Below, piece by piece: positions 1 to 64,000 of a stretch of 64,000 bases of DNA. Origin of the DNA: an uncultured Acidobacteriota bacterium (lineage in GTDB: Bacteria > Acidobacteriota > Polarisedimenticolia > J045); the NCBI GenBank assembly GCA_963702425.1, contig CAVPCQ010000006.1:256001-320000 (forward strand). The letters are read 5' to 3'. Made by a program: the position numbers and the translations under genes. Under the pieces are notes generated by a model that saw only the letters and a list, made by a program, of their open reading frames with translations, was not told the origin of the DNA and made no database searches. Position 1 is the first letter of the stretch. Each line of letters opens with the position of its first letter.

Positions 1-158
1 ACGGCCTCGCCGTACGGGCGGCCGGCGCTGCGGTCGGACGCCGCGACCTCCGCCAACTGGAACCACGGGTGCGCCTCGAGCATCTGCACCAGCCGCTGGC
101 CGACGACGCCGGTCGCGCCGAGGACCGCCACGGGCAGACGTGCTATTTGATCGTTCAT
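1..158 (-). CDS. asd: Aspartate-semialdehyde dehydrogenase, 5' part (runs off window)
   Basis: Manual translation from ATG at 158: [49 protein letters not shown]. GATGxVG Rossmann motif and HPWF..AASxRSAG typical of ASADH. Confidence 0.8.
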
Positions 159-285
159 CTTTCGGCGCTCCGCCTACAATATGACATATTGTCGGGGCCG
201 CGCCGCCGGACCGGGCAACGATCGTTCGCGCAGCCCGGCCGGCCGTCCCGGCCGGCTCCCGAGGCGCGGATGATAGCATTTCGCC

Positions 286-975
286 GTGCTTCGCTGCCGC
301 GGCGTGATCTTCGACCTCGACGGAACGCTGGTGGACGCGTTCGCCGCCGTCGCGGACGCGTTGAACGCGGCGCGCGCCGCGTATGGCCTGCCCCCGCAGC
401 CGCTGGAGGAGGTCCGGCGCCAGGTGGGCTGGGGGCTCGTCGACCTGCTGACGAAGAACGTCGGGCCGGAGCGCGTCGGTGCAGCGACCCGGCTGTTCGA
501 GGAGCACTACGCGGCCCACCACCTCGAGCGCACACGGCTGCTCCCCGGCGCCCGGGCAGCCCTCGAGGACCTGGCGGGCCGGGGCGCCCGGCTGGGGGTC
601 GCATCGAACAAGCCGCCCGCGTTCACCCGCGAAGTGCTGGTGCGGCTCGGGCTCGCCCCGTTCCTCGGCGCGATTCTGGGGCCGGGCCCCGGGATCCCGC
701 CCAAGCCCGATCCTGCGATGCTTCGCGAGGGGTGCGCACGGCTCGGCACCGCGCCCGCGGAGACGCTCTACGTCGGCGACATGCCGCTCGACGCCGAGTC
801 GGCGGCCCGGGCCGGCATGCCCCTCCTGCTGGTGCCGACCGGGGCCGCTCCAGCCGCGGAGCTTGGCCGCGTTCCGGGTGCGCGTCTGGCGCGGAACCTG
901 CTGGACGTGGCGGCGCGGGTGGAGGTCGCGGCGCCGCCGGACGGCCCGCCGGAACCGCTCGTCGACCCCGCGTGA
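286..975 (+). CDS. HAD-family hydrolase (phosphoglycolate phosphatase-like)
   Basis: IFDLDGTLVD motif I, SNKP, KPDP, YVGDMPLD motif IV. Confidence 0.85.
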   Translation: MLRCRGVIFDLDGTLVDAFAAVADALNAARAAYGLPPQPLEEVRRQVGWGLVDLLTKNVGPERVGAATRLFEEHYAAHHLERTRLLPGARAALEDLAGRGARLGVASNKPPAFTREVLVRLGLAPFLGAILGPGPGIPPKPDPAMLREGCARLGTAPAETLYVGDMPLDAESAARAGMPLLLVPTGAAPAAELGRVPGARLARNLLDVAARVEVAAPPDGPPEPLVDPA

Positions 976-984
976 AGTTCCGTC

Positions 985-1013
985 TTGACGGCGCCTGCCG
1001 AACGGAGTAACAG
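985..1013 (+). promoter_or_regulatory. Possible sigma70-type promoter
   Basis: TTGACG-N17-TAACAG upstream of GGGAGG RBS and ATG 1044. Confidence 0.35.
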
Positions 1014-1043
1014 AGAGGTCGAATCACGCACAGGGAGGTCGCG

Positions 1044-1496
1044 ATGACGATTCGACGCTTCGTACTCTGGTCGCTCCTCGGTGCCCTTCTGATCAGCGCC
1101 GGGGCGGCGCTGGCCGCCGGTCCGCTGCCCCCGAGCAAGCCGCCTGTCCGCGGGCTCGATCCCCTCTGGTGGTACACGCCCGTGAAAGGCGACGCCTTCC
1201 TCGACGTGATCGCTTCACCCCGGCGCGGGCCACCCGACACGAGCCAGCCCCCGTGGCAGGTCGTTCCGATCGATCCGGGCGGTTCGAACCCCAGGCGGGC
1301 CAGCGGTACCAACCGAGGCCCCGCGGCGGGGAAACCCTCGGTCTCCGCGTCGCTCGCCTCGCCGGGGAGCAGCTTGAGCGGGAACGTCGGCGCCTCACAG
1401 AGCCTGGCGAGTGGAGCGACGTCCGCTCCGGTCCGGCCCGACGCCCGGGACGTGCGCCGGGAACTGGAAACGGCGCGCCGCGCGCTGGGCCTCTGA
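1044..1496 (+). CDS. Small secreted hypothetical protein
   Basis: GGAGG RBS, signal peptide (…AGAALA), Pro/Ser-rich body. Confidence 0.55.
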   Translation: MTIRRFVLWSLLGALLISAGAALAAGPLPPSKPPVRGLDPLWWYTPVKGDAFLDVIASPRRGPPDTSQPPWQVVPIDPGGSNPRRASGTNRGPAAGKPSVSASLASPGSSLSGNVGASQSLASGATSAPVRPDARDVRRELETARRALGL

Positions 1497-1502
1497 CCCG
1501 CT

Positions 1503-3947
1503 TCAACGGCCTTTCAACGACCCCGTCACCAACTCCGACTCCGCGGTCCAGGCCGCGGGGTCGGTTTCGTTTCCGGGAGTCAACAGGACCAGGAACGCTC
1601 CCCCTTCCGTCACGAGCGTCGCAGCGCGGCGCGGCGGCCTCCCTTCCTCCCGCTCGGGGGGGAACTCCGCGCGTTTCAATGTCCGGCCCGGCGAGGAGCG
1701 CAGCGGCCGCCAGGGGACCGTGGGCGCACCCCACTCCCGTTCCAGCTCGCGGCACCGGGATTCGACCTCCGCCGGTGACCCGAGCCGCAAGACCACGATC
1801 AGCGACCCGCGATCGTTTCTCAGCGTGACCGGGAAGCCGTCCGCGCTCGTTCCGTTCAGCGTCGCCCGGTACCCGCGCGGCACCAGGAACCGGATCCCCT
1901 CGCCGACGAGCGTCCCCTCGCGGGGGTCCGCTGGCGAGTGCGACGCGGAGTGGCGATCGAAGCGGACCCGATAGCGGCGCGCCAGGTCGTAAGGGGGGGG
2001 CGGTGCCTCCGATTCCCCGGCCCGCGCGGTGATGGCGATCCAGAGCGGGGCGAGGCTCTTCTCCCCGGCAGCGATCGGCAGCCCGATCTCCAGTTCGCGC
2101 GCGCCGATCCGGACGCGGTGCACGAACCAGGTCCCGGGGAACGCGGCCCCGGCGAATCGCGCCGTAGTCGCCTCACCGGGGAGCCCGGCGGCCCGGCGGG
2201 CCGGCGTGAGATCGGCGCTCGCCAGCCGGCGCGCCTGCGGATCGGTCCGGGGGGGAGCGATTTCGGACCCCCCCGCCAGCGGGGAGACCGCCGCGATGGT
2301 TCGCAGGTCGACCCACCCGGCCCAGCCGACGCCGCCGATCCGGACCGTCGTGCCGACCTGGTCTTCGAACGAACCGCGGAGCCAGAGGACCGTCTCGGGC
2401 CCGGCGGAGTCGTCGCGGAATCCGCGGTCGACACGGGCCGCGACCACCCCGGGAGGAAGCTCGATCACCAGTCCCTCGCCGGCCCCGATTCGGCGCCACG
2501 GCTCCTCGCGCTCGCGGTGAGTCCGCTCGGCGAGGAACGCGGCCGGAATCGGCCAATCGCAGGGGGCCGCAAGCCGGTCTCCCGGCGGGTTCGCGGCCGG
2601 CTCGAGCGCGGCGACCTGCTCGGCCAGTTCCCGAGCGGCCTCGTCGCCGCAGGCACCACCGCAACCGGCGTTTCCGGCCAGACCCGCGACCCAGATCTCG
2701 CGGGCGCCACTCGTACCGGTGGCCGCGAGGCGGTGTACGGTGACTGTTGCCCTCCCCTCGGCGCCGATCGAGGCACTCCAGCTCGTCCGCTCGCAGCGCG
2801 TTCCGGCCCGCGCGGTGAGGCACGGCCCGGGGGTCTGCTCCCGTTGCGGCTCCCGTCCCGCCAGCAGGACCTCGCGCACGAATCGCTCGCTCGCCGCCGC
2901 GTCGTCGGTCCAGCTGCGGCCCGGATCGCACACCGCAAGCTGGGTGTCCCCGGGAAAGCGCCGGAGGAGCGCCGCTGGGGGAGAGCCGCTGAGTCCCGCC
3001 GGCGGTTCGACGGCGCTCCAGCCGGGGAGCAGGGGGGCGCGACCCCAGGCCCCCTCGATCGCAGCGGCGGGCGCGATTGCGAGCAGCTCCGCCAAGCGGG
3101 TGGTGATCGCCTCCGGGCTCTCGCCCGGTTCCGCCGCCAGGGCGGCCAGTGCCAGATCGTCCAGCCCCTCCCGCGCAGCGTCGTCTGTCCAGCCCTTCCC
3201 CGCCGCGAGCCGGGACGCGATCCGGCGCGCCGCGGGCTCCTGCTCCGCGATCCGCGCGGCGAGGCGTTCCGCCTGCGCCTGGCCTTCCGTGTCCGGAGCC
3301 CCGGCGAGCAGCGCCAGCGCCGCGCGCCAGAGCCCGGCCTGCTCGAGGTCACGGACGAGCTTCATCCGGCGAATCGCCGGCTCGCCGCCGAGCGCGAGGG
3401 CCTGTTCCTCGTCGAAGGCCGCGAGCAGCAGGTCGCCCCGCGCGCGCCGCGCGGCGGCCGCCTCGGCCCAGGCGCGGTAGTCCGTAGACCTTGCCGCCAC
3501 CGCGGCTTCGGCGCGCCCCACCGCCCCGGCGTCTTGTCCGGCGGGCGGCTCGCAGGTCAGCGCGGCCGCACGGATCGCCGCCTCCTCCGCCGCGACCGCC
3601 TCTTCCGCGGAGCCCGCCGTGCGCACCGCGACGAGCGCCGCGAAGCGAGCGCCGTCGGGGTCGCAGACCTCGATCCGCGCGGCGGCAAGCGCCGTCCACG
3701 CCGCTCCGGCAAGCGGATCGGCAGCGACGGCGCGCTCGAGCAGCGGCTCCGCCTCCGTGGGGCGTCCCGCGCGCAGCACGGAGGCACCGCGGTCGTACAG
3801 CTCGATCGATAGGAGGCGGCCGGGGTGCGGCGTGGCGAGCCGAGAGACACCCGCCGTCGTCTCACCCCCGGCAGCCCGCGCGAGTTCCGCGGCCACGGCA
3901 ATCGCGCACGCGGCCACTCCGCGCCACCGCTGCCACCGGGGGCTCAT
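1503..3947 (-). CDS. Large secreted TPR-containing hypothetical protein
   Basis: Signal-like N-terminus, TPR-like helices (AEPLLERAVAADPLAGAAWTALA), co-oriented with upstream cysQ-like gene. Confidence 0.6.
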   Translation of the reverse strand: MSPRWQRWRGVAACAIAVAAELARAAGGETTAGVSRLATPHPGRLLSIELYDRGASVLRAGRPTEAEPLLERAVAADPLAGAAWTALAAARIEVCDPDGARFAALVAVRTAGSAEEAVAAEEAAIRAAALTCEPPAGQDAGAVGRAEAAVAARSTDYRAWAEAAAARRARGDLLLAAFDEEQALALGGEPAIRRMKLVRDLEQAGLWRAALALLAGAPDTEGQAQAERLAARIAEQEPAARRIASRLAAGKGWTDDAAREGLDDLALAALAAEPGESPEAITTRLAELLAIAPAAAIEGAWGRAPLLPGWSAVEPPAGLSGSPPAALLRRFPGDTQLAVCDPGRSWTDDAAASERFVREVLLAGREPQREQTPGPCLTARAGTRCERTSWSASIGAEGRATVTVHRLAATGTSGAREIWVAGLAGNAGCGGACGDEAARELAEQVAALEPAANPPGDRLAAPCDWPIPAAFLAERTHREREEPWRRIGAGEGLVIELPPGVVAARVDRGFRDDSAGPETVLWLRGSFEDQVGTTVRIGGVGWAGWVDLRTIAAVSPLAGGSEIAPPRTDPQARRLASADLTPARRAAGLPGEATTARFAGAAFPGTWFVHRVRIGARELEIGLPIAAGEKSLAPLWIAITARAGESEAPPPPYDLARRYRVRFDRHSASHSPADPREGTLVGEGIRFLVPRGYRATLNGTSADGFPVTLRNDRGSLIVVLRLGSPAEVESRCRELEREWGAPTVPWRPLRSSPGRTLKRAEFPPEREEGRPPRRAATLVTEGGAFLVLLTPGNETDPAAWTAESELVTGSLKGR

Positions 3948-3953
3948 GGAACG

Positions 3954-4787
3954 CTATCCGGAGGCTGCCGGCGCGTCGGGAACGACGGCGCCGACCGCCT
4001 CGATCGCCTCCGCCAACAGGGCACGGCGGGTGGCCAGCAACCCGCTGCGGTTGGTGGTGGCCTCGGTGTTGTAAGGCACGGGCCGTCCCCACACGTCGGT
4101 GAAGATGCCGCCCGCGAGGCGCATCAGCGCGTCCGGAGCGCAGGCGTCCCAGTGCCGCGAGCGCCGACCGAGCGAGAGATAGAGATCCGCTTCACCGGTC
4201 AGGACCAGCATCGCCTTGCGACCGACCGACCCCGAAGCGACGATCCGCGATGCTCCCAGGCGGCGCGCCACCGCGCGAGCGCGCGATCCGGCATGACTGC
4301 GGCTCAGGGTGACGACCGGTCCCTGCCCGTCCGCGATCCCCTCCGGCAGCGGGGCCAGGGGGCGCCAACCCTGCGGGTCGAGCAACTCGACCCCGTGTCC
4401 TTCCGCGCCGAAGACCGTGCGCCGCTCCGGCGGCAGGTGGATCACCCCCAGGACCGGTCGGCCCTCGACCGCGAGCCCGATCATGACCGCGAACTCTGGG
4501 ACGGCGTCCACGAACTGGCGCGTGCCGTCGAGCGGGTCGACGAGCCACAGCCGCTGCGCCCCGAGACGGCCCAGGTCGTCCGGCGTCTCCTCGCTCAGGA
4601 TCGCGTCCTCGGGAAACGCTTCGGCGAGGCCGTCTCGGATCAGCCGGTCGGCAAGTCGATCGCTCTCGGTGACGGGACCCTCGTCACCGGGCTTGAACTC
4701 GACCGCGAAGGCGGTGCCGAACGCGCGCAGAATCTCGTCGCCGGCGCGACGCGCCAGCTCGACCGCTACCTCCAACTCGCGCCGCAC
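3954..4787 (-). CDS. 3'(2'),5'-bisphosphate nucleotidase CysQ / inositol monophosphatase family
   Basis: LSEE, WLVDPLDGT, WDACAP motifs. Confidence 0.85.
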   Translation of the reverse strand: MRRELEVAVELARRAGDEILRAFGTAFAVEFKPGDEGPVTESDRLADRLIRDGLAEAFPEDAILSEETPDDLGRLGAQRLWLVDPLDGTRQFVDAVPEFAVMIGLAVEGRPVLGVIHLPPERRTVFGAEGHGVELLDPQGWRPLAPLPEGIADGQGPVVTLSRSHAGSRARAVARRLGASRIVASGSVGRKAMLVLTGEADLYLSLGRRSRHWDACAPDALMRLAGGIFTDVWGRPVPYNTEATTNRSGLLATRRALLAEAIEAVGAVVPDAPAASG

Positions 4788-4806
4788 GCCACGATTGTAG
4801 CGCGCG

Positions 4807-5577
4807 TCAGGAGGGATTCCCCGGCCGCGCCGCGGCGCCCGGTTCCTTCACGGTCGCGACGATTCGCAGGACCGAGCCGGCCGTCGCGGCCGGATCGCTG
4901 GTCGAGATGGTGATATCCGCCTTGAACGTCCCGACGGGCGCTCCCGGCACGAGCTCGACCGTGACCCAGTAGTCGCCGGGGCGTTCCACCAGCGCCCCCC
5001 GGACTTCGCCGGTCGCCGCAGCCGTAGCCCGGGAGGGCTCGAGCTTCGCTTTCAGGTTCGGGTTGGAGGAACTGACGCCCAGCACCTTGAGACCCTCCAG
5101 GTGCGGACGGAGGAGCACCGTCTCGGTCCGCGCCTCCCCCCGGAGGGTGTACATGTAGACCTGCGCGCGCGGCAGGAACTCGAGCGCGGTCACGACGTTG
5201 AGCTTCATCTGCAGCACCGTGCGCTCGGCGTTCGGAGCGTCGGTCATCACGGTGATCGTCTTCGAGTGCTTGCCCGACGCGAGGGTCTTGGTCTCGATCT
5301 TGAACTGGATCATCCCGGAGCCGCCGGGCGGGATCGGCGTCTTCGTGAAGTCGAGGATCGTGCAACCGCACGTGGGATGAACCTCGATGATGGTGAGCGG
5401 CTCGTCGCCGTCGTTCTTCACCTGGAACACGTGCTCGATGACGCCGCCGTGCTCGATGTCGCCGGCCTCGAACGCCCGCTCGGGGAAGGATGCCTTCTTC
5501 TCGGCCCATGCCGGTGCGAAGGCCACCGTCGCCAGCACGAAACCCGTCAGCAGGACCGTCGACAAGCTGCGCCGCAT
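4807..5577 (-). CDS. Secreted DUF1573-like Ig-fold protein
   Basis: Signal peptide from MRRSLS; FQVKNDGDEPLTIIEVHPTCGCT…PIPPGGSG motif. Confidence 0.75.
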   Translation of the reverse strand: MRRSLSTVLLTGFVLATVAFAPAWAEKKASFPERAFEAGDIEHGGVIEHVFQVKNDGDEPLTIIEVHPTCGCTILDFTKTPIPPGGSGMIQFKIETKTLASGKHSKTITVMTDAPNAERTVLQMKLNVVTALEFLPRAQVYMYTLRGEARTETVLLRPHLEGLKVLGVSSSNPNLKAKLEPSRATAAATGEVRGALVERPGDYWVTVELVPGAPVGTFKADITISTSDPAATAGSVLRIVATVKEPGAAARPGNPS

Positions 5578-5765
5578 CGATTCGCTCCTCGTGGCGCGGG
5601 CCCGGCCCGCGCGGACTTGAAGATACCGGGAGCCGCCCCGCCGCGCCCGCGCGAGGTCGCCAGGCCCGCCCCCGCTCCCTCGACAGACGGCCATCCAGCT
5701 CCGGGTCAACAGGTTACGGGGACTCCCCCCCCAATGCCCGGGAGCTTGCCGGCAGGGCGGGTCGA

Positions 5766-6974
5766 TCACGGCGCCGGTCGGGGCGAACCCTTCCGTCCCA
5801 GCGCCTCCCCGAACGGCTCCACCAGGACCTCCGCCTGCCAGCGCCGCAGGCCGACCGCGACCAGTCCGGCGGGGTCAGCCGGGGGGGCGTGCGCCACCGC
5901 GCGGAGCGCGGCGCTGGTGCAGAGCTGGCTCGGCGGCAGGCCGAGTTCCAGGGCTACGCGATCGCGCGCCTGGCGCAGCGCCTCGAGCCGGCGCCGCTCG
6001 TCGCGTGGTGGCTTCGGCTCCCGCTCCGGCCGCTCGGCCGGGCGCGCCGGCGCCGCGCGCCCGCGTCCGACCGCCTCCAGGAGCGCGTGTTCGTAGCGGC
6101 GAGCGACGCGCTCTGGCACGCCGACCGCGGCCAGGTCCGGCGGCGCGTCCTCGGGCTGCCGTGCGAGCGCCAGGAGCGGTTCCGGCGCGATCACGTGGAT
6201 CGCCGGCACCCCGCGCGATGCGGCCTCCCGCTCGCGCCACAGCAGCAGTTCGGCGAGGACCGCCCGGGCCCGCGGCGAGAGCGCCTGCGCCCCTTTGGCG
6301 CGCAGCAGCAACCGGTCGGCGTCGAGCGGTGCCGGGTCGCCCGGTTCGACCTCTTCCAGCCGGCGGCACTCCTCGTCGAGCCACGCGCTCCGTCCGAGGG
6401 CCGCCAGCCGCGCCCCGAGCGCATCGCGCATCGCGAACAGGACCCGCACGTCCTCTCGCGCGTATTCCAGCGCCGTGCCGGACAGCGGGCGGCGCGCCCA
6501 GTCGGTGCGCTGCGCGCGCTTGTCGAGCGTCGCGCCCGCGAGCGCTCCGGCCAGCGCGGCGAGGCCGGTCTGCTGCTCGCCCACGAGCTGCGCGGCGCGC
6601 TGCGTGTCCCACAGCCCGTGGGGCGCGATCCCGGCGTCGCGCTTGAGCAGCCGGACGTCGTAGTCGGCCCCGTGAACGATCGTCTCGAGCGCTGGATCCC
6701 CGAGCGGTCCGGCCAGCGGTTCGAGTCGACCGGCGAGCGCGAGCGGATCGACGAGCGCGCCAGCGAGACCGGCCGGTTCCTCCCAGGCCAGCTGGATCAG
6801 GCAGAGCCGGGGCCGGTAGGCATTGAACCCGTCAGCCTCGGTGTCGAGCGCGAGCCGGGGCGCAGCGTGCAACCGCCGGACGAGGGCCTCGAGCGCAGCC
6901 GGCTCGGCGACCCAGTCCGCGGCCGGTCGCTCCCCTCCCCCTCCACGCTCGCTTGCCCCTTCGGCGCCGGTCAC
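5766..6974 (-). CDS. rnd: Ribonuclease D (DEDDy exonuclease + HRDC)
   Basis: ALDTEAD, LCLIQL, HGADYD, WDTQ, DWARRPLS, YAREDV; C-terminal HRDC (WREREA). Confidence 0.85.
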   Translation of the reverse strand: MTGAEGASERGGGGERPAADWVAEPAALEALVRRLHAAPRLALDTEADGFNAYRPRLCLIQLAWEEPAGLAGALVDPLALAGRLEPLAGPLGDPALETIVHGADYDVRLLKRDAGIAPHGLWDTQRAAQLVGEQQTGLAALAGALAGATLDKRAQRTDWARRPLSGTALEYAREDVRVLFAMRDALGARLAALGRSAWLDEECRRLEEVEPGDPAPLDADRLLLRAKGAQALSPRARAVLAELLLWREREAASRGVPAIHVIAPEPLLALARQPEDAPPDLAAVGVPERVARRYEHALLEAVGRGRAAPARPAERPEREPKPPRDERRRLEALRQARDRVALELGLPPSQLCTSAALRAVAHAPPADPAGLVAVGLRRWQAEVLVEPFGEALGRKGSPRPAP

Positions 6975-7003
6975 CTAGTGTCTCCTCCTCCCGAAGGAAC
7001 GAC

Positions 7004-7747
7004 ATGAACCAGAAGAACAAGGGGCCCGTCAAGGCCTACCGGAACTCGGAATTCCTCAACAGCCGCGACGCGCGGGTGATCCGCCTGCTGGCCGAGTACC
7101 TCGAGCCCGCCTACCGCTTCGAGCGCTACAACGTCGAGGACACCATCGTTTTCTTCGGCTCCGCGCGCGCCAAGCCAGAGGACGAGCCCAACCCGCGCCT
7201 CGCTCGCTACTACCGGGAGGCCGAGGAACTCGCCTTCCGGATGACCGAGTGGTCGAAGGCGCTCGGCCACCCGCGGCGGCGCTTCATCATCGCCTCCGGC
7301 GGCGGGCCCGGGATCATGGAGGCCGCGAACCGCGGCGCCTCCCGGGCGCGAGGGCTGTCGATCGGCCTGGGGATCAGCCTGCCCCAGGAGCAGGGGATCA
7401 ACGAGTTCGTCTCACACGAGCTGGCGTTCGAGTTCCACTACTTCTTCCTGCGCAAGTTCTGGTTCGTCTACCTGGCCAAAGCCCTGATCGTCTTCCCCGG
7501 CGGCTTCGGCACGTTGGACGAGCTGTTCGAGATCCTGACCCTGGTCCAGACCGGCAAGACCTCCACCCCGCGGCCGATCGTCCTCTACGGTCGCGCGTTC
7601 TGGGACGCGGCCGTGAACTGGGACCTGCTGGTGGAATGGGGCGTGATCGACCGTCCCGATCTCGACCTGTTCCGAATCGTGGACAGCGTGGACGAGGCCT
7701 TCGCCTATCTGACCGAGGAGCTGGCCCGCCGCTACGACCTGGGGTGA
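7004..7747 (+). CDS. LOG-family (TIGR00730-like) nucleotide phosphoribohydrolase
   Basis: FFGSAR, GGGPGIMEAANRGA, FHYFFLRK, PGGFGTLDE. Confidence 0.9.
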   Translation: MNQKNKGPVKAYRNSEFLNSRDARVIRLLAEYLEPAYRFERYNVEDTIVFFGSARAKPEDEPNPRLARYYREAEELAFRMTEWSKALGHPRRRFIIASGGGPGIMEAANRGASRARGLSIGLGISLPQEQGINEFVSHELAFEFHYFFLRKFWFVYLAKALIVFPGGFGTLDELFEILTLVQTGKTSTPRPIVLYGRAFWDAAVNWDLLVEWGVIDRPDLDLFRIVDSVDEAFAYLTEELARRYDLG

Positions 7748-7856
7748 GCCGAGGGGCGGCCGGAAGCGCGCGCTTGCCGGGCCCCCGCCCGATGCGGGAC
7801 AATCCGCCGTCGGCGCGCCGGCCACCCCGCCGTGCGACGCGTGGAAAGGGTCCTTC

Positions 7857-8435
7857 ATGAGGCATCGGGTGCTGTTCGCGTGTTTCGTGCTGATCGCCGG
7901 GGTGCTGCTCACGCTCTCCCCGGCCGTGGCGCAGGACAAGAAGTTCGAGGTCGGTGCCGGGATCCAGTACGACCTGTTCAACTCGCAGATCAACGCGGAT
8001 CCCGCTCCCGGCTGGCACGCGCGATTCGACTGGTACTTCAAGCCCCGCTGGGCGGTCGGCGTCTACTACGAGTCGGTCTCGGGCTCGGACAATCTGCTGG
8101 AGAACGGCGGCTACGACCTCACTCTCGATTTCTACGGGGTGCGCGGCACCTGGCTCCTCGGTGACACCGCAGAGTTCCAGATGCTGCTCCTTGCCGGCGC
8201 CGGGACCGGGGACATGAAGTACGACAACCCGGAGATCAACTCCGACGTGCCGGACTCGGCGGGCATCAACTATTGGTACGACTTCGGTCTCGGCGTCCAG
8301 TTCGCCGCCGGCCAGCGCTGGCGTTTCCGGATCGACGTGGCGTTCCGGCGCTTCTCACCGGACGTCGCGAACCAACTTTCGTCGAATGGGGCCGCGATGC
8401 TCGTTCCCGCCGTCGAGGCCGCGTTCCGCTTCTGA
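7857..8435 (+). CDS. Outer-membrane beta-barrel protein (8-stranded OmpA-like)
   Basis: Signal peptide, alternating aromatic beta strands, C-terminal FRF. Confidence 0.7.
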   Translation: MRHRVLFACFVLIAGVLLTLSPAVAQDKKFEVGAGIQYDLFNSQINADPAPGWHARFDWYFKPRWAVGVYYESVSGSDNLLENGGYDLTLDFYGVRGTWLLGDTAEFQMLLLAGAGTGDMKYDNPEINSDVPDSAGINYWYDFGLGVQFAAGQRWRFRIDVAFRRFSPDVANQLSSNGAAMLVPAVEAAFRF

Positions 8436-8484
8436 GCGGAGGCGCGACCGACGGATCAGCGGGACCGGACAGCGACGCCGACCG

Positions 8485-9633
8485 ATGAGCGATCCCGCAG
8501 CCGACCGGTTCGCCCCGCCGCCCGCCCCGCCCGGCGCCCGGCTCTTCGAGGAGCCCGCGCCGTTCCGCACCACGTTCGGGGCGGAACTGCCGGGCTACGC
8601 GCTCGCCTACGAGACCTGGGGCGCGCGCTCTCCGGAGCGCGACAACGCGATCCTGCTCTGCACCGGCCTCTCCGCCTCCTCGCATGCCCACAGCAGCGTT
8701 GCCGACCCGGCGCCCGGCTGGTGGGAGCGGATGATCGGCGAGGGCGCCGCGCTGGATACGCGCCGCTACTTCGTCATCTGCACGAACGTGCTCGGCGGCT
8801 GCTTCGGCTCGACCGGACCGGCTTCCCCCTCCCCGGCGGATGGACGGCCCTACGGGCTGCGCTTCCCGCTGGTGACGATCTCCGACTTCGTCCGCGCGCA
8901 GGTCCGACTGCTGGACCACCTCGGGATCGACCGGCTGCACGCGGTCGTCGGGTCGTCGATGGGCGGGATGCAGGCCCTGGCGCTCGGTGCGCTCTTCCCG
9001 GCCCGCACGGCGCGGGTGGTCGGGATCTCGGCCCCCGGCCGGTCCTACCCGCTGTCGATCGCGCTGCGTTTCGTGCAGCGCCAGGCAGTGATGCGCGACC
9101 CGGCCTGGAACGGCGGCTTGTATGAACCCGGGGCCGGGCCGGTGGACGGGCTCCGCCTCGCCCGGGAAATCGGGACGATCAGCTATCGCTCGGGGCCCGA
9201 GTGGGACCAGCGTTTCGGACGCGAGAAGGTGCGGGAGGTGCCGAGCGATATCGGCCCGGACTTCCAGGTCGAGGCCTACCTGGTGCGCCAGGGCGAGCGC
9301 CTGGTCGAGAGCGGCTTCGATCCCAACTCGTTCCTCTACCTGTCGAAGGCGATGGACCTGTTCGATCTCGGCGAGGGGGCGCCGTCCTACGAGGAAGGGA
9401 TCGCCCGGATCCACGCCCGCACGCTCGTCGTCGGCGTCACGACCGACCTGCTGTTCCCGATTCAGCAGCAGGAGGAGCTGGCGCGGATCCTGCGCGAATG
9501 CGGCCGCGAGGCGCGCTTCGTGCGACTCGACACGGTCTACGGCCACGACGCCTTCCTGATCGACATCGAGCGCTTCGCGGCGATCCTGCGGCCGTTTCTC
9601 GACGAGCCGGCGCCGCGGCGCGGAGGGCGGTAG
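8485..9633 (+). CDS. MetX-family O-acyltransferase, Cys2/serine O-succinyltransferase-like
   Basis: YETWG, TGLSASSHA, NVLGGCFGSTGP, GSSMGGM nucleophile, GHDAFL. Confidence 0.85.
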   Translation: MSDPAADRFAPPPAPPGARLFEEPAPFRTTFGAELPGYALAYETWGARSPERDNAILLCTGLSASSHAHSSVADPAPGWWERMIGEGAALDTRRYFVICTNVLGGCFGSTGPASPSPADGRPYGLRFPLVTISDFVRAQVRLLDHLGIDRLHAVVGSSMGGMQALALGALFPARTARVVGISAPGRSYPLSIALRFVQRQAVMRDPAWNGGLYEPGAGPVDGLRLAREIGTISYRSGPEWDQRFGREKVREVPSDIGPDFQVEAYLVRQGERLVESGFDPNSFLYLSKAMDLFDLGEGAPSYEEGIARIHARTLVVGVTTDLLFPIQQQEELARILRECGREARFVRLDTVYGHDAFLIDIERFAAILRPFLDEPAPRRGGR

Positions 9634-9639
9634 CGCGAA

Positions 9640-10407
9640 TCAGGTGCGCCCGGCCGCCCCGTCGAGCGCCCGAGGAAACACGCTCCGGCCGGCCAGTCCC
9701 CACTTCGCGGCCCGAAACTGCAGGGACGTCCGGACCACCCCCAGCCCGTAGCGGACCGACCCCGTGAAGTTCACCGACGAGGCCTCCGCGAAGTAGCGCG
9801 TCGGGCAGGAGATCTCGCCGATCCGGAAGCCGGCGAAGATCGTCTGGGCGAGCATCTGGTTGTCGAAGACGAAGCCGTTGGCATTGGTCTCGAGTGGCAG
9901 CGTCTCGAGCACGCGGCGCGAGAAGGCCCGGTAGCCGGTGTGGTACTCGGACAGCTTGTGCCCGACCAGCAGGTTCTGAAAGGCCGTCAGCGAGCGGTTC
10001 GAGACGTACTTCCAGAGCGGCATCCCGCCCGCAAGCGCCCCGACCCCGAGGATCCGCGAGCCGAGCACGACGTCGAATTCGCCGCTCGCGATCATCCCGG
10101 CCATCGCCGGAACGAGCTTCGGCGAGTACTGGTAATCAGGATGGAGCATGATCACGATCTCGGCCCCGAGAGCCAGCGCCTCGCGGTAGCAGGTCTTCTG
10201 GTTCCCGCCGTAGCCGAGGTTCTCGCGGTGGGCGAAGCTCCGCAGGCCGAGCCGCCGCGCGACCTCGAGCGTCTCGTCGCGGCTCTTGTCGTCGACCAGC
10301 AGGACCTCGTCGACGACACCGGGCGGGACCTCGGCGACGGTCCGCTCGAGCGTCTTCGCGGCGTTGTACGCCGGCAGCACGACGACGATCTTCTTCCCGA
10401 CGAGCAT
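9640..10407 (-). CDS. Glycosyltransferase family 2 (polyprenyl-phosphate glycosyltransferase-like)
   Basis: VVLPAYNA, VDDKSRD, NLGYGG, HPDYQY, GSR, TGYRAF. Confidence 0.85.
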   Translation of the reverse strand: MLVGKKIVVVLPAYNAAKTLERTVAEVPPGVVDEVLLVDDKSRDETLEVARRLGLRSFAHRENLGYGGNQKTCYREALALGAEIVIMLHPDYQYSPKLVPAMAGMIASGEFDVVLGSRILGVGALAGGMPLWKYVSNRSLTAFQNLLVGHKLSEYHTGYRAFSRRVLETLPLETNANGFVFDNQMLAQTIFAGFRIGEISCPTRYFAEASSVNFTGSVRYGLGVVRTSLQFRAAKWGLAGRSVFPRALDGAAGRT

Positions 10408-11808
10408 TCAGACCCCCCGCGGAGCCGCGGCCAGAAACCGCGCCGCCTCGCGGCCGCGTGCCAACCCGGTGCCGCCCGACTTGGCGAACGAGACGCCGAG
10501 GTAGCCGTTGCCGGCCAGGAAGAGCCCGGGGTGAGCGGCCAGCTCGCGGTCGATCGCCGCCAGCCGCTCGAGGTGCCCCAGCTCGTACTGCGGGATCGCC
10601 CGCTTCCACAGCGTGGTCCGCTCGTAGACCGGAGGATCCGAGAGGCCGAAGAGCCGGGCCACCTCGTCCCGCGCGATCCGCCCGATCGCGGCCTCGTCCA
10701 GGTCACCGACTGCCGAGTCGACCCCGCCGCCGAGCATCGCCCGCACGAGCAGGCGTCCCTCCGGGCTGCGGCCGCCGAACAGGTGCGTGTCCCAGAGGAC
10801 GCCGAGGATCCGGTACCCCTCGCCGCGCGGGATCAGCACACCGAAACCGCGCGGGACGCGCGCCAGCCCCTCGGCGCCGTAGCCGAGCGCGACGACCGCC
10901 ACCGCGGGGCACGGGATCTCGTCGAGCCGCAGCGCGGCGCGCGGCGCCGTCTCGCGGAGCATGGCCGCGGCGGCCCACGGCTCGGCGGCGACGATCACCG
11001 CGTCGGCGGGCAGCAGTTCGCCGGCATCTGTCGCCACGCTGAATCCTCCGTCCGCGCGCGGCGTCACGGCGCGCACACCGACGCCGGTCCGGACGGTGAT
11101 CCCCGGGGTCGCCGCCAACCGCTCCGGGAGCGACTGCAGGCCGTCCGCGAAGGAGGTCAGAACGCCCGACGGGCCGGCCGGGGTCCCCGCCCCCTTGGCC
11201 TTGCGCCGCGCCAGCATCCCGCGCACCAGCCCGCCGTGCTCCTCCTCGAGCGCGCGAAGCCGCGGGAAGGCGGCGGGGAGCGACAGCTTCTTCGCGTCGC
11301 CGGCGAAGATCCCCAGCATCATCGGCGCGATCAGCCGGTCGGCCGCCTCCGATCCGACGCGCCGCGCGGCGAACGACCAGACGCTCTCGTCGGCTCCGTC
11401 GCGCCGGGCCGGCACGAACGGCTCGCCGGCCATCCGCAACATCCCCAGGGGCGACATGATCCCGGCCGCGGCGAACTTGAGCGGGTGCGGAAAGATCTCG
11501 CGCACCTTGCCCCCGCGCACCAGGAAGCGCCGCGCCGCCGCCGCGTTGGCCGGCAGCTTCTCGGTGCGCATCCCGGCCAGCCCGACCAACTCGTCCATCC
11601 CGTCGTCGTTGTCGAGGTAGCCGGTCGGGCCGGTTTCGACGAGATAGCCCTGCTCGGCGACCGTCGCGGCCTTTCCTCCGACGCGCGGGTCCTTCTCCAG
11701 CACGACGATCTCGAGCCCTCCCGGCACCAAGGCGGCGCCCTCGGCGGCCCCGCGCGCGGCAGCCAGCCCCGAGATCCCCGCGCCGACGATGACGAGCCGC
11801 TTTCCCAT
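10408..11808 (-). CDS. hemY: Protoporphyrinogen/coproporphyrinogen oxidase (HemY type)
   Basis: GAGISGL FAD motif, RVGGK, ETGP, GFGVLIPR, AIPQYELGH, LAGNGY; in hem operon. Confidence 0.9.
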   Translation of the reverse strand: MGKRLVIVGAGISGLAAARGAAEGAALVPGGLEIVVLEKDPRVGGKAATVAEQGYLVETGPTGYLDNDDGMDELVGLAGMRTEKLPANAAAARRFLVRGGKVREIFPHPLKFAAAGIMSPLGMLRMAGEPFVPARRDGADESVWSFAARRVGSEAADRLIAPMMLGIFAGDAKKLSLPAAFPRLRALEEEHGGLVRGMLARRKAKGAGTPAGPSGVLTSFADGLQSLPERLAATPGITVRTGVGVRAVTPRADGGFSVATDAGELLPADAVIVAAEPWAAAAMLRETAPRAALRLDEIPCPAVAVVALGYGAEGLARVPRGFGVLIPRGEGYRILGVLWDTHLFGGRSPEGRLLVRAMLGGGVDSAVGDLDEAAIGRIARDEVARLFGLSDPPVYERTTLWKRAIPQYELGHLERLAAIDRELAAHPGLFLAGNGYLGVSFAKSGGTGLARGREAARFLAAAPRGV

Positions 11809-11822
11809 GGCGTCCGGGCCGC

Positions 11823-13223
11823 TCACACGGTCCGCGAGAAGATCGGCTTGTCCGACCCTTCGTGCTTCTCACGCCAGTAGCGGTCGAAGCACATTGCGAC
11901 GTTCCGGACGAACAGCTCGCCCGTCGGCGTGGCCTCGATCCGCTCGGGCGTCACGGTCACCATCCCCTCCGCCTCATGCTCCTTGAGGCGCGCGAGGTCG
12001 ACCGCGAAGTACTCGGAGAAGCGCACGGCGTGGGCCCGCTCGAACGCCGGGATGTCGAGCCGAAAGTTGCACATCAGCTCGTGGATGATCTCGCGCCGCA
12101 GGTCGTCGTCGGCCGTGCGTGCGAGGCCGCGCTCGACCGGCAGCCGGCCGGCCTCGATCGCCTCGCGGTACTGACCGAGCTTCTTCCAGTTCTGCGCGTA
12201 GCAGCCGCGGACGTCGCCGATCGCCGAGATCCCGAGCCCCAGCACGTCGTCGCCGGGGATCACGGTGTAGCCCTGAAAGTTGCGCCGCAGGCGTCGCTCG
12301 CGCTTGGCCCGCGCCAGCTCGTCGTCGGGCTTGGCGAAGTGGTCCATCCCGATCGCCTCGTAGCCGGCCTCCAGGAACCGCTCGCGGGCCAGCGAGAACA
12401 GCTCGACCTTGGTCTCGCGCGTCGGGAGCTGCTCGTCGTCGATCTTCTTCTGGTTCCCGCGGATCCAGGGGACGTAGGCGAAGGAGTAGACCGCCGCGCG
12501 GTCGGCCCCCATCGCGATCACCTCCTCGACGGTGCGCTCGAAGGTCTCCGGCGTCTGGAGCGGCAGGCCGTAGATCAGGTCGATGTTGGTCCCGGTGTAG
12601 CCGCGGGCCCGGGCCCGCTCGACGACGCGCCGCGTCTCCTCGATCGACTGGACGCGGTTGATCGCCTCCTGCACCGCCGGCGTGAAATCTTGGACCCCGA
12701 GCGAGATCCGGTTGAAGCCGAGCGCGGCGAGCGCGTCGATGTGCTCGTCGGTCGTCACGCGTGGATCGACCTCGACCGCCAGCTCGGCCCCCTCGATCGG
12801 CTGGAAGCAGGAGAAGAAGTGCTTCAGCAGGTCGGTCAGCTCGGCCGGCGACTGGTAGGTCGGCGTCCCGCCGCCGAGGTGGAGCTGCGCGACCTTCCGC
12901 CGGTGCGGCAGCCGGGCCGCGACCAGGTCGATCTCGCGCTTGAGCAGCTCGAGGTAGGGGCGGGCCTTCTCCTTGTGCGGGCTGATGATCACGTGGCAGC
13001 CGCAGAAGATGCAGCGCTCCTCGCAGAACGGCAGGTGGACGTAGACCGAGAGCGGCGCGTCGCCCAGCGGGTCGGCCGCAGCGAGGTGCTTCTCGTAGTC
13101 GGCCGCGGTGAACCCCTCGTGGAACTCGACCGCCGTCGGGTAACTGGTGTAGCGCGGCCCGGGACGGTCGTAGCGGACGATCAGGTCAGCCGTGGCGCGG
13201 CGCGAGATCGGGGGCGTCGTCAT
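11823..13223 (-). CDS. hemN: Oxygen-independent coproporphyrinogen III oxidase (radical SAM)
   Basis: GPRYTSYPTA, HLPFCEERCIFCGC, GGGTP, GMDHF, RNFQGY; own ATG at 13223 (merged with hemE in the ORF track). Confidence 0.93.
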   Translation of the reverse strand: MTTPPISRRATADLIVRYDRPGPRYTSYPTAVEFHEGFTAADYEKHLAAADPLGDAPLSVYVHLPFCEERCIFCGCHVIISPHKEKARPYLELLKREIDLVAARLPHRRKVAQLHLGGGTPTYQSPAELTDLLKHFFSCFQPIEGAELAVEVDPRVTTDEHIDALAALGFNRISLGVQDFTPAVQEAINRVQSIEETRRVVERARARGYTGTNIDLIYGLPLQTPETFERTVEEVIAMGADRAAVYSFAYVPWIRGNQKKIDDEQLPTRETKVELFSLARERFLEAGYEAIGMDHFAKPDDELARAKRERRLRRNFQGYTVIPGDDVLGLGISAIGDVRGCYAQNWKKLGQYREAIEAGRLPVERGLARTADDDLRREIIHELMCNFRLDIPAFERAHAVRFSEYFAVDLARLKEHEAEGMVTVTPERIEATPTGELFVRNVAMCFDRYWREKHEGSDKPIFSRTV

Positions 13224-14249
13224 CGGGGGACCTCCTCGGCGTGCACCGTCTCGACCAGCGCTTCGACGCTGGCGATCGGCGTCTCGGGCAGGATGCCGTG
13301 GCCGAGGTTCGCAATGTGCCCCCGCCGCGGCACGCGCGCCAGCAGGTCCCGCGCGGCGCGGCGCGTCGCGTCGGGCCCGGCGAGCAGGACCGCGGGGTCG
13401 AGGTTGCCCTGCAGCGCGCGGGCCGGCCCGACCTGGCGCCGCACCTCGGCCAGGTCCAGCCGCCAGTCGACCGCCATCGCCTCGGCCGGCAGTTCCGCCG
13501 CCGCGCCGAAGAGGTGCGGCGCGTCGAGCAGGAAGAGGATCCGCGGCACCCCGGCGCGCCCCATCTCCTCCAGCAGCCAGAGCAGGTGCGGCCGAACGAT
13601 CCGTTGCCAGTCGGCCAGCGACAGCAGGCCCGCCCAAGTGTCGAAGATCTGGACCGCGTCGGCCCCGGCGCGGTGCTGCTCGATCGCGTAGGCCGCCGAG
13701 AGCCGCGCCAGCTTCCCGAGCAGCCGGTCGAGCAGCGCCGGCTCCGCCGGCGGCGAGCGCGCGCAGCACCGGAAAGCCGTCCTTCCCGCCGCCGGCGGTC
13801 ATGTAGGCCGCCAGCGACCACGGCGCGCCCGCGAAACCGAGCAGCGCGATCCGCCCGCCCAGCTCGCGTTTCAGCAGCCGCAGCGCCTCGATCGTCGGCG
13901 GCGCGATCTCCCCGGGGGACGGGTCGCGCAGGCGATCGACGTCCGAGGCGTCGCGGATCGGCCGATCGACCTTGGGCCCCGGATCGAAGCGGAAGTCGAT
14001 CCCCAGCGCCGAGAGCGGCGTGACGAGGTCCGCGAAGACGATCGCCGCATCGAGCGGGAAGCGGCGCAGCGGCTGGAGCGTCACCTCGACCGCCAGCTCC
14101 GGGCGGGCGCACAGTTCCTCGAAGGAGTGCTGCTCCTTGAGCGCGCGGTACTCCGGCAGGTAGCGCCCCGCCTGCCGCATGATCCAGAGCGGGCGGCGCG
14201 CGGTCTCTTCGCCGCGGAACGCCCGCATGAACAGCGTGTCGGTCATCAC
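13220..14249 (-). CDS. hemE: Uroporphyrinogen decarboxylase (frameshift near 13745)
   Basis: WIMRQAGRYLPEY, GFAGAPW; second frame has LQGNLDP and NLGHGILP. Confidence 0.9.
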
Positions 14250-14962
14250 TCCTCCGGCTCGGGCGTGAACCGGTAGCCGACGCCGCGCACGGTGTGGAAG
14301 TGGCGAGGCGCCTCCGGGTCGCGCTCGAAGCGCTTTCTGAGGCGCACGATGAAGTTGTCGATCGTGCGCGTCGAGGGGAAGATCTCGTAGCCCCAGACCT
14401 TCTCCAGGATCTCTTCGCGTGAGACGACCTCGCCCGGTCGCTCGGCGAGCGCCTTGAGGATCATCGCCTCCTTCTGGGTCAGCATCTCCTCGGTGCCGTC
14501 CCAGGCCTTCCCCTTCATCGTGCGGAAGTCGACGGCGTTGCCGCCGAAGCGCACCTCCGCCCCCGCCCCGGGAAGCACGCCGTACCAGCTCCGCCGGCGC
14601 AGCATCGCCGCCACGCGCAGCAGCAGCTCCTTGAGGTGGAACGGCTTCGGCAGGTAGTCGTCCCCGCCGGCCTCCAGGCCGTGCACCCGGTCGTCGGCCG
14701 TGGTCCGCGCGGTCAGGAAGAGGATCGGGACCTCGATCCCCTCGGCGCGGAGCGTCTCGCAGACCGTGAAGCCGTCCATCCCGGGCAGCATCACGTCGAG
14801 CACGACCAGGTCGAGCCCGCCGTCACGGATCCGGGCCAGCCCGTCGAGCCCGTCGCCCGCGACCTCGACCGCGTAGCCTTCCAGCTCGAAGTTCTCGCGG
14901 ATCCCGGCTGCGAGGTGCGCCTCGTCCTCGACCACCAGGATCCGCGCGCGCTCGCCGCTCAT
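14246..14962 (-). CDS. OmpR/PhoB-family response regulator
   Basis: ILVVEDE, LDVMLPGMDG, DDYLPKPF, winged helix TRTIDNFIVRLRK, TVRGVGY. Confidence 0.92.
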   Translation of the reverse strand: MSGERARILVVEDEAHLAAGIRENFELEGYAVEVAGDGLDGLARIRDGGLDLVVLDVMLPGMDGFTVCETLRAEGIEVPILFLTARTTADDRVHGLEAGGDDYLPKPFHLKELLLRVAAMLRRRSWYGVLPGAGAEVRFGGNAVDFRTMKGKAWDGTEEMLTQKEAMILKALAERPGEVVSREEILEKVWGYEIFPSTRTIDNFIVRLRKRFERDPEAPRHFHTVRGVGYRFTPEPEE

Positions 14963-16067
14963 GCCCGTCCTCCCCGCGGCGCCGGCCAGAGCACCGTGAA
15001 TTCCGCGCCCTGGCCCGGCCCGTCGCTGTGCGCGCTCACCCGCCCGTGTTCCAGCTCGACGAAGCGCCGGACGATGTAGAGCCCGAGCCCCGAGCCGCGG
15101 GTCTTGCGTCGCAGCTCGTCGCCCGGCCGGTAGAACTTCTCGAACAGCCGGTTCGACTCCCGCGCCGCGAAGCCGACCCCGGTGTCCCGCACGACCAGCT
15201 TCACGAAACCGCCGGCCTCCTCGGCACGCACGGTAACGGTCCCGCCGCCCGCGGCAGCGGTCGCCTTGATCGCGTTGTCGACCAGGTTGCGCAGCACGGT
15301 CCGCAGCGCCAGCGGGTCGGCCTGGACCTCGAGCTCCGGCTCGGCGGAGCGCGTCCAGCGTCACGCCGGCCGCCGCGGCCCGCGGCCCGACCTCCTCGGC
15401 CAGGGCCCGCACCGCCGAAGCCGACCGAGACCCGCTCCGGCTTGAGCTGGACCCGCCCTTCCTCGAGCCGCGCGGTGTCGAGGATGTTGCCGATCATCGC
15501 CTCCAGCCGGTCGACATCGGCCAGCAGCCGGTCGACGATCACGCGCCGCTTCTCGGGCGTCGGGTCGCGCAGGAAGAGCGTCTCCGCCGAGAGCTTGATG
15601 CTCGCCAGCGGGCTCTTGAACTCGTGCGTCACGGCCGCCAGGAAGTTCTGCTGCCGGCGCCGGAGCTGCGCGTCCTGGTGCAGCGCCTGCGCCAGGACCG
15701 CCATCGCGGCGACCAGCACGAGCAGGAAGAACGCCCCTTCCCAACCGATCCGCCGCAGGCGCCGGATCCGGTCGTCCTCGAGCTGCGCCAGCGCCATCGG
15801 GTTGACGGCGACCCGCTCGGGCCCGCTCGAGAAGACGACCTGCGGGAACATGTCGCTGACGTCGTTGGCCGGCGTGCCGCGCTCGAGCAGCGTGCGGGCG
15901 ACCTGGACCTCGAGGTCGTACTCGGCCACCAACGCGTCGTGCAGCTTCTGCGTGTGCCAGACCTCGTCGAGGATCCACCAGACGACCTGCGCGGCGGCGA
16001 TCGACAGCAGGAGCACGAAGCCCCACTGCAGGGCCCGGGTCGGATCGAAGTGCCGCCGCGCCGCCAC
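14959..16067 (-). CDS. Membrane sensor histidine kinase (frameshifts near 15350-15420)
   Basis: Two TM helices, H-box VTHEFKSPLASI, NLVDNAIK, DTGVG, FEKFYR, GSGLGL; GTG 16067 after AAGGA. Confidence 0.85.
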
Positions 16068-16081
16068 CGCGATCCTTCGTC

Positions 16082-17374
<1,293 letters not shown>

Positions 17375-17378
<4 letters not shown>

Positions 17379-18406
17379 AGCCACTTCTCCTTGAGGACCT
17401 CGCGCGCGTGGTAGGTGATCACCGCGTCGGCGCCGGCGCGGATCATCGCCCAGAGGTTCTCGCGCACGATCCGCGGCTCGTCGACCCAGCCCAGCTTCGC
17501 CGCGGCCTTGACCATCGAGTACTCGGCCGAGACGTTGTAGGCGGTCAGCGGCAGGTCGCTCACCGCGCGCACCGCCGCGATCACATCGAGGTAGGCCAGC
17601 GCCGGCTTGACCATCAGCATGTCGGCTCCCTCGGCCTCGTCGAGCAGCGCCTCCTTGACCGCCTCGCGGACGTTGCGCGGGTCCATCTGGTAGCCCTGCC
17701 GGTCGCCCTTTCCGGGCGCCGAGTCGGCCGCCTCGCGGAACGGCCCGTAGTAGCCCGAGGCGTACTTGACCGAATAGGACAGGAGGCCGGTCGTCGTCAG
17801 CCCGGCGTCGTCCAGCGCGTCGCGGATCGCCGCTACGCGGCCGTCCATCATGTCCGACGGGGCGACGATGTCGGCGCCCCCCTCGGCGTGCGCGACGGCC
17901 ATCGCGGCCAGCCGCGCCAGCGAGCGGTCGTTGTCGACCTCGTCGTCGACGATCACGCCGCAGTGGCCGTGGTCGGTGTAGGCGCACAGGCAGACGTCGG
18001 TGATGACGAGGAGGTCCTTGCCGAACGCCTTCTTGAGCGCGCGGCAGGCTTCCGGGACCGTCCCGTGCGGCTCCGACGCCGCGGTCCCGACGGGGTCCTT
18101 CTCGTGCTCGCCCGGCAGCCCGAACAGCAGCACCGTCTTGATCCCCAGCGCGCGGTCGCTCTCGGCCTGCCGCACCAGGTCCTCGATCCCCAGTCGCTCG
18201 ATCCCCGGCATCGAGGCGATCACCTCGCGCCCCTTCGCGGCCGGCAGGATGAAATGCGGCATGATCATCTGGTCGGCGGTGATCCGCGTCTCGGCGACGA
18301 GGTTGCGGATCAGCGCATTGCGGCGCAGGCGGCGCGGGCGGATCCGGTCGGGAGTCGTGACCGCGTCGGCCCTGACGAGTTTCTCGGCGGACTTCTCGAT
18401 GCTCAT
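17375..18406 (-). CDS. hemB: Porphobilinogen synthase (Zn-binding type)
   Basis: RPRRLR, DVCLCAYTDHGHCG, APSDMMDG, YGPFREA, MVKP. Confidence 0.95.
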
Positions 18407-19146
18407 GGAATGACCTCCAGGATCCCCTCGAGCCCCGGGCGGCGCGCCTCGGCCAGGACGGCCAGGCCGTGCGCGCGCGCCGCCTCGGTGGTCGAGGGGC
18501 CGATCGTGACGACGACGGCGCCGCCGGGGACGACGGCGCGGTGAACGAGCCCGGCGACGGCCGACGGGCTCGCGAGCAGGATCGTGTCGACGCCGAGCGC
18601 GTCGAGCCGGACGCGCGGCGTCTCGGGCGGGGCCGGCACGGTGCGATAGACGTCGACCCTGGCGACCTCCACCCCGACCGGCGCGAGGATCCGCTCGAGG
18701 TGCGGCACCGCGCGGTCGGCGGCGGCGATCGCAACCTTCGCCGGCCGCATCGGCGCGGGCGGGTGAGCGGCGAGCGCGGCGCGCAGCGCTTCGGCCAGCG
18801 ACGCGCCGGTGCCGGCCGGCGCCACCAGGTCGCAGCGGCCGAGGAGCGCGCGGGCCGCGGCCGCGGTCGCGGGCCCGACGGCGGCGATCGCGACCCCTTC
18901 CGGTACCCCGCCCGGTGCGAGCGCCGCCACGGCCTCGACCCCGCGCCGCGAGGTCAGCGCCAGCCAGGCCGCGCCGTCGAGCGCCGCCGCCAGCGCCGAT
19001 CGCGTCGCGGCGTCGTCGAGGATCTCGCAGACCAGGCACGGGAAGACGACCGGCGTTGCGCCGAGCGCCGCGAGGCGCTCCGCCCACGGCGCGGCGTCCT
19101 CCGCCGCGCGCGTGACCAGCACCGTCCTGCCCGCCACCGGGCTCAC
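18403..19146 (-). CDS. hemD: Uroporphyrinogen-III synthase
   Basis: VLVTR, LTSRRGV, AVGPATA, VYRT, ASPSAV, IGPST; between hemC and hemB. Confidence 0.85.
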   Translation of the reverse strand: MSPVAGRTVLVTRAAEDAAPWAERLAALGATPVVFPCLVCEILDDAATRSALAAALDGAAWLALTSRRGVEAVAALAPGGVPEGVAIAAVGPATAAAARALLGRCDLVAPAGTGASLAEALRAALAAHPPAPMRPAKVAIAAADRAVPHLERILAPVGVEVARVDVYRTVPAPPETPRVRLDALGVDTILLASPSAVAGLVHRAVVPGGAVVVTIGPSTTEAARAHGLAVLAEARRPGLEGILEVIP

Positions 19147-20090
19147 AGCAGCGTGCCTCCGCGCTGCAACTCGTCCCAGAGCGACGCCGCGAGCGCCTCC
19201 GGCTCGGGGCCGCGGCCGATCGCGCGCACCAGCCGCAGCGCGCCGTCGACCTCGCGCTCGAGCAGCGCCATCATCTCGAGCTGCCCGCCTTCGATCGCGC
19301 GGGCCCAGGCGCCGAACGGCACCTGGCAGCCCCCCTCGACCAGCGCCAGCAGCGCGCGCTCGGCGCGCACGGCGCGGTGGGCGGGCCCGTCGTCGAGCGC
19401 CTCGACCTCCGCGCGGGCCGCCGTGGCGTCGCGCCGCACCTGGATCGCAAGCGCTCCCTGCGACGGGGCCGGGACGAAGACCGCCGGATCGAGCCGGACC
19501 TCGACGATCCCGCCGCGATCCAGGGCCACCGAGGGGTCGCGCGTCGCCGCGGTCCGGTCGAGCCGCATCAGCCCGGCCGCCGCGAGCAGCGTCGCGTCGA
19601 AGACGCCGTCGCGGACCTTCGCGACGCGCGTCGGCAGGTTGCCGCGCAGCAGCTCCGCCGACAGGTCGGGGCGGAAGTGGCGGAGCAGCGCCTGGCGCCG
19701 CGCCGAGGCGGTCCCGACGACGCCGTTCCGGCGCACCGGGATCAGCCCCTGGCCCGGGTCGTGGGCCTCGGGCCGGACCAGCAGGCGGTCGGCGGCGTCG
19801 ACCCGCTCGGGGACCGCGGCGACGACCAGCTCGGCCGGGCTCTTCGACGGCAGGTCTTTGTAGGAGTGGACCGCGACGTCGATCGTGCGGGCGACCAGGG
19901 CCTGCTCGATCTCGATCACGAACACCCCCGGCGCGCCGACCTCGACGAAGGCGCGGTCGCGGTCGCGATCGCCGGTGGTCTTGATGACCTGGACCTCGAC
20001 CTCGTGGCCGCGCGCTTCGAACATCCGCGCCACGTCGCCCGACTGGGCGAGCGCGAGGCGCGAGCCGCGGGTACCGAGTCTCAGCTTCAC
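19143..20090 (-). CDS. hemC: Hydroxymethylbilane synthase
   Basis: GTRGSRLALAQ, DVAVHSYKDLP, GTASARR, RGNLPTR, LEGGCQVP-like cofactor Cys. Confidence 0.93.
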   Translation of the reverse strand: MKLRLGTRGSRLALAQSGDVARMFEARGHEVEVQVIKTTGDRDRDRAFVEVGAPGVFVIEIEQALVARTIDVAVHSYKDLPSKSPAELVVAAVPERVDAADRLLVRPEAHDPGQGLIPVRRNGVVGTASARRQALLRHFRPDLSAELLRGNLPTRVAKVRDGVFDATLLAAAGLMRLDRTAATRDPSVALDRGGIVEVRLDPAVFVPAPSQGALAIQVRRDATAARAEVEALDDGPAHRAVRAERALLALVEGGCQVPFGAWARAIEGGQLEMMALLEREVDGALRLVRAIGRGPEPEALAASLWDELQRGGTLL

Positions 20091-21430
20091 GCGTCCGTCT
20101 CCTCCGGCGACCCGACCCGCGGACCACCCGCCGTGCGCGCGGCGTCGCGCAGCTCGTCGGCCAAACCCTCGTCCAACCCCGCCAGGAACGCCTCGACCGC
20201 CGGGACGCCCCCCTCGTAGGCCAGCCCCTTGAGGCCCAGGGAAGGAATGTGCGCGAAGCGCCGCGCCAGCAGCGCGGCCCAGGCCATGACCGCCTCGCGG
20301 TCCTGGTCGGAGAGGTGCGCCAGGTCCTTGCGGAACAGCCGCTCGACCGCCTCCGCCGCCGTCTGACGATAGCGGCGCTGGAGCGCGCCGAGCAGCGGGC
20401 CGAGCATCCGGTCGGCCATCGTACGGCGCAACTCGAGCAGCGACTCGTCGATCAGCGACCGGGCGTCGGCCAGCTCGAGCAGTCGCTCGCTCCGGTTCGA
20501 CTCGGCCTCGGCGATGACCTCCTCCATCCCGAGCCGCGGCACGCCCGCGGCGCGGGCGTCGGCGGGGTCGACGTCGGGCGGCACCGCGAGGTCGATCACC
20601 AGCGGCGGCTCGCCCGACGGCGTGCGGGCGGCGATCCGCTCGAGCTCGGCGCGGCGCAGCACCGGCCCGGGCGACGCCGTCGCCAGCACCAGCGCCTCGA
20701 CGGCGGCCGGCCGCCGCCGGAACTCGTCGAGGGCCACGGCGGTGCCGCCGATCTCGTGCGCGAACTCCTCGGCCCGCTCGAGCGTCCGGTTGACGACCAC
20801 CGCCGGCCACGGCGTCTCGGTCATCGCCTTGCCGCACTTGACCGTCATCGGCGAGACGCCGACCAGCGCGTAGGAGCCGCCGGTCCGGTCCAGCCGCTCC
20901 TTCAAGTGGTCGATCGCGATCCCGGCCAGCGAAACGTGCCCTTCGCTGACGGCGGTCCGGCGGTGGACCAGTGCGGCGACCCGCAGCGCCTCCTCCAGCA
21001 CCAGCGACAGGCGCGGCCCGGCGAGCGCCAGGCCGCGGGACAGGTCGAGCGCCGTGCGAACCTGCCCGGCGATCTCGGTCTCGCCGGCGCGCGCCGAATC
21101 GAGCCCGGCCGCGACGACGAAGAGGTGCTCGACCGCGCCCTCTCCGGCCCAGGCGTGGAAAGCCCGCTCGGCCTCCCCGGGATAGGGCGCGCGTCCCTCG
21201 AGCGCGGCGAACAGGCGCGGCCGGAACGTGGCGAGCGGCGCTTTTCCGTCGGTGGCGAAGGCGATCTCGACCCGGTTGCAGGTCGCCAGGTAGACCAGTT
21301 CGTGGACCCCGGCCTCGCGCGCGATCTCGGGAAGCCGCCGCGGCCGCTCCTCGACCGGGATCGTGAAGCGGGCGAGCGCCTCCGGCCCCCCCTTGCGCCA
21401 CGGGATCCCGATCACGCCGATGCGGTCCAT
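20087..21430 (-). CDS. hemA: Glutamyl-tRNA reductase
   Basis: TCNRVE catalytic Cys, HLF..AAGLDS…GETEIAGQV, NRTLERA, IDLAVP; GAGGAG RBS before ATG 21430. Confidence 0.88.
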   Translation of the reverse strand: MDRIGVIGIPWRKGGPEALARFTIPVEERPRRLPEIAREAGVHELVYLATCNRVEIAFATDGKAPLATFRPRLFAALEGRAPYPGEAERAFHAWAGEGAVEHLFVVAAGLDSARAGETEIAGQVRTALDLSRGLALAGPRLSLVLEEALRVAALVHRRTAVSEGHVSLAGIAIDHLKERLDRTGGSYALVGVSPMTVKCGKAMTETPWPAVVVNRTLERAEEFAHEIGGTAVALDEFRRRPAAVEALVLATASPGPVLRRAELERIAARTPSGEPPLVIDLAVPPDVDPADARAAGVPRLGMEEVIAEAESNRSERLLELADARSLIDESLLELRRTMADRMLGPLLGALQRRYRQTAAEAVERLFRKDLAHLSDQDREAVMAWAALLARRFAHIPSLGLKGLAYEGGVPAVEAFLAGLDEGLADELRDAARTAGGPRVGSPEETDA

Positions 21431-21506
21431 CCGGCTCCTCTGGCCCGGCCCCGTCTCCCCGGCCCCATCGCCCGGGGAGAGGATTACCACCGGGAAAGCC
21501 GGCAAG

Positions 21507-21522
21507 TGTCACAGGAATGTCA
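21507..21522 (-). promoter_or_regulatory. TGACA-N6-TGACA direct repeat (OmpR/PhoB-type box) upstream of hemA
   Basis: + strand TGTCA at 21507 and 21518, 11-bp period. Confidence 0.5.
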
Positions 21523-21678
21523 GCCGGGGACAAACCGCCCGCGAGATACCGTGTGCCGCGGGTTCAGGGGCAGGCCTCGGTGCCGGCCCGAAAAAGGAAG
21601 CGGCGCACCGCGGGCCGTCAAGGAGGCCGGCCCCTGCGGTCGGTGGCGAGGCCGGGCGGATTGAAAGCTGCCCGGCGG

Positions 21679-23418
21679 TTACGGGCAGACCGCGATCTCC
21701 GCATCCCGCTTGGCGCTGCCCCAGGTCCCGACGCCGGCCCCGACCCGGGCCCGGACCAGGTAGTAGGCGCCGTCGCCCGCGGCCGGGTTGGGGGAGAAGT
21801 CGCCGTAGGTGGTCGCCGGCTGGTTGCACGACGGACCGGTCACGCCGGAGAAGTTCTTCGCCGAGCGCAGTACCGAGAGCACGCCGCGCGCGACGTCGTA
21901 GCCGGTGGCGTCGGGCGTCACGGCCCAGCGCAGCGTGCTCTTGTTGCTCGCCGGCAGGTCGAAACGGAGGTAGGTCACGTCGTTGATCGCGCCGGCCTTC
22001 GTGAAGTAGGTGTAGAAGAGCTGCTTGGTTCCGACCGTCCGCAGTCGCGCATAGGCGACGAGCGTGTCGTTCGAGGCGCTCCCCGCGACGACGGGAACGC
22101 CCTCGTTACGCCCCGCGATCGGGCGGCGCACCGGCTGCGGCTGCGAATACGTCGCGCCGGAGTCGTTCGAGACCGTGTAGTAGACCCGCCGCGCGTTGTA
22201 CGGTCCGTCGCGCAGCACCCGCCGCAGGCGGCCGTTCGGGATCGCGGCTAGGTCCCACTGGTCGGTCCCCGGCAGCAGCGAGCGGTCCGGATGCGTCTCG
22301 TTCGTCGTCAACCGCAGGTCGGTGCCGAAACTCGTCCCGCCGTTGGTCGAGCGGTCGGCGTAGAAGTCGGAGAACGACCACTCGCCGAGCGTGTCGGGAT
22401 CGCTCTCGACCCAGCCGGTCTGATAGAGGTTCGCGGCCGACTCGACGATCAGGGCGGGCAGCGTGATCGCACGGTTGGCTGGCGGGTTGGTGGCGCGGAT
22501 CGAGACCGAACTGCCCCAGGCCCCGCCGTCATTCGTGCTCTTCGCAAAGCCCACACGCCCGGTGAGCGTGTTGCTGCGGTGCGTCAGCATGACGGCGCCG
22601 TTCGAGTCCGCGACGCCGATCGAGGGCTGGCAGTTGCCGCTCGCTTTGATGTCCGCGGGGCTGCCCCAGTTCACGCCGCGGTCGCTGCTGCGCCGCTGGC
22701 GGACCACGGAGCTGCCACAGTTGTTGGTCGCGTCGTCGAAGTTGGTGTCCCAGACGATCCAGACGAAGCCGTTGCGAGCGGCGAGCGAGGCGACGCGCGT
22801 CGGAGGGGCGGGGCTGGGGATCGGGGCGATCTCGGACGGAAGCGAGAAGGTCGTCCCGCCGTTGGTGCTGCGCGCGTACTGGACCGAGAGGTTCGGCCGG
22901 ACCCACATCACGTGGATCACCCCCGTGTCGTCCACCGCCATCGAGGCCGTCCATTTCCAGAAGACCGTGCTGTTGACCGGCGTGGTGGTCGTCGCCGCCC
23001 AGGTCCCGCCGCCGTCGGTGCTCTTCACGACCCACAGGTTGCGCGGAGCCGTCGCCGGGTCCACCGCGGCGGGATCGGCCGTCCCCACGAGCAGGTAGAG
23101 GTTCGTGCCCGAGGCGGCGATCGAGAGCGGGAACTTGTCGTAGTCCAGCGCCGGCTCGAGGCCCGGCAGTTCGACCTCGGGGCCGAAGGTCAGCGGCCCG
23201 CCCTCGTCGAAGTCGTCACAGACGTCGCCCAGACCGTCGCTGTCGTTGTCGGCCTGGTTGGCGTTGGCGGCGTAGACACAGTTGTCGCGCTCGTCGGGAA
23301 CCCCGTCGTTGTCGTAGTCACCGGGGGCGGCGAACGCGGGCGACGGGCAGAGCACAAGAGCGCACGCCACGAGGGCGCCCACGGCGATCGGAAACAGCGC
23401 GCGAAGAGACGAAGACAC
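21679..23418 (-). CDS. Secreted BNR/Asp-box (sialidase-like) beta-propeller with TSP3-like repeats and a Cys-ended C-terminal domain
   Basis: Signal peptide; DNDGVPDERDNC…DSDGLGDVCD; repeated SxDxGxTW/F boxes. Confidence 0.8.
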   Translation of the reverse strand: MSSSLRALFPIAVGALVACALVLCPSPAFAAPGDYDNDGVPDERDNCVYAANANQADNDSDGLGDVCDDFDEGGPLTFGPEVELPGLEPALDYDKFPLSIAASGTNLYLLVGTADPAAVDPATAPRNLWVVKSTDGGGTWAATTTTPVNSTVFWKWTASMAVDDTGVIHVMWVRPNLSVQYARSTNGGTTFSLPSEIAPIPSPAPPTRVASLAARNGFVWIVWDTNFDDATNNCGSSVVRQRRSSDRGVNWGSPADIKASGNCQPSIGVADSNGAVMLTHRSNTLTGRVGFAKSTNDGGAWGSSVSIRATNPPANRAITLPALIVESAANLYQTGWVESDPDTLGEWSFSDFYADRSTNGGTSFGTDLRLTTNETHPDRSLLPGTDQWDLAAIPNGRLRRVLRDGPYNARRVYYTVSNDSGATYSQPQPVRRPIAGRNEGVPVVAGSASNDTLVAYARLRTVGTKQLFYTYFTKAGAINDVTYLRFDLPASNKSTLRWAVTPDATGYDVARGVLSVLRSAKNFSGVTGPSCNQPATTYGDFSPNPAAGDGAYYLVRARVGAGVGTWGSAKRDAEIAVCP

Positions 23419-23566
23419 CGGACCTCCTACCCGGCCGGAACGCACCCCCCCGAGGGTGCCCGGCCGGCGTCCGTGCCCTTGGTGTACCGCGAATCCGCGA
23501 ATCCGCAAGGCGCCGGGCCGATTCGGGCATCCGCCGGCGTTCGCAGCCCGCGCTAGACTGCCCCCG

Positions 23567-24706
23567 ATGTCCGAACGGCAGAGCGGCCCTTCCCTGGAGA
23601 GTGCCCTCCGCGCGCTGGGCGCGGTGCGCGCAGATCTCGCCCTCCCCGATCCGGCCGAGCCCGGCGCCGTCCGCTGCGTCGCCTGCGCCCACCGCTGCCT
23701 CTTGCGGCCCGGGCGCGCCGGGATCTGCAAGGTCCGCTTCCACACCGAGGGCGCGTTGCTCGTGCCGTGGGGCTACACCGCCGGCGGCCTGTCCCCCGAC
23801 CCGATCGAGAAGAAGCCCTTCTTCCACGTGCGGCCGGGGTCGATCGCGCTCTCCTTCGGGATGCTCGGCTGCGACATGCACTGCAGCTACTGCCAGAACT
23901 GGTACACCTCGCAGGCGCTGCGCGACCCCTACGCCGGCGTGCCGGTCGCGCCCGCGGAGCCGGAGGCGATCGTCGAGACCGCGCGGCGGACCGGGGCGAC
24001 GGCGGTCGTCAGCACCTACAACGAACCGCTCATCACGGCCGAGTGGGCGGCTTCGGTCTTCGACGCCTGCCGCGCCGCCGGCCTGCTCACCGGCTTCGTC
24101 AGCAACGGCAACGCGACGCCCGAGGTGCTCGACTACCTCGCACCGCGCCTCGACCTCTTCAAGGTGGACCTCAAGTGCTTCGACGATCGCGCCTACCGCC
24201 GGCTCGGGGCGGTGCTGGCCAACGTCTGCGCGACGATCGAGGGCGCCGTCGCGCGCGGCCTGTGGGTCGAGGTCGTCACGCTGCTCGTCCCCGGCTTCAA
24301 CGACGACCCGGGCCAGCTCGCCGCGCTGACCCGTTTTCTGGCGCACATCTCCCCCGACATCCCCTGGCACGTGACCGCGTTCCGGCCGACCTACCGGTTG
24401 CAGGATCGCGGTGCGACCTCGCCGGACGACCTGGCCCGGGCCGTGGCGATCGGGCGCGAGGCCGGCCTGCGCTATGTCTACGCCGGAAACGTGCCGGGAC
24501 TGGCCGACGAGTCGACGCATTGCCCGGGCTGCGGGGCGCTGCTGATCGAGCGCCGGGGCTTCTCCGTGCGCGGCGTCGCGCTGGCCGACGACGGCCGCTG
24601 TCCGCGCTGCGCGTGGCCGGTCCCCGGGATCTGGCCGCAAGGGCGCGTCGCGCTGTCACGCGAGCGGAGCGGTTCTGGCCGAAACGGAATGTCACATCGA
24701 GGCTAG
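23567..24706 (+). CDS. amrS: AmmeMemoRadiSam system radical SAM enzyme
   Basis: CxxCAHRC…GICKVR, DPIEKKP, GCDMHCSYCQNW, TYNEP, YVYAGN, C-terminal CPGC/CPRC. Confidence 0.88.
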   Translation: MSERQSGPSLESALRALGAVRADLALPDPAEPGAVRCVACAHRCLLRPGRAGICKVRFHTEGALLVPWGYTAGGLSPDPIEKKPFFHVRPGSIALSFGMLGCDMHCSYCQNWYTSQALRDPYAGVPVAPAEPEAIVETARRTGATAVVSTYNEPLITAEWAASVFDACRAAGLLTGFVSNGNATPEVLDYLAPRLDLFKVDLKCFDDRAYRRLGAVLANVCATIEGAVARGLWVEVVTLLVPGFNDDPGQLAALTRFLAHISPDIPWHVTAFRPTYRLQDRGATSPDDLARAVAIGREAGLRYVYAGNVPGLADESTHCPGCGALLIERRGFSVRGVALADDGRCPRCAWPVPGIWPQGRVALSRERSGSGRNGMSHRG

Positions 24707-25686
24707 TTCGGCACGAACTCGCCGAACCCCTGGGCCTCGAACTCGCGCAGCAGCGCGTCGCGTGCCGGCACGCCCGGGGCGTCACCCCAGAGCGAGGCCC
24801 AGCGGACGCATCTCTTGAGGCGGTAGCGCTGCACGCTGTCGGGCCCCTTCGGACCGACGCTCGCCTCGGTGTCCTCGCAGAGCCAGGCCCAGCGCTCGGG
24901 ATTGCCCCCCTGCTTCTCGCGCGAGGAGAGCACCGCGCCGTCGCGCTCGACGCTCCAGGCCAGGGCCGGCCGTGGGAGCCCGAGCCAGTCCTCCGCGTAC
25001 TCGACCTTCACCGCGAGCGGCGGGCCGGGCGGAACCTCGATTGCGATCGGCTCCGCGGCGACGCGCGTGTCGAACGTCCACACGCCGTCGTCTTCGTGGG
25101 GGCGCTCGCGGAGCGCCCAGATCACGGACGTCCCCGGCGGAAGCGGACGCTCGAAGGTGACCGTCGCGCGCCGGTCGTTCGCGCGGCTCCCGGGGATGCG
25201 CAGCAACAACCGACCGTCCAGGTAGAGCGCGAGGTCGGGAGGCTTTTCGTCCACCTCCGAGGCCACTCGATAGGAGACGGTCCAGCGCACGGAAACCGGG
25301 ACGGTCGGGTCGGCGACCGGAGCGGCGGCCGGCGGCGCCGGCACCACCGCGGGGGCCACCGTGGGGGCCACCGCCGGCGCGGCTGCCGCCGGGGGCGGCA
25401 CGCCACCGAGCGCAATCAACTCGGAGACCACGCGCTGTGGAACCTTCGCCCGGCTCAGGCCGATCAGATCATCGGGAGACAGGGGCGCGACCGCGGGGCG
25501 CGTCTTCTGCAGCCACTCGACGATCGCATCCTCGGAGACGCCCGCACCCGTCATCCGCAGCACGTCCGCCAGAACCGGGTCGCGGGGAACGTACGGGGCC
25601 GGCCCCGGCGCTTCTTCCGCCCGGTGCGCGGCGACGCCGCCGAAGAACAGACATACCAACAGGACCGACCGCGCCGCCCTTATCAT
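24703..25686 (-). CDS. Secreted hypothetical protein with Pro/Ala linker
   Basis: Signal peptide MIRAARSVLLVC…; DVLRMTGAGVSEDAIV small helical domain. Confidence 0.6.
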   Translation of the reverse strand: MIRAARSVLLVCLFFGGVAAHRAEEAPGPAPYVPRDPVLADVLRMTGAGVSEDAIVEWLQKTRPAVAPLSPDDLIGLSRAKVPQRVVSELIALGGVPPPAAAAPAVAPTVAPAVVPAPPAAAPVADPTVPVSVRWTVSYRVASEVDEKPPDLALYLDGRLLLRIPGSRANDRRATVTFERPLPPGTSVIWALRERPHEDDGVWTFDTRVAAEPIAIEVPPGPPLAVKVEYAEDWLGLPRPALAWSVERDGAVLSSREKQGGNPERWAWLCEDTEASVGPKGPDSVQRYRLKRCVRWASLWGDAPGVPARDALLREFEAQGFGEFVPN

Positions 25687-25706
25687 CGCAACTCCTGCCG
25701 CGGCGC

Positions 25707-26408
25707 TCACCGCTGGCCGCCGCCGCTCAGCCCCCGGACCGCCTCGCGCACGAGAACCGGCAGCGCGCCCGCCACCTCCCCGGCCGAGGCGGCCGGGAAG
25801 CTCGCGCGCCGCTGGGCCACGACGCGCTGCGAGCCGAGGTCGACGGCCAGCAGGTCGAGCGTCAGCGTGCCGTCCAATCCTCCGGTCTGCGGGACGACGT
25901 AGTCCGGCCTCCCCTCGGGCAGGCTCGGCAGGTGATCCGGCGGCAGCGGGAGGAAGCCATCCTCGCGCGGCGACACGCCCGCGCGGGTCAGCACCGGGAG
26001 GATCGCAGACTGCGCTCCGCGCAGCGCGGGATCGTTGGCCGCCGCGCCGAGGGGCAGCTCGGTCCCGGCCCGGTAGCGGCCGTTCCCCTTGCCGCGCTGC
26101 CGCTGCCAGGCCGCGAGCAGCGTGGCGCGCAGCGGGTCGAGGGCCTGGTCGGCAGCGCGGTCGCTGACCGACACCCCCGCCCCCTCGAGCGCCGTCCGCA
26201 GCTCGTACTGCAGCAGTTGCCCGATCTCCGCGTCGTCGATCGCGCTGTCGGGCGCGGCGGCCCGCACCTCCGGGGCGAGCAGAAGCGTCTGCCCCGGCAG
26301 CGCGCGCGGCGTGTCCAGGATCGGCGCGCCGCCGCCGGCGCAGCCGGCGAGGACCAGCAGCCCCGCCGCCAGCCCCGCGGGCCCCTTGGCCTCCCTCCAA
26401 CCTCGCAT
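25707..26408 (-). CDS. Putative lipoprotein
   Basis: Lipobox LLVLAGC. Confidence 0.6.
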   Translation of the reverse strand: MRGWREAKGPAGLAAGLLVLAGCAGGGAPILDTPRALPGQTLLLAPEVRAAAPDSAIDDAEIGQLLQYELRTALEGAGVSVSDRAADQALDPLRATLLAAWQRQRGKGNGRYRAGTELPLGAAANDPALRGAQSAILPVLTRAGVSPREDGFLPLPPDHLPSLPEGRPDYVVPQTGGLDGTLTLDLLAVDLGSQRVVAQRRASFPAASAGEVAGALPVLVREAVRGLSGGGQR

Positions 26409-26526
26409 CGCCACCCTGGCCTCGCTTTCGCCGGCTCCGCCGCGGAGCGCCGGGGCCCGCCCCGTGCGGGCCTGTCCCCCCGCGCGAGTATAGAATCCGC
26501 GTCCCCCCCTTGGGAGGTTCACCCGC

Positions 26527-28050
26527 ATGGACACGCGTACGATTCTCGAGCGCCTCGGCCTGTCCGGCGAGGTCCTCGACGGCCTCGGCGGCGGACGCGA
26601 TCGCGAGGCCGCCGCCGGCCCGCTCACCACCTCGGTCAACCCCGCGACCGGCGAGACGATCGCCACGATCCGTACGGCGACGGCCGAGCAGGTCGAGCGG
26701 GCGATCGGCCGCGCCCACGAGACCTTCCTCGGCTGGCGCACCGTTCCCGCGCCGCGCCGCGGCGAACTGGTGCGCGAACTCGGCAACGCGCTGCGCGAGA
26801 AGAAGGAAGAGCTCGGCGCGCTGGTCTCGCTGGAGATGGGCAAGATCATCATCGAGGGCCGCGGCGAAGTGCAGGAGATGATCGACATCTGCGACTTCTC
26901 GGTCGGCCTGTCGCGCCAGCTCTACGGCCTGACGATGGCCAGCGAGCGGCCCGGTCACCACCTGCGCGAGATGTGGCACCCGCTCGGCGTCGTGGGGATC
27001 GTCAGCGCGTTCAACTTCCCGGTCGCGGTCTGGAGCTGGAACTCCGCGATCGCCGCCGTCTGCGGCGACACGATGGTCTGGAAGCCCGCCTCCGACACGC
27101 CGCTGACGGCGATCGCGGTGCAGCGGATCTGCGACGAGGTGATGGCGAAGCACGACGCGTGGGGCGTGTTCAACCTCGTGATCGGTCCGGGCCGCTCGGT
27201 CGGCGAAACGCTGGTCAAGGACCCGCGGATCCCGCTGATCTCCGCCACCGGGTCGTGCACGATGGGGCGCCGCATCGCGTCCGTCGTCAACGACCGCTTC
27301 GGCCGGATGATCCTCGAACTCGGCGGGAACAACGCCCTGGCGGTGATGGACGACGCGGACCTGGACCTGGCCGTGCGGGCCGTGCTCTTCGGGGCCGTTG
27401 GAACCGCCGGGCAGCGCTGCACGACGACGCGGCGCCTGCTGCTCCAGAAAGGGATCGCCAAGCCCTTCCTCGAGCGGCTGGTCAAGGCCTACAAGCAGGT
27501 GCGGATCGGCGATCCGCTCGACCCCTCGACCGTGATGGGGCCGCTGGTCAACGCCCAGGCGATCGACGACATGATGGCGGCGCTCGAGGTGGTGCGGAAG
27601 CAGAACGGCGAGATCCTCACCGGCGGCCACCGGCTCGACCGGCCGGGCTTCTTCGTCGAGCCGACGATCGTCCGGGCACGGGCCGACATGCCGATCGTCG
27701 CCGAGGAGACCTTCGCCCCGATCCTCTACGCGATCGAGGTGGCCGACGTCGACGAGGCGATCCGGGTCAACAACATGGTCCCGCAGGGGCTCTCGTCGGC
27801 GATCTTCACCAACAGCCTGCGCGACGCCGAGAAGTGGACCTCGGCCGCCGGCAGCGACTGCGGGATCGCCAACGTCAACGCCGGCACCTCGGGCGCCGAG
27901 ATCGGCGGGGCATTCGGCGGTGAGAAGGAGACGGGCGGCGGCCGCGAGGCCGGGTCGGACTCCTGGAAGGCCTACATGCGCCGCCAGACCTGCACGATCA
28001 ACTACGGGCGCGACCTGCCCCTGTCGCAGGGGATCCACTTCGGGGACTGA
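26527..28050 (+). CDS. Aldehyde dehydrogenase family 7 (antiquitin / piperideine-6-carboxylate dehydrogenase-like)
   Basis: GEVQEMIDICDF, SAFNFPVAVW, LELGGNN, GTAGQRCTT, SGAEIGGAFGGEKETGGGRE. Confidence 0.92.
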   Translation: MDTRTILERLGLSGEVLDGLGGGRDREAAAGPLTTSVNPATGETIATIRTATAEQVERAIGRAHETFLGWRTVPAPRRGELVRELGNALREKKEELGALVSLEMGKIIIEGRGEVQEMIDICDFSVGLSRQLYGLTMASERPGHHLREMWHPLGVVGIVSAFNFPVAVWSWNSAIAAVCGDTMVWKPASDTPLTAIAVQRICDEVMAKHDAWGVFNLVIGPGRSVGETLVKDPRIPLISATGSCTMGRRIASVVNDRFGRMILELGGNNALAVMDDADLDLAVRAVLFGAVGTAGQRCTTTRRLLLQKGIAKPFLERLVKAYKQVRIGDPLDPSTVMGPLVNAQAIDDMMAALEVVRKQNGEILTGGHRLDRPGFFVEPTIVRARADMPIVAEETFAPILYAIEVADVDEAIRVNNMVPQGLSSAIFTNSLRDAEKWTSAAGSDCGIANVNAGTSGAEIGGAFGGEKETGGGREAGSDSWKAYMRRQTCTINYGRDLPLSQGIHFGD

Positions 28051-28073
28051 GGGGGGCGGAGCCCGGCGGGCGG

Positions 28074-28096
28074 GGGCGGGACGGTCCGTCCCGCCC
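28074..28096 (+). terminator. GC hairpin after ALDH
   Basis: GGGCGGGACG-GTC-CGTCCCGCCC perfect 10-bp stem, no U-tract. Confidence 0.35.
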
Positions 28097-28273
28097 TGGC
28101 GGCTCCCGGCCCTGGGACGCGGGTGCCCGCCCGAAGGGGGGTTGGCGGGCGAACGCCTCCGGAAACTAGGTTAGGATGGTAGGACGTGGTGCCCACGCGT
28201 GGGGCATCGCCGCGGCGTCCGGGGGGACCGGACTCCGCAGAGGCCGCGTAGACTGGAGGCAAGACCGCCCCGG

Positions 28274-28852
28274 ATGAGCCCAGAGCATCAGGAACGTCAC
28301 GATCTTCCGCAGGTTCGGATCAACGAACGGATTCACTTCTCTCCCGTCCGCCTGATCGACGAGGAAGGTGGCCAGGTCGGCATCGTCCCCGTCGAAGACG
28401 CGCTGCGCATGGCGCAGGAGCGCGGACTGGACCTCGTCGAGGTCGCTCCCGACGCCCGGCCGGTCGTCTGCCGCATCATGGACTTCGGTCGCTTCCGGTT
28501 CGAGCAGCAGAAGAAGGCGCGGGCGGCGAGCAAGAAGCAGCACACCGTCGAGATCAAGCAGATCAAGTACCGTCCGGCGATCGACGACCACGACTTCGAG
28601 ACCAAGACGAAGAAGGTCCGCGATTTCCTCTCCGAGGGTCACAAGGTCCGCGTCACCGTGATGTTCCGCCGCCGCGACATGCGCCGGCCGGAGAACGGCC
28701 AGCGCGTGCTGCAGCAGGTGATCGACACGGTGCAGGACGTCGGCCAGGTCGAGGACCGCTCGCGGATGGACACCGGCCGCGACCTCTCCGTCACGATCGC
28801 GCCCGCCAGAAAGGCGGAAGCTCCCGCCAAGGGAAGCGAGGCCCGCGCGTAG
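28274..28852 (+). CDS. infC: Translation initiation factor IF-3
   Basis: RINERI, VRLIDEEG, LDLVEVAPDARPVVCRIMDFG, RPAIDDHDFETK; exact start uncertain. Confidence 0.93.
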   Translation: MSPEHQERHDLPQVRINERIHFSPVRLIDEEGGQVGIVPVEDALRMAQERGLDLVEVAPDARPVVCRIMDFGRFRFEQQKKARAASKKQHTVEIKQIKYRPAIDDHDFETKTKKVRDFLSEGHKVRVTVMFRRRDMRRPENGQRVLQQVIDTVQDVGQVEDRSRMDTGRDLSVTIAPARKAEAPAKGSEARA

Positions 28853-28871
28853 CCGCGGAGACCCGGCCGCC

Positions 28872-30564
28872 TCAGCGACTGGGAGATCCCGCGGCCTGCG
28901 CCACCATGCGCGCCGCCTCCGTGCCCGCGGCGCGGAAGCGGTCGAGTTCTGCCCGATCGAGCCTTGCCAGCAGCGTCACGGCACCCGCGGTGTCCCCGGA
29001 GATGCGCTGCACCCAGGCCGAGACGAGCGTCCAGGCCGGGCTCCGTTGCGCTTCGGGGATTCGCTGCAGCAGGCTCCGCGCGGCGACGAACTGCCCGGCG
29101 CCGGCGGCGCGGGACGCGGCCCGCAGGTCGGCCACCGCGGCAAGGTGCGCCAGCCCATCGATCTCCGCGAGCAGGGCCTTCAGTGAACGCGCGTCAGGTT
29201 CGGCCCGGCAAGCCCGCTCGTCGGGACCGGTTGCGTCCGAGCACCCGGCGCGCCGCGTCGAGGTCCTCGGGATCGCGCTCGACCAGCGGACGGCAGGCGG
29301 CCCGGTGCAGGTCGACGAAGAGCCGGCGCTGGAAGTTCGCCCGCGCCGTGTCCCCGTCGAGGGCGCGGGCCTCGCGCGCCAGGACCGCGGCGTCGTCTCC
29401 GGTGACGGCCGCGACCTCGCGCGCCAGTCCGGCCAGCGACGCGTTGGCTCCGGGCGCTGGCTCCGGCGTTGCCTCTTTCGCGGCGGCGGGCGCCGCACGG
29501 CCCCGTTTGCCCTTAGGGCCGGCGTCGGACGCCACCATGCGGGCGTCGTTCGCGACCGCCGGGACGACCGGGGCGGGTGGCTCGAGGACCGCGGCGAGGC
29601 GCGCCATCGCGTCGATCGCGGAGGTGCTCGCACCGAACTGGCGTCCGCCCGCGTCGGCCCGCGCCATCGCACCGAGTTCGCGCGCGAGCCGGTCGGCTGC
29701 GCCCGGGTCGGCGACCGGCTTCCCGCGGCGCGCACGCTCGCCCGGCAAGCGGCGTCCGAGGCAGTCGAGCGCCAGCGGCGCGGCCTCGCGCACGAGGTAG
29801 CCTCGCCACTGGTCTTCGAGCAGTTCCCCGCGCAGCAGCTCGCCGCCGCAGTTCTGCGGTACGCCGCCGACGGGGCCCCAGGCCTGGACGACGACGCGCC
29901 GGAGCTCGGCGAGCGCGGGCTGCGACGCGATCCAGCGCTGGCGCTGCGCGTAGCGCTGCAGCGCGCCGCGCTGGCCCGCGAGCCGCGCGGGATCGGCCGC
30001 CGCGACGCCGGCCGAGCGCGCCGCGGCAATCAGCGCGCGGGATTCGCGGTCGGCCGCGCCACCGAGGATCGGACCCGCGTCGACGTCGGGAACACGCGCC
30101 GCGAGGGCCAGTGCCGCGCGTCCCGCGTCGAGGTCAGACTGCCGTCGATCGGCCTCCCAGCGGGCGAGTTCGTCGGCTGCCAGGCCGCAGGTGCCGCCCG
30201 CCGCCAGTCGGTCGGCCGCGCGGACCAGCCGCGCCACCGCCTGCACGCGCTCGACCTCGCTCGCCGCCGGCCAGGCCTGCACCAGCGCCCCCCGAGCCGC
30301 CAGCCAGGCGCACCGGAGATCGTCGTCGCAGTCGCCGATCCGCTCCGCGCGCTCGCGGCATCGCCCCGGCAACTTGGCCACAGCGGCGACCGCCTCCGCC
30401 GCAGCGGGCGCGCCGTCGAGCACCGCGCCCAGGTCGATCGCCCGCAGCGGCGTCGCCGCCTCGCGGTCCGCGGTCGCCTTGCCAGAGAGGGAGATGGCCC
30501 GGGCCGAGGCGCCCGCGAGGAGCGTCAGCACGGCCACCAGCAGGATTCGGGAACGGCTGCTCAT
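28872..30564 (-). CDS. Secreted Ala-rich helical/TPR hypothetical protein (frameshift near 29230)
   Basis: Signal peptide MSSRSRILLVAVL; C-terminal TPR-like segment in adjacent frame. Confidence 0.5.
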
Positions 30565-31983
30565 CGGGCCTCCCGCGGCTTCGCCGCGTCGGCGGCGACC
30601 AGCTGCTCGACCGCGCGCGCCGCGTCGTCCGCCCCGAGCCGGACGCCGGCGCGGTAGCTGGCGGCGGCGCGGTCGAGCGCCACGATCGTGCTTTTCAGGC
30701 GCGTCGCGAGCGCCGGGTCGTCCTGCCTTTGGGCGACCTCTTCGAGCTCCGCCAGCGCACCACGCGCGAGCTGGTCGGCTTCCTGCGGCACGCCCCCCTG
30801 CGCCGCAGCGTCGCGCTTCTGGGCCACGAGGCGATCACGCTCCTGCTGCACCATGCGGCCGAGGTGATTCCCGATCAGCGCCTCGATCCACGCGCCGCGC
30901 CGGCCGCTTTCGCGCTGCTCCGCCAGCCAGACGGCGGCGCCGCGCTCGCCGTCGCGCGCGGCGCGCATCATTGCTTCCGTCCGAGCCTTGCCTTCTTCCG
31001 GCGACGGCCGCAGCGCACCGAGGACGAGCATCACGACCAGTCCGAGCGCGGCCACGCCCGCGCCCCCCGCCGCGAGCATGCGCCACGACGGGAGCTTCCC
31101 TCCCCCGACCATCTGCCGCGCCTGCTTGCGGGCCTGGCGCATCAGGGGACCGGCTTCCTCCTCCGAGGCCCCGAGCCGGATCGCTTCGCGGCAGGCCGCG
31201 ACCGCACCGAGCGGGTCCCCGGCCTGGAGCATCGCGGCCGCCTGGTCCAGGTGGGTGACGACCTTGCGCTCGAGGCGCGATGAGCGCGTCGGCCGCCCGC
31301 CGTGCGTCCTGGTGCTCCGCCGAGCCCCCGCTCGCACTCCACTGCGCGAGGGCCTGGCGCAGGCCGGGCAGGTGGTCGGCCCGAGTCGCCGCGCGCAGCG
31401 CCGCCGCCTCGGGGCTCTGGTCGACCACGAGCGGCCCGGTCAGAGAGGGCTCGTCGGGTCCCCGCTCCCGCACCCCCGCCGCCGACGCCAGCGCCGCCAG
31501 CGCCGCCTGGTCCTCGCTGACCCGGTCCCGGGTGTCCTCGCCGATCAGTCCCCAGCCGGCGACCGCGACCCCTTCGGCGCCGCAAACCACGCGATCGGCC
31601 GCGAGCTGGCCGTGGACCCAGCCGTGCTGGTGGGCCTGGCCAACACGCTTCTTCAGCTCAGCCAGGGCACCGAGCGCGGCGCCGCCCCCCTGGGCGATCC
31701 GCTCCGACAGCCGCTCGCCGTCCGGCACCTCGTCCAGCACGACCCGGCCGAAGGCCGGGTCCCTCAGGACGCGGCGCACGGTCCCCCAGAGCGCTTCCTG
31801 GTCGACGTCGAGGGCCGGGGCCGGGGCCGACTCCGGGAGGAAGAAGACGATCGCGACGCCGCGGCCGGCCCCCTGGGCCAGGGCCGCGGGGATCCCGCCG
31901 AGTGTCTCCAGCACACCCACCAGCGTCCAGTTTCCCGCGATGGTCGCGCCGGGTGCGAGTTCGAGGGTTGTCTCCGTCGGCAC
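30561..31983 (-). CDS. Membrane protein with degenerate Ser/Thr kinase-like N-terminus (frameshift near 31278)
   Basis: EVPDGERLSERI, AHQHGWVHGQL, AGWGL resemble decayed kinase subdomains; TM segment in second frame. Confidence 0.5.
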
Positions 31984-32043
31984 ACGAACCTCCCACGGCC
32001 AAGCCGCTGCCGGGGCGGAATATAGGTTTCCGGGGGGCTCGGG

Positions 32044-33495
32044 TCAGCGGGCCGAAATCGTCGCCACGAGGTCCAGCGACCCCGCCGGCTGGCGGAGCGG
32101 GGAGATCCGCAGTTCGGGGGGGAGCTTGCGGAACGCGTGGGAGTCTCCGACGACGACCGCGTGCCCGCCGTTCGCGGCGACCCAGGCCGGCAGGTCGGTC
32201 AGCTCGAGGTCCGCGGCCGAACGGTCCTTCCGCGCGGCGCATCCGGGTGGTCAGGATCGGCCGCCGCAGGTAGAAGGCCAGACCCGGCGGGTACTGCGTC
32301 CGGAGGACCACGACCGGGTCCTCGGGGCCAAAGCCGCCGGTCGTCAGCTCCTCCCGCGCCACGCGCGCCACGTCGGCCGAGTTCTCGATGCTCTTCGTGA
32401 ATCGCTCGGGCTCCCGGCGCAGCTCCGCCAGCAGGGTCGCCAGCAGGACCACCACCGCGATGCCGGCGGCGCGCCGCGGCGGGGCCCACGCACGCGAAAC
32501 GCCGCGCAACGCTCACCCCGGCAGGAACCGCGATCCCGAGGATCAGCGGGACGGTATAGAACGGCATCCGGCTCGTGCTCAGCGTGAAGACGGACCAGTC
32601 CCGCCAGGATCCAGCCGACGAGCAACCGCCGCAGCGCCCGACCGCCGTCCACCGCGGGCGGCTCGCGCAGCGCCGCGAGACCCCACGGGGCCCACGGGAG
32701 CGCCCCGCCAACGAGTGTCAGCAGCGGCAGCCAGACCGGGCCGGCACGGTTGAAGCGGTTCGTGAAGACGCGATCGATCACTTCCGCTCCGAGGAACATC
32801 CGCAGCCGCGACGGATCGTCCACGATCATGGCCGCGTACCAGCCGAGCCCGACGACGGCGAAGAGGACCGCGGACACGGCGTCGATCCAGCGCTCGCCGG
32901 TGCGCGGCCCGGCGCGCAGCGGCCAGGCCAACGCCACGCCCGCGAGTGGCAGCAGCCCGGGCGGCCCCTTCGTGAGGAACGCCGCGCCGAGCGCCAGCCA
33001 CATCCAGCGCACGGCCGCGCGGCGCGATGCCGGGTCGGTCAGCGCGCGCGCCGCGCAGGCGATCGCCACCGCCTCGGCGGCGGCGAGCACTGCATCGGTC
33101 GACAGCACGCTGGCGGCGGCGAACGGCAGCAGCGACGTGGCCAGCGCCAGCGCCGCGCCCGTTCCCGTGCGCGCGTCGCCGCCCCAGCGGCGGCCGAGGG
33201 CGAAGGCGGCGACGATCGACGTCGTGAACGCGAGCGCGAGCCCGGCCCGCGCACCCCACTCGTTCTGGCCGAAGAGCCCCATGCCCGCCGCCGAGAGCCA
33301 GTAGGTCAGCGGCGGCTTCGTCAGGTGCGGCCGGCCGTCGAGCGTCGGATACCAGGGGTTGCGCGCGACCAGCATCTCGCGGGACGCCTCGCCGTAGCGC
33401 CCTTCGTCCGGATCGGCGAGCGGGCGCGTGCCGAGGAAGAGCACGCTCCACCCGAGCGCCGCGAGGACCAGCAGCGCGGACCGCCGACGACTCAC
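32044..33495 (-). CDS. ArnT/PMT-family (GT-C) glycosyltransferase, several frameshifts
   Basis: DPDEGRYGEASREM, KPPLTYW, EWGAR, FLTKGP, multiple TM helices. Confidence 0.8.
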
Positions 33496-34482
33496 GCTCG
33501 CGCCGCCCGCGATCGCTCGAAGCGCTCCGCGAGCGCGGCAACGAAGGCCGGGTGGTCGGTCACGGTCGGGACGCGGACGAAGTTCTCGCCGCCCGCGTGA
33601 TGGAAGGTCTCGGCCCCCTGCGCGCCGATCTCCTCGATCGTCTCGAGCCCTTCGGTCAGGAACCCCGGCGTGACGACCGCCACGGACCGGACCCCGCGCC
33701 GCGGCAGTTCCTCGAGCAGTGCGGCCGTCGCCGGCGCGAGCCAGCGTTCGGGACCGAACCGCGACTGGTAGGCCAGGGTCGCCTGCGCGGGATCCCACCC
33801 GAGCCGGGCCAGCAGCGCGTCGGTGGTGCAGGCGGCAGTCGGCCTGGTAGCGTCCCTTTCTCGCGCCGGTCGTAGCGCGCGGGGATCCCGTGGAACGAGA
33901 CGACGAGGTGCCCGGGGCGTACGCCGGCCGCAGCGAACGCCGCCTCGCAGCGCGCCCGCCTGGGCCTCGATGAAGCCCGGGGCGTCGGGCGCGACGAGCG
34001 ACCGACGGACCCGCGCCGGCCCGCCCCGCGCGCCGTTCTCGCGCGCCATCCGGGCCGCGAGCCGCAGGATCGTCCCGGTGGCCGAGCTGGTGCGGTGCGC
34101 GAAGAGCGGGACGAGGTAGATCTCGCGCTCTCCCTCCGCGAGGCCGCGCTCGAGCTCGGTCCGCGAGCGACGGCCGGCCGTAGCGGTAGGCGATCCGCAC
34201 CTCCGCCGTGTCGCCCAGCTGCGCCGCGAGCGCGTCGGCGACCCGCTGCGTGCCGACCGCCAGCGGCGAGCCCCCGGCCTCCCAGATCGTGCGGTAGAGC
34301 GCGGCGACGCGCGCCGGACGGCGGCGCAGGACGATGCCGCGCAGGACCGGCTGCCAGAACCACCGCGGGTAGTCGACGACGTCGGGATCCGACAGGAACT
34401 CCGCGAGAAACGCCCGGACCGCGTCCGCGTCGGGACGCTCCGGGGTGCCGAGGTTGACGACGAGGGCGAGCGGTCGATTCAT
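33492..34482 (-). CDS. hemH: Ferrochelatase (several frameshifts)
   Basis: VNLGTPE, FLAEFLSDPDV, GSPL, YRYG, SFHGIP, YQSRFGPERWLAP, PGFLTEGLETIEEI. Confidence 0.88.
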
Positions 34483-34552
34483 GCGTCGGGTCGCGGGATC
34501 GCAGCGCCTGCATCCGCTCGACCCGCTGCGCGCATCATGCCATTCTCGCGCC

Positions 34553-35050
34553 GTGCATGCTCTCGCGCTGTCGGCCGGACTGCTCCTCGCCGGCGCACTC
34601 CTCGCGGGGTGCGAGCCGCCGGCTCCCGCGCCCCCCGCGGCTGCAACGCCGGCCCCCGCTCCGTCACTCGCCCCCTCGACGCCCGCCACCGCGCCCGCGC
34701 CAGTCCCGAGCGCCGCGGTCGACGCCGCCGGGGCGCCGGTTGCGCCGGCCGATCTGGCGTGGCCGAAGGGGTTCGTGCTGCGGCGCAGCGGCGCGATCGG
34801 CGGCAGCGTCGCCCCCGCGGCGTGGTTCGAGTTCGCGGCCGAGAACTCGGGTCCAGTCGATGCGGCCCGGCACACGCTCGACGCCCTCGCCGCCGCGGCT
34901 GGACCGAACGCCCTATCGGACCTCGCGCCGGCGGCAGACGGCCGGAGTGCGATCGGGCAGGTCCGGGGGCCGAAGCTCTCGGCCGTGGTCGCAGCGTCCG
35001 CCGACGGGAGCGGCGCCACGGTGCGGGTCACGCTCGAGCCGCTGCGCTGA
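34553..35050 (+). CDS. Putative lipoprotein with Pro/Ala linker
   Basis: Lipobox LLAGC followed by PA-rich tether. Confidence 0.6.
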   Translation: MHALALSAGLLLAGALLAGCEPPAPAPPAAATPAPAPSLAPSTPATAPAPVPSAAVDAAGAPVAPADLAWPKGFVLRRSGAIGGSVAPAAWFEFAAENSGPVDAARHTLDALAAAAGPNALSDLAPAADGRSAIGQVRGPKLSAVVAASADGSGATVRVTLEPLR

Positions 35051-35083
35051 GACGCGCCCCTGCGCGGCCGTCGCCAGCCGGCC

Positions 35084-36934
35084 TCAGCGCCCCAGCGTCC
35101 AGCCGCGCACGACCGCGTGCGTCGCTTCCAGGCGCGCGAGGACGTCGATCCACTGCTGGCGCTCGCCGGCGCGGTCGTGAGCCTGCCGCGCCGCGACCAG
35201 GTGCTCGCGTGCGCGGCTATACCGGCGCGCGTCCCCCTCGGCGAGCAGGCGCCCGGCGAGGTGCAGGTGGAGCCGCCCCGCGACGCGCGGGCTCCCCGCC
35301 TCGGCCACCGTGGCGGCCCGCGCCAGCGCCTCGGGCGAGGCCGCCAGCACGAACCCCGGCGAGTCCTCGAGGCGGTGCGCGAGCCGCTCGAGCTCGTCGG
35401 CGGCGAGGCAGACCTCGACGAACGCGGAAGCGTCCGACCCGGCCTCGGCGTGGTCGAGCGCACGACGGCGCCATTCGTGCCGCTCGTGCTCGTCGACGAC
35501 CTCGAGCAGACGCCGGTAGCTCGCCTCTCCCGGCTCGGCGAGGAACCCCTCCCACGCCGCTTCGATCGCCTCGCGCCGCCGGTCGAGCCGCGACAGCAGC
35601 GCGATCCGCAGGTCGTCGATCTCGGCCCGGGCGCTTCCGGTCGCGCGGCGGCGGCCCCGATCGACCCAGCGCAGCGCGTCCTGCAGCCGCCCCTCGTGCG
35701 ACAGCCGCGTCGCAGCGGCGAGGATCTCGGAGCCGTGCGCCCCCTCCGGGTCGCAGCTCTCGAGAAACGCATCGAGGTCGCTCCGGGCCTCCGCCACCTC
35801 GCGCAGGGCCGCGCGGACGCGCTGGGAGACGGGGTCGCTCCCGGCCTCGGCACCTTCCCCGAAGAGCGACCCCGAGCGCGTCGCCGAGCGTGCCTCGAGC
35901 ACGGGGCGCAGCAGCCCCTGCAGCGTCTCCAGCCCGATCGGCCCGAGCGTGTCGCGGGCCTCGAGGACCAGGCCGGCGAACGACCTCCCTCCGTCCTCCA
36001 TCAGCCAGCCGAAGATCTCGCGCGCCAGCTCCGGCCGGTCGCGTGCGGGCAGATCGGACCAGCGGCGGGACCAGTCGAAGAGGATATCGCGGGTCGCCAA
36101 CGCCAGAGCGCCGTCGCGGTCATCGGCTTCGTCGATCCGCTCCCAGGTCATCCACGCCGTCTCGAGCAGCAGCTCGAGCGCCAGCTCGGGCTGGCCGCCG
36201 ACGACCAGCCGCCCGACGGAGGCCGCGATCTCGCGCATGTCGGCCGCGACCCGAGGCGACTCCCAGCGCGTCAGCGGACGCCCCGGCCGCAGGGCCGCGC
36301 GTGCCGCCTGCCGGAACAGGCGCAGGTCGAGGTTGGCGGGATCGCCGGCGCGCGTCGTGAGCCGTGTCTCGAGCAGCGCGTCGGCGGCGGCGAGTTCGGC
36401 CAGGACCTCGCAGAGCTCGGCCTTGGGAAAGCCGAGCAGGCGGTCGCGCAAGACCCGCCACCGCTCGGCCCGCTCGGTGCGATCGACCTGGGCCTCGGAC
36501 GGGGCCTCTGGCCGCGGCGGCGGCACGAGCACCCCTTCCGCCTCCTCTCGCGCGGCCGGCACGGCGGCCGGAGTGCCCGGCCCTTCCGACTGCGGGGTCC
36601 CCCGCGACATCCCGGCGAGCCGCTCGACCGCCTCGGGGTCCCCGACCAGGGAGAGCAGCACCGCTCCGACGTGCCAGCAGGTCCCGCGGGGATAGGGGCA
36701 GGAACACTCCGCTTCGAGCTCTCCGTCGTGCAGCCGGATCACGCAGTGGTAGGGCACGTCCCGCGACCCGGCGACGTGCGCCCGCAGCGCGACCCCGTCG
36801 ACCCAGACCTCCTCGATCCGGCCGTCTTGCGCGTAGTCCGTGGCCCGCCGGGCGATGTGGTCCCGGCCCAGGAGCGCCGTGACGTCGGCCGCGGTCATCT
36901 GCTGGATGTGGCGGATCACCGGGTGGGACGTCAC
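35084..36934 (-). CDS. SWIM zinc-finger domain protein
   Basis: AHVAGS…Y…CSCPYPRGTCWHVGAVL, followed by helical repeats. Confidence 0.8.
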   Translation of the reverse strand: MTSHPVIRHIQQMTAADVTALLGRDHIARRATDYAQDGRIEEVWVDGVALRAHVAGSRDVPYHCVIRLHDGELEAECSCPYPRGTCWHVGAVLLSLVGDPEAVERLAGMSRGTPQSEGPGTPAAVPAAREEAEGVLVPPPRPEAPSEAQVDRTERAERWRVLRDRLLGFPKAELCEVLAELAAADALLETRLTTRAGDPANLDLRLFRQAARAALRPGRPLTRWESPRVAADMREIAASVGRLVVGGQPELALELLLETAWMTWERIDEADDRDGALALATRDILFDWSRRWSDLPARDRPELAREIFGWLMEDGGRSFAGLVLEARDTLGPIGLETLQGLLRPVLEARSATRSGSLFGEGAEAGSDPVSQRVRAALREVAEARSDLDAFLESCDPEGAHGSEILAAATRLSHEGRLQDALRWVDRGRRRATGSARAEIDDLRIALLSRLDRRREAIEAAWEGFLAEPGEASYRRLLEVVDEHERHEWRRRALDHAEAGSDASAFVEVCLAADELERLAHRLEDSPGFVLAASPEALARAATVAEAGSPRVAGRLHLHLAGRLLAEGDARRYSRAREHLVAARQAHDRAGERQQWIDVLARLEATHAVVRGWTLGR

Positions 36935-37031
36935 AGGGCCTCCGGCAGAGCGTTCCGACCGCGCCGCGGCCGGGTCGGCGGGGCAAGCCTCCCGCAGAGC
37001 AGGAACCTATCTTCCCACGGGGCTGTTGACG

Positions 37032-39992
37032 ATGGCTCGTGTCCCTTCCGGCAAGGCCCAGTGGGCCGCCCTGCGTGGCGACTACGCCACGGCGGGTGAG
37101 CTCTATCGCCTCTCCGGCAGGCTCGACCGGGCGCTCGAGATGTACCAGCGCGCGCGCCAGCACCGGCCGGCGGCCGAAGTCGCGGCCGAGCTGGGCGAGC
37201 ATGCGGTCGCCTCGCGCGAGTTCGAGCTCTCAGGCCTGTTCCTCGACGCCGCCGAAGCGGCGCTGCGCGCCGGCGATCGCGAGCGGGCCGCGCGGATGTT
37301 CGTCGAGGCCGGCCAGGCGCGCCGCGCGGCCGAAATCCTCGAGGCCGGCGGCCGTCTCGCCGACGCCGCCGCGCTCTACGACCACGCCGGCGACCCGTTG
37401 CGCGCGACCCGCCTCTACCTCGACGCGCGCCAGGGGGAGAAGGCGGAGCGCACGCTCGAGGCCGTGCTGAAGTCCGGGACCGGGTTCCAGGAAGCGCGCG
37501 AGGTCCCCGCGCTCGCCGCCCGCTGCGGCCAGCTGCTGCTCGCGAGCGGGTTTCCCGATCGTGCGGCGCTCTGGTACGAGCGCGCCGGACGACCGGGGGA
37601 CGCGGCTCGGGCCTGGGAGCGCGCGGGGCGCCCGGCGGCGGCGATCGAGTCGCTGCTGGCCGCCGGCTCGATCGAGCGCGCCGTCGAGGTCGCGGAGACG
37701 ACCGGCCCGGGTGAGGTCGACTCCGCGCTGCTCGCCGCCGCTTTCCGCGCGGCCGGTCGTTGGGCCGAAGCCGCGTCGCTCTACCTGGAGGCGGGTCAGC
37801 CCGCGGTCGCCGCCGAGTGTCTCGAGCGGCTGGGATGCCTGGTCGAGGCCGCCTCGGCCTACGAGGCGGCGGGCGACCTGCTCGCGGCGGCCGCGGCGCA
37901 GGAGCGGACCGGGAACACCGAGTCCGCGGCCGATCTCTACCGGCGCCACGGCGCGCTGCACGACGCGGCGCGCTGCTACCGGACCTGCGGCCGGCTGGCC
38001 GAGGCGGCGGCGCTGTACGAGGAGGCCCGCGATCGGCTCTCCGCGGCCGAGGTGCTCGAGGACCTCGGGGACCCGGACCGCGCGATCCAGCTGCTGCAAT
38101 CGATCCCGGCCGACGACGATCGCGCCGTCGCCGCCTCATTGCAGCTCGCCCGCCTGCTCGAGAAGAAAGGGATGGACCCGCTGGCGGTCGACCACTACCG
38201 CCGGGCGCTCGCCGCGCAGCTCTCGCCGCGGCAGGCGGCCGACACCTGGTACCTCCTGGCTGCCAACCTCGAGCGCAATGGGCGCTTCCGGGAATCGACG
38301 CAGGCGCTGCGTCGTGTCCTGGCGCTCGACATCCACTACCGCGACGCCGCCACGCGGCTAGCGGCGCTGGAAGCGAAGAACGGCCAGACGGCCGGACCCC
38401 GCACCCCGCTGGCGGACCGCTACCGGATCGACGGCGAGCTGCCGCACCTCGGGCCGGGGCGCTCGCTCGTGGCGTGGGACGCCGTGATGGCGCGCCCGGT
38501 GATCCTCCGCCGACTCGGCCCCGAGACCGTACCCGAGGGACCGGCTACCGAGCGCGTGCTGGCCGACGTGCGCCGTACCGCGCGCCTGCATCACCCGATC
38601 ATCGCCGCGATCCACGAGGCCGGCCGTGACGAGCAGGGAGTGTTCATCGTCGAGGAGCACGTCGCGGGACAACCGCTGCGGCACCTTCTGCTTCACGAAG
38701 GGCCGCTCGATGTGCCGCGCGCGGTGCACCTGCTGACCCAGCTCGCCGAGGCGCTCGATTACGCGCACGGATTGGGGCTGCTGGCGCGGACGCTGCGCCC
38801 CGACACGGTCTTCGTCACCCCCGCCGGCGACGCGCGGATCGTCGACTTCGGCCTTGCGCTGAGGGCGGCCGAGGGGCAGTCCCCGGGGGCGGCCTATCGC
38901 CCACCCGAGGCTGGCCGCGCCGAGCGGATGGACCCCTCCTCGGACATCTACCTCATCGGGGTCCTGACCTGGGAGATGCTCTTCGGCTCGCCGCCACCGG
39001 TCCCGGCTCCCGGTCAGCTCGACCCGCCCCAAGTCCCGAATCTCCCGGAGCGCCCGCTGCCGGAGGTGCTGCGGCGGGTCCTGTCGGAGTGCCTCGCCCC
39101 CGACCGCGCGCAGCGGATCGGCTCGGCCCAGAAGCTGCTGGAGGAGCTGCACGGCACCAACCTGCTCCCCGGCGCACTGCTGGCCAACCGCTACGAGATC
39201 CGGCGCGAGCTGGGACGCGGCGGGATGGGGACCGTTTTCGCCGCGCGCGACCTCGTGCTCGACGAGCCGGTCGCGCTCAAAGTGCTGGCCGGTCCGCTCG
39301 ACGAAGGGACCGAGCGGCGCTTCGTGCAAGAGATCCGCCTGGCCCGTCAGATCAACCACCCCAATATCGTGCGCGTCCACACCCTCGAACGCTGGCGCGA
39401 GCTGCGCTTCATCGTGATGGAGTACATCGACGGGGTGGACCTGCGCCGGTGGTCGGCCGGCAAGCAGCCGATCCCGCTCGGCAAGGCGCTCGAGATCCTG
39501 GCCGGCGTCGCGGCCGGACTGTCGGCCGCGCACCGGCTGGGGATCGTGCACCGCGACGTGAAGCCCGAAAACGTGCTGATCGACCCCGACGCCCGGCCGC
39601 GGCTGGTCGACTTCGGGATCGCGCGGCAGGGCGATGTCCACCTGACCCGCGAGGGGCTCGTGATGGGCTCGCCGGCCTACATGGCGCCGGAGCAGATCCG
39701 CGGCGAGGCCGCCGACACCCGGGCCGACCTCTACGCGCTCGGCGTGCTGGCGTACTTCCTGATCGCGGGGCGCGAGCCGTTCGCCTCGGAGAACGTCGCC
39801 GAGGTCCTGCGCGACCAGCTGGAGACGCCTCCCCCGCCGCTCCACGCGCTGCGCCCCGGCGTGCCGCTCCCGATCGAGGAGCTGGTCGCCCGGCTGCTGG
39901 CCAAGGACCCCAACCGCCGCCCCTCGTCGATCTTCGCCTTCCTCGAGGAGCTGGCCGCGGTCCGGTCCGGAATGACGGTCGTCATGGCGTAG
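37032..39992 (+). CDS. TPR-repeat protein with tandem Ser/Thr kinase domains
   Basis: Long TPR/SNAP-like array; domain 2 has GRGGMG, VALK, HRDVKPEN, DFG, YMAPE; domain 1 degenerate. Confidence 0.9.
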   Translation: MARVPSGKAQWAALRGDYATAGELYRLSGRLDRALEMYQRARQHRPAAEVAAELGEHAVASREFELSGLFLDAAEAALRAGDRERAARMFVEAGQARRAAEILEAGGRLADAAALYDHAGDPLRATRLYLDARQGEKAERTLEAVLKSGTGFQEAREVPALAARCGQLLLASGFPDRAALWYERAGRPGDAARAWERAGRPAAAIESLLAAGSIERAVEVAETTGPGEVDSALLAAAFRAAGRWAEAASLYLEAGQPAVAAECLERLGCLVEAASAYEAAGDLLAAAAAQERTGNTESAADLYRRHGALHDAARCYRTCGRLAEAAALYEEARDRLSAAEVLEDLGDPDRAIQLLQSIPADDDRAVAASLQLARLLEKKGMDPLAVDHYRRALAAQLSPRQAADTWYLLAANLERNGRFRESTQALRRVLALDIHYRDAATRLAALEAKNGQTAGPRTPLADRYRIDGELPHLGPGRSLVAWDAVMARPVILRRLGPETVPEGPATERVLADVRRTARLHHPIIAAIHEAGRDEQGVFIVEEHVAGQPLRHLLLHEGPLDVPRAVHLLTQLAEALDYAHGLGLLARTLRPDTVFVTPAGDARIVDFGLALRAAEGQSPGAAYRPPEAGRAERMDPSSDIYLIGVLTWEMLFGSPPPVPAPGQLDPPQVPNLPERPLPEVLRRVLSECLAPDRAQRIGSAQKLLEELHGTNLLPGALLANRYEIRRELGRGGMGTVFAARDLVLDEPVALKVLAGPLDEGTERRFVQEIRLARQINHPNIVRVHTLERWRELRFIVMEYIDGVDLRRWSAGKQPIPLGKALEILAGVAAGLSAAHRLGIVHRDVKPENVLIDPDARPRLVDFGIARQGDVHLTREGLVMGSPAYMAPEQIRGEAADTRADLYALGVLAYFLIAGREPFASENVAEVLRDQLETPPPPLHALRPGVPLPIEELVARLLAKDPNRRPSSIFAFLEELAAVRSGMTVVMA

Positions 39993-40016
39993 TAGACTGG
40001 CCTCCCTTCCCGGGAG

Positions 40017-41419
40017 GTGTCCCGCTTGAAGACGATCATCGAGCCGTTCCGGATCAAGTGCGTCGAACCGATCGGCATGAGTACCGCCGCCGAACGCGAG
40101 GCCGCGCTGGCGCGCGCGGCCTGGAACCTCTTTCGGCTGCGGGCCGCGGAGATCACGATCGACCTGCTCACCGACTCCGGCACCGGCTCGATGAGCTCGA
40201 CGCAGTGGGCGGCGATGATGCTGGGCGACGAGTCGTACGCCGGCGCGCGCTCGTGGGAGCGGTTCGAGGCGGCGGTGAAGGAGATCTTCGGCTTCGCCGA
40301 GGTGATCCCGACGCACCAGGGGCGCGCGGCGGAGCGGATCCTCTTCACGACCGTCCTGAAGCCCGGCGACGTCGTGCCGTCCAACACCCACTTCGATACG
40401 ACGCGGGCCAATATCGAGGCGACCGGGGCGAAGGCGGTCGACCTGCTGATCCCCGAAGGGCTGCAGCCGGGGCTCGATCCACCCCTTCAAGGGGAACATG
40501 GACGTGACGCGCCTCTCACAGCTGATCGACGAGAGCGGCCGCGAGAACGTGCCGCTCGTCATGCTGACGATCACCAACAACTCGGGCGGCGGACAGCCGG
40601 TATCGCTGGCCAACGTCCGCGCCGTCTCGGCGGTCTGCCGGACGCATCGGATCCCGTTCTACATCGACGCCTGCCGTTTCGCCGAGAACGCCTGGTTCAT
40701 CAAGACGCGCGAGGAGGGGCAGGCCGGGCGCTCGCCGCTCGAGATCGCGCGCGAGGTCTTCGCGCTGGCCGACGGCTGCACGATGTCGGCCAAGAAGGAC
40801 GGGATCGCCAACATCGGCGGGTTCCTGTGCACCAACGACACCGAGCTCGCGCGGCGGCTCAAGGACCTGCTGATCCTGACCGAGGGGTTCCCGACCTACG
40901 GCGGGCTCGCGGGACGAGACCTGGACGCGATCGCGGTCGGGCTGCACGAGGCGCTCGACGAGGACTACCTGCGCTACCGGATCGTCTCGACCCAGTACGT
41001 CGCCGACCACATCGCCGCGCTGGGGGTGCCGATCGTGCAGCCTCCCGGCGGCCACGCGGTCTTCATCGACGCCCGGGCGATGCTCCCGCAGATCCCCGCG
41101 CTGGAGTACCCCGGCCAGGCACTGGCCTGCGAGATGTACCGCGTCGGCGGGATCCGCAGCTGCGAGATCGGCTCGGTCATGTTCGCCTCGAAGGACCCGG
41201 CCACCGGCGCGGAACTGGCCGCGCCGATGGAGCTGGTGCGGCTGGCGATCCCGCGCCGCGTCTACACCCAGTCGCACATGGACTTCGTGGTCGAGGCGAT
41301 CGGCGAGGTCCAGGCCCGCAAGGACGCGGCTCCGCGGGGTGAAGATCGTCGAGCAGGCACCGTTCCTGCGACACTTCACCGCGCGCTTCGAGCCGCTCGG
41401 AGGACCTGCCGCAGGCTGA
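40017..41419 (+). CDS. tnaA: Tryptophanase (beta-eliminating lyase; frameshifts near 40485 and 41330)
   Basis: EPFRIK, IDLLTDSGT, THQGRAAE, TNNSGGGQPVS, MSAKKD PLP lysine, RLAIPRRVYT, LRHFTARF; tyrosine phenol-lyase not excluded. Confidence 0.8.
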
Positions 41420-41601
41420 CCGTCCGCGCGGCGCACCCCGCGGCCGGGCGATTGCCCCCGCGGGACGTCGCGCGGCAACGACGCCGGGCGCCCCCCGCCG
41501 CAGCATTGCGCCCGACGGCGGCCTCCCCCGGCTTCCCGGCACGCAGCCCCCTGTTCATCGCAGCCCGCACCGGCCACCCTCGCGCCCGGGAGGACGCTTC
41601 G

Positions 41602-42720
41602 ATGGCGCGACGGACCGACGACTTGCGGCAGGCGGTGGGAGCCGCCCTCCGGCGGCTGCGGAACCAGGGGCACTTTTCTCTCGACGACGTCCAGCACGGG
41701 ACCACCGAGCAGGGCGTGCGCGTCACGCGTTCCCACCTGTCGCGCGTCGAGACCGGGCAGGCCGAGCTCTCGCTGGCCCGGTTCCTGGCGCTCGTGCGGG
41801 TGCTCGGCGAGCCGGCCGGCGAGGTGACGGAATCGCTGGCGGCGCTGGTCGACGGGGCCCGCGAGCCGGACGCTCCGGACGACGACCGGATCGGACTGGC
41901 GATGCAGCTCGCCGATCCGGCGCGTGCGGCGATGCTGTTCCGGGCTGCGGTGGCCCGCGGCGCGGGGGAGTTGACCGAGGAGGTCCTGTCCCGCTGGGCC
42001 GACGTCGAGGCGGCGCTCGGCCGCTGGGCGGCCTGCGAGCGCGCCCTGTCGATGGCCCTCGGGCCGGCCACGCGCGGCGAGCCGCGCCGCCTGCTACGCC
42101 TCGCGGTGGCGCACCTCGGCGCCGGCCGGCCGGGACTGGCGTTCGCGCTCGGCCGGGCTTCGCGTGGCGGTTCCGCGGCCGGCCGCGCGCTCGAGGCCGC
42201 GGCGCTCCTGGAAGCGGGGCGCTGCGCGGAGGCGGCGGAGGGGCTCGAGTCCGGCCGCGACGGCGAGGCCGAGGGGTTGCACCTGCTGCTGCTCGGCGAG
42301 GCGAGGCGCCGCGGCGGGCAGCCGCGTGCGGCGCTGCACGCGCTGCGCGCCGCACTCGAGCGCGGCGTGGCCGACGTCGCGCGGGCCGAGGCCCTGATCG
42401 TCGAGGCGCGCGTCTTCGCGGACCTCCGCCGGGCCGGTCCCGGGCTGCGCGCGGCGCGTGAGGCGCGCACGCTCGCCCGGCGGCTCGGCCGCTCGGAGAT
42501 GCTGGCCCGGACGCACTTCGAAGCCGCGCGCCTGCACAAGCTCGCAGGCGAGCCCGACGAGGCGCGGGCCGCGCTGCGGGCAGCACGCGTGCTGCTCGGG
42601 AGGCTGGGCACCGACCGCCGCGCGCCACGCGCGCTGCCGCTCCAGGCGCTGTGGGCCGCGGGGCGGGCGGCGGACGAGGTTGGTCCGGCTGACCAGCGGG
42701 AGGACCCGGACGGCTCCTAG
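41602..42720 (+). CDS. XRE-family HTH regulator with TPR-like C-terminus
   Basis: GAALRRLR…SLDDV…SHLSRVETG HTH; GGAGG RBS before ATG 41602. Confidence 0.75.
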   Translation: MARRTDDLRQAVGAALRRLRNQGHFSLDDVQHGTTEQGVRVTRSHLSRVETGQAELSLARFLALVRVLGEPAGEVTESLAALVDGAREPDAPDDDRIGLAMQLADPARAAMLFRAAVARGAGELTEEVLSRWADVEAALGRWAACERALSMALGPATRGEPRRLLRLAVAHLGAGRPGLAFALGRASRGGSAAGRALEAAALLEAGRCAEAAEGLESGRDGEAEGLHLLLLGEARRRGGQPRAALHALRAALERGVADVARAEALIVEARVFADLRRAGPGLRAAREARTLARRLGRSEMLARTHFEAARLHKLAGEPDEARAALRAARVLLGRLGTDRRAPRALPLQALWAAGRAADEVGPADQREDPDGS

Positions 42721-43351
42721 CGCGCCAGGCCGAGCAGCGGGACCAACGCGGACAGCTCGTCGATCCGGGCATCCGCCTGGATGCGGTACCCGACGACCGC
42801 GAACGCCCGCCGCGCGCCCGGCGGCCACGTCGAGCTGGGTGTCTCCCACGAGCACGGCCTCGTCCGGCGCCAGGCCGAGCCGCTCGAGGGCCAGCAGGAC
42901 CAGCGCCGGATCGGGCTTCCCGCGCGGCACCTCGTCGCCGCCCGCGATCGTCCGGACGATGCGCCAGCAGCCCGAGCTGGGACAGCACGCGCCGGGTCAG
43001 CGCCACCGGCGAGTTGGTGACCACCGCGATCGGGACGCCGGCCGCCGCGATCGCGGCGACCGTCTCGGGCGCCCCGGCGATCGCGCGCACGAGCCCGAGG
43101 TGCTCCAGGAACCCCTCGTCGTACTCGCAGGCGAGGCGCGCGACCTCCTCGCCCGGAAAGAAGGTCCGCACGTCGGCCGCGATCCCCTGCCCCCAGGATT
43201 CCCGCACCGGAGCCGGACCGAGGGGCGCGAGGCCGCGCCGCACCCGGCAGCCGTCGAGCACGGCGACCCAGGCGTCGAAGCTGTCGGCCAGCACGCCGTC
43301 GAGGTCGAAGAGGACGCCCTTCGGGGGGCGCGGGAGAGCGGGTGCCGTCAC
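42717..43351 (-). CDS. HAD-family hydrolase (frameshifted)
   Basis: LFDLDGVL, VVTNS, GKPDP, VGDTQLD across frames. Confidence 0.8.
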
Positions 43352-43536
43352 GGCGGAGTCTCCATCGCCACGGTGGCGCCGTGGGTCGGCCATTCTGCAA
43401 TGCTGCGAGGCCGGTCGTCGCGCCCGCCCAATCGGGGTCGATTGGCTTAATCACCGGCTCGCATCGGTCGTTTCACCGGGTCCAGGCCGGCGCCGGAGGG
43501 GCAACGGCCACTCCGAAGAAGCGATAAGATCTTATA

Positions 43537-43549
43537 AATCAAATACTTA
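43537..43549 (+). promoter_or_regulatory. IHF binding site
   Basis: AATCAAATACTTA matches WATCAAN4TTR exactly, in an AT-rich island just upstream of a sigma54 promoter. Confidence 0.7.
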
Positions 43550-43575
43550 TAGATTACAGTCGCCATTCTCGAAGG

Positions 43576-43591
43576 AGGCACGAAAGTTGCT
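43576..43591 (+). promoter_or_regulatory. Sigma54 (-24/-12) promoter
   Basis: AGGCACGAAAGTTGCT, GG-N10-GC. Confidence 0.75.
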
Positions 43592-43603
43592 TACCAGTAC
43601 GGC

Positions 43604-44287
43604 ATGGGGGATCTTCATCTACTCGTCGTCGACGACGACGATCTCGTCGCATGGGCCCTGGAGAAGGCCGCCGCGCAGCGTCACGCCGAGGTCTGCGTCG
43701 CCGCCACCGGCTCGGCCGCGCTCGCCAGGGTGCGGTCGGGCAGCTATGACCTGGCGTTCGTCGACATCCACCTCCCGGATGCGAACGGTCTCGACCTGTT
43801 GATCGAGATCCGCGACCTTTCGCCCGCCACCAAGATCGTCGTCCTCAGCTCGGACGCCACCCCGGGAAACCGCGAGTGCGCCTTCGCCCGCGGCGCGTGG
43901 CAGTTCATCGAGAAGCCCTTCGACCTTGCCGAGATCGCCCAGGTGCTGGGCGACTGCACGGGCCCGCTCGAAGAACGACGGGACGGCAAGCGGACCTTCT
44001 GCCGGCTGCCGATCCGGATCGACGTCGTGGACCCCCCAGCCGACCTGGCCTGCGCCGCCCCCTGCTCGTTCGAAGCGACGGCGACCGACCTCAGCGACGG
44101 CGGCCTCCGGATCCACACCGCCTTCGACCTGCAGCCCGGCCAATTCGTCCGGCTCCACGCGACGAAGACCGACGACCCCTCCGCGGTGATGCTGCGGACC
44201 GCGCGGGACGCGCAGGTCGTGTGGGTCGCGCCGGGAAGCCAGTTCCGGCTGGCGGGCCTCGCCTACACGGCCGACGCGCGCCCCTGA
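43604..44287 (+). CDS. Response regulator REC + PilZ domain
   Basis: LVVDDD, VDIHLPD, EKPF; PilZ RDGKR (RxxxR) and DLSDGG. Confidence 0.85.
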   Translation: MGDLHLLVVDDDDLVAWALEKAAAQRHAEVCVAATGSAALARVRSGSYDLAFVDIHLPDANGLDLLIEIRDLSPATKIVVLSSDATPGNRECAFARGAWQFIEKPFDLAEIAQVLGDCTGPLEERRDGKRTFCRLPIRIDVVDPPADLACAAPCSFEATATDLSDGGLRIHTAFDLQPGQFVRLHATKTDDPSAVMLRTARDAQVVWVAPGSQFRLAGLAYTADARP

Positions 44288-44321
44288 GCGCTTCCGTCGC
44301 GGGCTCCCCGGATGGTCTCCG

Positions 44322-45447
44322 TTAGTCGCCGTGGCACTTCGCGCAGAGCGGCTTCTGCCGGCCCCCGGCGGTCGTTTCGTAGGGGTTCGGGATCCGGTAC
44401 GAACCCGAGGCGATCCCCTCCTGGCTCCACAGCTCGATCTTGAAGTCCCACCGCCCCGACGCCGGCCCCGACGACGCGTGCGCGCGGTGGCACGACAGGC
44501 AGGTCACCCTCGCGGCGGAAGGGGTGGGGCCGCGTCGAGGCAGTCGTCAGCCCGGCCGCCTCGTAGGGCACGAGCGGCTCGTAGGATTCGCTCGCCACGC
44601 CGTCGCTGAACCCCGTCCCGCGGTAGGCGTTGTAGGTCCGGATCATCTCGGGTTCGAGAACCTCGTCGATCGGATGCACGAAGCTCGAGCCGCTCGCCTC
44701 GTCGTGGTAGCGGCCGTGGCAGTTCCCGCACCACGCGCTCATCCCGGCGCGGTAGGCGGTGTGGTTCGCCGGCGCCTCCGGCGTGCCGTCGAGATCGATC
44801 CCTGACGCATCGGGGGCGTCGGTCGTGAACTGGAAGACGTGGTTGTTCGCGCGGCTCGCATTGGAGTCGCGTCCGTACAGCAGGCGGAAGTGACCGAACT
44901 TGCCGTGCGGATCGTGACACGACGTACAGCCCATGGCCGCGGAGGGATAGCTGCCGCCCGGAGCGTTCGCGTGGAGCGAGTCGGCCGCCAGTCCGAAGTC
45001 GATCGAGACGAGATTGTGGCCCGCCGCGTCCCCGCGGATCCAGTTGCTCGGGACGGCGCCGCCCGGGCCGTCGTTCAGGTTGTCTTCGGTGAGGAAGATG
45101 AACGGCCCGCCACCGAATACACGGCCCGGCATCGTCGGGGACTGGCCCCAGCTGTTGCCGTTGCCCGTGCCGTGGCAGTTGAGGCAGATGTCGGTGGCGT
45201 TCGCGCCCTTCAGGAGGTAGTTCGTCGGGTTGAAGGCCTGCTGGGGATCGTGCATGGTGTGGCACCCGCCGCACGCCGCCACGCCGCCGGAGTGGAAGGC
45301 CGACGCCGGCTGGCTCGTCAGAGCGGCGAACGCAAGGAGCCCGGCGAGCCCCGCCTGGCCGGCCCATCCGGCGCAGAGGCCGCGAGTCGCACGCCGGATC
45401 GCCGCGCGCCTGCCGTTGACCAGCCTCGTCCGATCCGATCGCGCCAT
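44322..45447 (-). CDS. OmcS-like hexaheme c-type cytochrome, second paralog (frameshift near 44530)
   Basis: ASA|FHSGGVAACGGCHTMH; CLNCH, CTSCHDPHG, WCGNCH, CLSCHRAHAS, LCAKCH. Confidence 0.85.
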
Positions 45448-45472
45448 CGTGACTCTCCGTGCTTCGGGCCCG

Positions 45473-46875
<1,403 letters not shown>

Positions 46876-46879
<4 letters not shown>

Positions 46880-48328
46880 GATGCGCTCTCCACCCCCGAA
46901 GCCCGTGCCGGCACGCGGACAGTGAAGACCGCGCCGCCGCCCGGGTTCTCCCCGACGCGTAGGGTACCACCCTGCTGCTCGGTCAGCTGACGCGAGATCG
47001 CGAGCCCGAGGCCGGTCCCCTTCCCCTTGGTCGTGAAGAACGGTTCGAAGATCTTCTCGCGATGCTCCGGCGCGACGCCCTTCCCGGTGTCCGCCACCTC
47101 GATTCGAACCATACCCACCCGCATCCGCGCCCGTGCGCACCGTGAGCGTGCCGCCCGCCGGCATCGCTTCCAGGGCGTTGAGCAGCAGGTTCACCAGCAC
47201 CTGCTCGAGCTGCGCCGGATCGGCCACCGCCACCGCGCCCCCGGCCTGCTCCCGGACCAGCCGGACCGGACGCGGGTGGTCGGGCGAGAGGCGCGGGTCA
47301 CGGCCGTACAGCGACAGGCTCGACGAGATCAGCGCGTCGAGGTCCACCTCGGCCGGCTGCGGGCGGGGCGGCCGCGCGAAGGTCAGGAAGCTCTTCATCA
47401 GACTCTCGACCCGCCCGACCTCCTGTCGCACCTTCCGCGCCACGTCGCGGTTCTCTTCCGTCATCGACTCCTCGCCGGCCAGGATCTCCATCGCGACCTT
47501 GATCCCGGCGAGCGGATTCTTGATCTCGTGGGCCAGGCCCGCCGACAGCCGGCCGAGGACCGCCATCTGCTCCGCACGCTGACGCTCCAGGATGTGCTCC
47601 TTGAGCGCCGACGCCATGGTGTTGAAGGCCTCTCCCAGCTGCCCGAACTCGTCCGAGAGGCTGGCCACCCGGTGATCGAGGTCGCCCGCCGAGAGCTTGC
47701 GCGTCGATTCGAGCAGCGTGCCCAGCGGACGGGTGATCCCGCGCACGAAGACGAAGCCGAGGCCGATCGACACCAGCGGGCCGGCGGCGAGCAGGAGCAG
47801 CAGAACGTAGGTCGTCAGGCGGATGCTCGCCAGCGCCCGTTGCGTGCTGGACTCGAGCCGCGCCCCGGTCAGCGCGATCATCTCGCTGACCTGCTCGATC
47901 AGGTCCTCCCCGACCTGAAATGCGTTGTCGCTCTCCGCGCGCACCCGCTCCTCACCGGCCCGGACCGTGATCACGCGGCTGATCGCTTCCTGGTAGTCCG
48001 TCGTGCGGTGCTCCAGGTCCTCGAGGCGGGCCGTGGTCGCTTCGTCGTGGTGGCAGTCGGAGCAGGTGCGCATCACGTGGCCCATGCTCTGGACGTGCGA
48101 AACGACCGTGTCGGCGTCGCGCGCGAAGCGCGTCCCGCGCAGCGCCAGGTCGGTCTGTACGCGCCGGATCTGGATCAGGTAGTGCTCGCGGAGAATCTCG
48201 ACCTGGTGCAGCATGATCAGGTTGTCCAGCCGGCTCGTCGTGCTCCCGATCAGGTGCAGCACGTAGAGGCCGCCCCCCAGGAAAAGGATGGCGTAGATCG
48301 TCAGGCCGACGATGATCTTGGTCTTCAT
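46876..48328 (-). CDS. Sensor histidine kinase with periplasmic CxxCH heme motif and HAMP (frameshift near 47115)
   Basis: TM-periplasmic(CSDCH)-TM-HAMP; AHEIKNPL, NLLLNA, DTGKG, PFFTTK, GTGLGL. Confidence 0.9.
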
Positions 48329-49275
48329 CGGCTGGTGTCGTACTCGTAGCGATCGAGATCCAGTCCCGCCTCCTTGGCGAAGCGGTAGACCGGCTCGTAG
48401 TCCTCGTCCCGGGTCTCGATGAACTTCACGGCGCCCAGCCGCTCGAGGGCGCGCCGCCCTTCCGGTTCCTCGTGCATCGCCAGGAGGGCGTCGCGCAGCC
48501 GCGCCCGCAGCCCCGGGTCGAGGTCCCGCCGGAGCGCGAGGCCGTTCTCGGGGACGTCCGGGGAGCGCGCCAGGAAGTTCAACTCCGAGATGACGCGCGG
48601 GTCCTCGCCCGCCATCCGCTCGAGCACGCTGCTCTTGGCGGCGCCCGCGTCCGCCCGGCCGTCGAGCACGTCGCGGACGGCGTCCTCGTGCGTCCCCGTG
48701 AAGTAGGTCTCGCCGAGGAAGGTGCGGTAGTCCTTCACGCCGTTCTTCGCCAGGTAGTCCAGCGGGAGCAGGTAGCCGGCGGTGGTCGCCTGGTCGACGA
48801 AGGCGAAACGCTTGCCGCGCAGCCCCTCGGCATCGTGGATCCCGCTGTCGCGGCGCACGAGGATCACGCCGAAGTAGGTCGACCGGCCGTTCTGCATCAG
48901 GGGCCGGGCGATGACATCGACGTCGAGCCGGCGATGGGCCAGGGCATAGGTGAAGCTGCCGAAGAAGGCGCCATCCAGCCCGGCGGACTTGAAGTTGGAG
49001 ACGATGTTCCCGTAGCGCGCCAGGATCGTCAGCCGGATCTTCGTCCCGCTGCGGGCCGAGAGGTACGCGGCGAGCGGCTCGTAGCGCTCGAGCTGCCGGA
49101 AGATGTTCCGCTCGGGGAGCAGGCCGATCACCAGCTCGCGGCGCTCGGCGGCGGGTTTCGGCTCGTTCGGCGCCGGCAGCGGGGTCCCGTGCGCACCCGC
49201 GGGGATCGGGTCGCCCTTGCCACAGGACAGGGCCAGCACACCGACGACGAGCGATGCCATGCGCCGCCAGGTCAC
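48325..49275 (-). CDS. PhnD-like periplasmic substrate-binding lipoprotein
   Basis: Lipobox LALSC; YEPLAAYL, GKRFAFVDQATTAGYLLP, GTHEDAV; no ABC permease/ATPase nearby. Confidence 0.8.
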   Translation of the reverse strand: MTWRRMASLVVGVLALSCGKGDPIPAGAHGTPLPAPNEPKPAAERRELVIGLLPERNIFRQLERYEPLAAYLSARSGTKIRLTILARYGNIVSNFKSAGLDGAFFGSFTYALAHRRLDVDVIARPLMQNGRSTYFGVILVRRDSGIHDAEGLRGKRFAFVDQATTAGYLLPLDYLAKNGVKDYRTFLGETYFTGTHEDAVRDVLDGRADAGAAKSSVLERMAGEDPRVISELNFLARSPDVPENGLALRRDLDPGLRARLRDALLAMHEEPEGRRALERLGAVKFIETRDEDYEPVYRFAKEAGLDLDRYEYDTSR

Positions 49276-50244
49276 GCTGAGCCCTCCTTCGCGGTCCCGG
49301 ACCGCCGCCGGCCCGCGCCTGCCCTCCGTTGCCGGCCTACTGGCGCGATCAGAAAGACCTGGACGCGATTGTTGTTCCGGTCGGCGATGTAGATCATGCC
49401 GCTCGGATCGTAGGCGATCGCCGACGGGTAGCGCAGGAACCCCTCCCGCACCCCCATCGTCCCCTGGCGGCCCTGGAACGAGCCGTCCGGACCGAGGATC
49501 ACGACGCCGTCGCCGTACTGGTCGACGATGAACAGGTGTCCCGAGTCGGCGGCGGCCAGGCTGGTCGCGAACTCCAGCTCCTGCTCGAGCGAGCCGCCGA
49601 ATGGCGCCACCTCGGCCGAGCCCGTGCGCACGACGTAGGCCTGGTTCCCGAGGCTGTCGACGAGGTAGAGGTTCCCGCGCGGATCGACCGCGAGGTCCGA
49701 GAAGAACTCTTTCCCGGTGCGGCAACGCGATCTCTCGCGCGAGCTTCCCGGCGCCGTCGAGCACGATCACCCGAGGCACCGACACGTCCAGTACGAAGAG
49801 CTCGTCCTGCCGGTCGACGGTGAACCCGCGCACGGCCGGAGCGCCGGAGACCGGGAGCTCGACGAACCCCTTGAACGCCCCGTCCGGCGAGAGCCGCGCG
49901 ATGCGGCGCGACCGGCCATCGAGCACCAGCAGATCGCCCTTCGCGGTGAACTCGAGCCGCGTCGGGTAGGGCACCTCGGCGAGCGTGAACTCGGCGACCG
50001 GCTGGATCCCGTCGGCCGCCGCACGGAAGGTCACGATCCGCCCGGCTCCGGTGTCGGCGACGGCGATCGTCGATCCCGGTCCGAACGCCACCCCTTCCGG
50101 CGCGCTGAGGGCTGCTCCCTTGGAGTCGGTGTAGAGCGGGGGCTGCGCGCGCAGCTTCAGCCCACCCGCCGCCTGCGCCGAAAACCACGCCCCCGGCAGC
50201 GCCGCCGCCAGCGTCAACGACAGAACGAAGTCTCTCCGCCGCAC
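49272..50244 (-). CDS. NHL-repeat beta-propeller protein (frameshift near 49715)
   Basis: PEGVAF, VADTG, LRYPSAIAYD..IYIADRNNNRVQVF; MRRRDFVL Tat-like leader. Confidence 0.8.
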
Positions 50245-50248
50245 GGCC

Positions 50249-51520
50249 CTACCTCCTGAAGTCCTGGTGACAGGTGACGCAGAGGTCCATCTTCTTGTCC
50301 TGCCACGTGATGTACTTGTGCGCCGACCCGTGAGAGTCGTGGCAGCTCAGGCAATCGACACGCACGTTCTTGCTGCGCGGATCGACCACGTCCTTGCCGA
50401 TCGGGTGTGTCGAGTGTTCCTTCCAGTCGTGACAGGAGGCGCAGACGGCCGTCGAGTCCGCGGCGTTGAACAGCAGAACCGTGTTCGAACCGTGCGGTGC
50501 GTGGCAGGCGGAACAGTTCCCGTCGGCAACCGGTGCGTGCTTCGCGGTCGAGCCGAGCGCCTGTTTGACGGCGTCCGAGTGGCACGAGCCGCAGACCTTG
50601 ATCTCCGGACCCGCGAGCAGCTTCCCGGCCTTCGAGGCGTGGGGCCGGTGGCAATTGAGGCAGGCCTTCCGGTCGAGCACCGGCCAGTGGACGCGGTTCA
50701 GTCCCATGGTCTCGTTCACCAGCTCGCTGTGGCAACCGCGGCAGCCGTCGATCCCCGACTTCTTCACCTTGAGCGCGTCGGGCGAGGCGGCATCGAAGTG
50801 GCAGTTGGCGCACATCCGGTTGGCGACCGGCTGGTGGACGCTGGCCCAGAGGATCCCCTTCTGGCTCGAGCCGTGGGGATCGTGGCACGAGGCGCAGTCG
50901 GACTTGCCGACCGGGTAGTTCAGGTGCGCGGTCCGGAACGGCGCTGCGTCGGTCTTGTGGCACTCGACGCACAGCCCCGGGGTCGACTTCACCAGCAGAT
51001 GATCGGACTCCTTGGAACTGTGCGGGTTGTGGCAGCCGAGGCACGACTTGCTGACCGGGCCGTGCTTGAACGTCGCAGCCTCGACGGCCTTGCCAAGGTC
51101 GGCGTGACACTTGAAGCACAGGGCGGAACCGGAAGCCAGCAGTTGGTCCTTGCTCCCCGAGGCGTGGGGATCGTGGCACTTGGTGCACTGGCCGTCCACG
51201 GCGTCCTGGTGGGCGCTCTTCGCCCCCGCGGGGACGATGTCGGCGTGACAGGTCGCGCAGATCCGGTCCGGACTCTCCGCCAGCAGCTTGCCGTGCGAGG
51301 AAGCGTGCGGGCTGTGGCAGTCGCTGCACTCGCCGGCCCTGACCGGCGTGTGCACGAACGGCTGCTTCATCGTCTCCTGGAACTGCACGTGGCAGGACAG
51401 GCAGGCCTTGCCTTTCGCCCCGGGCTTCAGCTTGTACTTCGCCTCGTCGGTCTGACCCGCCGCCCCGGCCGCAGAGAGGGCCGCGAGGAGGACGAACGCG
51501 ACGATGAGTCGGGTCTTCAT
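50249..51520 (-). CDS. 16-heme c-type cytochrome (paired CxxCH repeats)
   Basis: Signal peptide; 16 CxxCH motifs counted; HxPV…CxxCHxPH…LL…CxxCH repeat. Confidence 0.93.
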   Translation of the reverse strand: MKTRLIVAFVLLAALSAAGAAGQTDEAKYKLKPGAKGKACLSCHVQFQETMKQPFVHTPVRAGECSDCHSPHASSHGKLLAESPDRICATCHADIVPAGAKSAHQDAVDGQCTKCHDPHASGSKDQLLASGSALCFKCHADLGKAVEAATFKHGPVSKSCLGCHNPHSSKESDHLLVKSTPGLCVECHKTDAAPFRTAHLNYPVGKSDCASCHDPHGSSQKGILWASVHQPVANRMCANCHFDAASPDALKVKKSGIDGCRGCHSELVNETMGLNRVHWPVLDRKACLNCHRPHASKAGKLLAGPEIKVCGSCHSDAVKQALGSTAKHAPVADGNCSACHAPHGSNTVLLFNAADSTAVCASCHDWKEHSTHPIGKDVVDPRSKNVRVDCLSCHDSHGSAHKYITWQDKKMDLCVTCHQDFRR

Positions 51521-51530
51521 GACTCGTCTC

Positions 51531-53504
51531 CTACCGCTTCGTCACGGTGTGGCACTCCTCGCAGGAGCCGCCGACGAAGGGAGCGTGGACCTCCGCCTGG
51601 AAGAGGTGCGGATCCTTCGAGGCGTGGGGGGCGTGGCAGCTGACGCAGTTCATCACCGCCGGGTCGATCGAGAGGTGCTTGTTGGCGAACGAAGCGTCCT
51701 TGACGTCGTGGCAGGTGGCGCAGAGCGTTCCCTGCGGCTCGGTGAGCAGCGCCGCCTGCGGACCCTCGTGGGGGCGGTGGCAGGTCTGGCAGTCGCTCTC
51801 GACGGGCGCGTGGACGGTGCCGGCCTTCATCGTCTCGGCGAGCGTCTTGTGGCACGACAGGCACAGGTCGGTGCCGGACGCGAGGAGCAGCTTCGGGAGC
51901 TTGGTCGCGTGGCCGCCGTGGCAGCCGGAGCACTGCCCGTCGGCGACCGGCTTGTGCTTGGCCCGGGCCGCCTTGACGGCATCGGTCACATCCGCGTGGC
52001 ACTCGCCGCAGACCTGGGTCTGGCCCGCCTTCATCAGGCCCGTGACGTTGGAAGCGTGGACCGCGTGGCAGGTGGCGCAGTCCCCGGCCTCGAACGGCGC
52101 GTGGACCGTCTGGCCCTCGGCCGGCTTCATCATCCCGCCGTGGCAGGTCGCGCAGAGGTCGGAGCCGGCCTTGACCAGCAGCTTCGGCTGCGCCGCGCCG
52201 TGAGCGGCGTGGCACGGCGAGCAGTTCCCGTTCATCACCGGCCCGTGGACGCTGGTCTTGGCGAAGTCGGCCTCGGCGTCGCTGTGGCAGCCGTAGCAGA
52301 CCCGGTCCTCGCGGTCGATCAGGAGGTGCGGCGCCTGCGAACCGTGGGGGTTGTGGCACGACGAGCACATCCCCTCCTGAAACGGCGTGTGCGCCACCTT
52401 GAAGGTCTCGGCCTTCTGCTTGCTGTGGCAGGGGTAGCAGAGCTCGGCGTCCTTGGCGAGCAGCAGCCCCTTCTCCTTCGCCGCGTGCGCACCGTGACAG
52501 GAGAGGCAGCCCTTCCCTTCGCCGACGGCCTTGTGCGCGACCGTCATCGACGCGGTCTGCTCCTTGTGACAGTCGGCGCAGAGCGCATTCCCGGACTTTC
52601 GGAGCAGGTCGGGAGCCTGCGAGGCGTGCGGATCGTGGCACGACGAGCACTTCCCGGCCGTGAACGGTGCGTGAACGATCTTCGCACCGCCGGTCAGCGT
52701 CGCTTCGTCGTGGCAGGTGGCACAGAGGGCCACGCCATCGCTCGTGACCGCGAACGGCTTGGCGTCCTTGGCGTCGGCGTGGCAAGCGCTACAGCTCCCC
52801 GACGCCACGGGATCGTGGGCGCTGACCTTCAGGAGACCCTTCTGCACCGAGGAGTGGGGGTCGTGGCAAAGCGAGCAGTCCGCGTTTTGAACCGGGTAGC
52901 CCTCGTGGGCCTTGCGGAACGGCTCCTTGCCGGCGTCGTGGCACTCGGCGCAGAGCTGCGCCTTCGGTTTGAGCAGCAGGTCCGGCTGGTCGGCGCTGTG
53001 GGAACCGTGGCACGCCGTGCAGCCCGTCGTCTCGAGCGGCGCGTGGACGACCGCCTGCTCGAACGGCTTGCGGTCGTGGCACTCGTAGCAGGCGGCCGCA
53101 CCCTGGGCCTTGAGCAGGTCCGCCCCCGCGCCGCCGTGCGGGTCGTGGCAGGCCGTGCACTTGGCCCGCTTCAGCGGGGTGTGCACGTGAGGCTTGCCGA
53201 GCCCCAGCGACTCCTTGGTGTGACACGATTCGCACAGGGCGTTCCCGTCCTTCTTGAGCAGCATCTTCGGAACCAGCCCGTGGCGGAGGTGGCAATCCTC
53301 GCACCGGCCTTCCTTCACGCCCGGGTGCGCGCTGGCGTAGGACTTCATCGTCTCGGCGAACTTCGAGTGGCAGTCGAGGCAACCCTTCTTCTCGACCTTC
53401 TTCTGGGCGAGCGCCGGCGGGGCGGAGAGCGCCGCCAACGTCAGGCCCGCGCAGAGCGCGAAAAGCGCGCGGGATGCCTTCGGGCCACGAGACTGAGGTC
53501 GCAT
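51531..53504 (-). CDS. 26-heme c-type cytochrome (paired CxxCH repeats)
   Basis: Signal peptide (…PALA|QKK); 26 CxxCH motifs counted. Confidence 0.93.
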   Translation of the reverse strand: MRPQSRGPKASRALFALCAGLTLAALSAPPALAQKKVEKKGCLDCHSKFAETMKSYASAHPGVKEGRCEDCHLRHGLVPKMLLKKDGNALCESCHTKESLGLGKPHVHTPLKRAKCTACHDPHGGAGADLLKAQGAAACYECHDRKPFEQAVVHAPLETTGCTACHGSHSADQPDLLLKPKAQLCAECHDAGKEPFRKAHEGYPVQNADCSLCHDPHSSVQKGLLKVSAHDPVASGSCSACHADAKDAKPFAVTSDGVALCATCHDEATLTGGAKIVHAPFTAGKCSSCHDPHASQAPDLLRKSGNALCADCHKEQTASMTVAHKAVGEGKGCLSCHGAHAAKEKGLLLAKDAELCYPCHSKQKAETFKVAHTPFQEGMCSSCHNPHGSQAPHLLIDREDRVCYGCHSDAEADFAKTSVHGPVMNGNCSPCHAAHGAAQPKLLVKAGSDLCATCHGGMMKPAEGQTVHAPFEAGDCATCHAVHASNVTGLMKAGQTQVCGECHADVTDAVKAARAKHKPVADGQCSGCHGGHATKLPKLLLASGTDLCLSCHKTLAETMKAGTVHAPVESDCQTCHRPHEGPQAALLTEPQGTLCATCHDVKDASFANKHLSIDPAVMNCVSCHAPHASKDPHLFQAEVHAPFVGGSCEECHTVTKR

Positions 53505-53706
53505 ACGGTGCTCCACCTCCGAACCCCTGGATCGCGAGATGATACCGGGTTGAATGAAGCCGTGCAGCAAGTTTGTTAGTTTCGCTTGTAACTAGAGTAA
53601 TCGCTCCCAACGCCAAGTCAACATCGGGTCCTGTCACCCTGCGGCGCGGCTCCGCAGTTCGTCCGGGCAGGAGGTGAAGATCAGGCGAACAATGCTGTCG
53701 GCTCGC

Positions 53707-55422
53707 TCAGCTGTCGCCCTGCAGGTCGCGCATGATCACCCGCTTGAGCTGATCGCCCGTGGCGAAAACCTCCACCTTCGAGGCCTTGCGCAGCGCCGCT
53801 GCGTTCGCGGCGATGGTCTTCGCGAGCTGCTCGGCGTACACCTTGTCCGCAACGACTTTCTTGACCGCGTTGAGTTCCTGGATCTTCGTGGGGCGGCGGT
53901 CCCGGAGGACGATGACCTCGAACGGTCCGCTCGCCGTCGCCTCGTAGAAGCGGTAGTCGCCCGAATTGGCCCCCTTGATCGCCTTCTCCGCCGCGTCCGG
54001 GAGGGTCGAGGTCACGACCAGTCCCTTCGGGAAGGACAACTCGTCCTGCTTTTCCTTCGGAACGCGCCCGGGCGCGTTGGCCTTCACCCAGTTCCAGTCG
54101 GCTCCCTTCTGGAGCTTCGCAAACGCGTCCTGGGCCTCGGCCCGGCCGCTGAAGACGAGCGCCTCGAGCTGCACCATCTCCGGCGTCGTGTAGTCCGCCT
54201 TGTGCGCGTCGTAGTAGGCCTTCAGGTCGTCCTCGGTGATCTTCACCTCGGGCAGGATCGCCCGCTTGACGTACAGCTCGAACAGGATCTGGTCGCCGCC
54301 GCGAGCCACACGCTCCTTGAACTCCGGTGTGTCGTCGATCTTCAGGACCTTTGCCTCGAGCGGAACGACCCGCCGGTTGATCACATCGTCGAGAACCGGG
54401 GCCTTCTCCGTGTTGACGTGTTTGGTCGAGTCCGACAGGGCCCTGTCGACGCCGTGGAAGAAGCGCCGCTCCATCCCCTTTCCCAGGTCGCCGACCGTCA
54501 CCGGGGCCTCCCCCTTGATCGTGGCCAGTGGCCGGGTGTCCTTGACCAGCTCGGCAATCGCCCCCTTCTTCTCGAAGTCGAGGGAGGCGAGCAGCTTCTC
54601 GTCGACCTTGGCGTACTTCGCGCGCAGCGCCGCAGAGTACCGCTTGATCGCCTCCTCGCGCTGGGACTCGAGAGCCTTCTCGCGCGCCGCCTCCCGGGCT
54701 TCCGGGTTCTCCGGGTACGCCACGGCAACGAAGTGGACGAACGCCCAGTCCTTCTCGCTCTGCATGATCGGCCCGGTCTGGCCCGGCTTCAGCAGGCCGA
54801 GCAGCTTGGCCACGCCCGGCACCAGTTCCGTCGCCTTGACCGCCTGCGCGGCCTCCGTCCCCTTGGCCTTTCCTGCGGCCATCGCCTGCCTGGCGAGTTT
54901 GAAGAAGTCGCCGCCGGCCTTGATCCCGGTCTCGAACTCCAGGGCGTCGATCTGCTTGGGGAAGGCAACCGAACCGATCGTGTACACGCGCACCAGGTCC
55001 TCGTAGAACTTCTCCACGCGCGCCGGATCGGGCTTGATGTTCTTCGTCTCGCGCTCGATGAGGATGTCGCGCATCACCGAGCTTTCGACGTTGCCGATCG
55101 CCGCGAGGTACTCCTCCTGTTCGTCAAAACCCGCAGTTCGCGCCTCCTGCGCGATCAGTTTGGCGGTGATCATGCGCTCCAGCAGTGCCGACGGGTCCTG
55201 TCCCATCGGTGCCGCCAGATCCGCTTCCATGTGGATCTTGGCGAGCTGACGCTCGACGTCGGCCAGCGGGATCGGCTCGCCGTTGACGACCGCCACCGCC
55301 TCGACCCCGTTGACCACGGGCAGGGGGGCGGATTTTGGACGTACCGGCGCGGGGGGCGCCGCGAGCGCCGGGACGAGCGAACCGAGAAAGAGCAGGCCGA
55401 ACGGGACCGAAGCGCGTCTCAT
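53707..55422 (-). CDS. SurA/PrsA-like periplasmic chaperone with parvulin-like domains
   Basis: VAVVNGEPIPLADV, LLERMITAKLIAQEA, DFFKLA, ITEDDLKAYYDAHK..YTTPE; duplicated architecture. Confidence 0.75.
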   Translation of the reverse strand: MRRASVPFGLLFLGSLVPALAAPPAPVRPKSAPLPVVNGVEAVAVVNGEPIPLADVERQLAKIHMEADLAAPMGQDPSALLERMITAKLIAQEARTAGFDEQEEYLAAIGNVESSVMRDILIERETKNIKPDPARVEKFYEDLVRVYTIGSVAFPKQIDALEFETGIKAGGDFFKLARQAMAAGKAKGTEAAQAVKATELVPGVAKLLGLLKPGQTGPIMQSEKDWAFVHFVAVAYPENPEAREAAREKALESQREEAIKRYSAALRAKYAKVDEKLLASLDFEKKGAIAELVKDTRPLATIKGEAPVTVGDLGKGMERRFFHGVDRALSDSTKHVNTEKAPVLDDVINRRVVPLEAKVLKIDDTPEFKERVARGGDQILFELYVKRAILPEVKITEDDLKAYYDAHKADYTTPEMVQLEALVFSGRAEAQDAFAKLQKGADWNWVKANAPGRVPKEKQDELSFPKGLVVTSTLPDAAEKAIKGANSGDYRFYEATASGPFEVIVLRDRRPTKIQELNAVKKVVADKVYAEQLAKTIAANAAALRKASKVEVFATGDQLKRVIMRDLQGDS

Positions 55423-55509
55423 GGAGGGTATCCCCTGCGCGGGGACCCCGTGGGACCCCGAAGATGAGAAGAAGATAACGGACGCGGAACGATCGCGCTG
55501 CCCCGGTGG

Positions 55510-56616
55510 TCAGCGCCGGGCGGCGGCGAAAACCCCCCGGAGCATCTCGTCCGCCAGCCGGTCGGCGGTCCGGATCTCGCCGATGTCGAACCAGAAGACG
55601 CGATCCAGGCCGGTCGCGTAGGAGAAGGCCACCCAGGTCACCTGGCGCCGCCTGGCGTCGATGCCCGTCGTCGTGAAACCGACTACGGGAGCGGCGTCGG
55701 GCGTCCCCGGATCGTCGAAGTCGAAGACGGTCCCGGTGACCACCAGGTCGACGTCGAGCAACCCCCGCAGCAGCTCGGCCTGGGCGTAGGTGAGCCCCCC
55801 CTCCTGGATCAGCCGCGTCTCGAGCAGCACGCGCCGCACCTCGCCCGGCTCGACGATCGTCAGTCCGGGAATCCCCACCAGTGCCGCGATGCTGCGATTG
55901 CAGACGATCTCGCCCGCCTGGCGCCGGATGCTGTCGTTGGAGAACGGGAGCACGGCGACGCGCAAGGGCTCGCCACCCAGCGGCTCGGCCTCGGGGGCGG
56001 CGTGGAAGGCGCGCGGTTGGAATCGCTTCTGGGGAGCACGTCCGGCGTGCGGCACGACTCCCGTCTGGATGAACGCGCCGAGCTCATCCACCAGGCGCTC
56101 GAGCGCCCGTGCGGTCAGGACGCCGGGGTCCTCGACCAGCTTCAGCTCGAGCAGCCCGGGCTTCTCCTCGCCGGCCAGCGCAAAGGCGGTCGCCCAGAGC
56201 ACCTGCACGCCGTCCGGGCCCGTCCCGACGAGACGCGCGGAGAGCCCGATCCGGGGCGGGCTCGCCCCTTCGAACATGTCGAGGTTCGTCACCAGCACCG
56301 CGTTCGTGCGCTGCTCCTCCCAGAGCGCGCGCCCCAGCCCGGCGTCCACTCCTCCGACCCAGCGCGTGCGCCGCGACGCGAGCGCCGCGCGGAGCGACTC
56401 CCCGTCGAGCAGCGTGATGCCCCGTGCCGCGAGCATTCCGGTGAGTACGGTGTGGATCTCGTCGACCGGGGCGCTGCCGCCGGAGAGATTGTCGATCGGC
56501 AGGACAGCGAGCCGCAGTTCGGCGAACGGGCGGGCGGGCGGAGCGGCAGCGGCTGCAGCCGGCGACGCCATCGGCAGCAGCGCCGCGGCGGCGAGCAGGC
56601 TTCCGGTCATGGCCAT
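55510..56616 (-). CDS. Exported protein with two CsgG/TolB_N-like domains
   Basis: Two repeats of the (L/V)AVLP(I/F)xN motif; LDVDLVVTGTV. Confidence 0.65.
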   Translation of the reverse strand: MAMTGSLLAAAALLPMASPAAAAAAPPARPFAELRLAVLPIDNLSGGSAPVDEIHTVLTGMLAARGITLLDGESLRAALASRRTRWVGGVDAGLGRALWEEQRTNAVLVTNLDMFEGASPPRIGLSARLVGTGPDGVQVLWATAFALAGEEKPGLLELKLVEDPGVLTARALERLVDELGAFIQTGVVPHAGRAPQKRFQPRAFHAAPEAEPLGGEPLRVAVLPFSNDSIRRQAGEIVCNRSIAALVGIPGLTIVEPGEVRRVLLETRLIQEGGLTYAQAELLRGLLDVDLVVTGTVFDFDDPGTPDAAPVVGFTTTGIDARRRQVTWVAFSYATGLDRVFWFDIGEIRTADRLADEMLRGVFAAARR

Positions 56617-56651
56617 CCAACGGCGCACGGCACTCGCTCCCGACCTGCCCG

Positions 56652-57278
56652 TTACTGGTAGATCTGGTCGATCAGGTCGCGCAGGGCATCCTCGGTGACG
56701 AGCTCCATCGGCTCGCCGCCGCCGCCGAAGAAGCGGTCGCTGGCGGTCACGCCGCCGGCGGTCGAGGACCCGCTCCAGACCACCTTTCCGCTCTCGGTCG
56801 CGAAGATCTTGACGCCGATCGCGATCGCGTTCGCGGTACTGTTGCCGGAGCGCACCTGGCCGTACTCCCTGACCACGCCGGTGACGACGACGTCGGCCTT
56901 CACCGCCGAGCCGACCGCGGTCACTTCCTCCGGGGAGGGCTCGTCGTTGCGGGCGACGCGGGAGCGGCCCAGCGCCTTCGCGACCTCGCCGGGCGGTACG
57001 ACGTAGACCGCGCCGGTCGCCTGCAGCATCGTGCTGAAGACGTCGCGCACCCGCTCGCCGGCCTTGTCGTCCGAGGTCAGGTTCGCGAACGGCATGACGG
57101 CGACCGTCTGGACCAGGCTGAGGTCGATCTCCGGGTCCTTGTAGGTCGAGTTCAGCCCGCGGGTGGTGCCGCACCCTGCCGCCGCGCCGACCAGCACGAC
57201 GGCGATGAGGACGACGACAGCCAGGAGCGTGGTGCTCCGGGGATCCGCGGGTCGGCTGGCCCTGTCCTTGCGATTCAT
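56652..57278 (-). CDS. CsgG/LpoB-like lipoprotein
   Basis: Lipobox AAAGC; VAVMPFANLT, ADVVVTGVVREYG, ESGKVVWS. Confidence 0.75.
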   Translation of the reverse strand: MNRKDRASRPADPRSTTLLAVVVLIAVVLVGAAAGCGTTRGLNSTYKDPEIDLSLVQTVAVMPFANLTSDDKAGERVRDVFSTMLQATGAVYVVPPGEVAKALGRSRVARNDEPSPEEVTAVGSAVKADVVVTGVVREYGQVRSGNSTANAIAIGVKIFATESGKVVWSGSSTAGGVTASDRFFGGGGEPMELVTEDALRDLIDQIYQ

Positions 57279-57291
57279 GGCGATCACCCCT

Positions 57292-59538
57292 TTAGAATCC
57301 CACTCGCAGCGTGGCCGCGAGCGTCTCGCGGTCGAACCGCTGCAGGATCGATTCCGTCTCGAACGACTCCCAGTACACCTCGAGGTACGAGATCGGATTG
57401 AAATACCAGCGCACGCCCGGCCCGTAGATCCGGGACTGGCTTTGAAGCAGCGTGTCGGAGAACTCCTCGTAGCGCAACGAGAGCCGGAGCGTACCCAGCG
57501 GGAAGGGCGACCAGTTGAGCGAGGTCGTCGTCAGCCGGCGGGGCTCCGGGACCTCGCTGGACTTCTCGATGCGATAGGATCCGAAGAAGTAGATCGACGG
57601 GACGGGCGTCCACGACAGCGAGATCTCCGAAGCGTCGAGGAAGGTGTTGCCCGCGTCGGCGATCCCACCTTTTTGATCGTTTCGCGTCCTGTCGTACCCC
57701 AGGAAGACGCTCAATGTCGGGTTCGGCAACAGTTCCAGTGCCACCCGCCCGGTCTGGCTGTCGACGGTTGAGCCGGGCAGGAGCTGACCGTTGCGGGCGG
57801 TGCCCGGCAGGAAGTCGGTCTGCGCGAGCCCTCCACCGAACTGCAGGTTGATCCCGGTGTAGAGGTTGGCCGTCGCGTTGAGGAAGAGGGACTTGTTGTC
57901 CTGGTCGAGGCCGTACTGGTAGCGCTCGCGCGAGCCGCTCGCGGTCAGGGTGGCGGAGAACGTGGGGATCGGCGTCGCCGTCGCGGCGGCGCCCCAGAGG
58001 GTCGCCGTGCGGCGCCCGTACACGGAACGGCCGGTCTCGTAGCCGACCCGGCCGTTGACGATCCACGCCGGATTGAAGCGATAGGCGAGCGAGAGAATGT
58101 TCGAAAGCGTGTCGCTGGCCAGCCGGCCGTCCGGAATGTTGGCGACGTAGGTCAGGTCGTAGGTCAGGCTCGGTTTCTCGAGCAGCAGGACCTGGGCGCC
58201 GGCGTAGATCCGCTGGTCGGTGGACGAGCTCTCGACCGAGTTGCCGGTCACCTCGCGGAACAGGAGCGCCTCCAGTTCCGTGACCTCGATCACCCGGTAG
58301 TCCTGCGCGTTCGGCGCCCCGGCTGCGAGTGGCGCCACGACGACCTTCAGGTAGCGCGCAGCGATCGCCGCGAAGCGCAGCTCGAAGTAGTGCTCGAAGG
58401 GCGCGAACGGGGCCGATCCCAGCGTCCGCTGCCGGGTCCAGCGCACGTTGTCCGAGCTGCTCCAGACCTCCCAGGTGAAGGTCCGCGAGATCTCGATCGG
58501 CAGGTCGCGGTCGACCCACACCCGAAACGAGCTGACCGCGCGAGGGATCTCGAAATCGAGCCCGATGTTGCGCAGGCGGCGGTCATCCGATGCGGGGGGA
58601 AGGCCCAGGTTGATCCCGGCCGCCGCTTCCCGGTTGCCGTCGATCAGGGCGGGATTCGGGGTCAGGGTGACGTTCGCCGGGAGATCGCTCAGCGCGGAGA
58701 GGCCACGGATCGCGATCACCGGCAGCTCGATCTCCCCCTGCCCCTGGGCGCGCGACTCGACCTGCCGCACCGAGACGTCGTAGCTGGCGGCGAGCGACAA
58801 CCGACCGCCCCAATAGCTGTCGCCGTAGAGCACTCGCGCGGCCTGGTTGAAGCTGTCGATCTCGGTCTCCCGCAGCTGGTCGTCCAGCCAGTTCCAGGAG
58901 CCGCGGTAGTTCAGCGTGAGCGGGTCGATCGGCCGGTAGTTGGCGTTGACGAGGAAGCGGTCGGTCTGCTGATCCAGCAGCTGCCGCTGGTCATCGCGGT
59001 CGTCGGTCCGGAAGTACGAAACGCGCACGAAGCTGGCTGGCTCCGGGTACCAGCCGAGCGAGATGCCGTAGGCGTCGCGGACCAGGGACCGCGTCGGGCC
59101 TCCGCCCGAGCTGGCCCGCGACTCGTTGCGCTGCCAGCCGATCTCCGCGATGTTGGTCGGGGTCTGCCAGGTCAGCGTGACGTAGGGGAGCAGCCTCGCC
59201 AAGGTCCCGGAGGTGGCGATGTCGGCCACTTCCGCCCGGCCGTGCTGCTGCTCGAACAGTCCCCCGACCTGCAGCGAGATGTTGGGCCACAGCTGCTGCT
59301 GGTAGGTGAAGCTGAGGCGCCCGAGCCAGCTGCGCGTCTGCGTCGTCGAGGCCGGAAAGGGATAGACCTCGTTCGTTTCGTCGACGCGGGTCGGCAGGAT
59401 CTCCACGTAACCGTTGAGGCTCTGGGCGCGGGCGGCGGGCGCCAGGAGCAGCAGCAGGCCGAGCAGCGCCCCGCAGGACGCCAGCGTTCGCGGACCGCGG
59501 GGGCCCCCGTCCGCGCCGGCCGGGCGGCGCTCGCTCAT
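57292..59538 (-). CDS. Large outer-membrane beta-barrel with inserted discoidin-like domain
   Basis: Signal peptide; amphipathic aromatic strands; central LIDGN…IGLDF…WEVWSSSDNVRW…ARYLKVVV…VTELEA; C-terminal F. Confidence 0.7.
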   Translation of the reverse strand: MSERRPAGADGGPRGPRTLASCGALLGLLLLLAPAARAQSLNGYVEILPTRVDETNEVYPFPASTTQTRSWLGRLSFTYQQQLWPNISLQVGGLFEQQHGRAEVADIATSGTLARLLPYVTLTWQTPTNIAEIGWQRNESRASSGGGPTRSLVRDAYGISLGWYPEPASFVRVSYFRTDDRDDQRQLLDQQTDRFLVNANYRPIDPLTLNYRGSWNWLDDQLRETEIDSFNQAARVLYGDSYWGGRLSLAASYDVSVRQVESRAQGQGEIELPVIAIRGLSALSDLPANVTLTPNPALIDGNREAAAGINLGLPPASDDRRLRNIGLDFEIPRAVSSFRVWVDRDLPIEISRTFTWEVWSSSDNVRWTRQRTLGSAPFAPFEHYFELRFAAIAARYLKVVVAPLAAGAPNAQDYRVIEVTELEALLFREVTGNSVESSSTDQRIYAGAQVLLLEKPSLTYDLTYVANIPDGRLASDTLSNILSLAYRFNPAWIVNGRVGYETGRSVYGRRTATLWGAAATATPIPTFSATLTASGSRERYQYGLDQDNKSLFLNATANLYTGINLQFGGGLAQTDFLPGTARNGQLLPGSTVDSQTGRVALELLPNPTLSVFLGYDRTRNDQKGGIADAGNTFLDASEISLSWTPVPSIYFFGSYRIEKSSEVPEPRRLTTTSLNWSPFPLGTLRLSLRYEEFSDTLLQSQSRIYGPGVRWYFNPISYLEVYWESFETESILQRFDRETLAATLRVGF

Positions 59539-60944
59539 CGCTCTCCGGACAGTGCGACGAACCGCACGCCGGCGCCGGTCGTGACGACACCCTCGATGGA
59601 ACGCGACACGGGGCTGACGCGGACGATCTCTCCCGCTCTCGGCAACACGGCGACGAGATTGGCGAGCTCGCGGTCGATGGTCAGGTAGGCGACGTCGCCC
59701 GGCACCGGCAGGCGCTCGATCGCCAGCAGCGAGAAGGGATCGAACACCTCGATCGCCCCGGTCCCCCGGCGGGCGATGTAGATCCGGTCCGTTGCCGCAT
59801 CGACGCGGAGCGCCGACTGCCCGGGACCGACGAACGGGCGCTGGATGGCGGCCAGCGTCGCCAGGTCCCCGACGAGCACGTAGGGCGACCCTTCCTGGGC
59901 CACGTAGAGCCGATCCTGGGCGCGATTGAGCTGGACGCGGAACGGACCGGGATCGGTCGGGATCGCCCCCGCCGTCCGGCGCGATGCGACATCGAGCAGC
60001 ACGACCTGGTTGGCCAGGCGGCACGGGACGAACGCGCGCCTCCCCTGTCGATCGAGCAGCACGGCCACCGGCGACTCGCCCACCACCGCGCGCCCGATCT
60101 CCGCCAGGCCCTGCGTGGAGACGAAGGCGACGCTCGACGAGCCCTCGTTGGCGACGACGAGGGTCGTGCCGTCCGGTGTCAGCGCGAGGTCGACCGGGTG
60201 GTCCCCTCCCCGCAGCGGGCGGCGGTCGACGATCGTCCCCTGCTCGAGGTCGATCGCCACCAGCGCGTCGTCGCCGGAGACGGCGACGTAGGCCCGCTGC
60301 CGCGCGCTGTCGATGGCGAGCCCCACCGGCCGCGCCCCGACGGCGGTGATGCCGACGACCCGTCCGCTGCGCCGGTCGAAGGCCAGCACGATCCCGTCGT
60401 CGGTCAGCGTCGCGAGCCCGATCAGGCCGGTCGGTGGCCGGGCTGGGATCGCGGCGCGGAAGGCTGGAACGAAGAGGAACCCGTCGGCCAGCGCGGCCTT
60501 GAGATCCAGCGCGAAATCGACGACCAGCCCGCGGCGTTCCGTGATCGTGAACGGCAGCTCGACCCGGGTCGGGGTCTCGGGGACCCGCAGGTCGGAGGGG
60601 CCGTCCGGGCCGGTCAGGCTCGCTGCGGTCGCCGTCACCTCGAATCCCGTATACCTCCCGGGGGGGATCGAACCGGCCGCGATCAGCCGCTCGTGCCGCG
60701 GCCCCTCGCGCTCGACCTCGGGGTCCAGCAGCCGGAGCGGCACGATCCCGCCGTCCTCGCGCACGGCGCTGATCCCGCCGAGGCGGGCCCGCAGCCCCTG
60801 CGTCCCCCCCGGAGAGGGGTCGGCGTAGATCACGAGCGGGGCGGCGGAGGGATCGAACGCCGAGGTCGCCGGGACCCGGGCCGGCGTGGCACACCCGGCG
60901 GACAGGCAGACGGCGAGCGCGAGGACGATCCACCTGGAGTGCAT
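59535..60944 (-). CDS. Lipoprotein with N-terminal Ig-like domain and YVTN/YncE beta-propeller
   Basis: Lipobox LSAGC; VGARPVGLAID…AYVA, LALTPDGTTLVVANEGS repeats. Confidence 0.8.
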   Translation of the reverse strand: MHSRWIVLALAVCLSAGCATPARVPATSAFDPSAAPLVIYADPSPGGTQGLRARLGGISAVREDGGIVPLRLLDPEVEREGPRHERLIAAGSIPPGRYTGFEVTATAASLTGPDGPSDLRVPETPTRVELPFTITERRGLVVDFALDLKAALADGFLFVPAFRAAIPARPPTGLIGLATLTDDGIVLAFDRRSGRVVGITAVGARPVGLAIDSARQRAYVAVSGDDALVAIDLEQGTIVDRRPLRGGDHPVDLALTPDGTTLVVANEGSSSVAFVSTQGLAEIGRAVVGESPVAVLLDRQGRRAFVPCRLANQVVLLDVASRRTAGAIPTDPGPFRVQLNRAQDRLYVAQEGSPYVLVGDLATLAAIQRPFVGPGQSALRVDAATDRIYIARRGTGAIEVFDPFSLLAIERLPVPGDVAYLTIDRELANLVAVLPRAGEIVRVSPVSRSIEGVVTTGAGVRFVALSGER

Positions 60945-61012
60945 CTCGGCCTTCCCTGCCCGAAGGGCGCCGGCGGGCCACGGCTGCGAAGGGCGCGGGG
61001 ATCTTAGCAGAC

Positions 61013-61040
61013 GAGGGGGCTGGCTTGCGCCAGCCCCCTC
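61013..61040 (-). terminator. Strong hairpin downstream of omcS-like gene
   Basis: GAGGGGGCTGGC-GCAA-GCCAGCCCCCTC on minus strand: 12-bp stem, GNRA loop, no U-tract. Confidence 0.6.
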
Positions 61041-61071
61041 CAACCATCACGCGACGGGTGACTCCGTCACG

Positions 61072-62421
61072 CTAGTCCTGAGCGTGGCACTTGTTGCAGA
61101 GCACGCGGTCGTACGGACCGAAGTGCGTGGAGGCATCGCGGCCGTAGTACGCGACCTGCCAGTTGGCGATCGTCCGGCCGCGGGACTGGGCCGGGCCACG
61201 ACCGGTCGTGCCGATCGTCGGGTTGTCCGAACCGGGGTAGTTCCCGCCCTTGGTCATGAACTCGTAGCCGTAGTCCCAGCGCAGATCCTCGACGAAGCCG
61301 GAGGCGTGGGCGCGGTGGCAGGAGAGGCACATGACCTCGGCACCCGCTCCGGGGCCGCTGAGGAAGCTGTCGTTGATCTGGGCGTGCGACGCCAGCACCG
61401 CGATCGACGAAGTCGCCTCGGCGAACGGAACGAGGGTGCTGTAGGCCAGGGTGCTGTTGCCGTTGAGCCGGCCGGAGGAGACGTACGCGTTGTAGTTGGT
61501 CGCTTCGGAACCGGTCGACGAACCGACGGGGCCGACGCCGAGGGCCTCGCCCGTCGGGTGGTGCTCGTCGTCGCCGCCGGCGACGTTGAAGTCACCGTGG
61601 CAGGCGCCGCACCAGGTGCCCCAGTCGTTCGCCGAACCGGCGCCGCCGTAGGCCACGCGGGTCTGGTCGGTGTTCTCGTTGCGGTTGTAGGTCGACGGGG
61701 AGACCGCGACCGGGTAGCTGGTGTAGTTCGCACCAGCCGGCGGGTTCGGCGACGCCGGGGCCCACAGCAGGCGGTAGATGCCGACGGCGAGACCGGTCGG
61801 GGCGCCCTGGTTCTCCTGGCCGCCGCCGCCGTAGGTGTTGGCCTTCGGGACCGCGCCGTAGGAGCCGGAGGTGTAGATCGGCTCGCCGCTGCCCGTGCCG
61901 CCGAAGCCGCCGACGCCGTTGTTGTACAGCTGCCGGCCCTTGCCGTGCGGGTCGTGGCAGCTCTGGCAGCCGAGGACCGACGCGTCGAAGGTGCCGCCCG
62001 GGCCGTACGGCCGACGGGTGTCCGGCGCGAAGCCGAAGTCGGAGGCCACGATGCTGTGGCCGCGGGTGTAGCCGGGCTCGCTGTAGTTGGTCCCGCTGAG
62101 CACCCACGTGAAGTCGACCTTCAGCCAGCCGAAGTCGCCGCCCGGCGTCATCTGGACGGGCATCTTGGTCGTGGAGGCGTCGAGCGTGGCCACGTGGTAG
62201 CTGCTCGGTGCAGTGTCCACCGTGTTGCCGTGGCAGGACGGGTTGATGCAGGTCGAGCTGGCGTCACCGCCGAGCAGCAGGTTGCCGTCGGTCGAGGTCG
62301 CCTCGTGCATGCTGTGGCAGCCTTCGCACTCGGCAACGCCGCCGGAATGGAACGCGAACGCGTTCAGGCCGACTGCCGCGAGAAGCACCGCCAGTACTAC
62401 GATGATCCGGTTCCGCTTCAT
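61072..62421 (-). CDS. omcS: OmcS-family hexaheme cytochrome (nanowire subunit candidate)
   Basis: AFA|FHSGGVAECEGCHSMH, PSSYH, QMTPGGDFGW, CQSCHDPHGK, PSTYNR, TRVAYG, CLSCHRAHASGF, AYYGR, LCNKCHAQD; colinear with Geobacter OmcS as recalled. Confidence 0.9.
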   Translation of the reverse strand: MKRNRIIVVLAVLLAAVGLNAFAFHSGGVAECEGCHSMHEATSTDGNLLLGGDASSTCINPSCHGNTVDTAPSSYHVATLDASTTKMPVQMTPGGDFGWLKVDFTWVLSGTNYSEPGYTRGHSIVASDFGFAPDTRRPYGPGGTFDASVLGCQSCHDPHGKGRQLYNNGVGGFGGTGSGEPIYTSGSYGAVPKANTYGGGGQENQGAPTGLAVGIYRLLWAPASPNPPAGANYTSYPVAVSPSTYNRNENTDQTRVAYGGAGSANDWGTWCGACHGDFNVAGGDDEHHPTGEALGVGPVGSSTGSEATNYNAYVSSGRLNGNSTLAYSTLVPFAEATSSIAVLASHAQINDSFLSGPGAGAEVMCLSCHRAHASGFVEDLRWDYGYEFMTKGGNYPGSDNPTIGTTGRGPAQSRGRTIANWQVAYYGRDASTHFGPYDRVLCNKCHAQD

Positions 62422-62437
62422 TTCTCACTCCTCCTTT

Positions 62438-62522
62438 CCCCCGGCAGCCCGGCCATCCTGACCATTCAGGACCCTCGGCTTTGTGTCCCCGTCTTGCGGC
62501 GGGTTTACCTTTCTCGGAGGGG
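62438..62522 (-). ncRNA. GEMM-I (c-di-GMP-I / cGAMP class) riboswitch
   Basis: GAAAGGTAAACCCGCC-GCAA-GACGGGGACACAAAGCC..GGTCCTGA-ATGG-TCAGGA..CCGGGCTGCCG; P2 with GNRA loop, P3, conserved junctions; abuts GGAGGAG RBS. Confidence 0.85.
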
Positions 62523-62623
62523 CGCTTGCGTTGGTTACATCTCGTACCCTGAAACCCCTGTTCTCTTCGTGTTCCGTTTCCTCTGCGGCACGCCGGCCTG
62601 CCGTCCCTCCTTCTCTCCCGGAG

Positions 62624-63589
62624 CTAGCCCCGCTCTCCGGAAGGCGAGAGCGTGAAGACCGCGACGCCGCGGTTCCGCAACTGCGATACGAACAACCGGC
62701 CGGCCGCCGAAATGGCCAGGTCGGCCGGCCTGATCATCTTTCCATCGGCGGTCCCGTACCCGCCGAACTCGGTGACGAACTGCAGGCCGCTGTCGAAGAC
62801 GTTGACCGAGCTGCGCAGCATGTCCGCGACGTAGATGTTCCCGGCGGCGTCGGTGGCGACCGAGCCGGCCAGGTTGAACTTGCCCGGCCGCGAGCCGGCC
62901 TCGCCGAAGCGGCGGACGGCGCCGTCGGGCGCCATCACGTAGACGCCGAAGTCGATCGGCACGCTGACGATCACGTTCCCCTGCGGGTCGACCGCCATCC
63001 CGGCGAAGTCGGCGTTCTTGCGGATCTCCTTCTCGTCCGGCAGGGACTCGGTGAAGTCCTTGACCTGCAGCAGGCCGGCGCGCTTGTTCAGCACCAGGAC
63101 CTGCAGCCGGTTCGACGCTCCGAGGTAGAACTTGCCGCCGGCGTAGATCACCGTGCTGGGCGAGAAGTCCTTCAGCCCATCCGGGATCCCCGCCGGCAGC
63201 AGCTTCTCCTGCGGTACGCCGCGGTAGTCGCAGCGCAGCAGGAAGAAGTCGCCGCCGCCCGGGCGCCGGATCGGTTCGTAGCCGAGGAAGTAGAGGTCGC
63301 CGGTCTCGTCGACCGCGACGTCGTAGATCGTCCCGGCTGCCGGGTCGAGCGGGAAGGAGTAGGTTTCCATCCCGGTCGGCCCGAAGACCCTGAGGAAGCC
63401 CTCGCTCAGGATGAAGGCCTCTTCCCGCACGGCGTCCAGCCGGACCCGCACGCCCATGAACGGCACCGTCCCCGTGAAGTCGGCGAGGTTGTACTCGAAG
63501 CGGGGGGCGATCTCCGCCGCGGGCGCGACGCCGACCGCAGCGACCAGCGTCGCTGCCAGAGCCAGAACCGTGTGGGGGACGCTCCTCAT
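62624..63589 (-). CDS. NHL-repeat beta-propeller protein, first gene of omcS operon
   Basis: Signal peptide; GEAGSRPGKFNLAGSVATDAAGNIYVAD, FGGYGTADGKMIRPADLA. Confidence 0.85.
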   Translation of the reverse strand: MRSVPHTVLALAATLVAAVGVAPAAEIAPRFEYNLADFTGTVPFMGVRVRLDAVREEAFILSEGFLRVFGPTGMETYSFPLDPAAGTIYDVAVDETGDLYFLGYEPIRRPGGGDFFLLRCDYRGVPQEKLLPAGIPDGLKDFSPSTVIYAGGKFYLGASNRLQVLVLNKRAGLLQVKDFTESLPDEKEIRKNADFAGMAVDPQGNVIVSVPIDFGVYVMAPDGAVRRFGEAGSRPGKFNLAGSVATDAAGNIYVADMLRSSVNVFDSGLQFVTEFGGYGTADGKMIRPADLAISAAGRLFVSQLRNRGVAVFTLSPSGERG

Positions 63590-63604
63590 CGCGGCTTACT
63601 GAAG

Positions 63605-63620
63605 AGCAATACACGTGCCA
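63605..63620 (-). promoter_or_regulatory. Sigma54 (-24/-12) promoter of the omcS operon
   Basis: TGGCACGTGTATTGCT on minus strand, exact TGGCACG-N4-TTGCW consensus. Confidence 0.85.
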
Positions 63621-63760
63621 GCCGTCGGAGCGGTGGAAGACGAACATTCACGGGCGGTTCCGATTGTGTAAGCGTGACGGCGGGCGCGCCATCTGGTGAA
63701 AAGCCCATAAACCAACTGGTAATTTCCCCGATCGGGCCGGCCAATCTCGCCTGAACTCGG

Positions 63761-64000
63761 TCAGTGGTGCGGCGGCCCGAGGCCCTTGGAACCGGCCAGA
63801 GACAGGGCCCGGCCGCGCGCCCTGGTGACCAGCGCCTGCCGCTGCGGGTCCCCGGCTCCGGCGTCGGCGCGGACGTAGTCGCCGTACAGCGCCGCCGCCT
63901 CGGCCGTCCGCCCCTCGAGCTCGGCGACCCGAGCCAGGTTGTAGAGCACCATCGCCTCCGCCGGATCGAGCGCGCGGGCCCGCTCGAAGTGCTGTCGCGC
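63761..64000 (-). CDS. TPR protein, 3' end (runs off window)
   Basis: HFERARALDPAEAMVLYNLARVAELEGRTAEAAALYGDY. Confidence 0.7.
   Translation of the reverse strand, partial: ARQHFERARALDPAEAMVLYNLARVAELEGRTAEAAALYGDYVRADAGAGDPQRQALVTRARGRALSLAGSKGLGPPHH

What the first reader, a model, noticed from the sequence alone, without database searches (positions are those of the whole stretch)
61072..62421. OmcS homolog keeps the inter-subunit His16 but has a non-canonical CX4CH heme site
Seen: mature N-terminus FHSGGVAECEGCHSMH, so His16 is present. There are five CxxCH motifs, and CINPSCH sits at the position of the second motif. Known: in OmcS filaments His16 ligates a heme of the neighbouring subunit, which is the basis of polymerisation. 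Inference: this protein can polymerise, and the expanded motif may alter heme geometry or need a permissive maturase.
Basis: partly seen in the sequence, partly recalled or inferred. Interest (0 to 1): 0.8.

Follow-up and report, generated by a model that had tools for sequence, protein, structure and literature searches.

The report
OmcS-type cytochrome with CX4CH heme site
This gene from an uncultured Acidobacteriota bacterium encodes a clear relative of the Geobacter "nanowire" cytochrome OmcS in which one of the six heme-attachment motifs is two residues longer than usual, a real and inherited but modest variation on a known system.

Summary
Window 61072-62421 (-) encodes a 449-aa secreted protein that matches OmcS (PDB 6EF8) over its full length (E 9.8e-84). 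It has five CXXCH motifs plus CINPSCH exactly where OmcS has its second motif.

The two-residue expansion is not an error. The same codons occur in independent assemblies and public contigs. All four species of the window's genus that carry the gene have CX4CH there. The change recurs at least four times in the family, always at site 2.

All 12 Cys and the 12 family-conserved His are present, including the His16 equivalent, so six bis-His hemes are likely.

His16 is nearly universal in the family (213 of 219) and also sits in paralogues not known to form wires, so it does not by itself predict polymerisation. Context supports it better: the gene heads the conserved OmcS-assembly gene block and follows a cyclic-dinucleotide riboswitch.

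I found no sign of a special maturase. The genome has an ordinary Ccm operon and a CcsBA-like gene, as do relatives with the canonical motif.

Verdict: a new variant within a known, widely distributed system; earlier scan notes record similar OmcS clusters on other DNA. Heme count and filament formation remain untested.

The parts
62439..62518 (-). c-di-GMP-I-GGC (GEMM-I variant) riboswitch aptamer. It lies 17 nt upstream of the start codon, and its 3' end abuts the GGAGGAG ribosome-binding site.
   Evidence: Rfam RF03167, 62.1 bits against a gathering score of 59, E 1.5e-13, full model 1-80. The same family lies upstream of the orthologues in L004, L005 and L015, 3 of 7 loci scanned.
61072..62421 (-). 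OmcS-family hexaheme c-type cytochrome, 449 aa (P0001). The signal peptide is residues 1-23 and the mature protein is 426 aa.
   Evidence: ORF. phmmer against the PDB gives 6ef8_A/6nef at E 9.8e-84, query 24-449 against chain 1-407. Foldseek places the AF2 model on 6ef8_A at E 1.1e-24, TM 0.64/0.70.
62305..62307 (-). Codon of His39, which corresponds to mature His16, the inter-subunit heme ligand of OmcS.
   Evidence: Aligned to OmcS residue 16. Conserved in 213 of 219 full-length family members.
62230..62250 (-). CX4CH heme-attachment motif CINPSCH (residues 58-64) at heme site 2.
   Evidence: for the motif. for the alignment to the second OmcS motif with a 2-residue gap. for the 6-nt in-frame expansion shared with L004 and L005. 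for contigs that bridge it without gaps.
61013..61072 (-). Two strong GC-rich hairpins directly after the stop codon, in the spacer before the next gene. They look like a terminator or attenuator.
   Evidence: RNA fold of 60995-61075(-): -47.5 kcal/mol, z -5.25, 0 of 200 shuffles as low. No U-tract follows. There is a weak sub-threshold Rfam hit only.
62624..63589 (-). NHL-repeat beta-propeller protein upstream of the cytochrome; the first gene of the conserved block.
   Evidence: Pfam NHL. Syntenic in all 16 cluster-bearing loci listed.
59535..60944 (-). YncE/YVTN-type beta-propeller lipoprotein with an LSAGC lipobox.
   Evidence: Pfam PF21783. NCBIfam beta_rpt_yvtn. Start confirmed. Syntenic.
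57292..59538 (-). Secreted protein of about 748 aa with no family assignment; a putative outer-membrane component. Its ATG overlaps the stop of the previous gene.
   Evidence: No Pfam family. Start confirmed. Conserved in position across phyla.
56652..57287 (-). Small lipoprotein resembling LptE/LpoB/GNA1162.
   Evidence: Pfam weak hits. Syntenic.
55510..56650 (-). Conserved protein of unknown family. The true start is uncertain because the long ORF overlaps the preceding gene.
   Evidence: No Pfam or NCBIfam family. Distant homologues match only residues from about 190-220 onward of the 554-aa ORF.
53707..55422 (-). PpiC-type peptidyl-prolyl isomerase (SurA-like chaperone).
   Evidence: Pfam PF13145, E 4.5e-18. 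Syntenic.
51531..53570 (-). Multiheme cytochrome with 26 CXXCH motifs.
   Evidence: Syntenic.
50249..51520 (-). Multiheme cytochrome with 16 CXXCH motifs.
   Evidence: Syntenic.

Best explanation
The gene encodes a Sec-exported member of the OmcS family that most likely binds six bis-histidine c-type hemes. Heme 2 is attached through a CX4CH motif, which is the ordinary CXXCH with a two-residue bulge between the thioether cysteines.

The bulge is a tolerated, inherited variant. It is fixed in the window's genus and has arisen repeatedly at this one site in the family. The general cytochrome c maturation machinery probably handles it.

The protein is the only intact OmcS-family gene at the head of a complete copy of the conserved OmcS-assembly gene block, and it sits behind a cyclic-dinucleotide riboswitch. 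It is therefore the likely subunit of an extracellular cytochrome filament. In that filament, His39 (mature His16) of one subunit would ligate heme 5 of the next subunit, as in OmcS.

Shown here: homology, motif content, conservation, synteny and the riboswitch. Inferred: six hemes, maturation by the general machinery, and polymerisation.
For: Homology:
- Full-length match to OmcS 6ef8_A, E 9.8e-84.
- Fold match, TM 0.64/0.70.

Heme ligands:
- All 12 Cys are conserved in 219 of 219 full-length relatives.
- The 12 conserved His are 25, 36, 64, 122, 156, 159, 275, 369, 372 and 446 (219 of 219 each), 288 (216 of 219) and 39 (213 of 219). All are present in this protein. The next best His reaches only 163 of 219.
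- All 12 are identical to the aligned OmcS residues.

The CX4CH motif:
- Shared by P0002, P0003 and P0004 and by L004 and L005.
- All 4 genomes of the genus that carry the gene have it, while the 13 orthologues from other genera that I read have CXXCH.
- In total 9 of 219 full-length rows have it, always at site 2. The tree needs at least 5 changes, 4 of them forced by starred branches.

Context:
- The gene order NHL, cytochrome, beta-propeller, ~720-aa protein, lipoprotein, unknown, PPIase, 26-heme and 16-heme cytochromes is conserved in Acidobacteriota, Geobacteraceae, Anaeromyxobacter, Nitrospirota and Thermodesulfobacteriota loci.
- This matches the eight-gene block that PMC12977616 (passages) says was linked to OmcS maturation and secretion.
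- Riboswitch RF03167 scores above its gathering score here and in 3 relatives.

Maturation:
- CcmE, CcmF and CcmC lie on contig C37, and a CcsBA-like ORF lies on C29.
- CcmE is also present in hosts of canonical orthologues.
Against: - No experiment shows heme occupancy or filaments.
- The AF2 model is of low confidence (mean pLDDT 62, below 50 around both ends of the site-2 motif), so it says nothing about heme-2 geometry.
- Only OmcS itself is known to form a wire among its Geobacter relatives (PMC12977616).
- The window protein lies outside both Geobacteraceae groups in the tree, so orthology to the wire-forming copy is not resolved.
- The riboswitch was not found at gathering score in 4 of the 7 loci scanned, including the Geobacteraceae and Anaeromyxobacter ones.
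- The identity of the six distal ligands is inferred from conservation, not read from coordinates.
Confidence: 0.7

Rival explanations
1. The CX4CH expansion has a function. It could retune heme 2 (potential, ruffling, or spacing to hemes 1 and 3), or it could form a surface loop for a partner. Alternatively it could be possible only in hosts with System I (Ccm) maturation.
For: - The change recurs at least 4 times, and only at site 2.
- It is fixed in a whole genus.
- The stem branch of that clade is long, 0.67 changes per column.
- All four Acidobacteriota hosts tested have CcmE, whereas Geomobilimonas luticola has no CcmE match but seven ResB matches. No Geobacteraceae or Myxococcota copy read has CX4CH.
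Against: - The inserted residues are not conserved between origins (NP-S, SS-S, QP-T, QS-A, ST-S, KS-G). That fits a permissive loop better than a selected function.
- Hosts of the canonical Acidobacteriota orthologues have the same CcmE.
- Only one origin could be tied to a host genome, so the maturation-system link rests on a single case.
Confidence: 0.15
2. The protein is an accessory or periplasmic OmcS-family cytochrome, the counterpart of the GSU2501-type copy adjacent to the assembly genes, and not a filament subunit.
For: - It lies directly upstream of the beta-propeller gene, the position held by the second, CYKCH-type copy in Citrifermentans and Geomonas loci.
- The functions of OmcS relatives are unknown (PMC12977616).
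Against: - It is the only intact family member in the cluster.
- It ends in CNKCH like the OmcS-type copies.
- It falls outside the split between the two Geobacteraceae types.
- It carries a riboswitch leader.
- It is followed by strong hairpins, as expected for a highly expressed major subunit.
Confidence: 0.12
3. Heme site 2 is degenerate, so the protein carries only five hemes.
For: The motif is non-canonical, and no direct evidence of attachment exists.
Against: - Cys58, Cys63 and His64 are conserved in 219 of 219 relatives, and all candidate distal His are kept.
- The motif is maintained, with only a synonymous change, across species 79-86% identical.
- CX4CH is listed among described heme-binding motifs (PMC11492766, passage).
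Confidence: 0.03

Closest known systems
OmcS of Geobacter sulfurreducens (PDB 6EF8 / 6NEF), the hexaheme nanowire subunit
   Same: - Full-length homology (E 9.8e-84) and the same fold.
- Six heme sites in the same order.
- All 12 conserved His, including the His16 equivalent.
- The same mature N-terminus.
- Location next to the conserved assembly genes.
   Different: - Heme site 2 is CX4CH, not CXXCH.
- About 40% identity in the Foldseek alignment of the model to 6ef8_A.
- About 20 extra residues, including a Gly-rich insertion near residues 168-210.
- The host is an Acidobacteriota with System I maturation.
- The lineage branches outside the Geobacteraceae OmcS-type and second-copy groups.
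- Filament formation is not shown.
omcS-companion (osc) assembly cluster, GSU2501-GSU2493 (Shen et al. 2025, Cell Chem Biol; not readable here, known only through citing passages in PMC12977616 and earlier scan notes)
   Same: The same order of NHL, beta-propeller, large secreted protein, lipoprotein, PPIase and two large multiheme cytochromes as in the Geomobilimonas, Citrifermentans and Geomonas loci.
   Different: - A single intact OmcS-family gene, where Geobacter sulfurreducens has omcS, omcT and GSU2501.
- A second, frameshifted paralogue lies 16 kb away, beyond a sigma-54 regulator.
CX4CH heme sites of tetraheme cytochrome c3 (Desulfovibrio); recalled, with CX4CH listed as a described motif in PMC11492766
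   Same: Two cysteines four residues apart followed by the proximal His, in a bis-His multiheme protein.
   Different: An unrelated fold. In this family the motif is a derived two-residue insertion into a CXXCH site, not an ancestral feature.
OmcZ nanowire, heme 1 bound by a non-canonical motif (PMC9473688, passage; the exact spacing is recalled, not seen)
   Same: A filament-forming cytochrome that tolerates one non-CXXCH attachment motif.
   Different: A different family, a much longer spacer, and no inter-subunit His ligation.
GEMM-I family cyclic-dinucleotide riboswitches upstream of Geobacter omcS (recalled)
   Same: A cyclic-dinucleotide aptamer in the leader of the OmcS-type gene.
   Different: This one is the c-di-GMP-I-GGC variant (RF03167). 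Its ligand was not determined.

Membership tests
OmcS family of hexaheme cytochromes | Significant full-length sequence similarity to OmcS | tested here: met
   phmmer E 9.8e-84, query 24-449 against chain 1-407 of 6ef8_A.
OmcS family of hexaheme cytochromes | Six heme-attachment motifs in the conserved order | tested here: met
   Five CXXCH motifs plus CX4CH at site 2. Both Cys and the His of every site are conserved in 219 of 219 relatives.
OmcS family of hexaheme cytochromes | Six distal His ligands, including the inter-subunit His16 | tested here: met
   His 25, 39, 122, 159, 288 and 372 are the only non-motif His conserved in at least 213 of 219 relatives, and each is identical to the aligned OmcS residue. 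Which heme each one ligates was not read from coordinates.
OmcS family of hexaheme cytochromes | OmcS fold | tested here: met
   Foldseek gives 6ef8_A as the top hit, E 1.1e-24, TM 0.64/0.70. The model has low confidence, mean pLDDT 62.
OmcS family of hexaheme cytochromes | Polymerisation into a heme-stacked filament | not testable with these tools
No experimental data are at hand.
omcS-companion (osc) nanowire assembly cluster | Conserved block of accessory genes next to the OmcS-family gene | tested here: met
   tblastn of 9 neighbouring proteins finds the same order in 16 of the 17 loci printed, among them the Geobacteraceae loci L012, L027, L030, L035 and L038. The published gene-by-gene definition (Shen et al. 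2025) could not be read.
CX4CH c-type heme-binding site | Cys-X4-Cys-His with covalent heme attachment | tested here: inconclusive
   The sequence pattern is present and under conservation. Covalent attachment cannot be tested here.
c-di-GMP-I-GGC riboswitch (RF03167) | Covariance-model score above the Rfam gathering score, in a 5' leader | tested here: met
   62.1 bits against 59, with the full model matched, 17 nt upstream of the ATG. Also found in L004, L005 and L015.

The most novel reading that the evidence does not exclude
The two-residue expansion of the heme-2 attachment loop is a recurrent, adaptive way of retuning one link of the OmcS heme chain, or of creating a docking loop. It may be open only to lineages whose cytochromes are matured by System I (Ccm). 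If so, the maturation system would constrain how cytochrome nanowires can evolve.
Probability: 0.12. Interest if true: 0.55.

Novelty: new variant of a known kind. Interest (0 to 1): 0.3.

Why it matters
OmcS filaments are the model for micrometre-scale biological electron transport. Natural variants at a single heme of the chain are useful probes. A genus-wide CX4CH at heme 2, with several independent parallels, gives ready-made sequences for asking three things: whether the attachment loop affects heme packing, potential or conductivity; whether heterologous hosts can mature it; and how far such wires extend into abundant sediment Acidobacteriota. It does not change the current picture of the system.

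Tried and rejected
- **Complex prediction** for a head-to-tail dimer with hemes was not available.
- **The AF2 model** is too uncertain around residues 17-57 to say anything about the loop.
- **NCBIfam** holds no OmcS-specific or osc-specific model, only generic CXXCH hits.
- **Shen et al. 2025** (the osc cluster paper) is not held. The original OmcS structure papers were not read; the residue number His16 and the pairing with His332 are recalled. My own count on the alignment puts the fifth motif's His at OmcS 332.
- **Literature searches** for OmcS together with CX4CH or CXXXXCH returned 7 and 11 papers. I opened passages of two of them (PMC11492766; PMC10734462). Neither describes such a motif in an OmcS homologue, and the other listed titles concern other topics. 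The searches 'OmcS' with 'His16' and 'OmcS-companion' gave nothing useful.
- **Sequencing error** was rejected as an explanation.
- **A dedicated heme lyase near the locus** was rejected. No Cytochrom_C_asm, CcmE or ResB match lies on contig C6.
- **RNA run X17** holds only short, diverged pieces (share 0.06). It gives no evidence of expression.
- **Skipping joints** across 62145-62304 in some contigs come from diverged relatives and say nothing about this organism.

Full report
**Observation**

The ORF at 61072-62421 on the minus strand encodes 449 residues. It starts with a typical Sec signal: a basic n-region, a hydrophobic core, and AFA before the cleavage point.

A phmmer search against all PDB chain sequences returns one distinct sequence, OmcS of Geobacter sulfurreducens (6ef8_A, also 6nef). 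The E-value is 9.8e-84, and query residues 24-449 align to chain residues 1-407. Residue 24 therefore corresponds to the first residue of mature OmcS, and His39 corresponds to OmcS His16.

The protein has five CXXCH motifs and one CX4CH motif, CINPSCH, at residues 58-64. In the alignment this motif lies opposite the second OmcS motif, with a two-residue gap on the OmcS side.

**Is the odd motif real?**

- Two Acidobacteriota assemblies (L004, 86% identical protein; L005, 79%) carry the same 21 nucleotides with a single synonymous difference.
- A more distant Acidobacteriota orthologue (L015) has the canonical motif and is exactly 6 nt shorter at that point.
- Contigs from two other public runs of different studies bridge the site with no gaps (records 7 and 28). 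These are assembled contigs, so they show presence only.

**Heme ligands**

In an alignment of 219 full-length six-motif family members drawn:
- all 12 motif cysteines are present in 219 of 219;
- twelve histidines stand out: 25, 36, 64, 122, 156, 159, 275, 369, 372 and 446 (219 of 219 each), 288 (216 of 219) and 39 (213 of 219);
- the next best histidine reaches only 163 of 219 (a 33-sequence alignment gave the same twelve as invariant).

Six of these are the motif histidines. The other six are what six bis-His hemes require. By my own count on the alignment, they match OmcS residues 2, 16, 110, 147, 257 and 335. All twelve are present here. Which heme each one ligates was not read from coordinates.

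[quoted passage not shown] The number His16 is recalled.

**How common is CX4CH in the family?**

- Among the query and its 120 best relatives (out of 3411 with E <= 1e-10 among the 7999 candidates scored), 6 of 121 have CX4CH. All six have it at site 2. Another 114 have six CXXCH motifs, and one is an N-terminally truncated fragment.
- Among the 150 best representatives at 50% identity, 100 have six motifs, and 3 of these have CX4CH, again at site 2.
- No other site shows an expanded spacer. One seven-motif protein has a CX1CH string, which I take as chance.
- On a FastTree tree of the 219 full-length rows, the nine CX4CH rows need at least 5 changes, 4 of them forced by well-supported branches. 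The window's clade of four is supported at 99.
- The inserted residues differ between origins.

In the window's own taxonomic neighbourhood (81 genomes of the same class, including its own), 23 have a match at E <= 1e-20. In the same genus, 3 of the 4 other species genomes have the gene, and all carry CX4CH (two CINPSCH, one CLSSSCH). Two of these three are the same records as L004 and L005. The 13 orthologues from other genera that my pattern picked up have CXXCH. Six loci were not picked up by the pattern and were not read.

The expansion is therefore a genus-level inherited trait here, and a recurrent event in the family.

**Context**

The gene is the second of a co-oriented block, in this order:
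1. NHL-repeat protein;
2. the cytochrome;
3. YncE-type beta-propeller lipoprotein;
4. a secreted protein of about 748 aa with no family;
5. a small LptE/LpoB-like lipoprotein;
6. a conserved unknown protein;
7. a PpiC-type isomerase;
8. a 26-heme cytochrome;
9. a 16-heme cytochrome.

These are followed by an NHL plus solute-binding fusion and a histidine-kinase/sigma-54 activator.

tblastn of these proteins against the fetched loci finds the same order in 16 of the 17 loci I printed (L037 has only the cytochrome):
- Acidobacteriota: L004, L005, L006, L009, L013, L015, L024;
- Geobacteraceae: L012, L027, L030, L035, L038;
- Anaeromyxobacter: L016, L017;
- Nitrospirota: L023;
- Thermodesulfobacteriota: L010.

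[quoted passage not shown] 2025). [quoted passage not shown] I could not read Shen et al..

A c-di-GMP-I-GGC riboswitch aptamer (RF03167) lies 17 nt upstream of the start codon. It scores 62.1 bits against a gathering score of 59. It recurs before the orthologues in L004, L005 and L015, but it was not found at gathering score in L006, L012, L016 or L030. Two very stable hairpins follow the stop codon.

**Which family member is it?**

In an IQ-TREE quick tree of 44 copies from named loci, the window protein sits with other single-copy orthologues from Acidobacteriota, Nitrospirota and Thermodesulfobacteriota. The Geobacteraceae OmcS-type copies and the second copies next to the assembly genes (ending CYKCH) both fall in the other half of the tree (midpoint root).

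Orthology to the wire-forming copy is therefore unresolved. The protein is the sole intact family member of its cluster. Every copy in that tree, including the second-copy type, keeps the His16 equivalent. His16 alone does not predict polymerisation.

**Maturation**

- The genome has CcmE (77.7 bits), with CcmF-like and CcmC-like ORFs beside it on contig C37.
- It also has a long ORF on C29 with ResB-like and CcsA-like parts.
- None of these lies on the window's contig.
- CcmE is found in 4 of 5 related host genomes tested: the two with CX4CH and the two Acidobacteriota with canonical motifs. Geomobilimonas luticola has no CcmE match but has seven ResB matches.
- In this genome's 22 multiheme ORFs (at least 3 CXXCH motifs, GC3 above 0.8; 195 CXXCH in all) there are 4 CX4CH strings and 1 CX3CH string.
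- CX4CH is listed among described heme-binding motifs in PMC11492766. That Desulfovibrio c3 sites of this type are matured by the general Ccm system is recalled, not checked.

Nothing here points to a special maturase.

**Structure**

The AF2 model built from a 33-sequence alignment has mean pLDDT 62 and pTM 0.65. It still finds 6ef8_A as the only significant PDB match (E 1.1e-24, TM 0.64/0.70, 40% identity). Confidence around the site-2 motif is too low to discuss geometry. A dimer prediction could not be run.

**Verdict**

This is a genuine OmcS-family cytochrome in an uncultured Acidobacteriota genome, inside a full assembly cluster of a kind already published and already met several times in this scan on other DNA.

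The new element is a conserved CX4CH at heme site 2, with parallels elsewhere in the family. I found no mention of it in the papers I could search. It most likely binds heme normally.

Heme count, any effect on heme 2, and filament formation are open and can be tested directly.

Noticed in passing
window 44263-45447 (-), with its C-terminal part in another frame at about 44320-44540 (-): A second, more divergent OmcS-family gene downstream of the sigma-54 regulator is split by a frameshift. The first four motifs are in one frame, and the CLSCH and CAKCH motifs are in another. The counterpart in a genome of the same genus (L080) is intact with six motifs, so this is either a pseudogene or an assembly error.
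   Followed up: partly
window 62439-62518 (-): A c-di-GMP-I-GGC riboswitch aptamer sits directly before the cytochrome gene, and its 3' end abuts the ribosome-binding site. It is conserved in three Acidobacteriota relatives. The ligand and the mode of control were not determined.
   Followed up: partly
window 61013-61072 (-): Two very stable GC hairpins without a U-tract lie between the cytochrome stop codon and the next gene (-47.5 kcal/mol, z -5.25). This may be an attenuator that sets the ratio of subunit to assembly proteins.
   Followed up: partly
window 59535-59538: The stop codon of the beta-propeller gene overlaps the start codon of the following ~748-aa gene (ATGA), which suggests translational coupling.
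   Followed up: no
genome contigs C1:28680-30209, C10:124899-126959, C37:48497-50584: Three other multiheme ORFs of this genome contain CX4CH strings (CMKAKCH twice, CSQPDCH once). I did not check whether these are true heme sites.
   Followed up: no
window 48325-50244 (-) and 45473-48328 (-): An NHL-repeat plus phosphonate-type solute-binding fusion protein, and a HAMP/HisKA/receiver/sigma-54-activator fusion, follow the cytochrome cluster. Similar genes flank the cluster in L024, L013 and L010.
   Followed up: no
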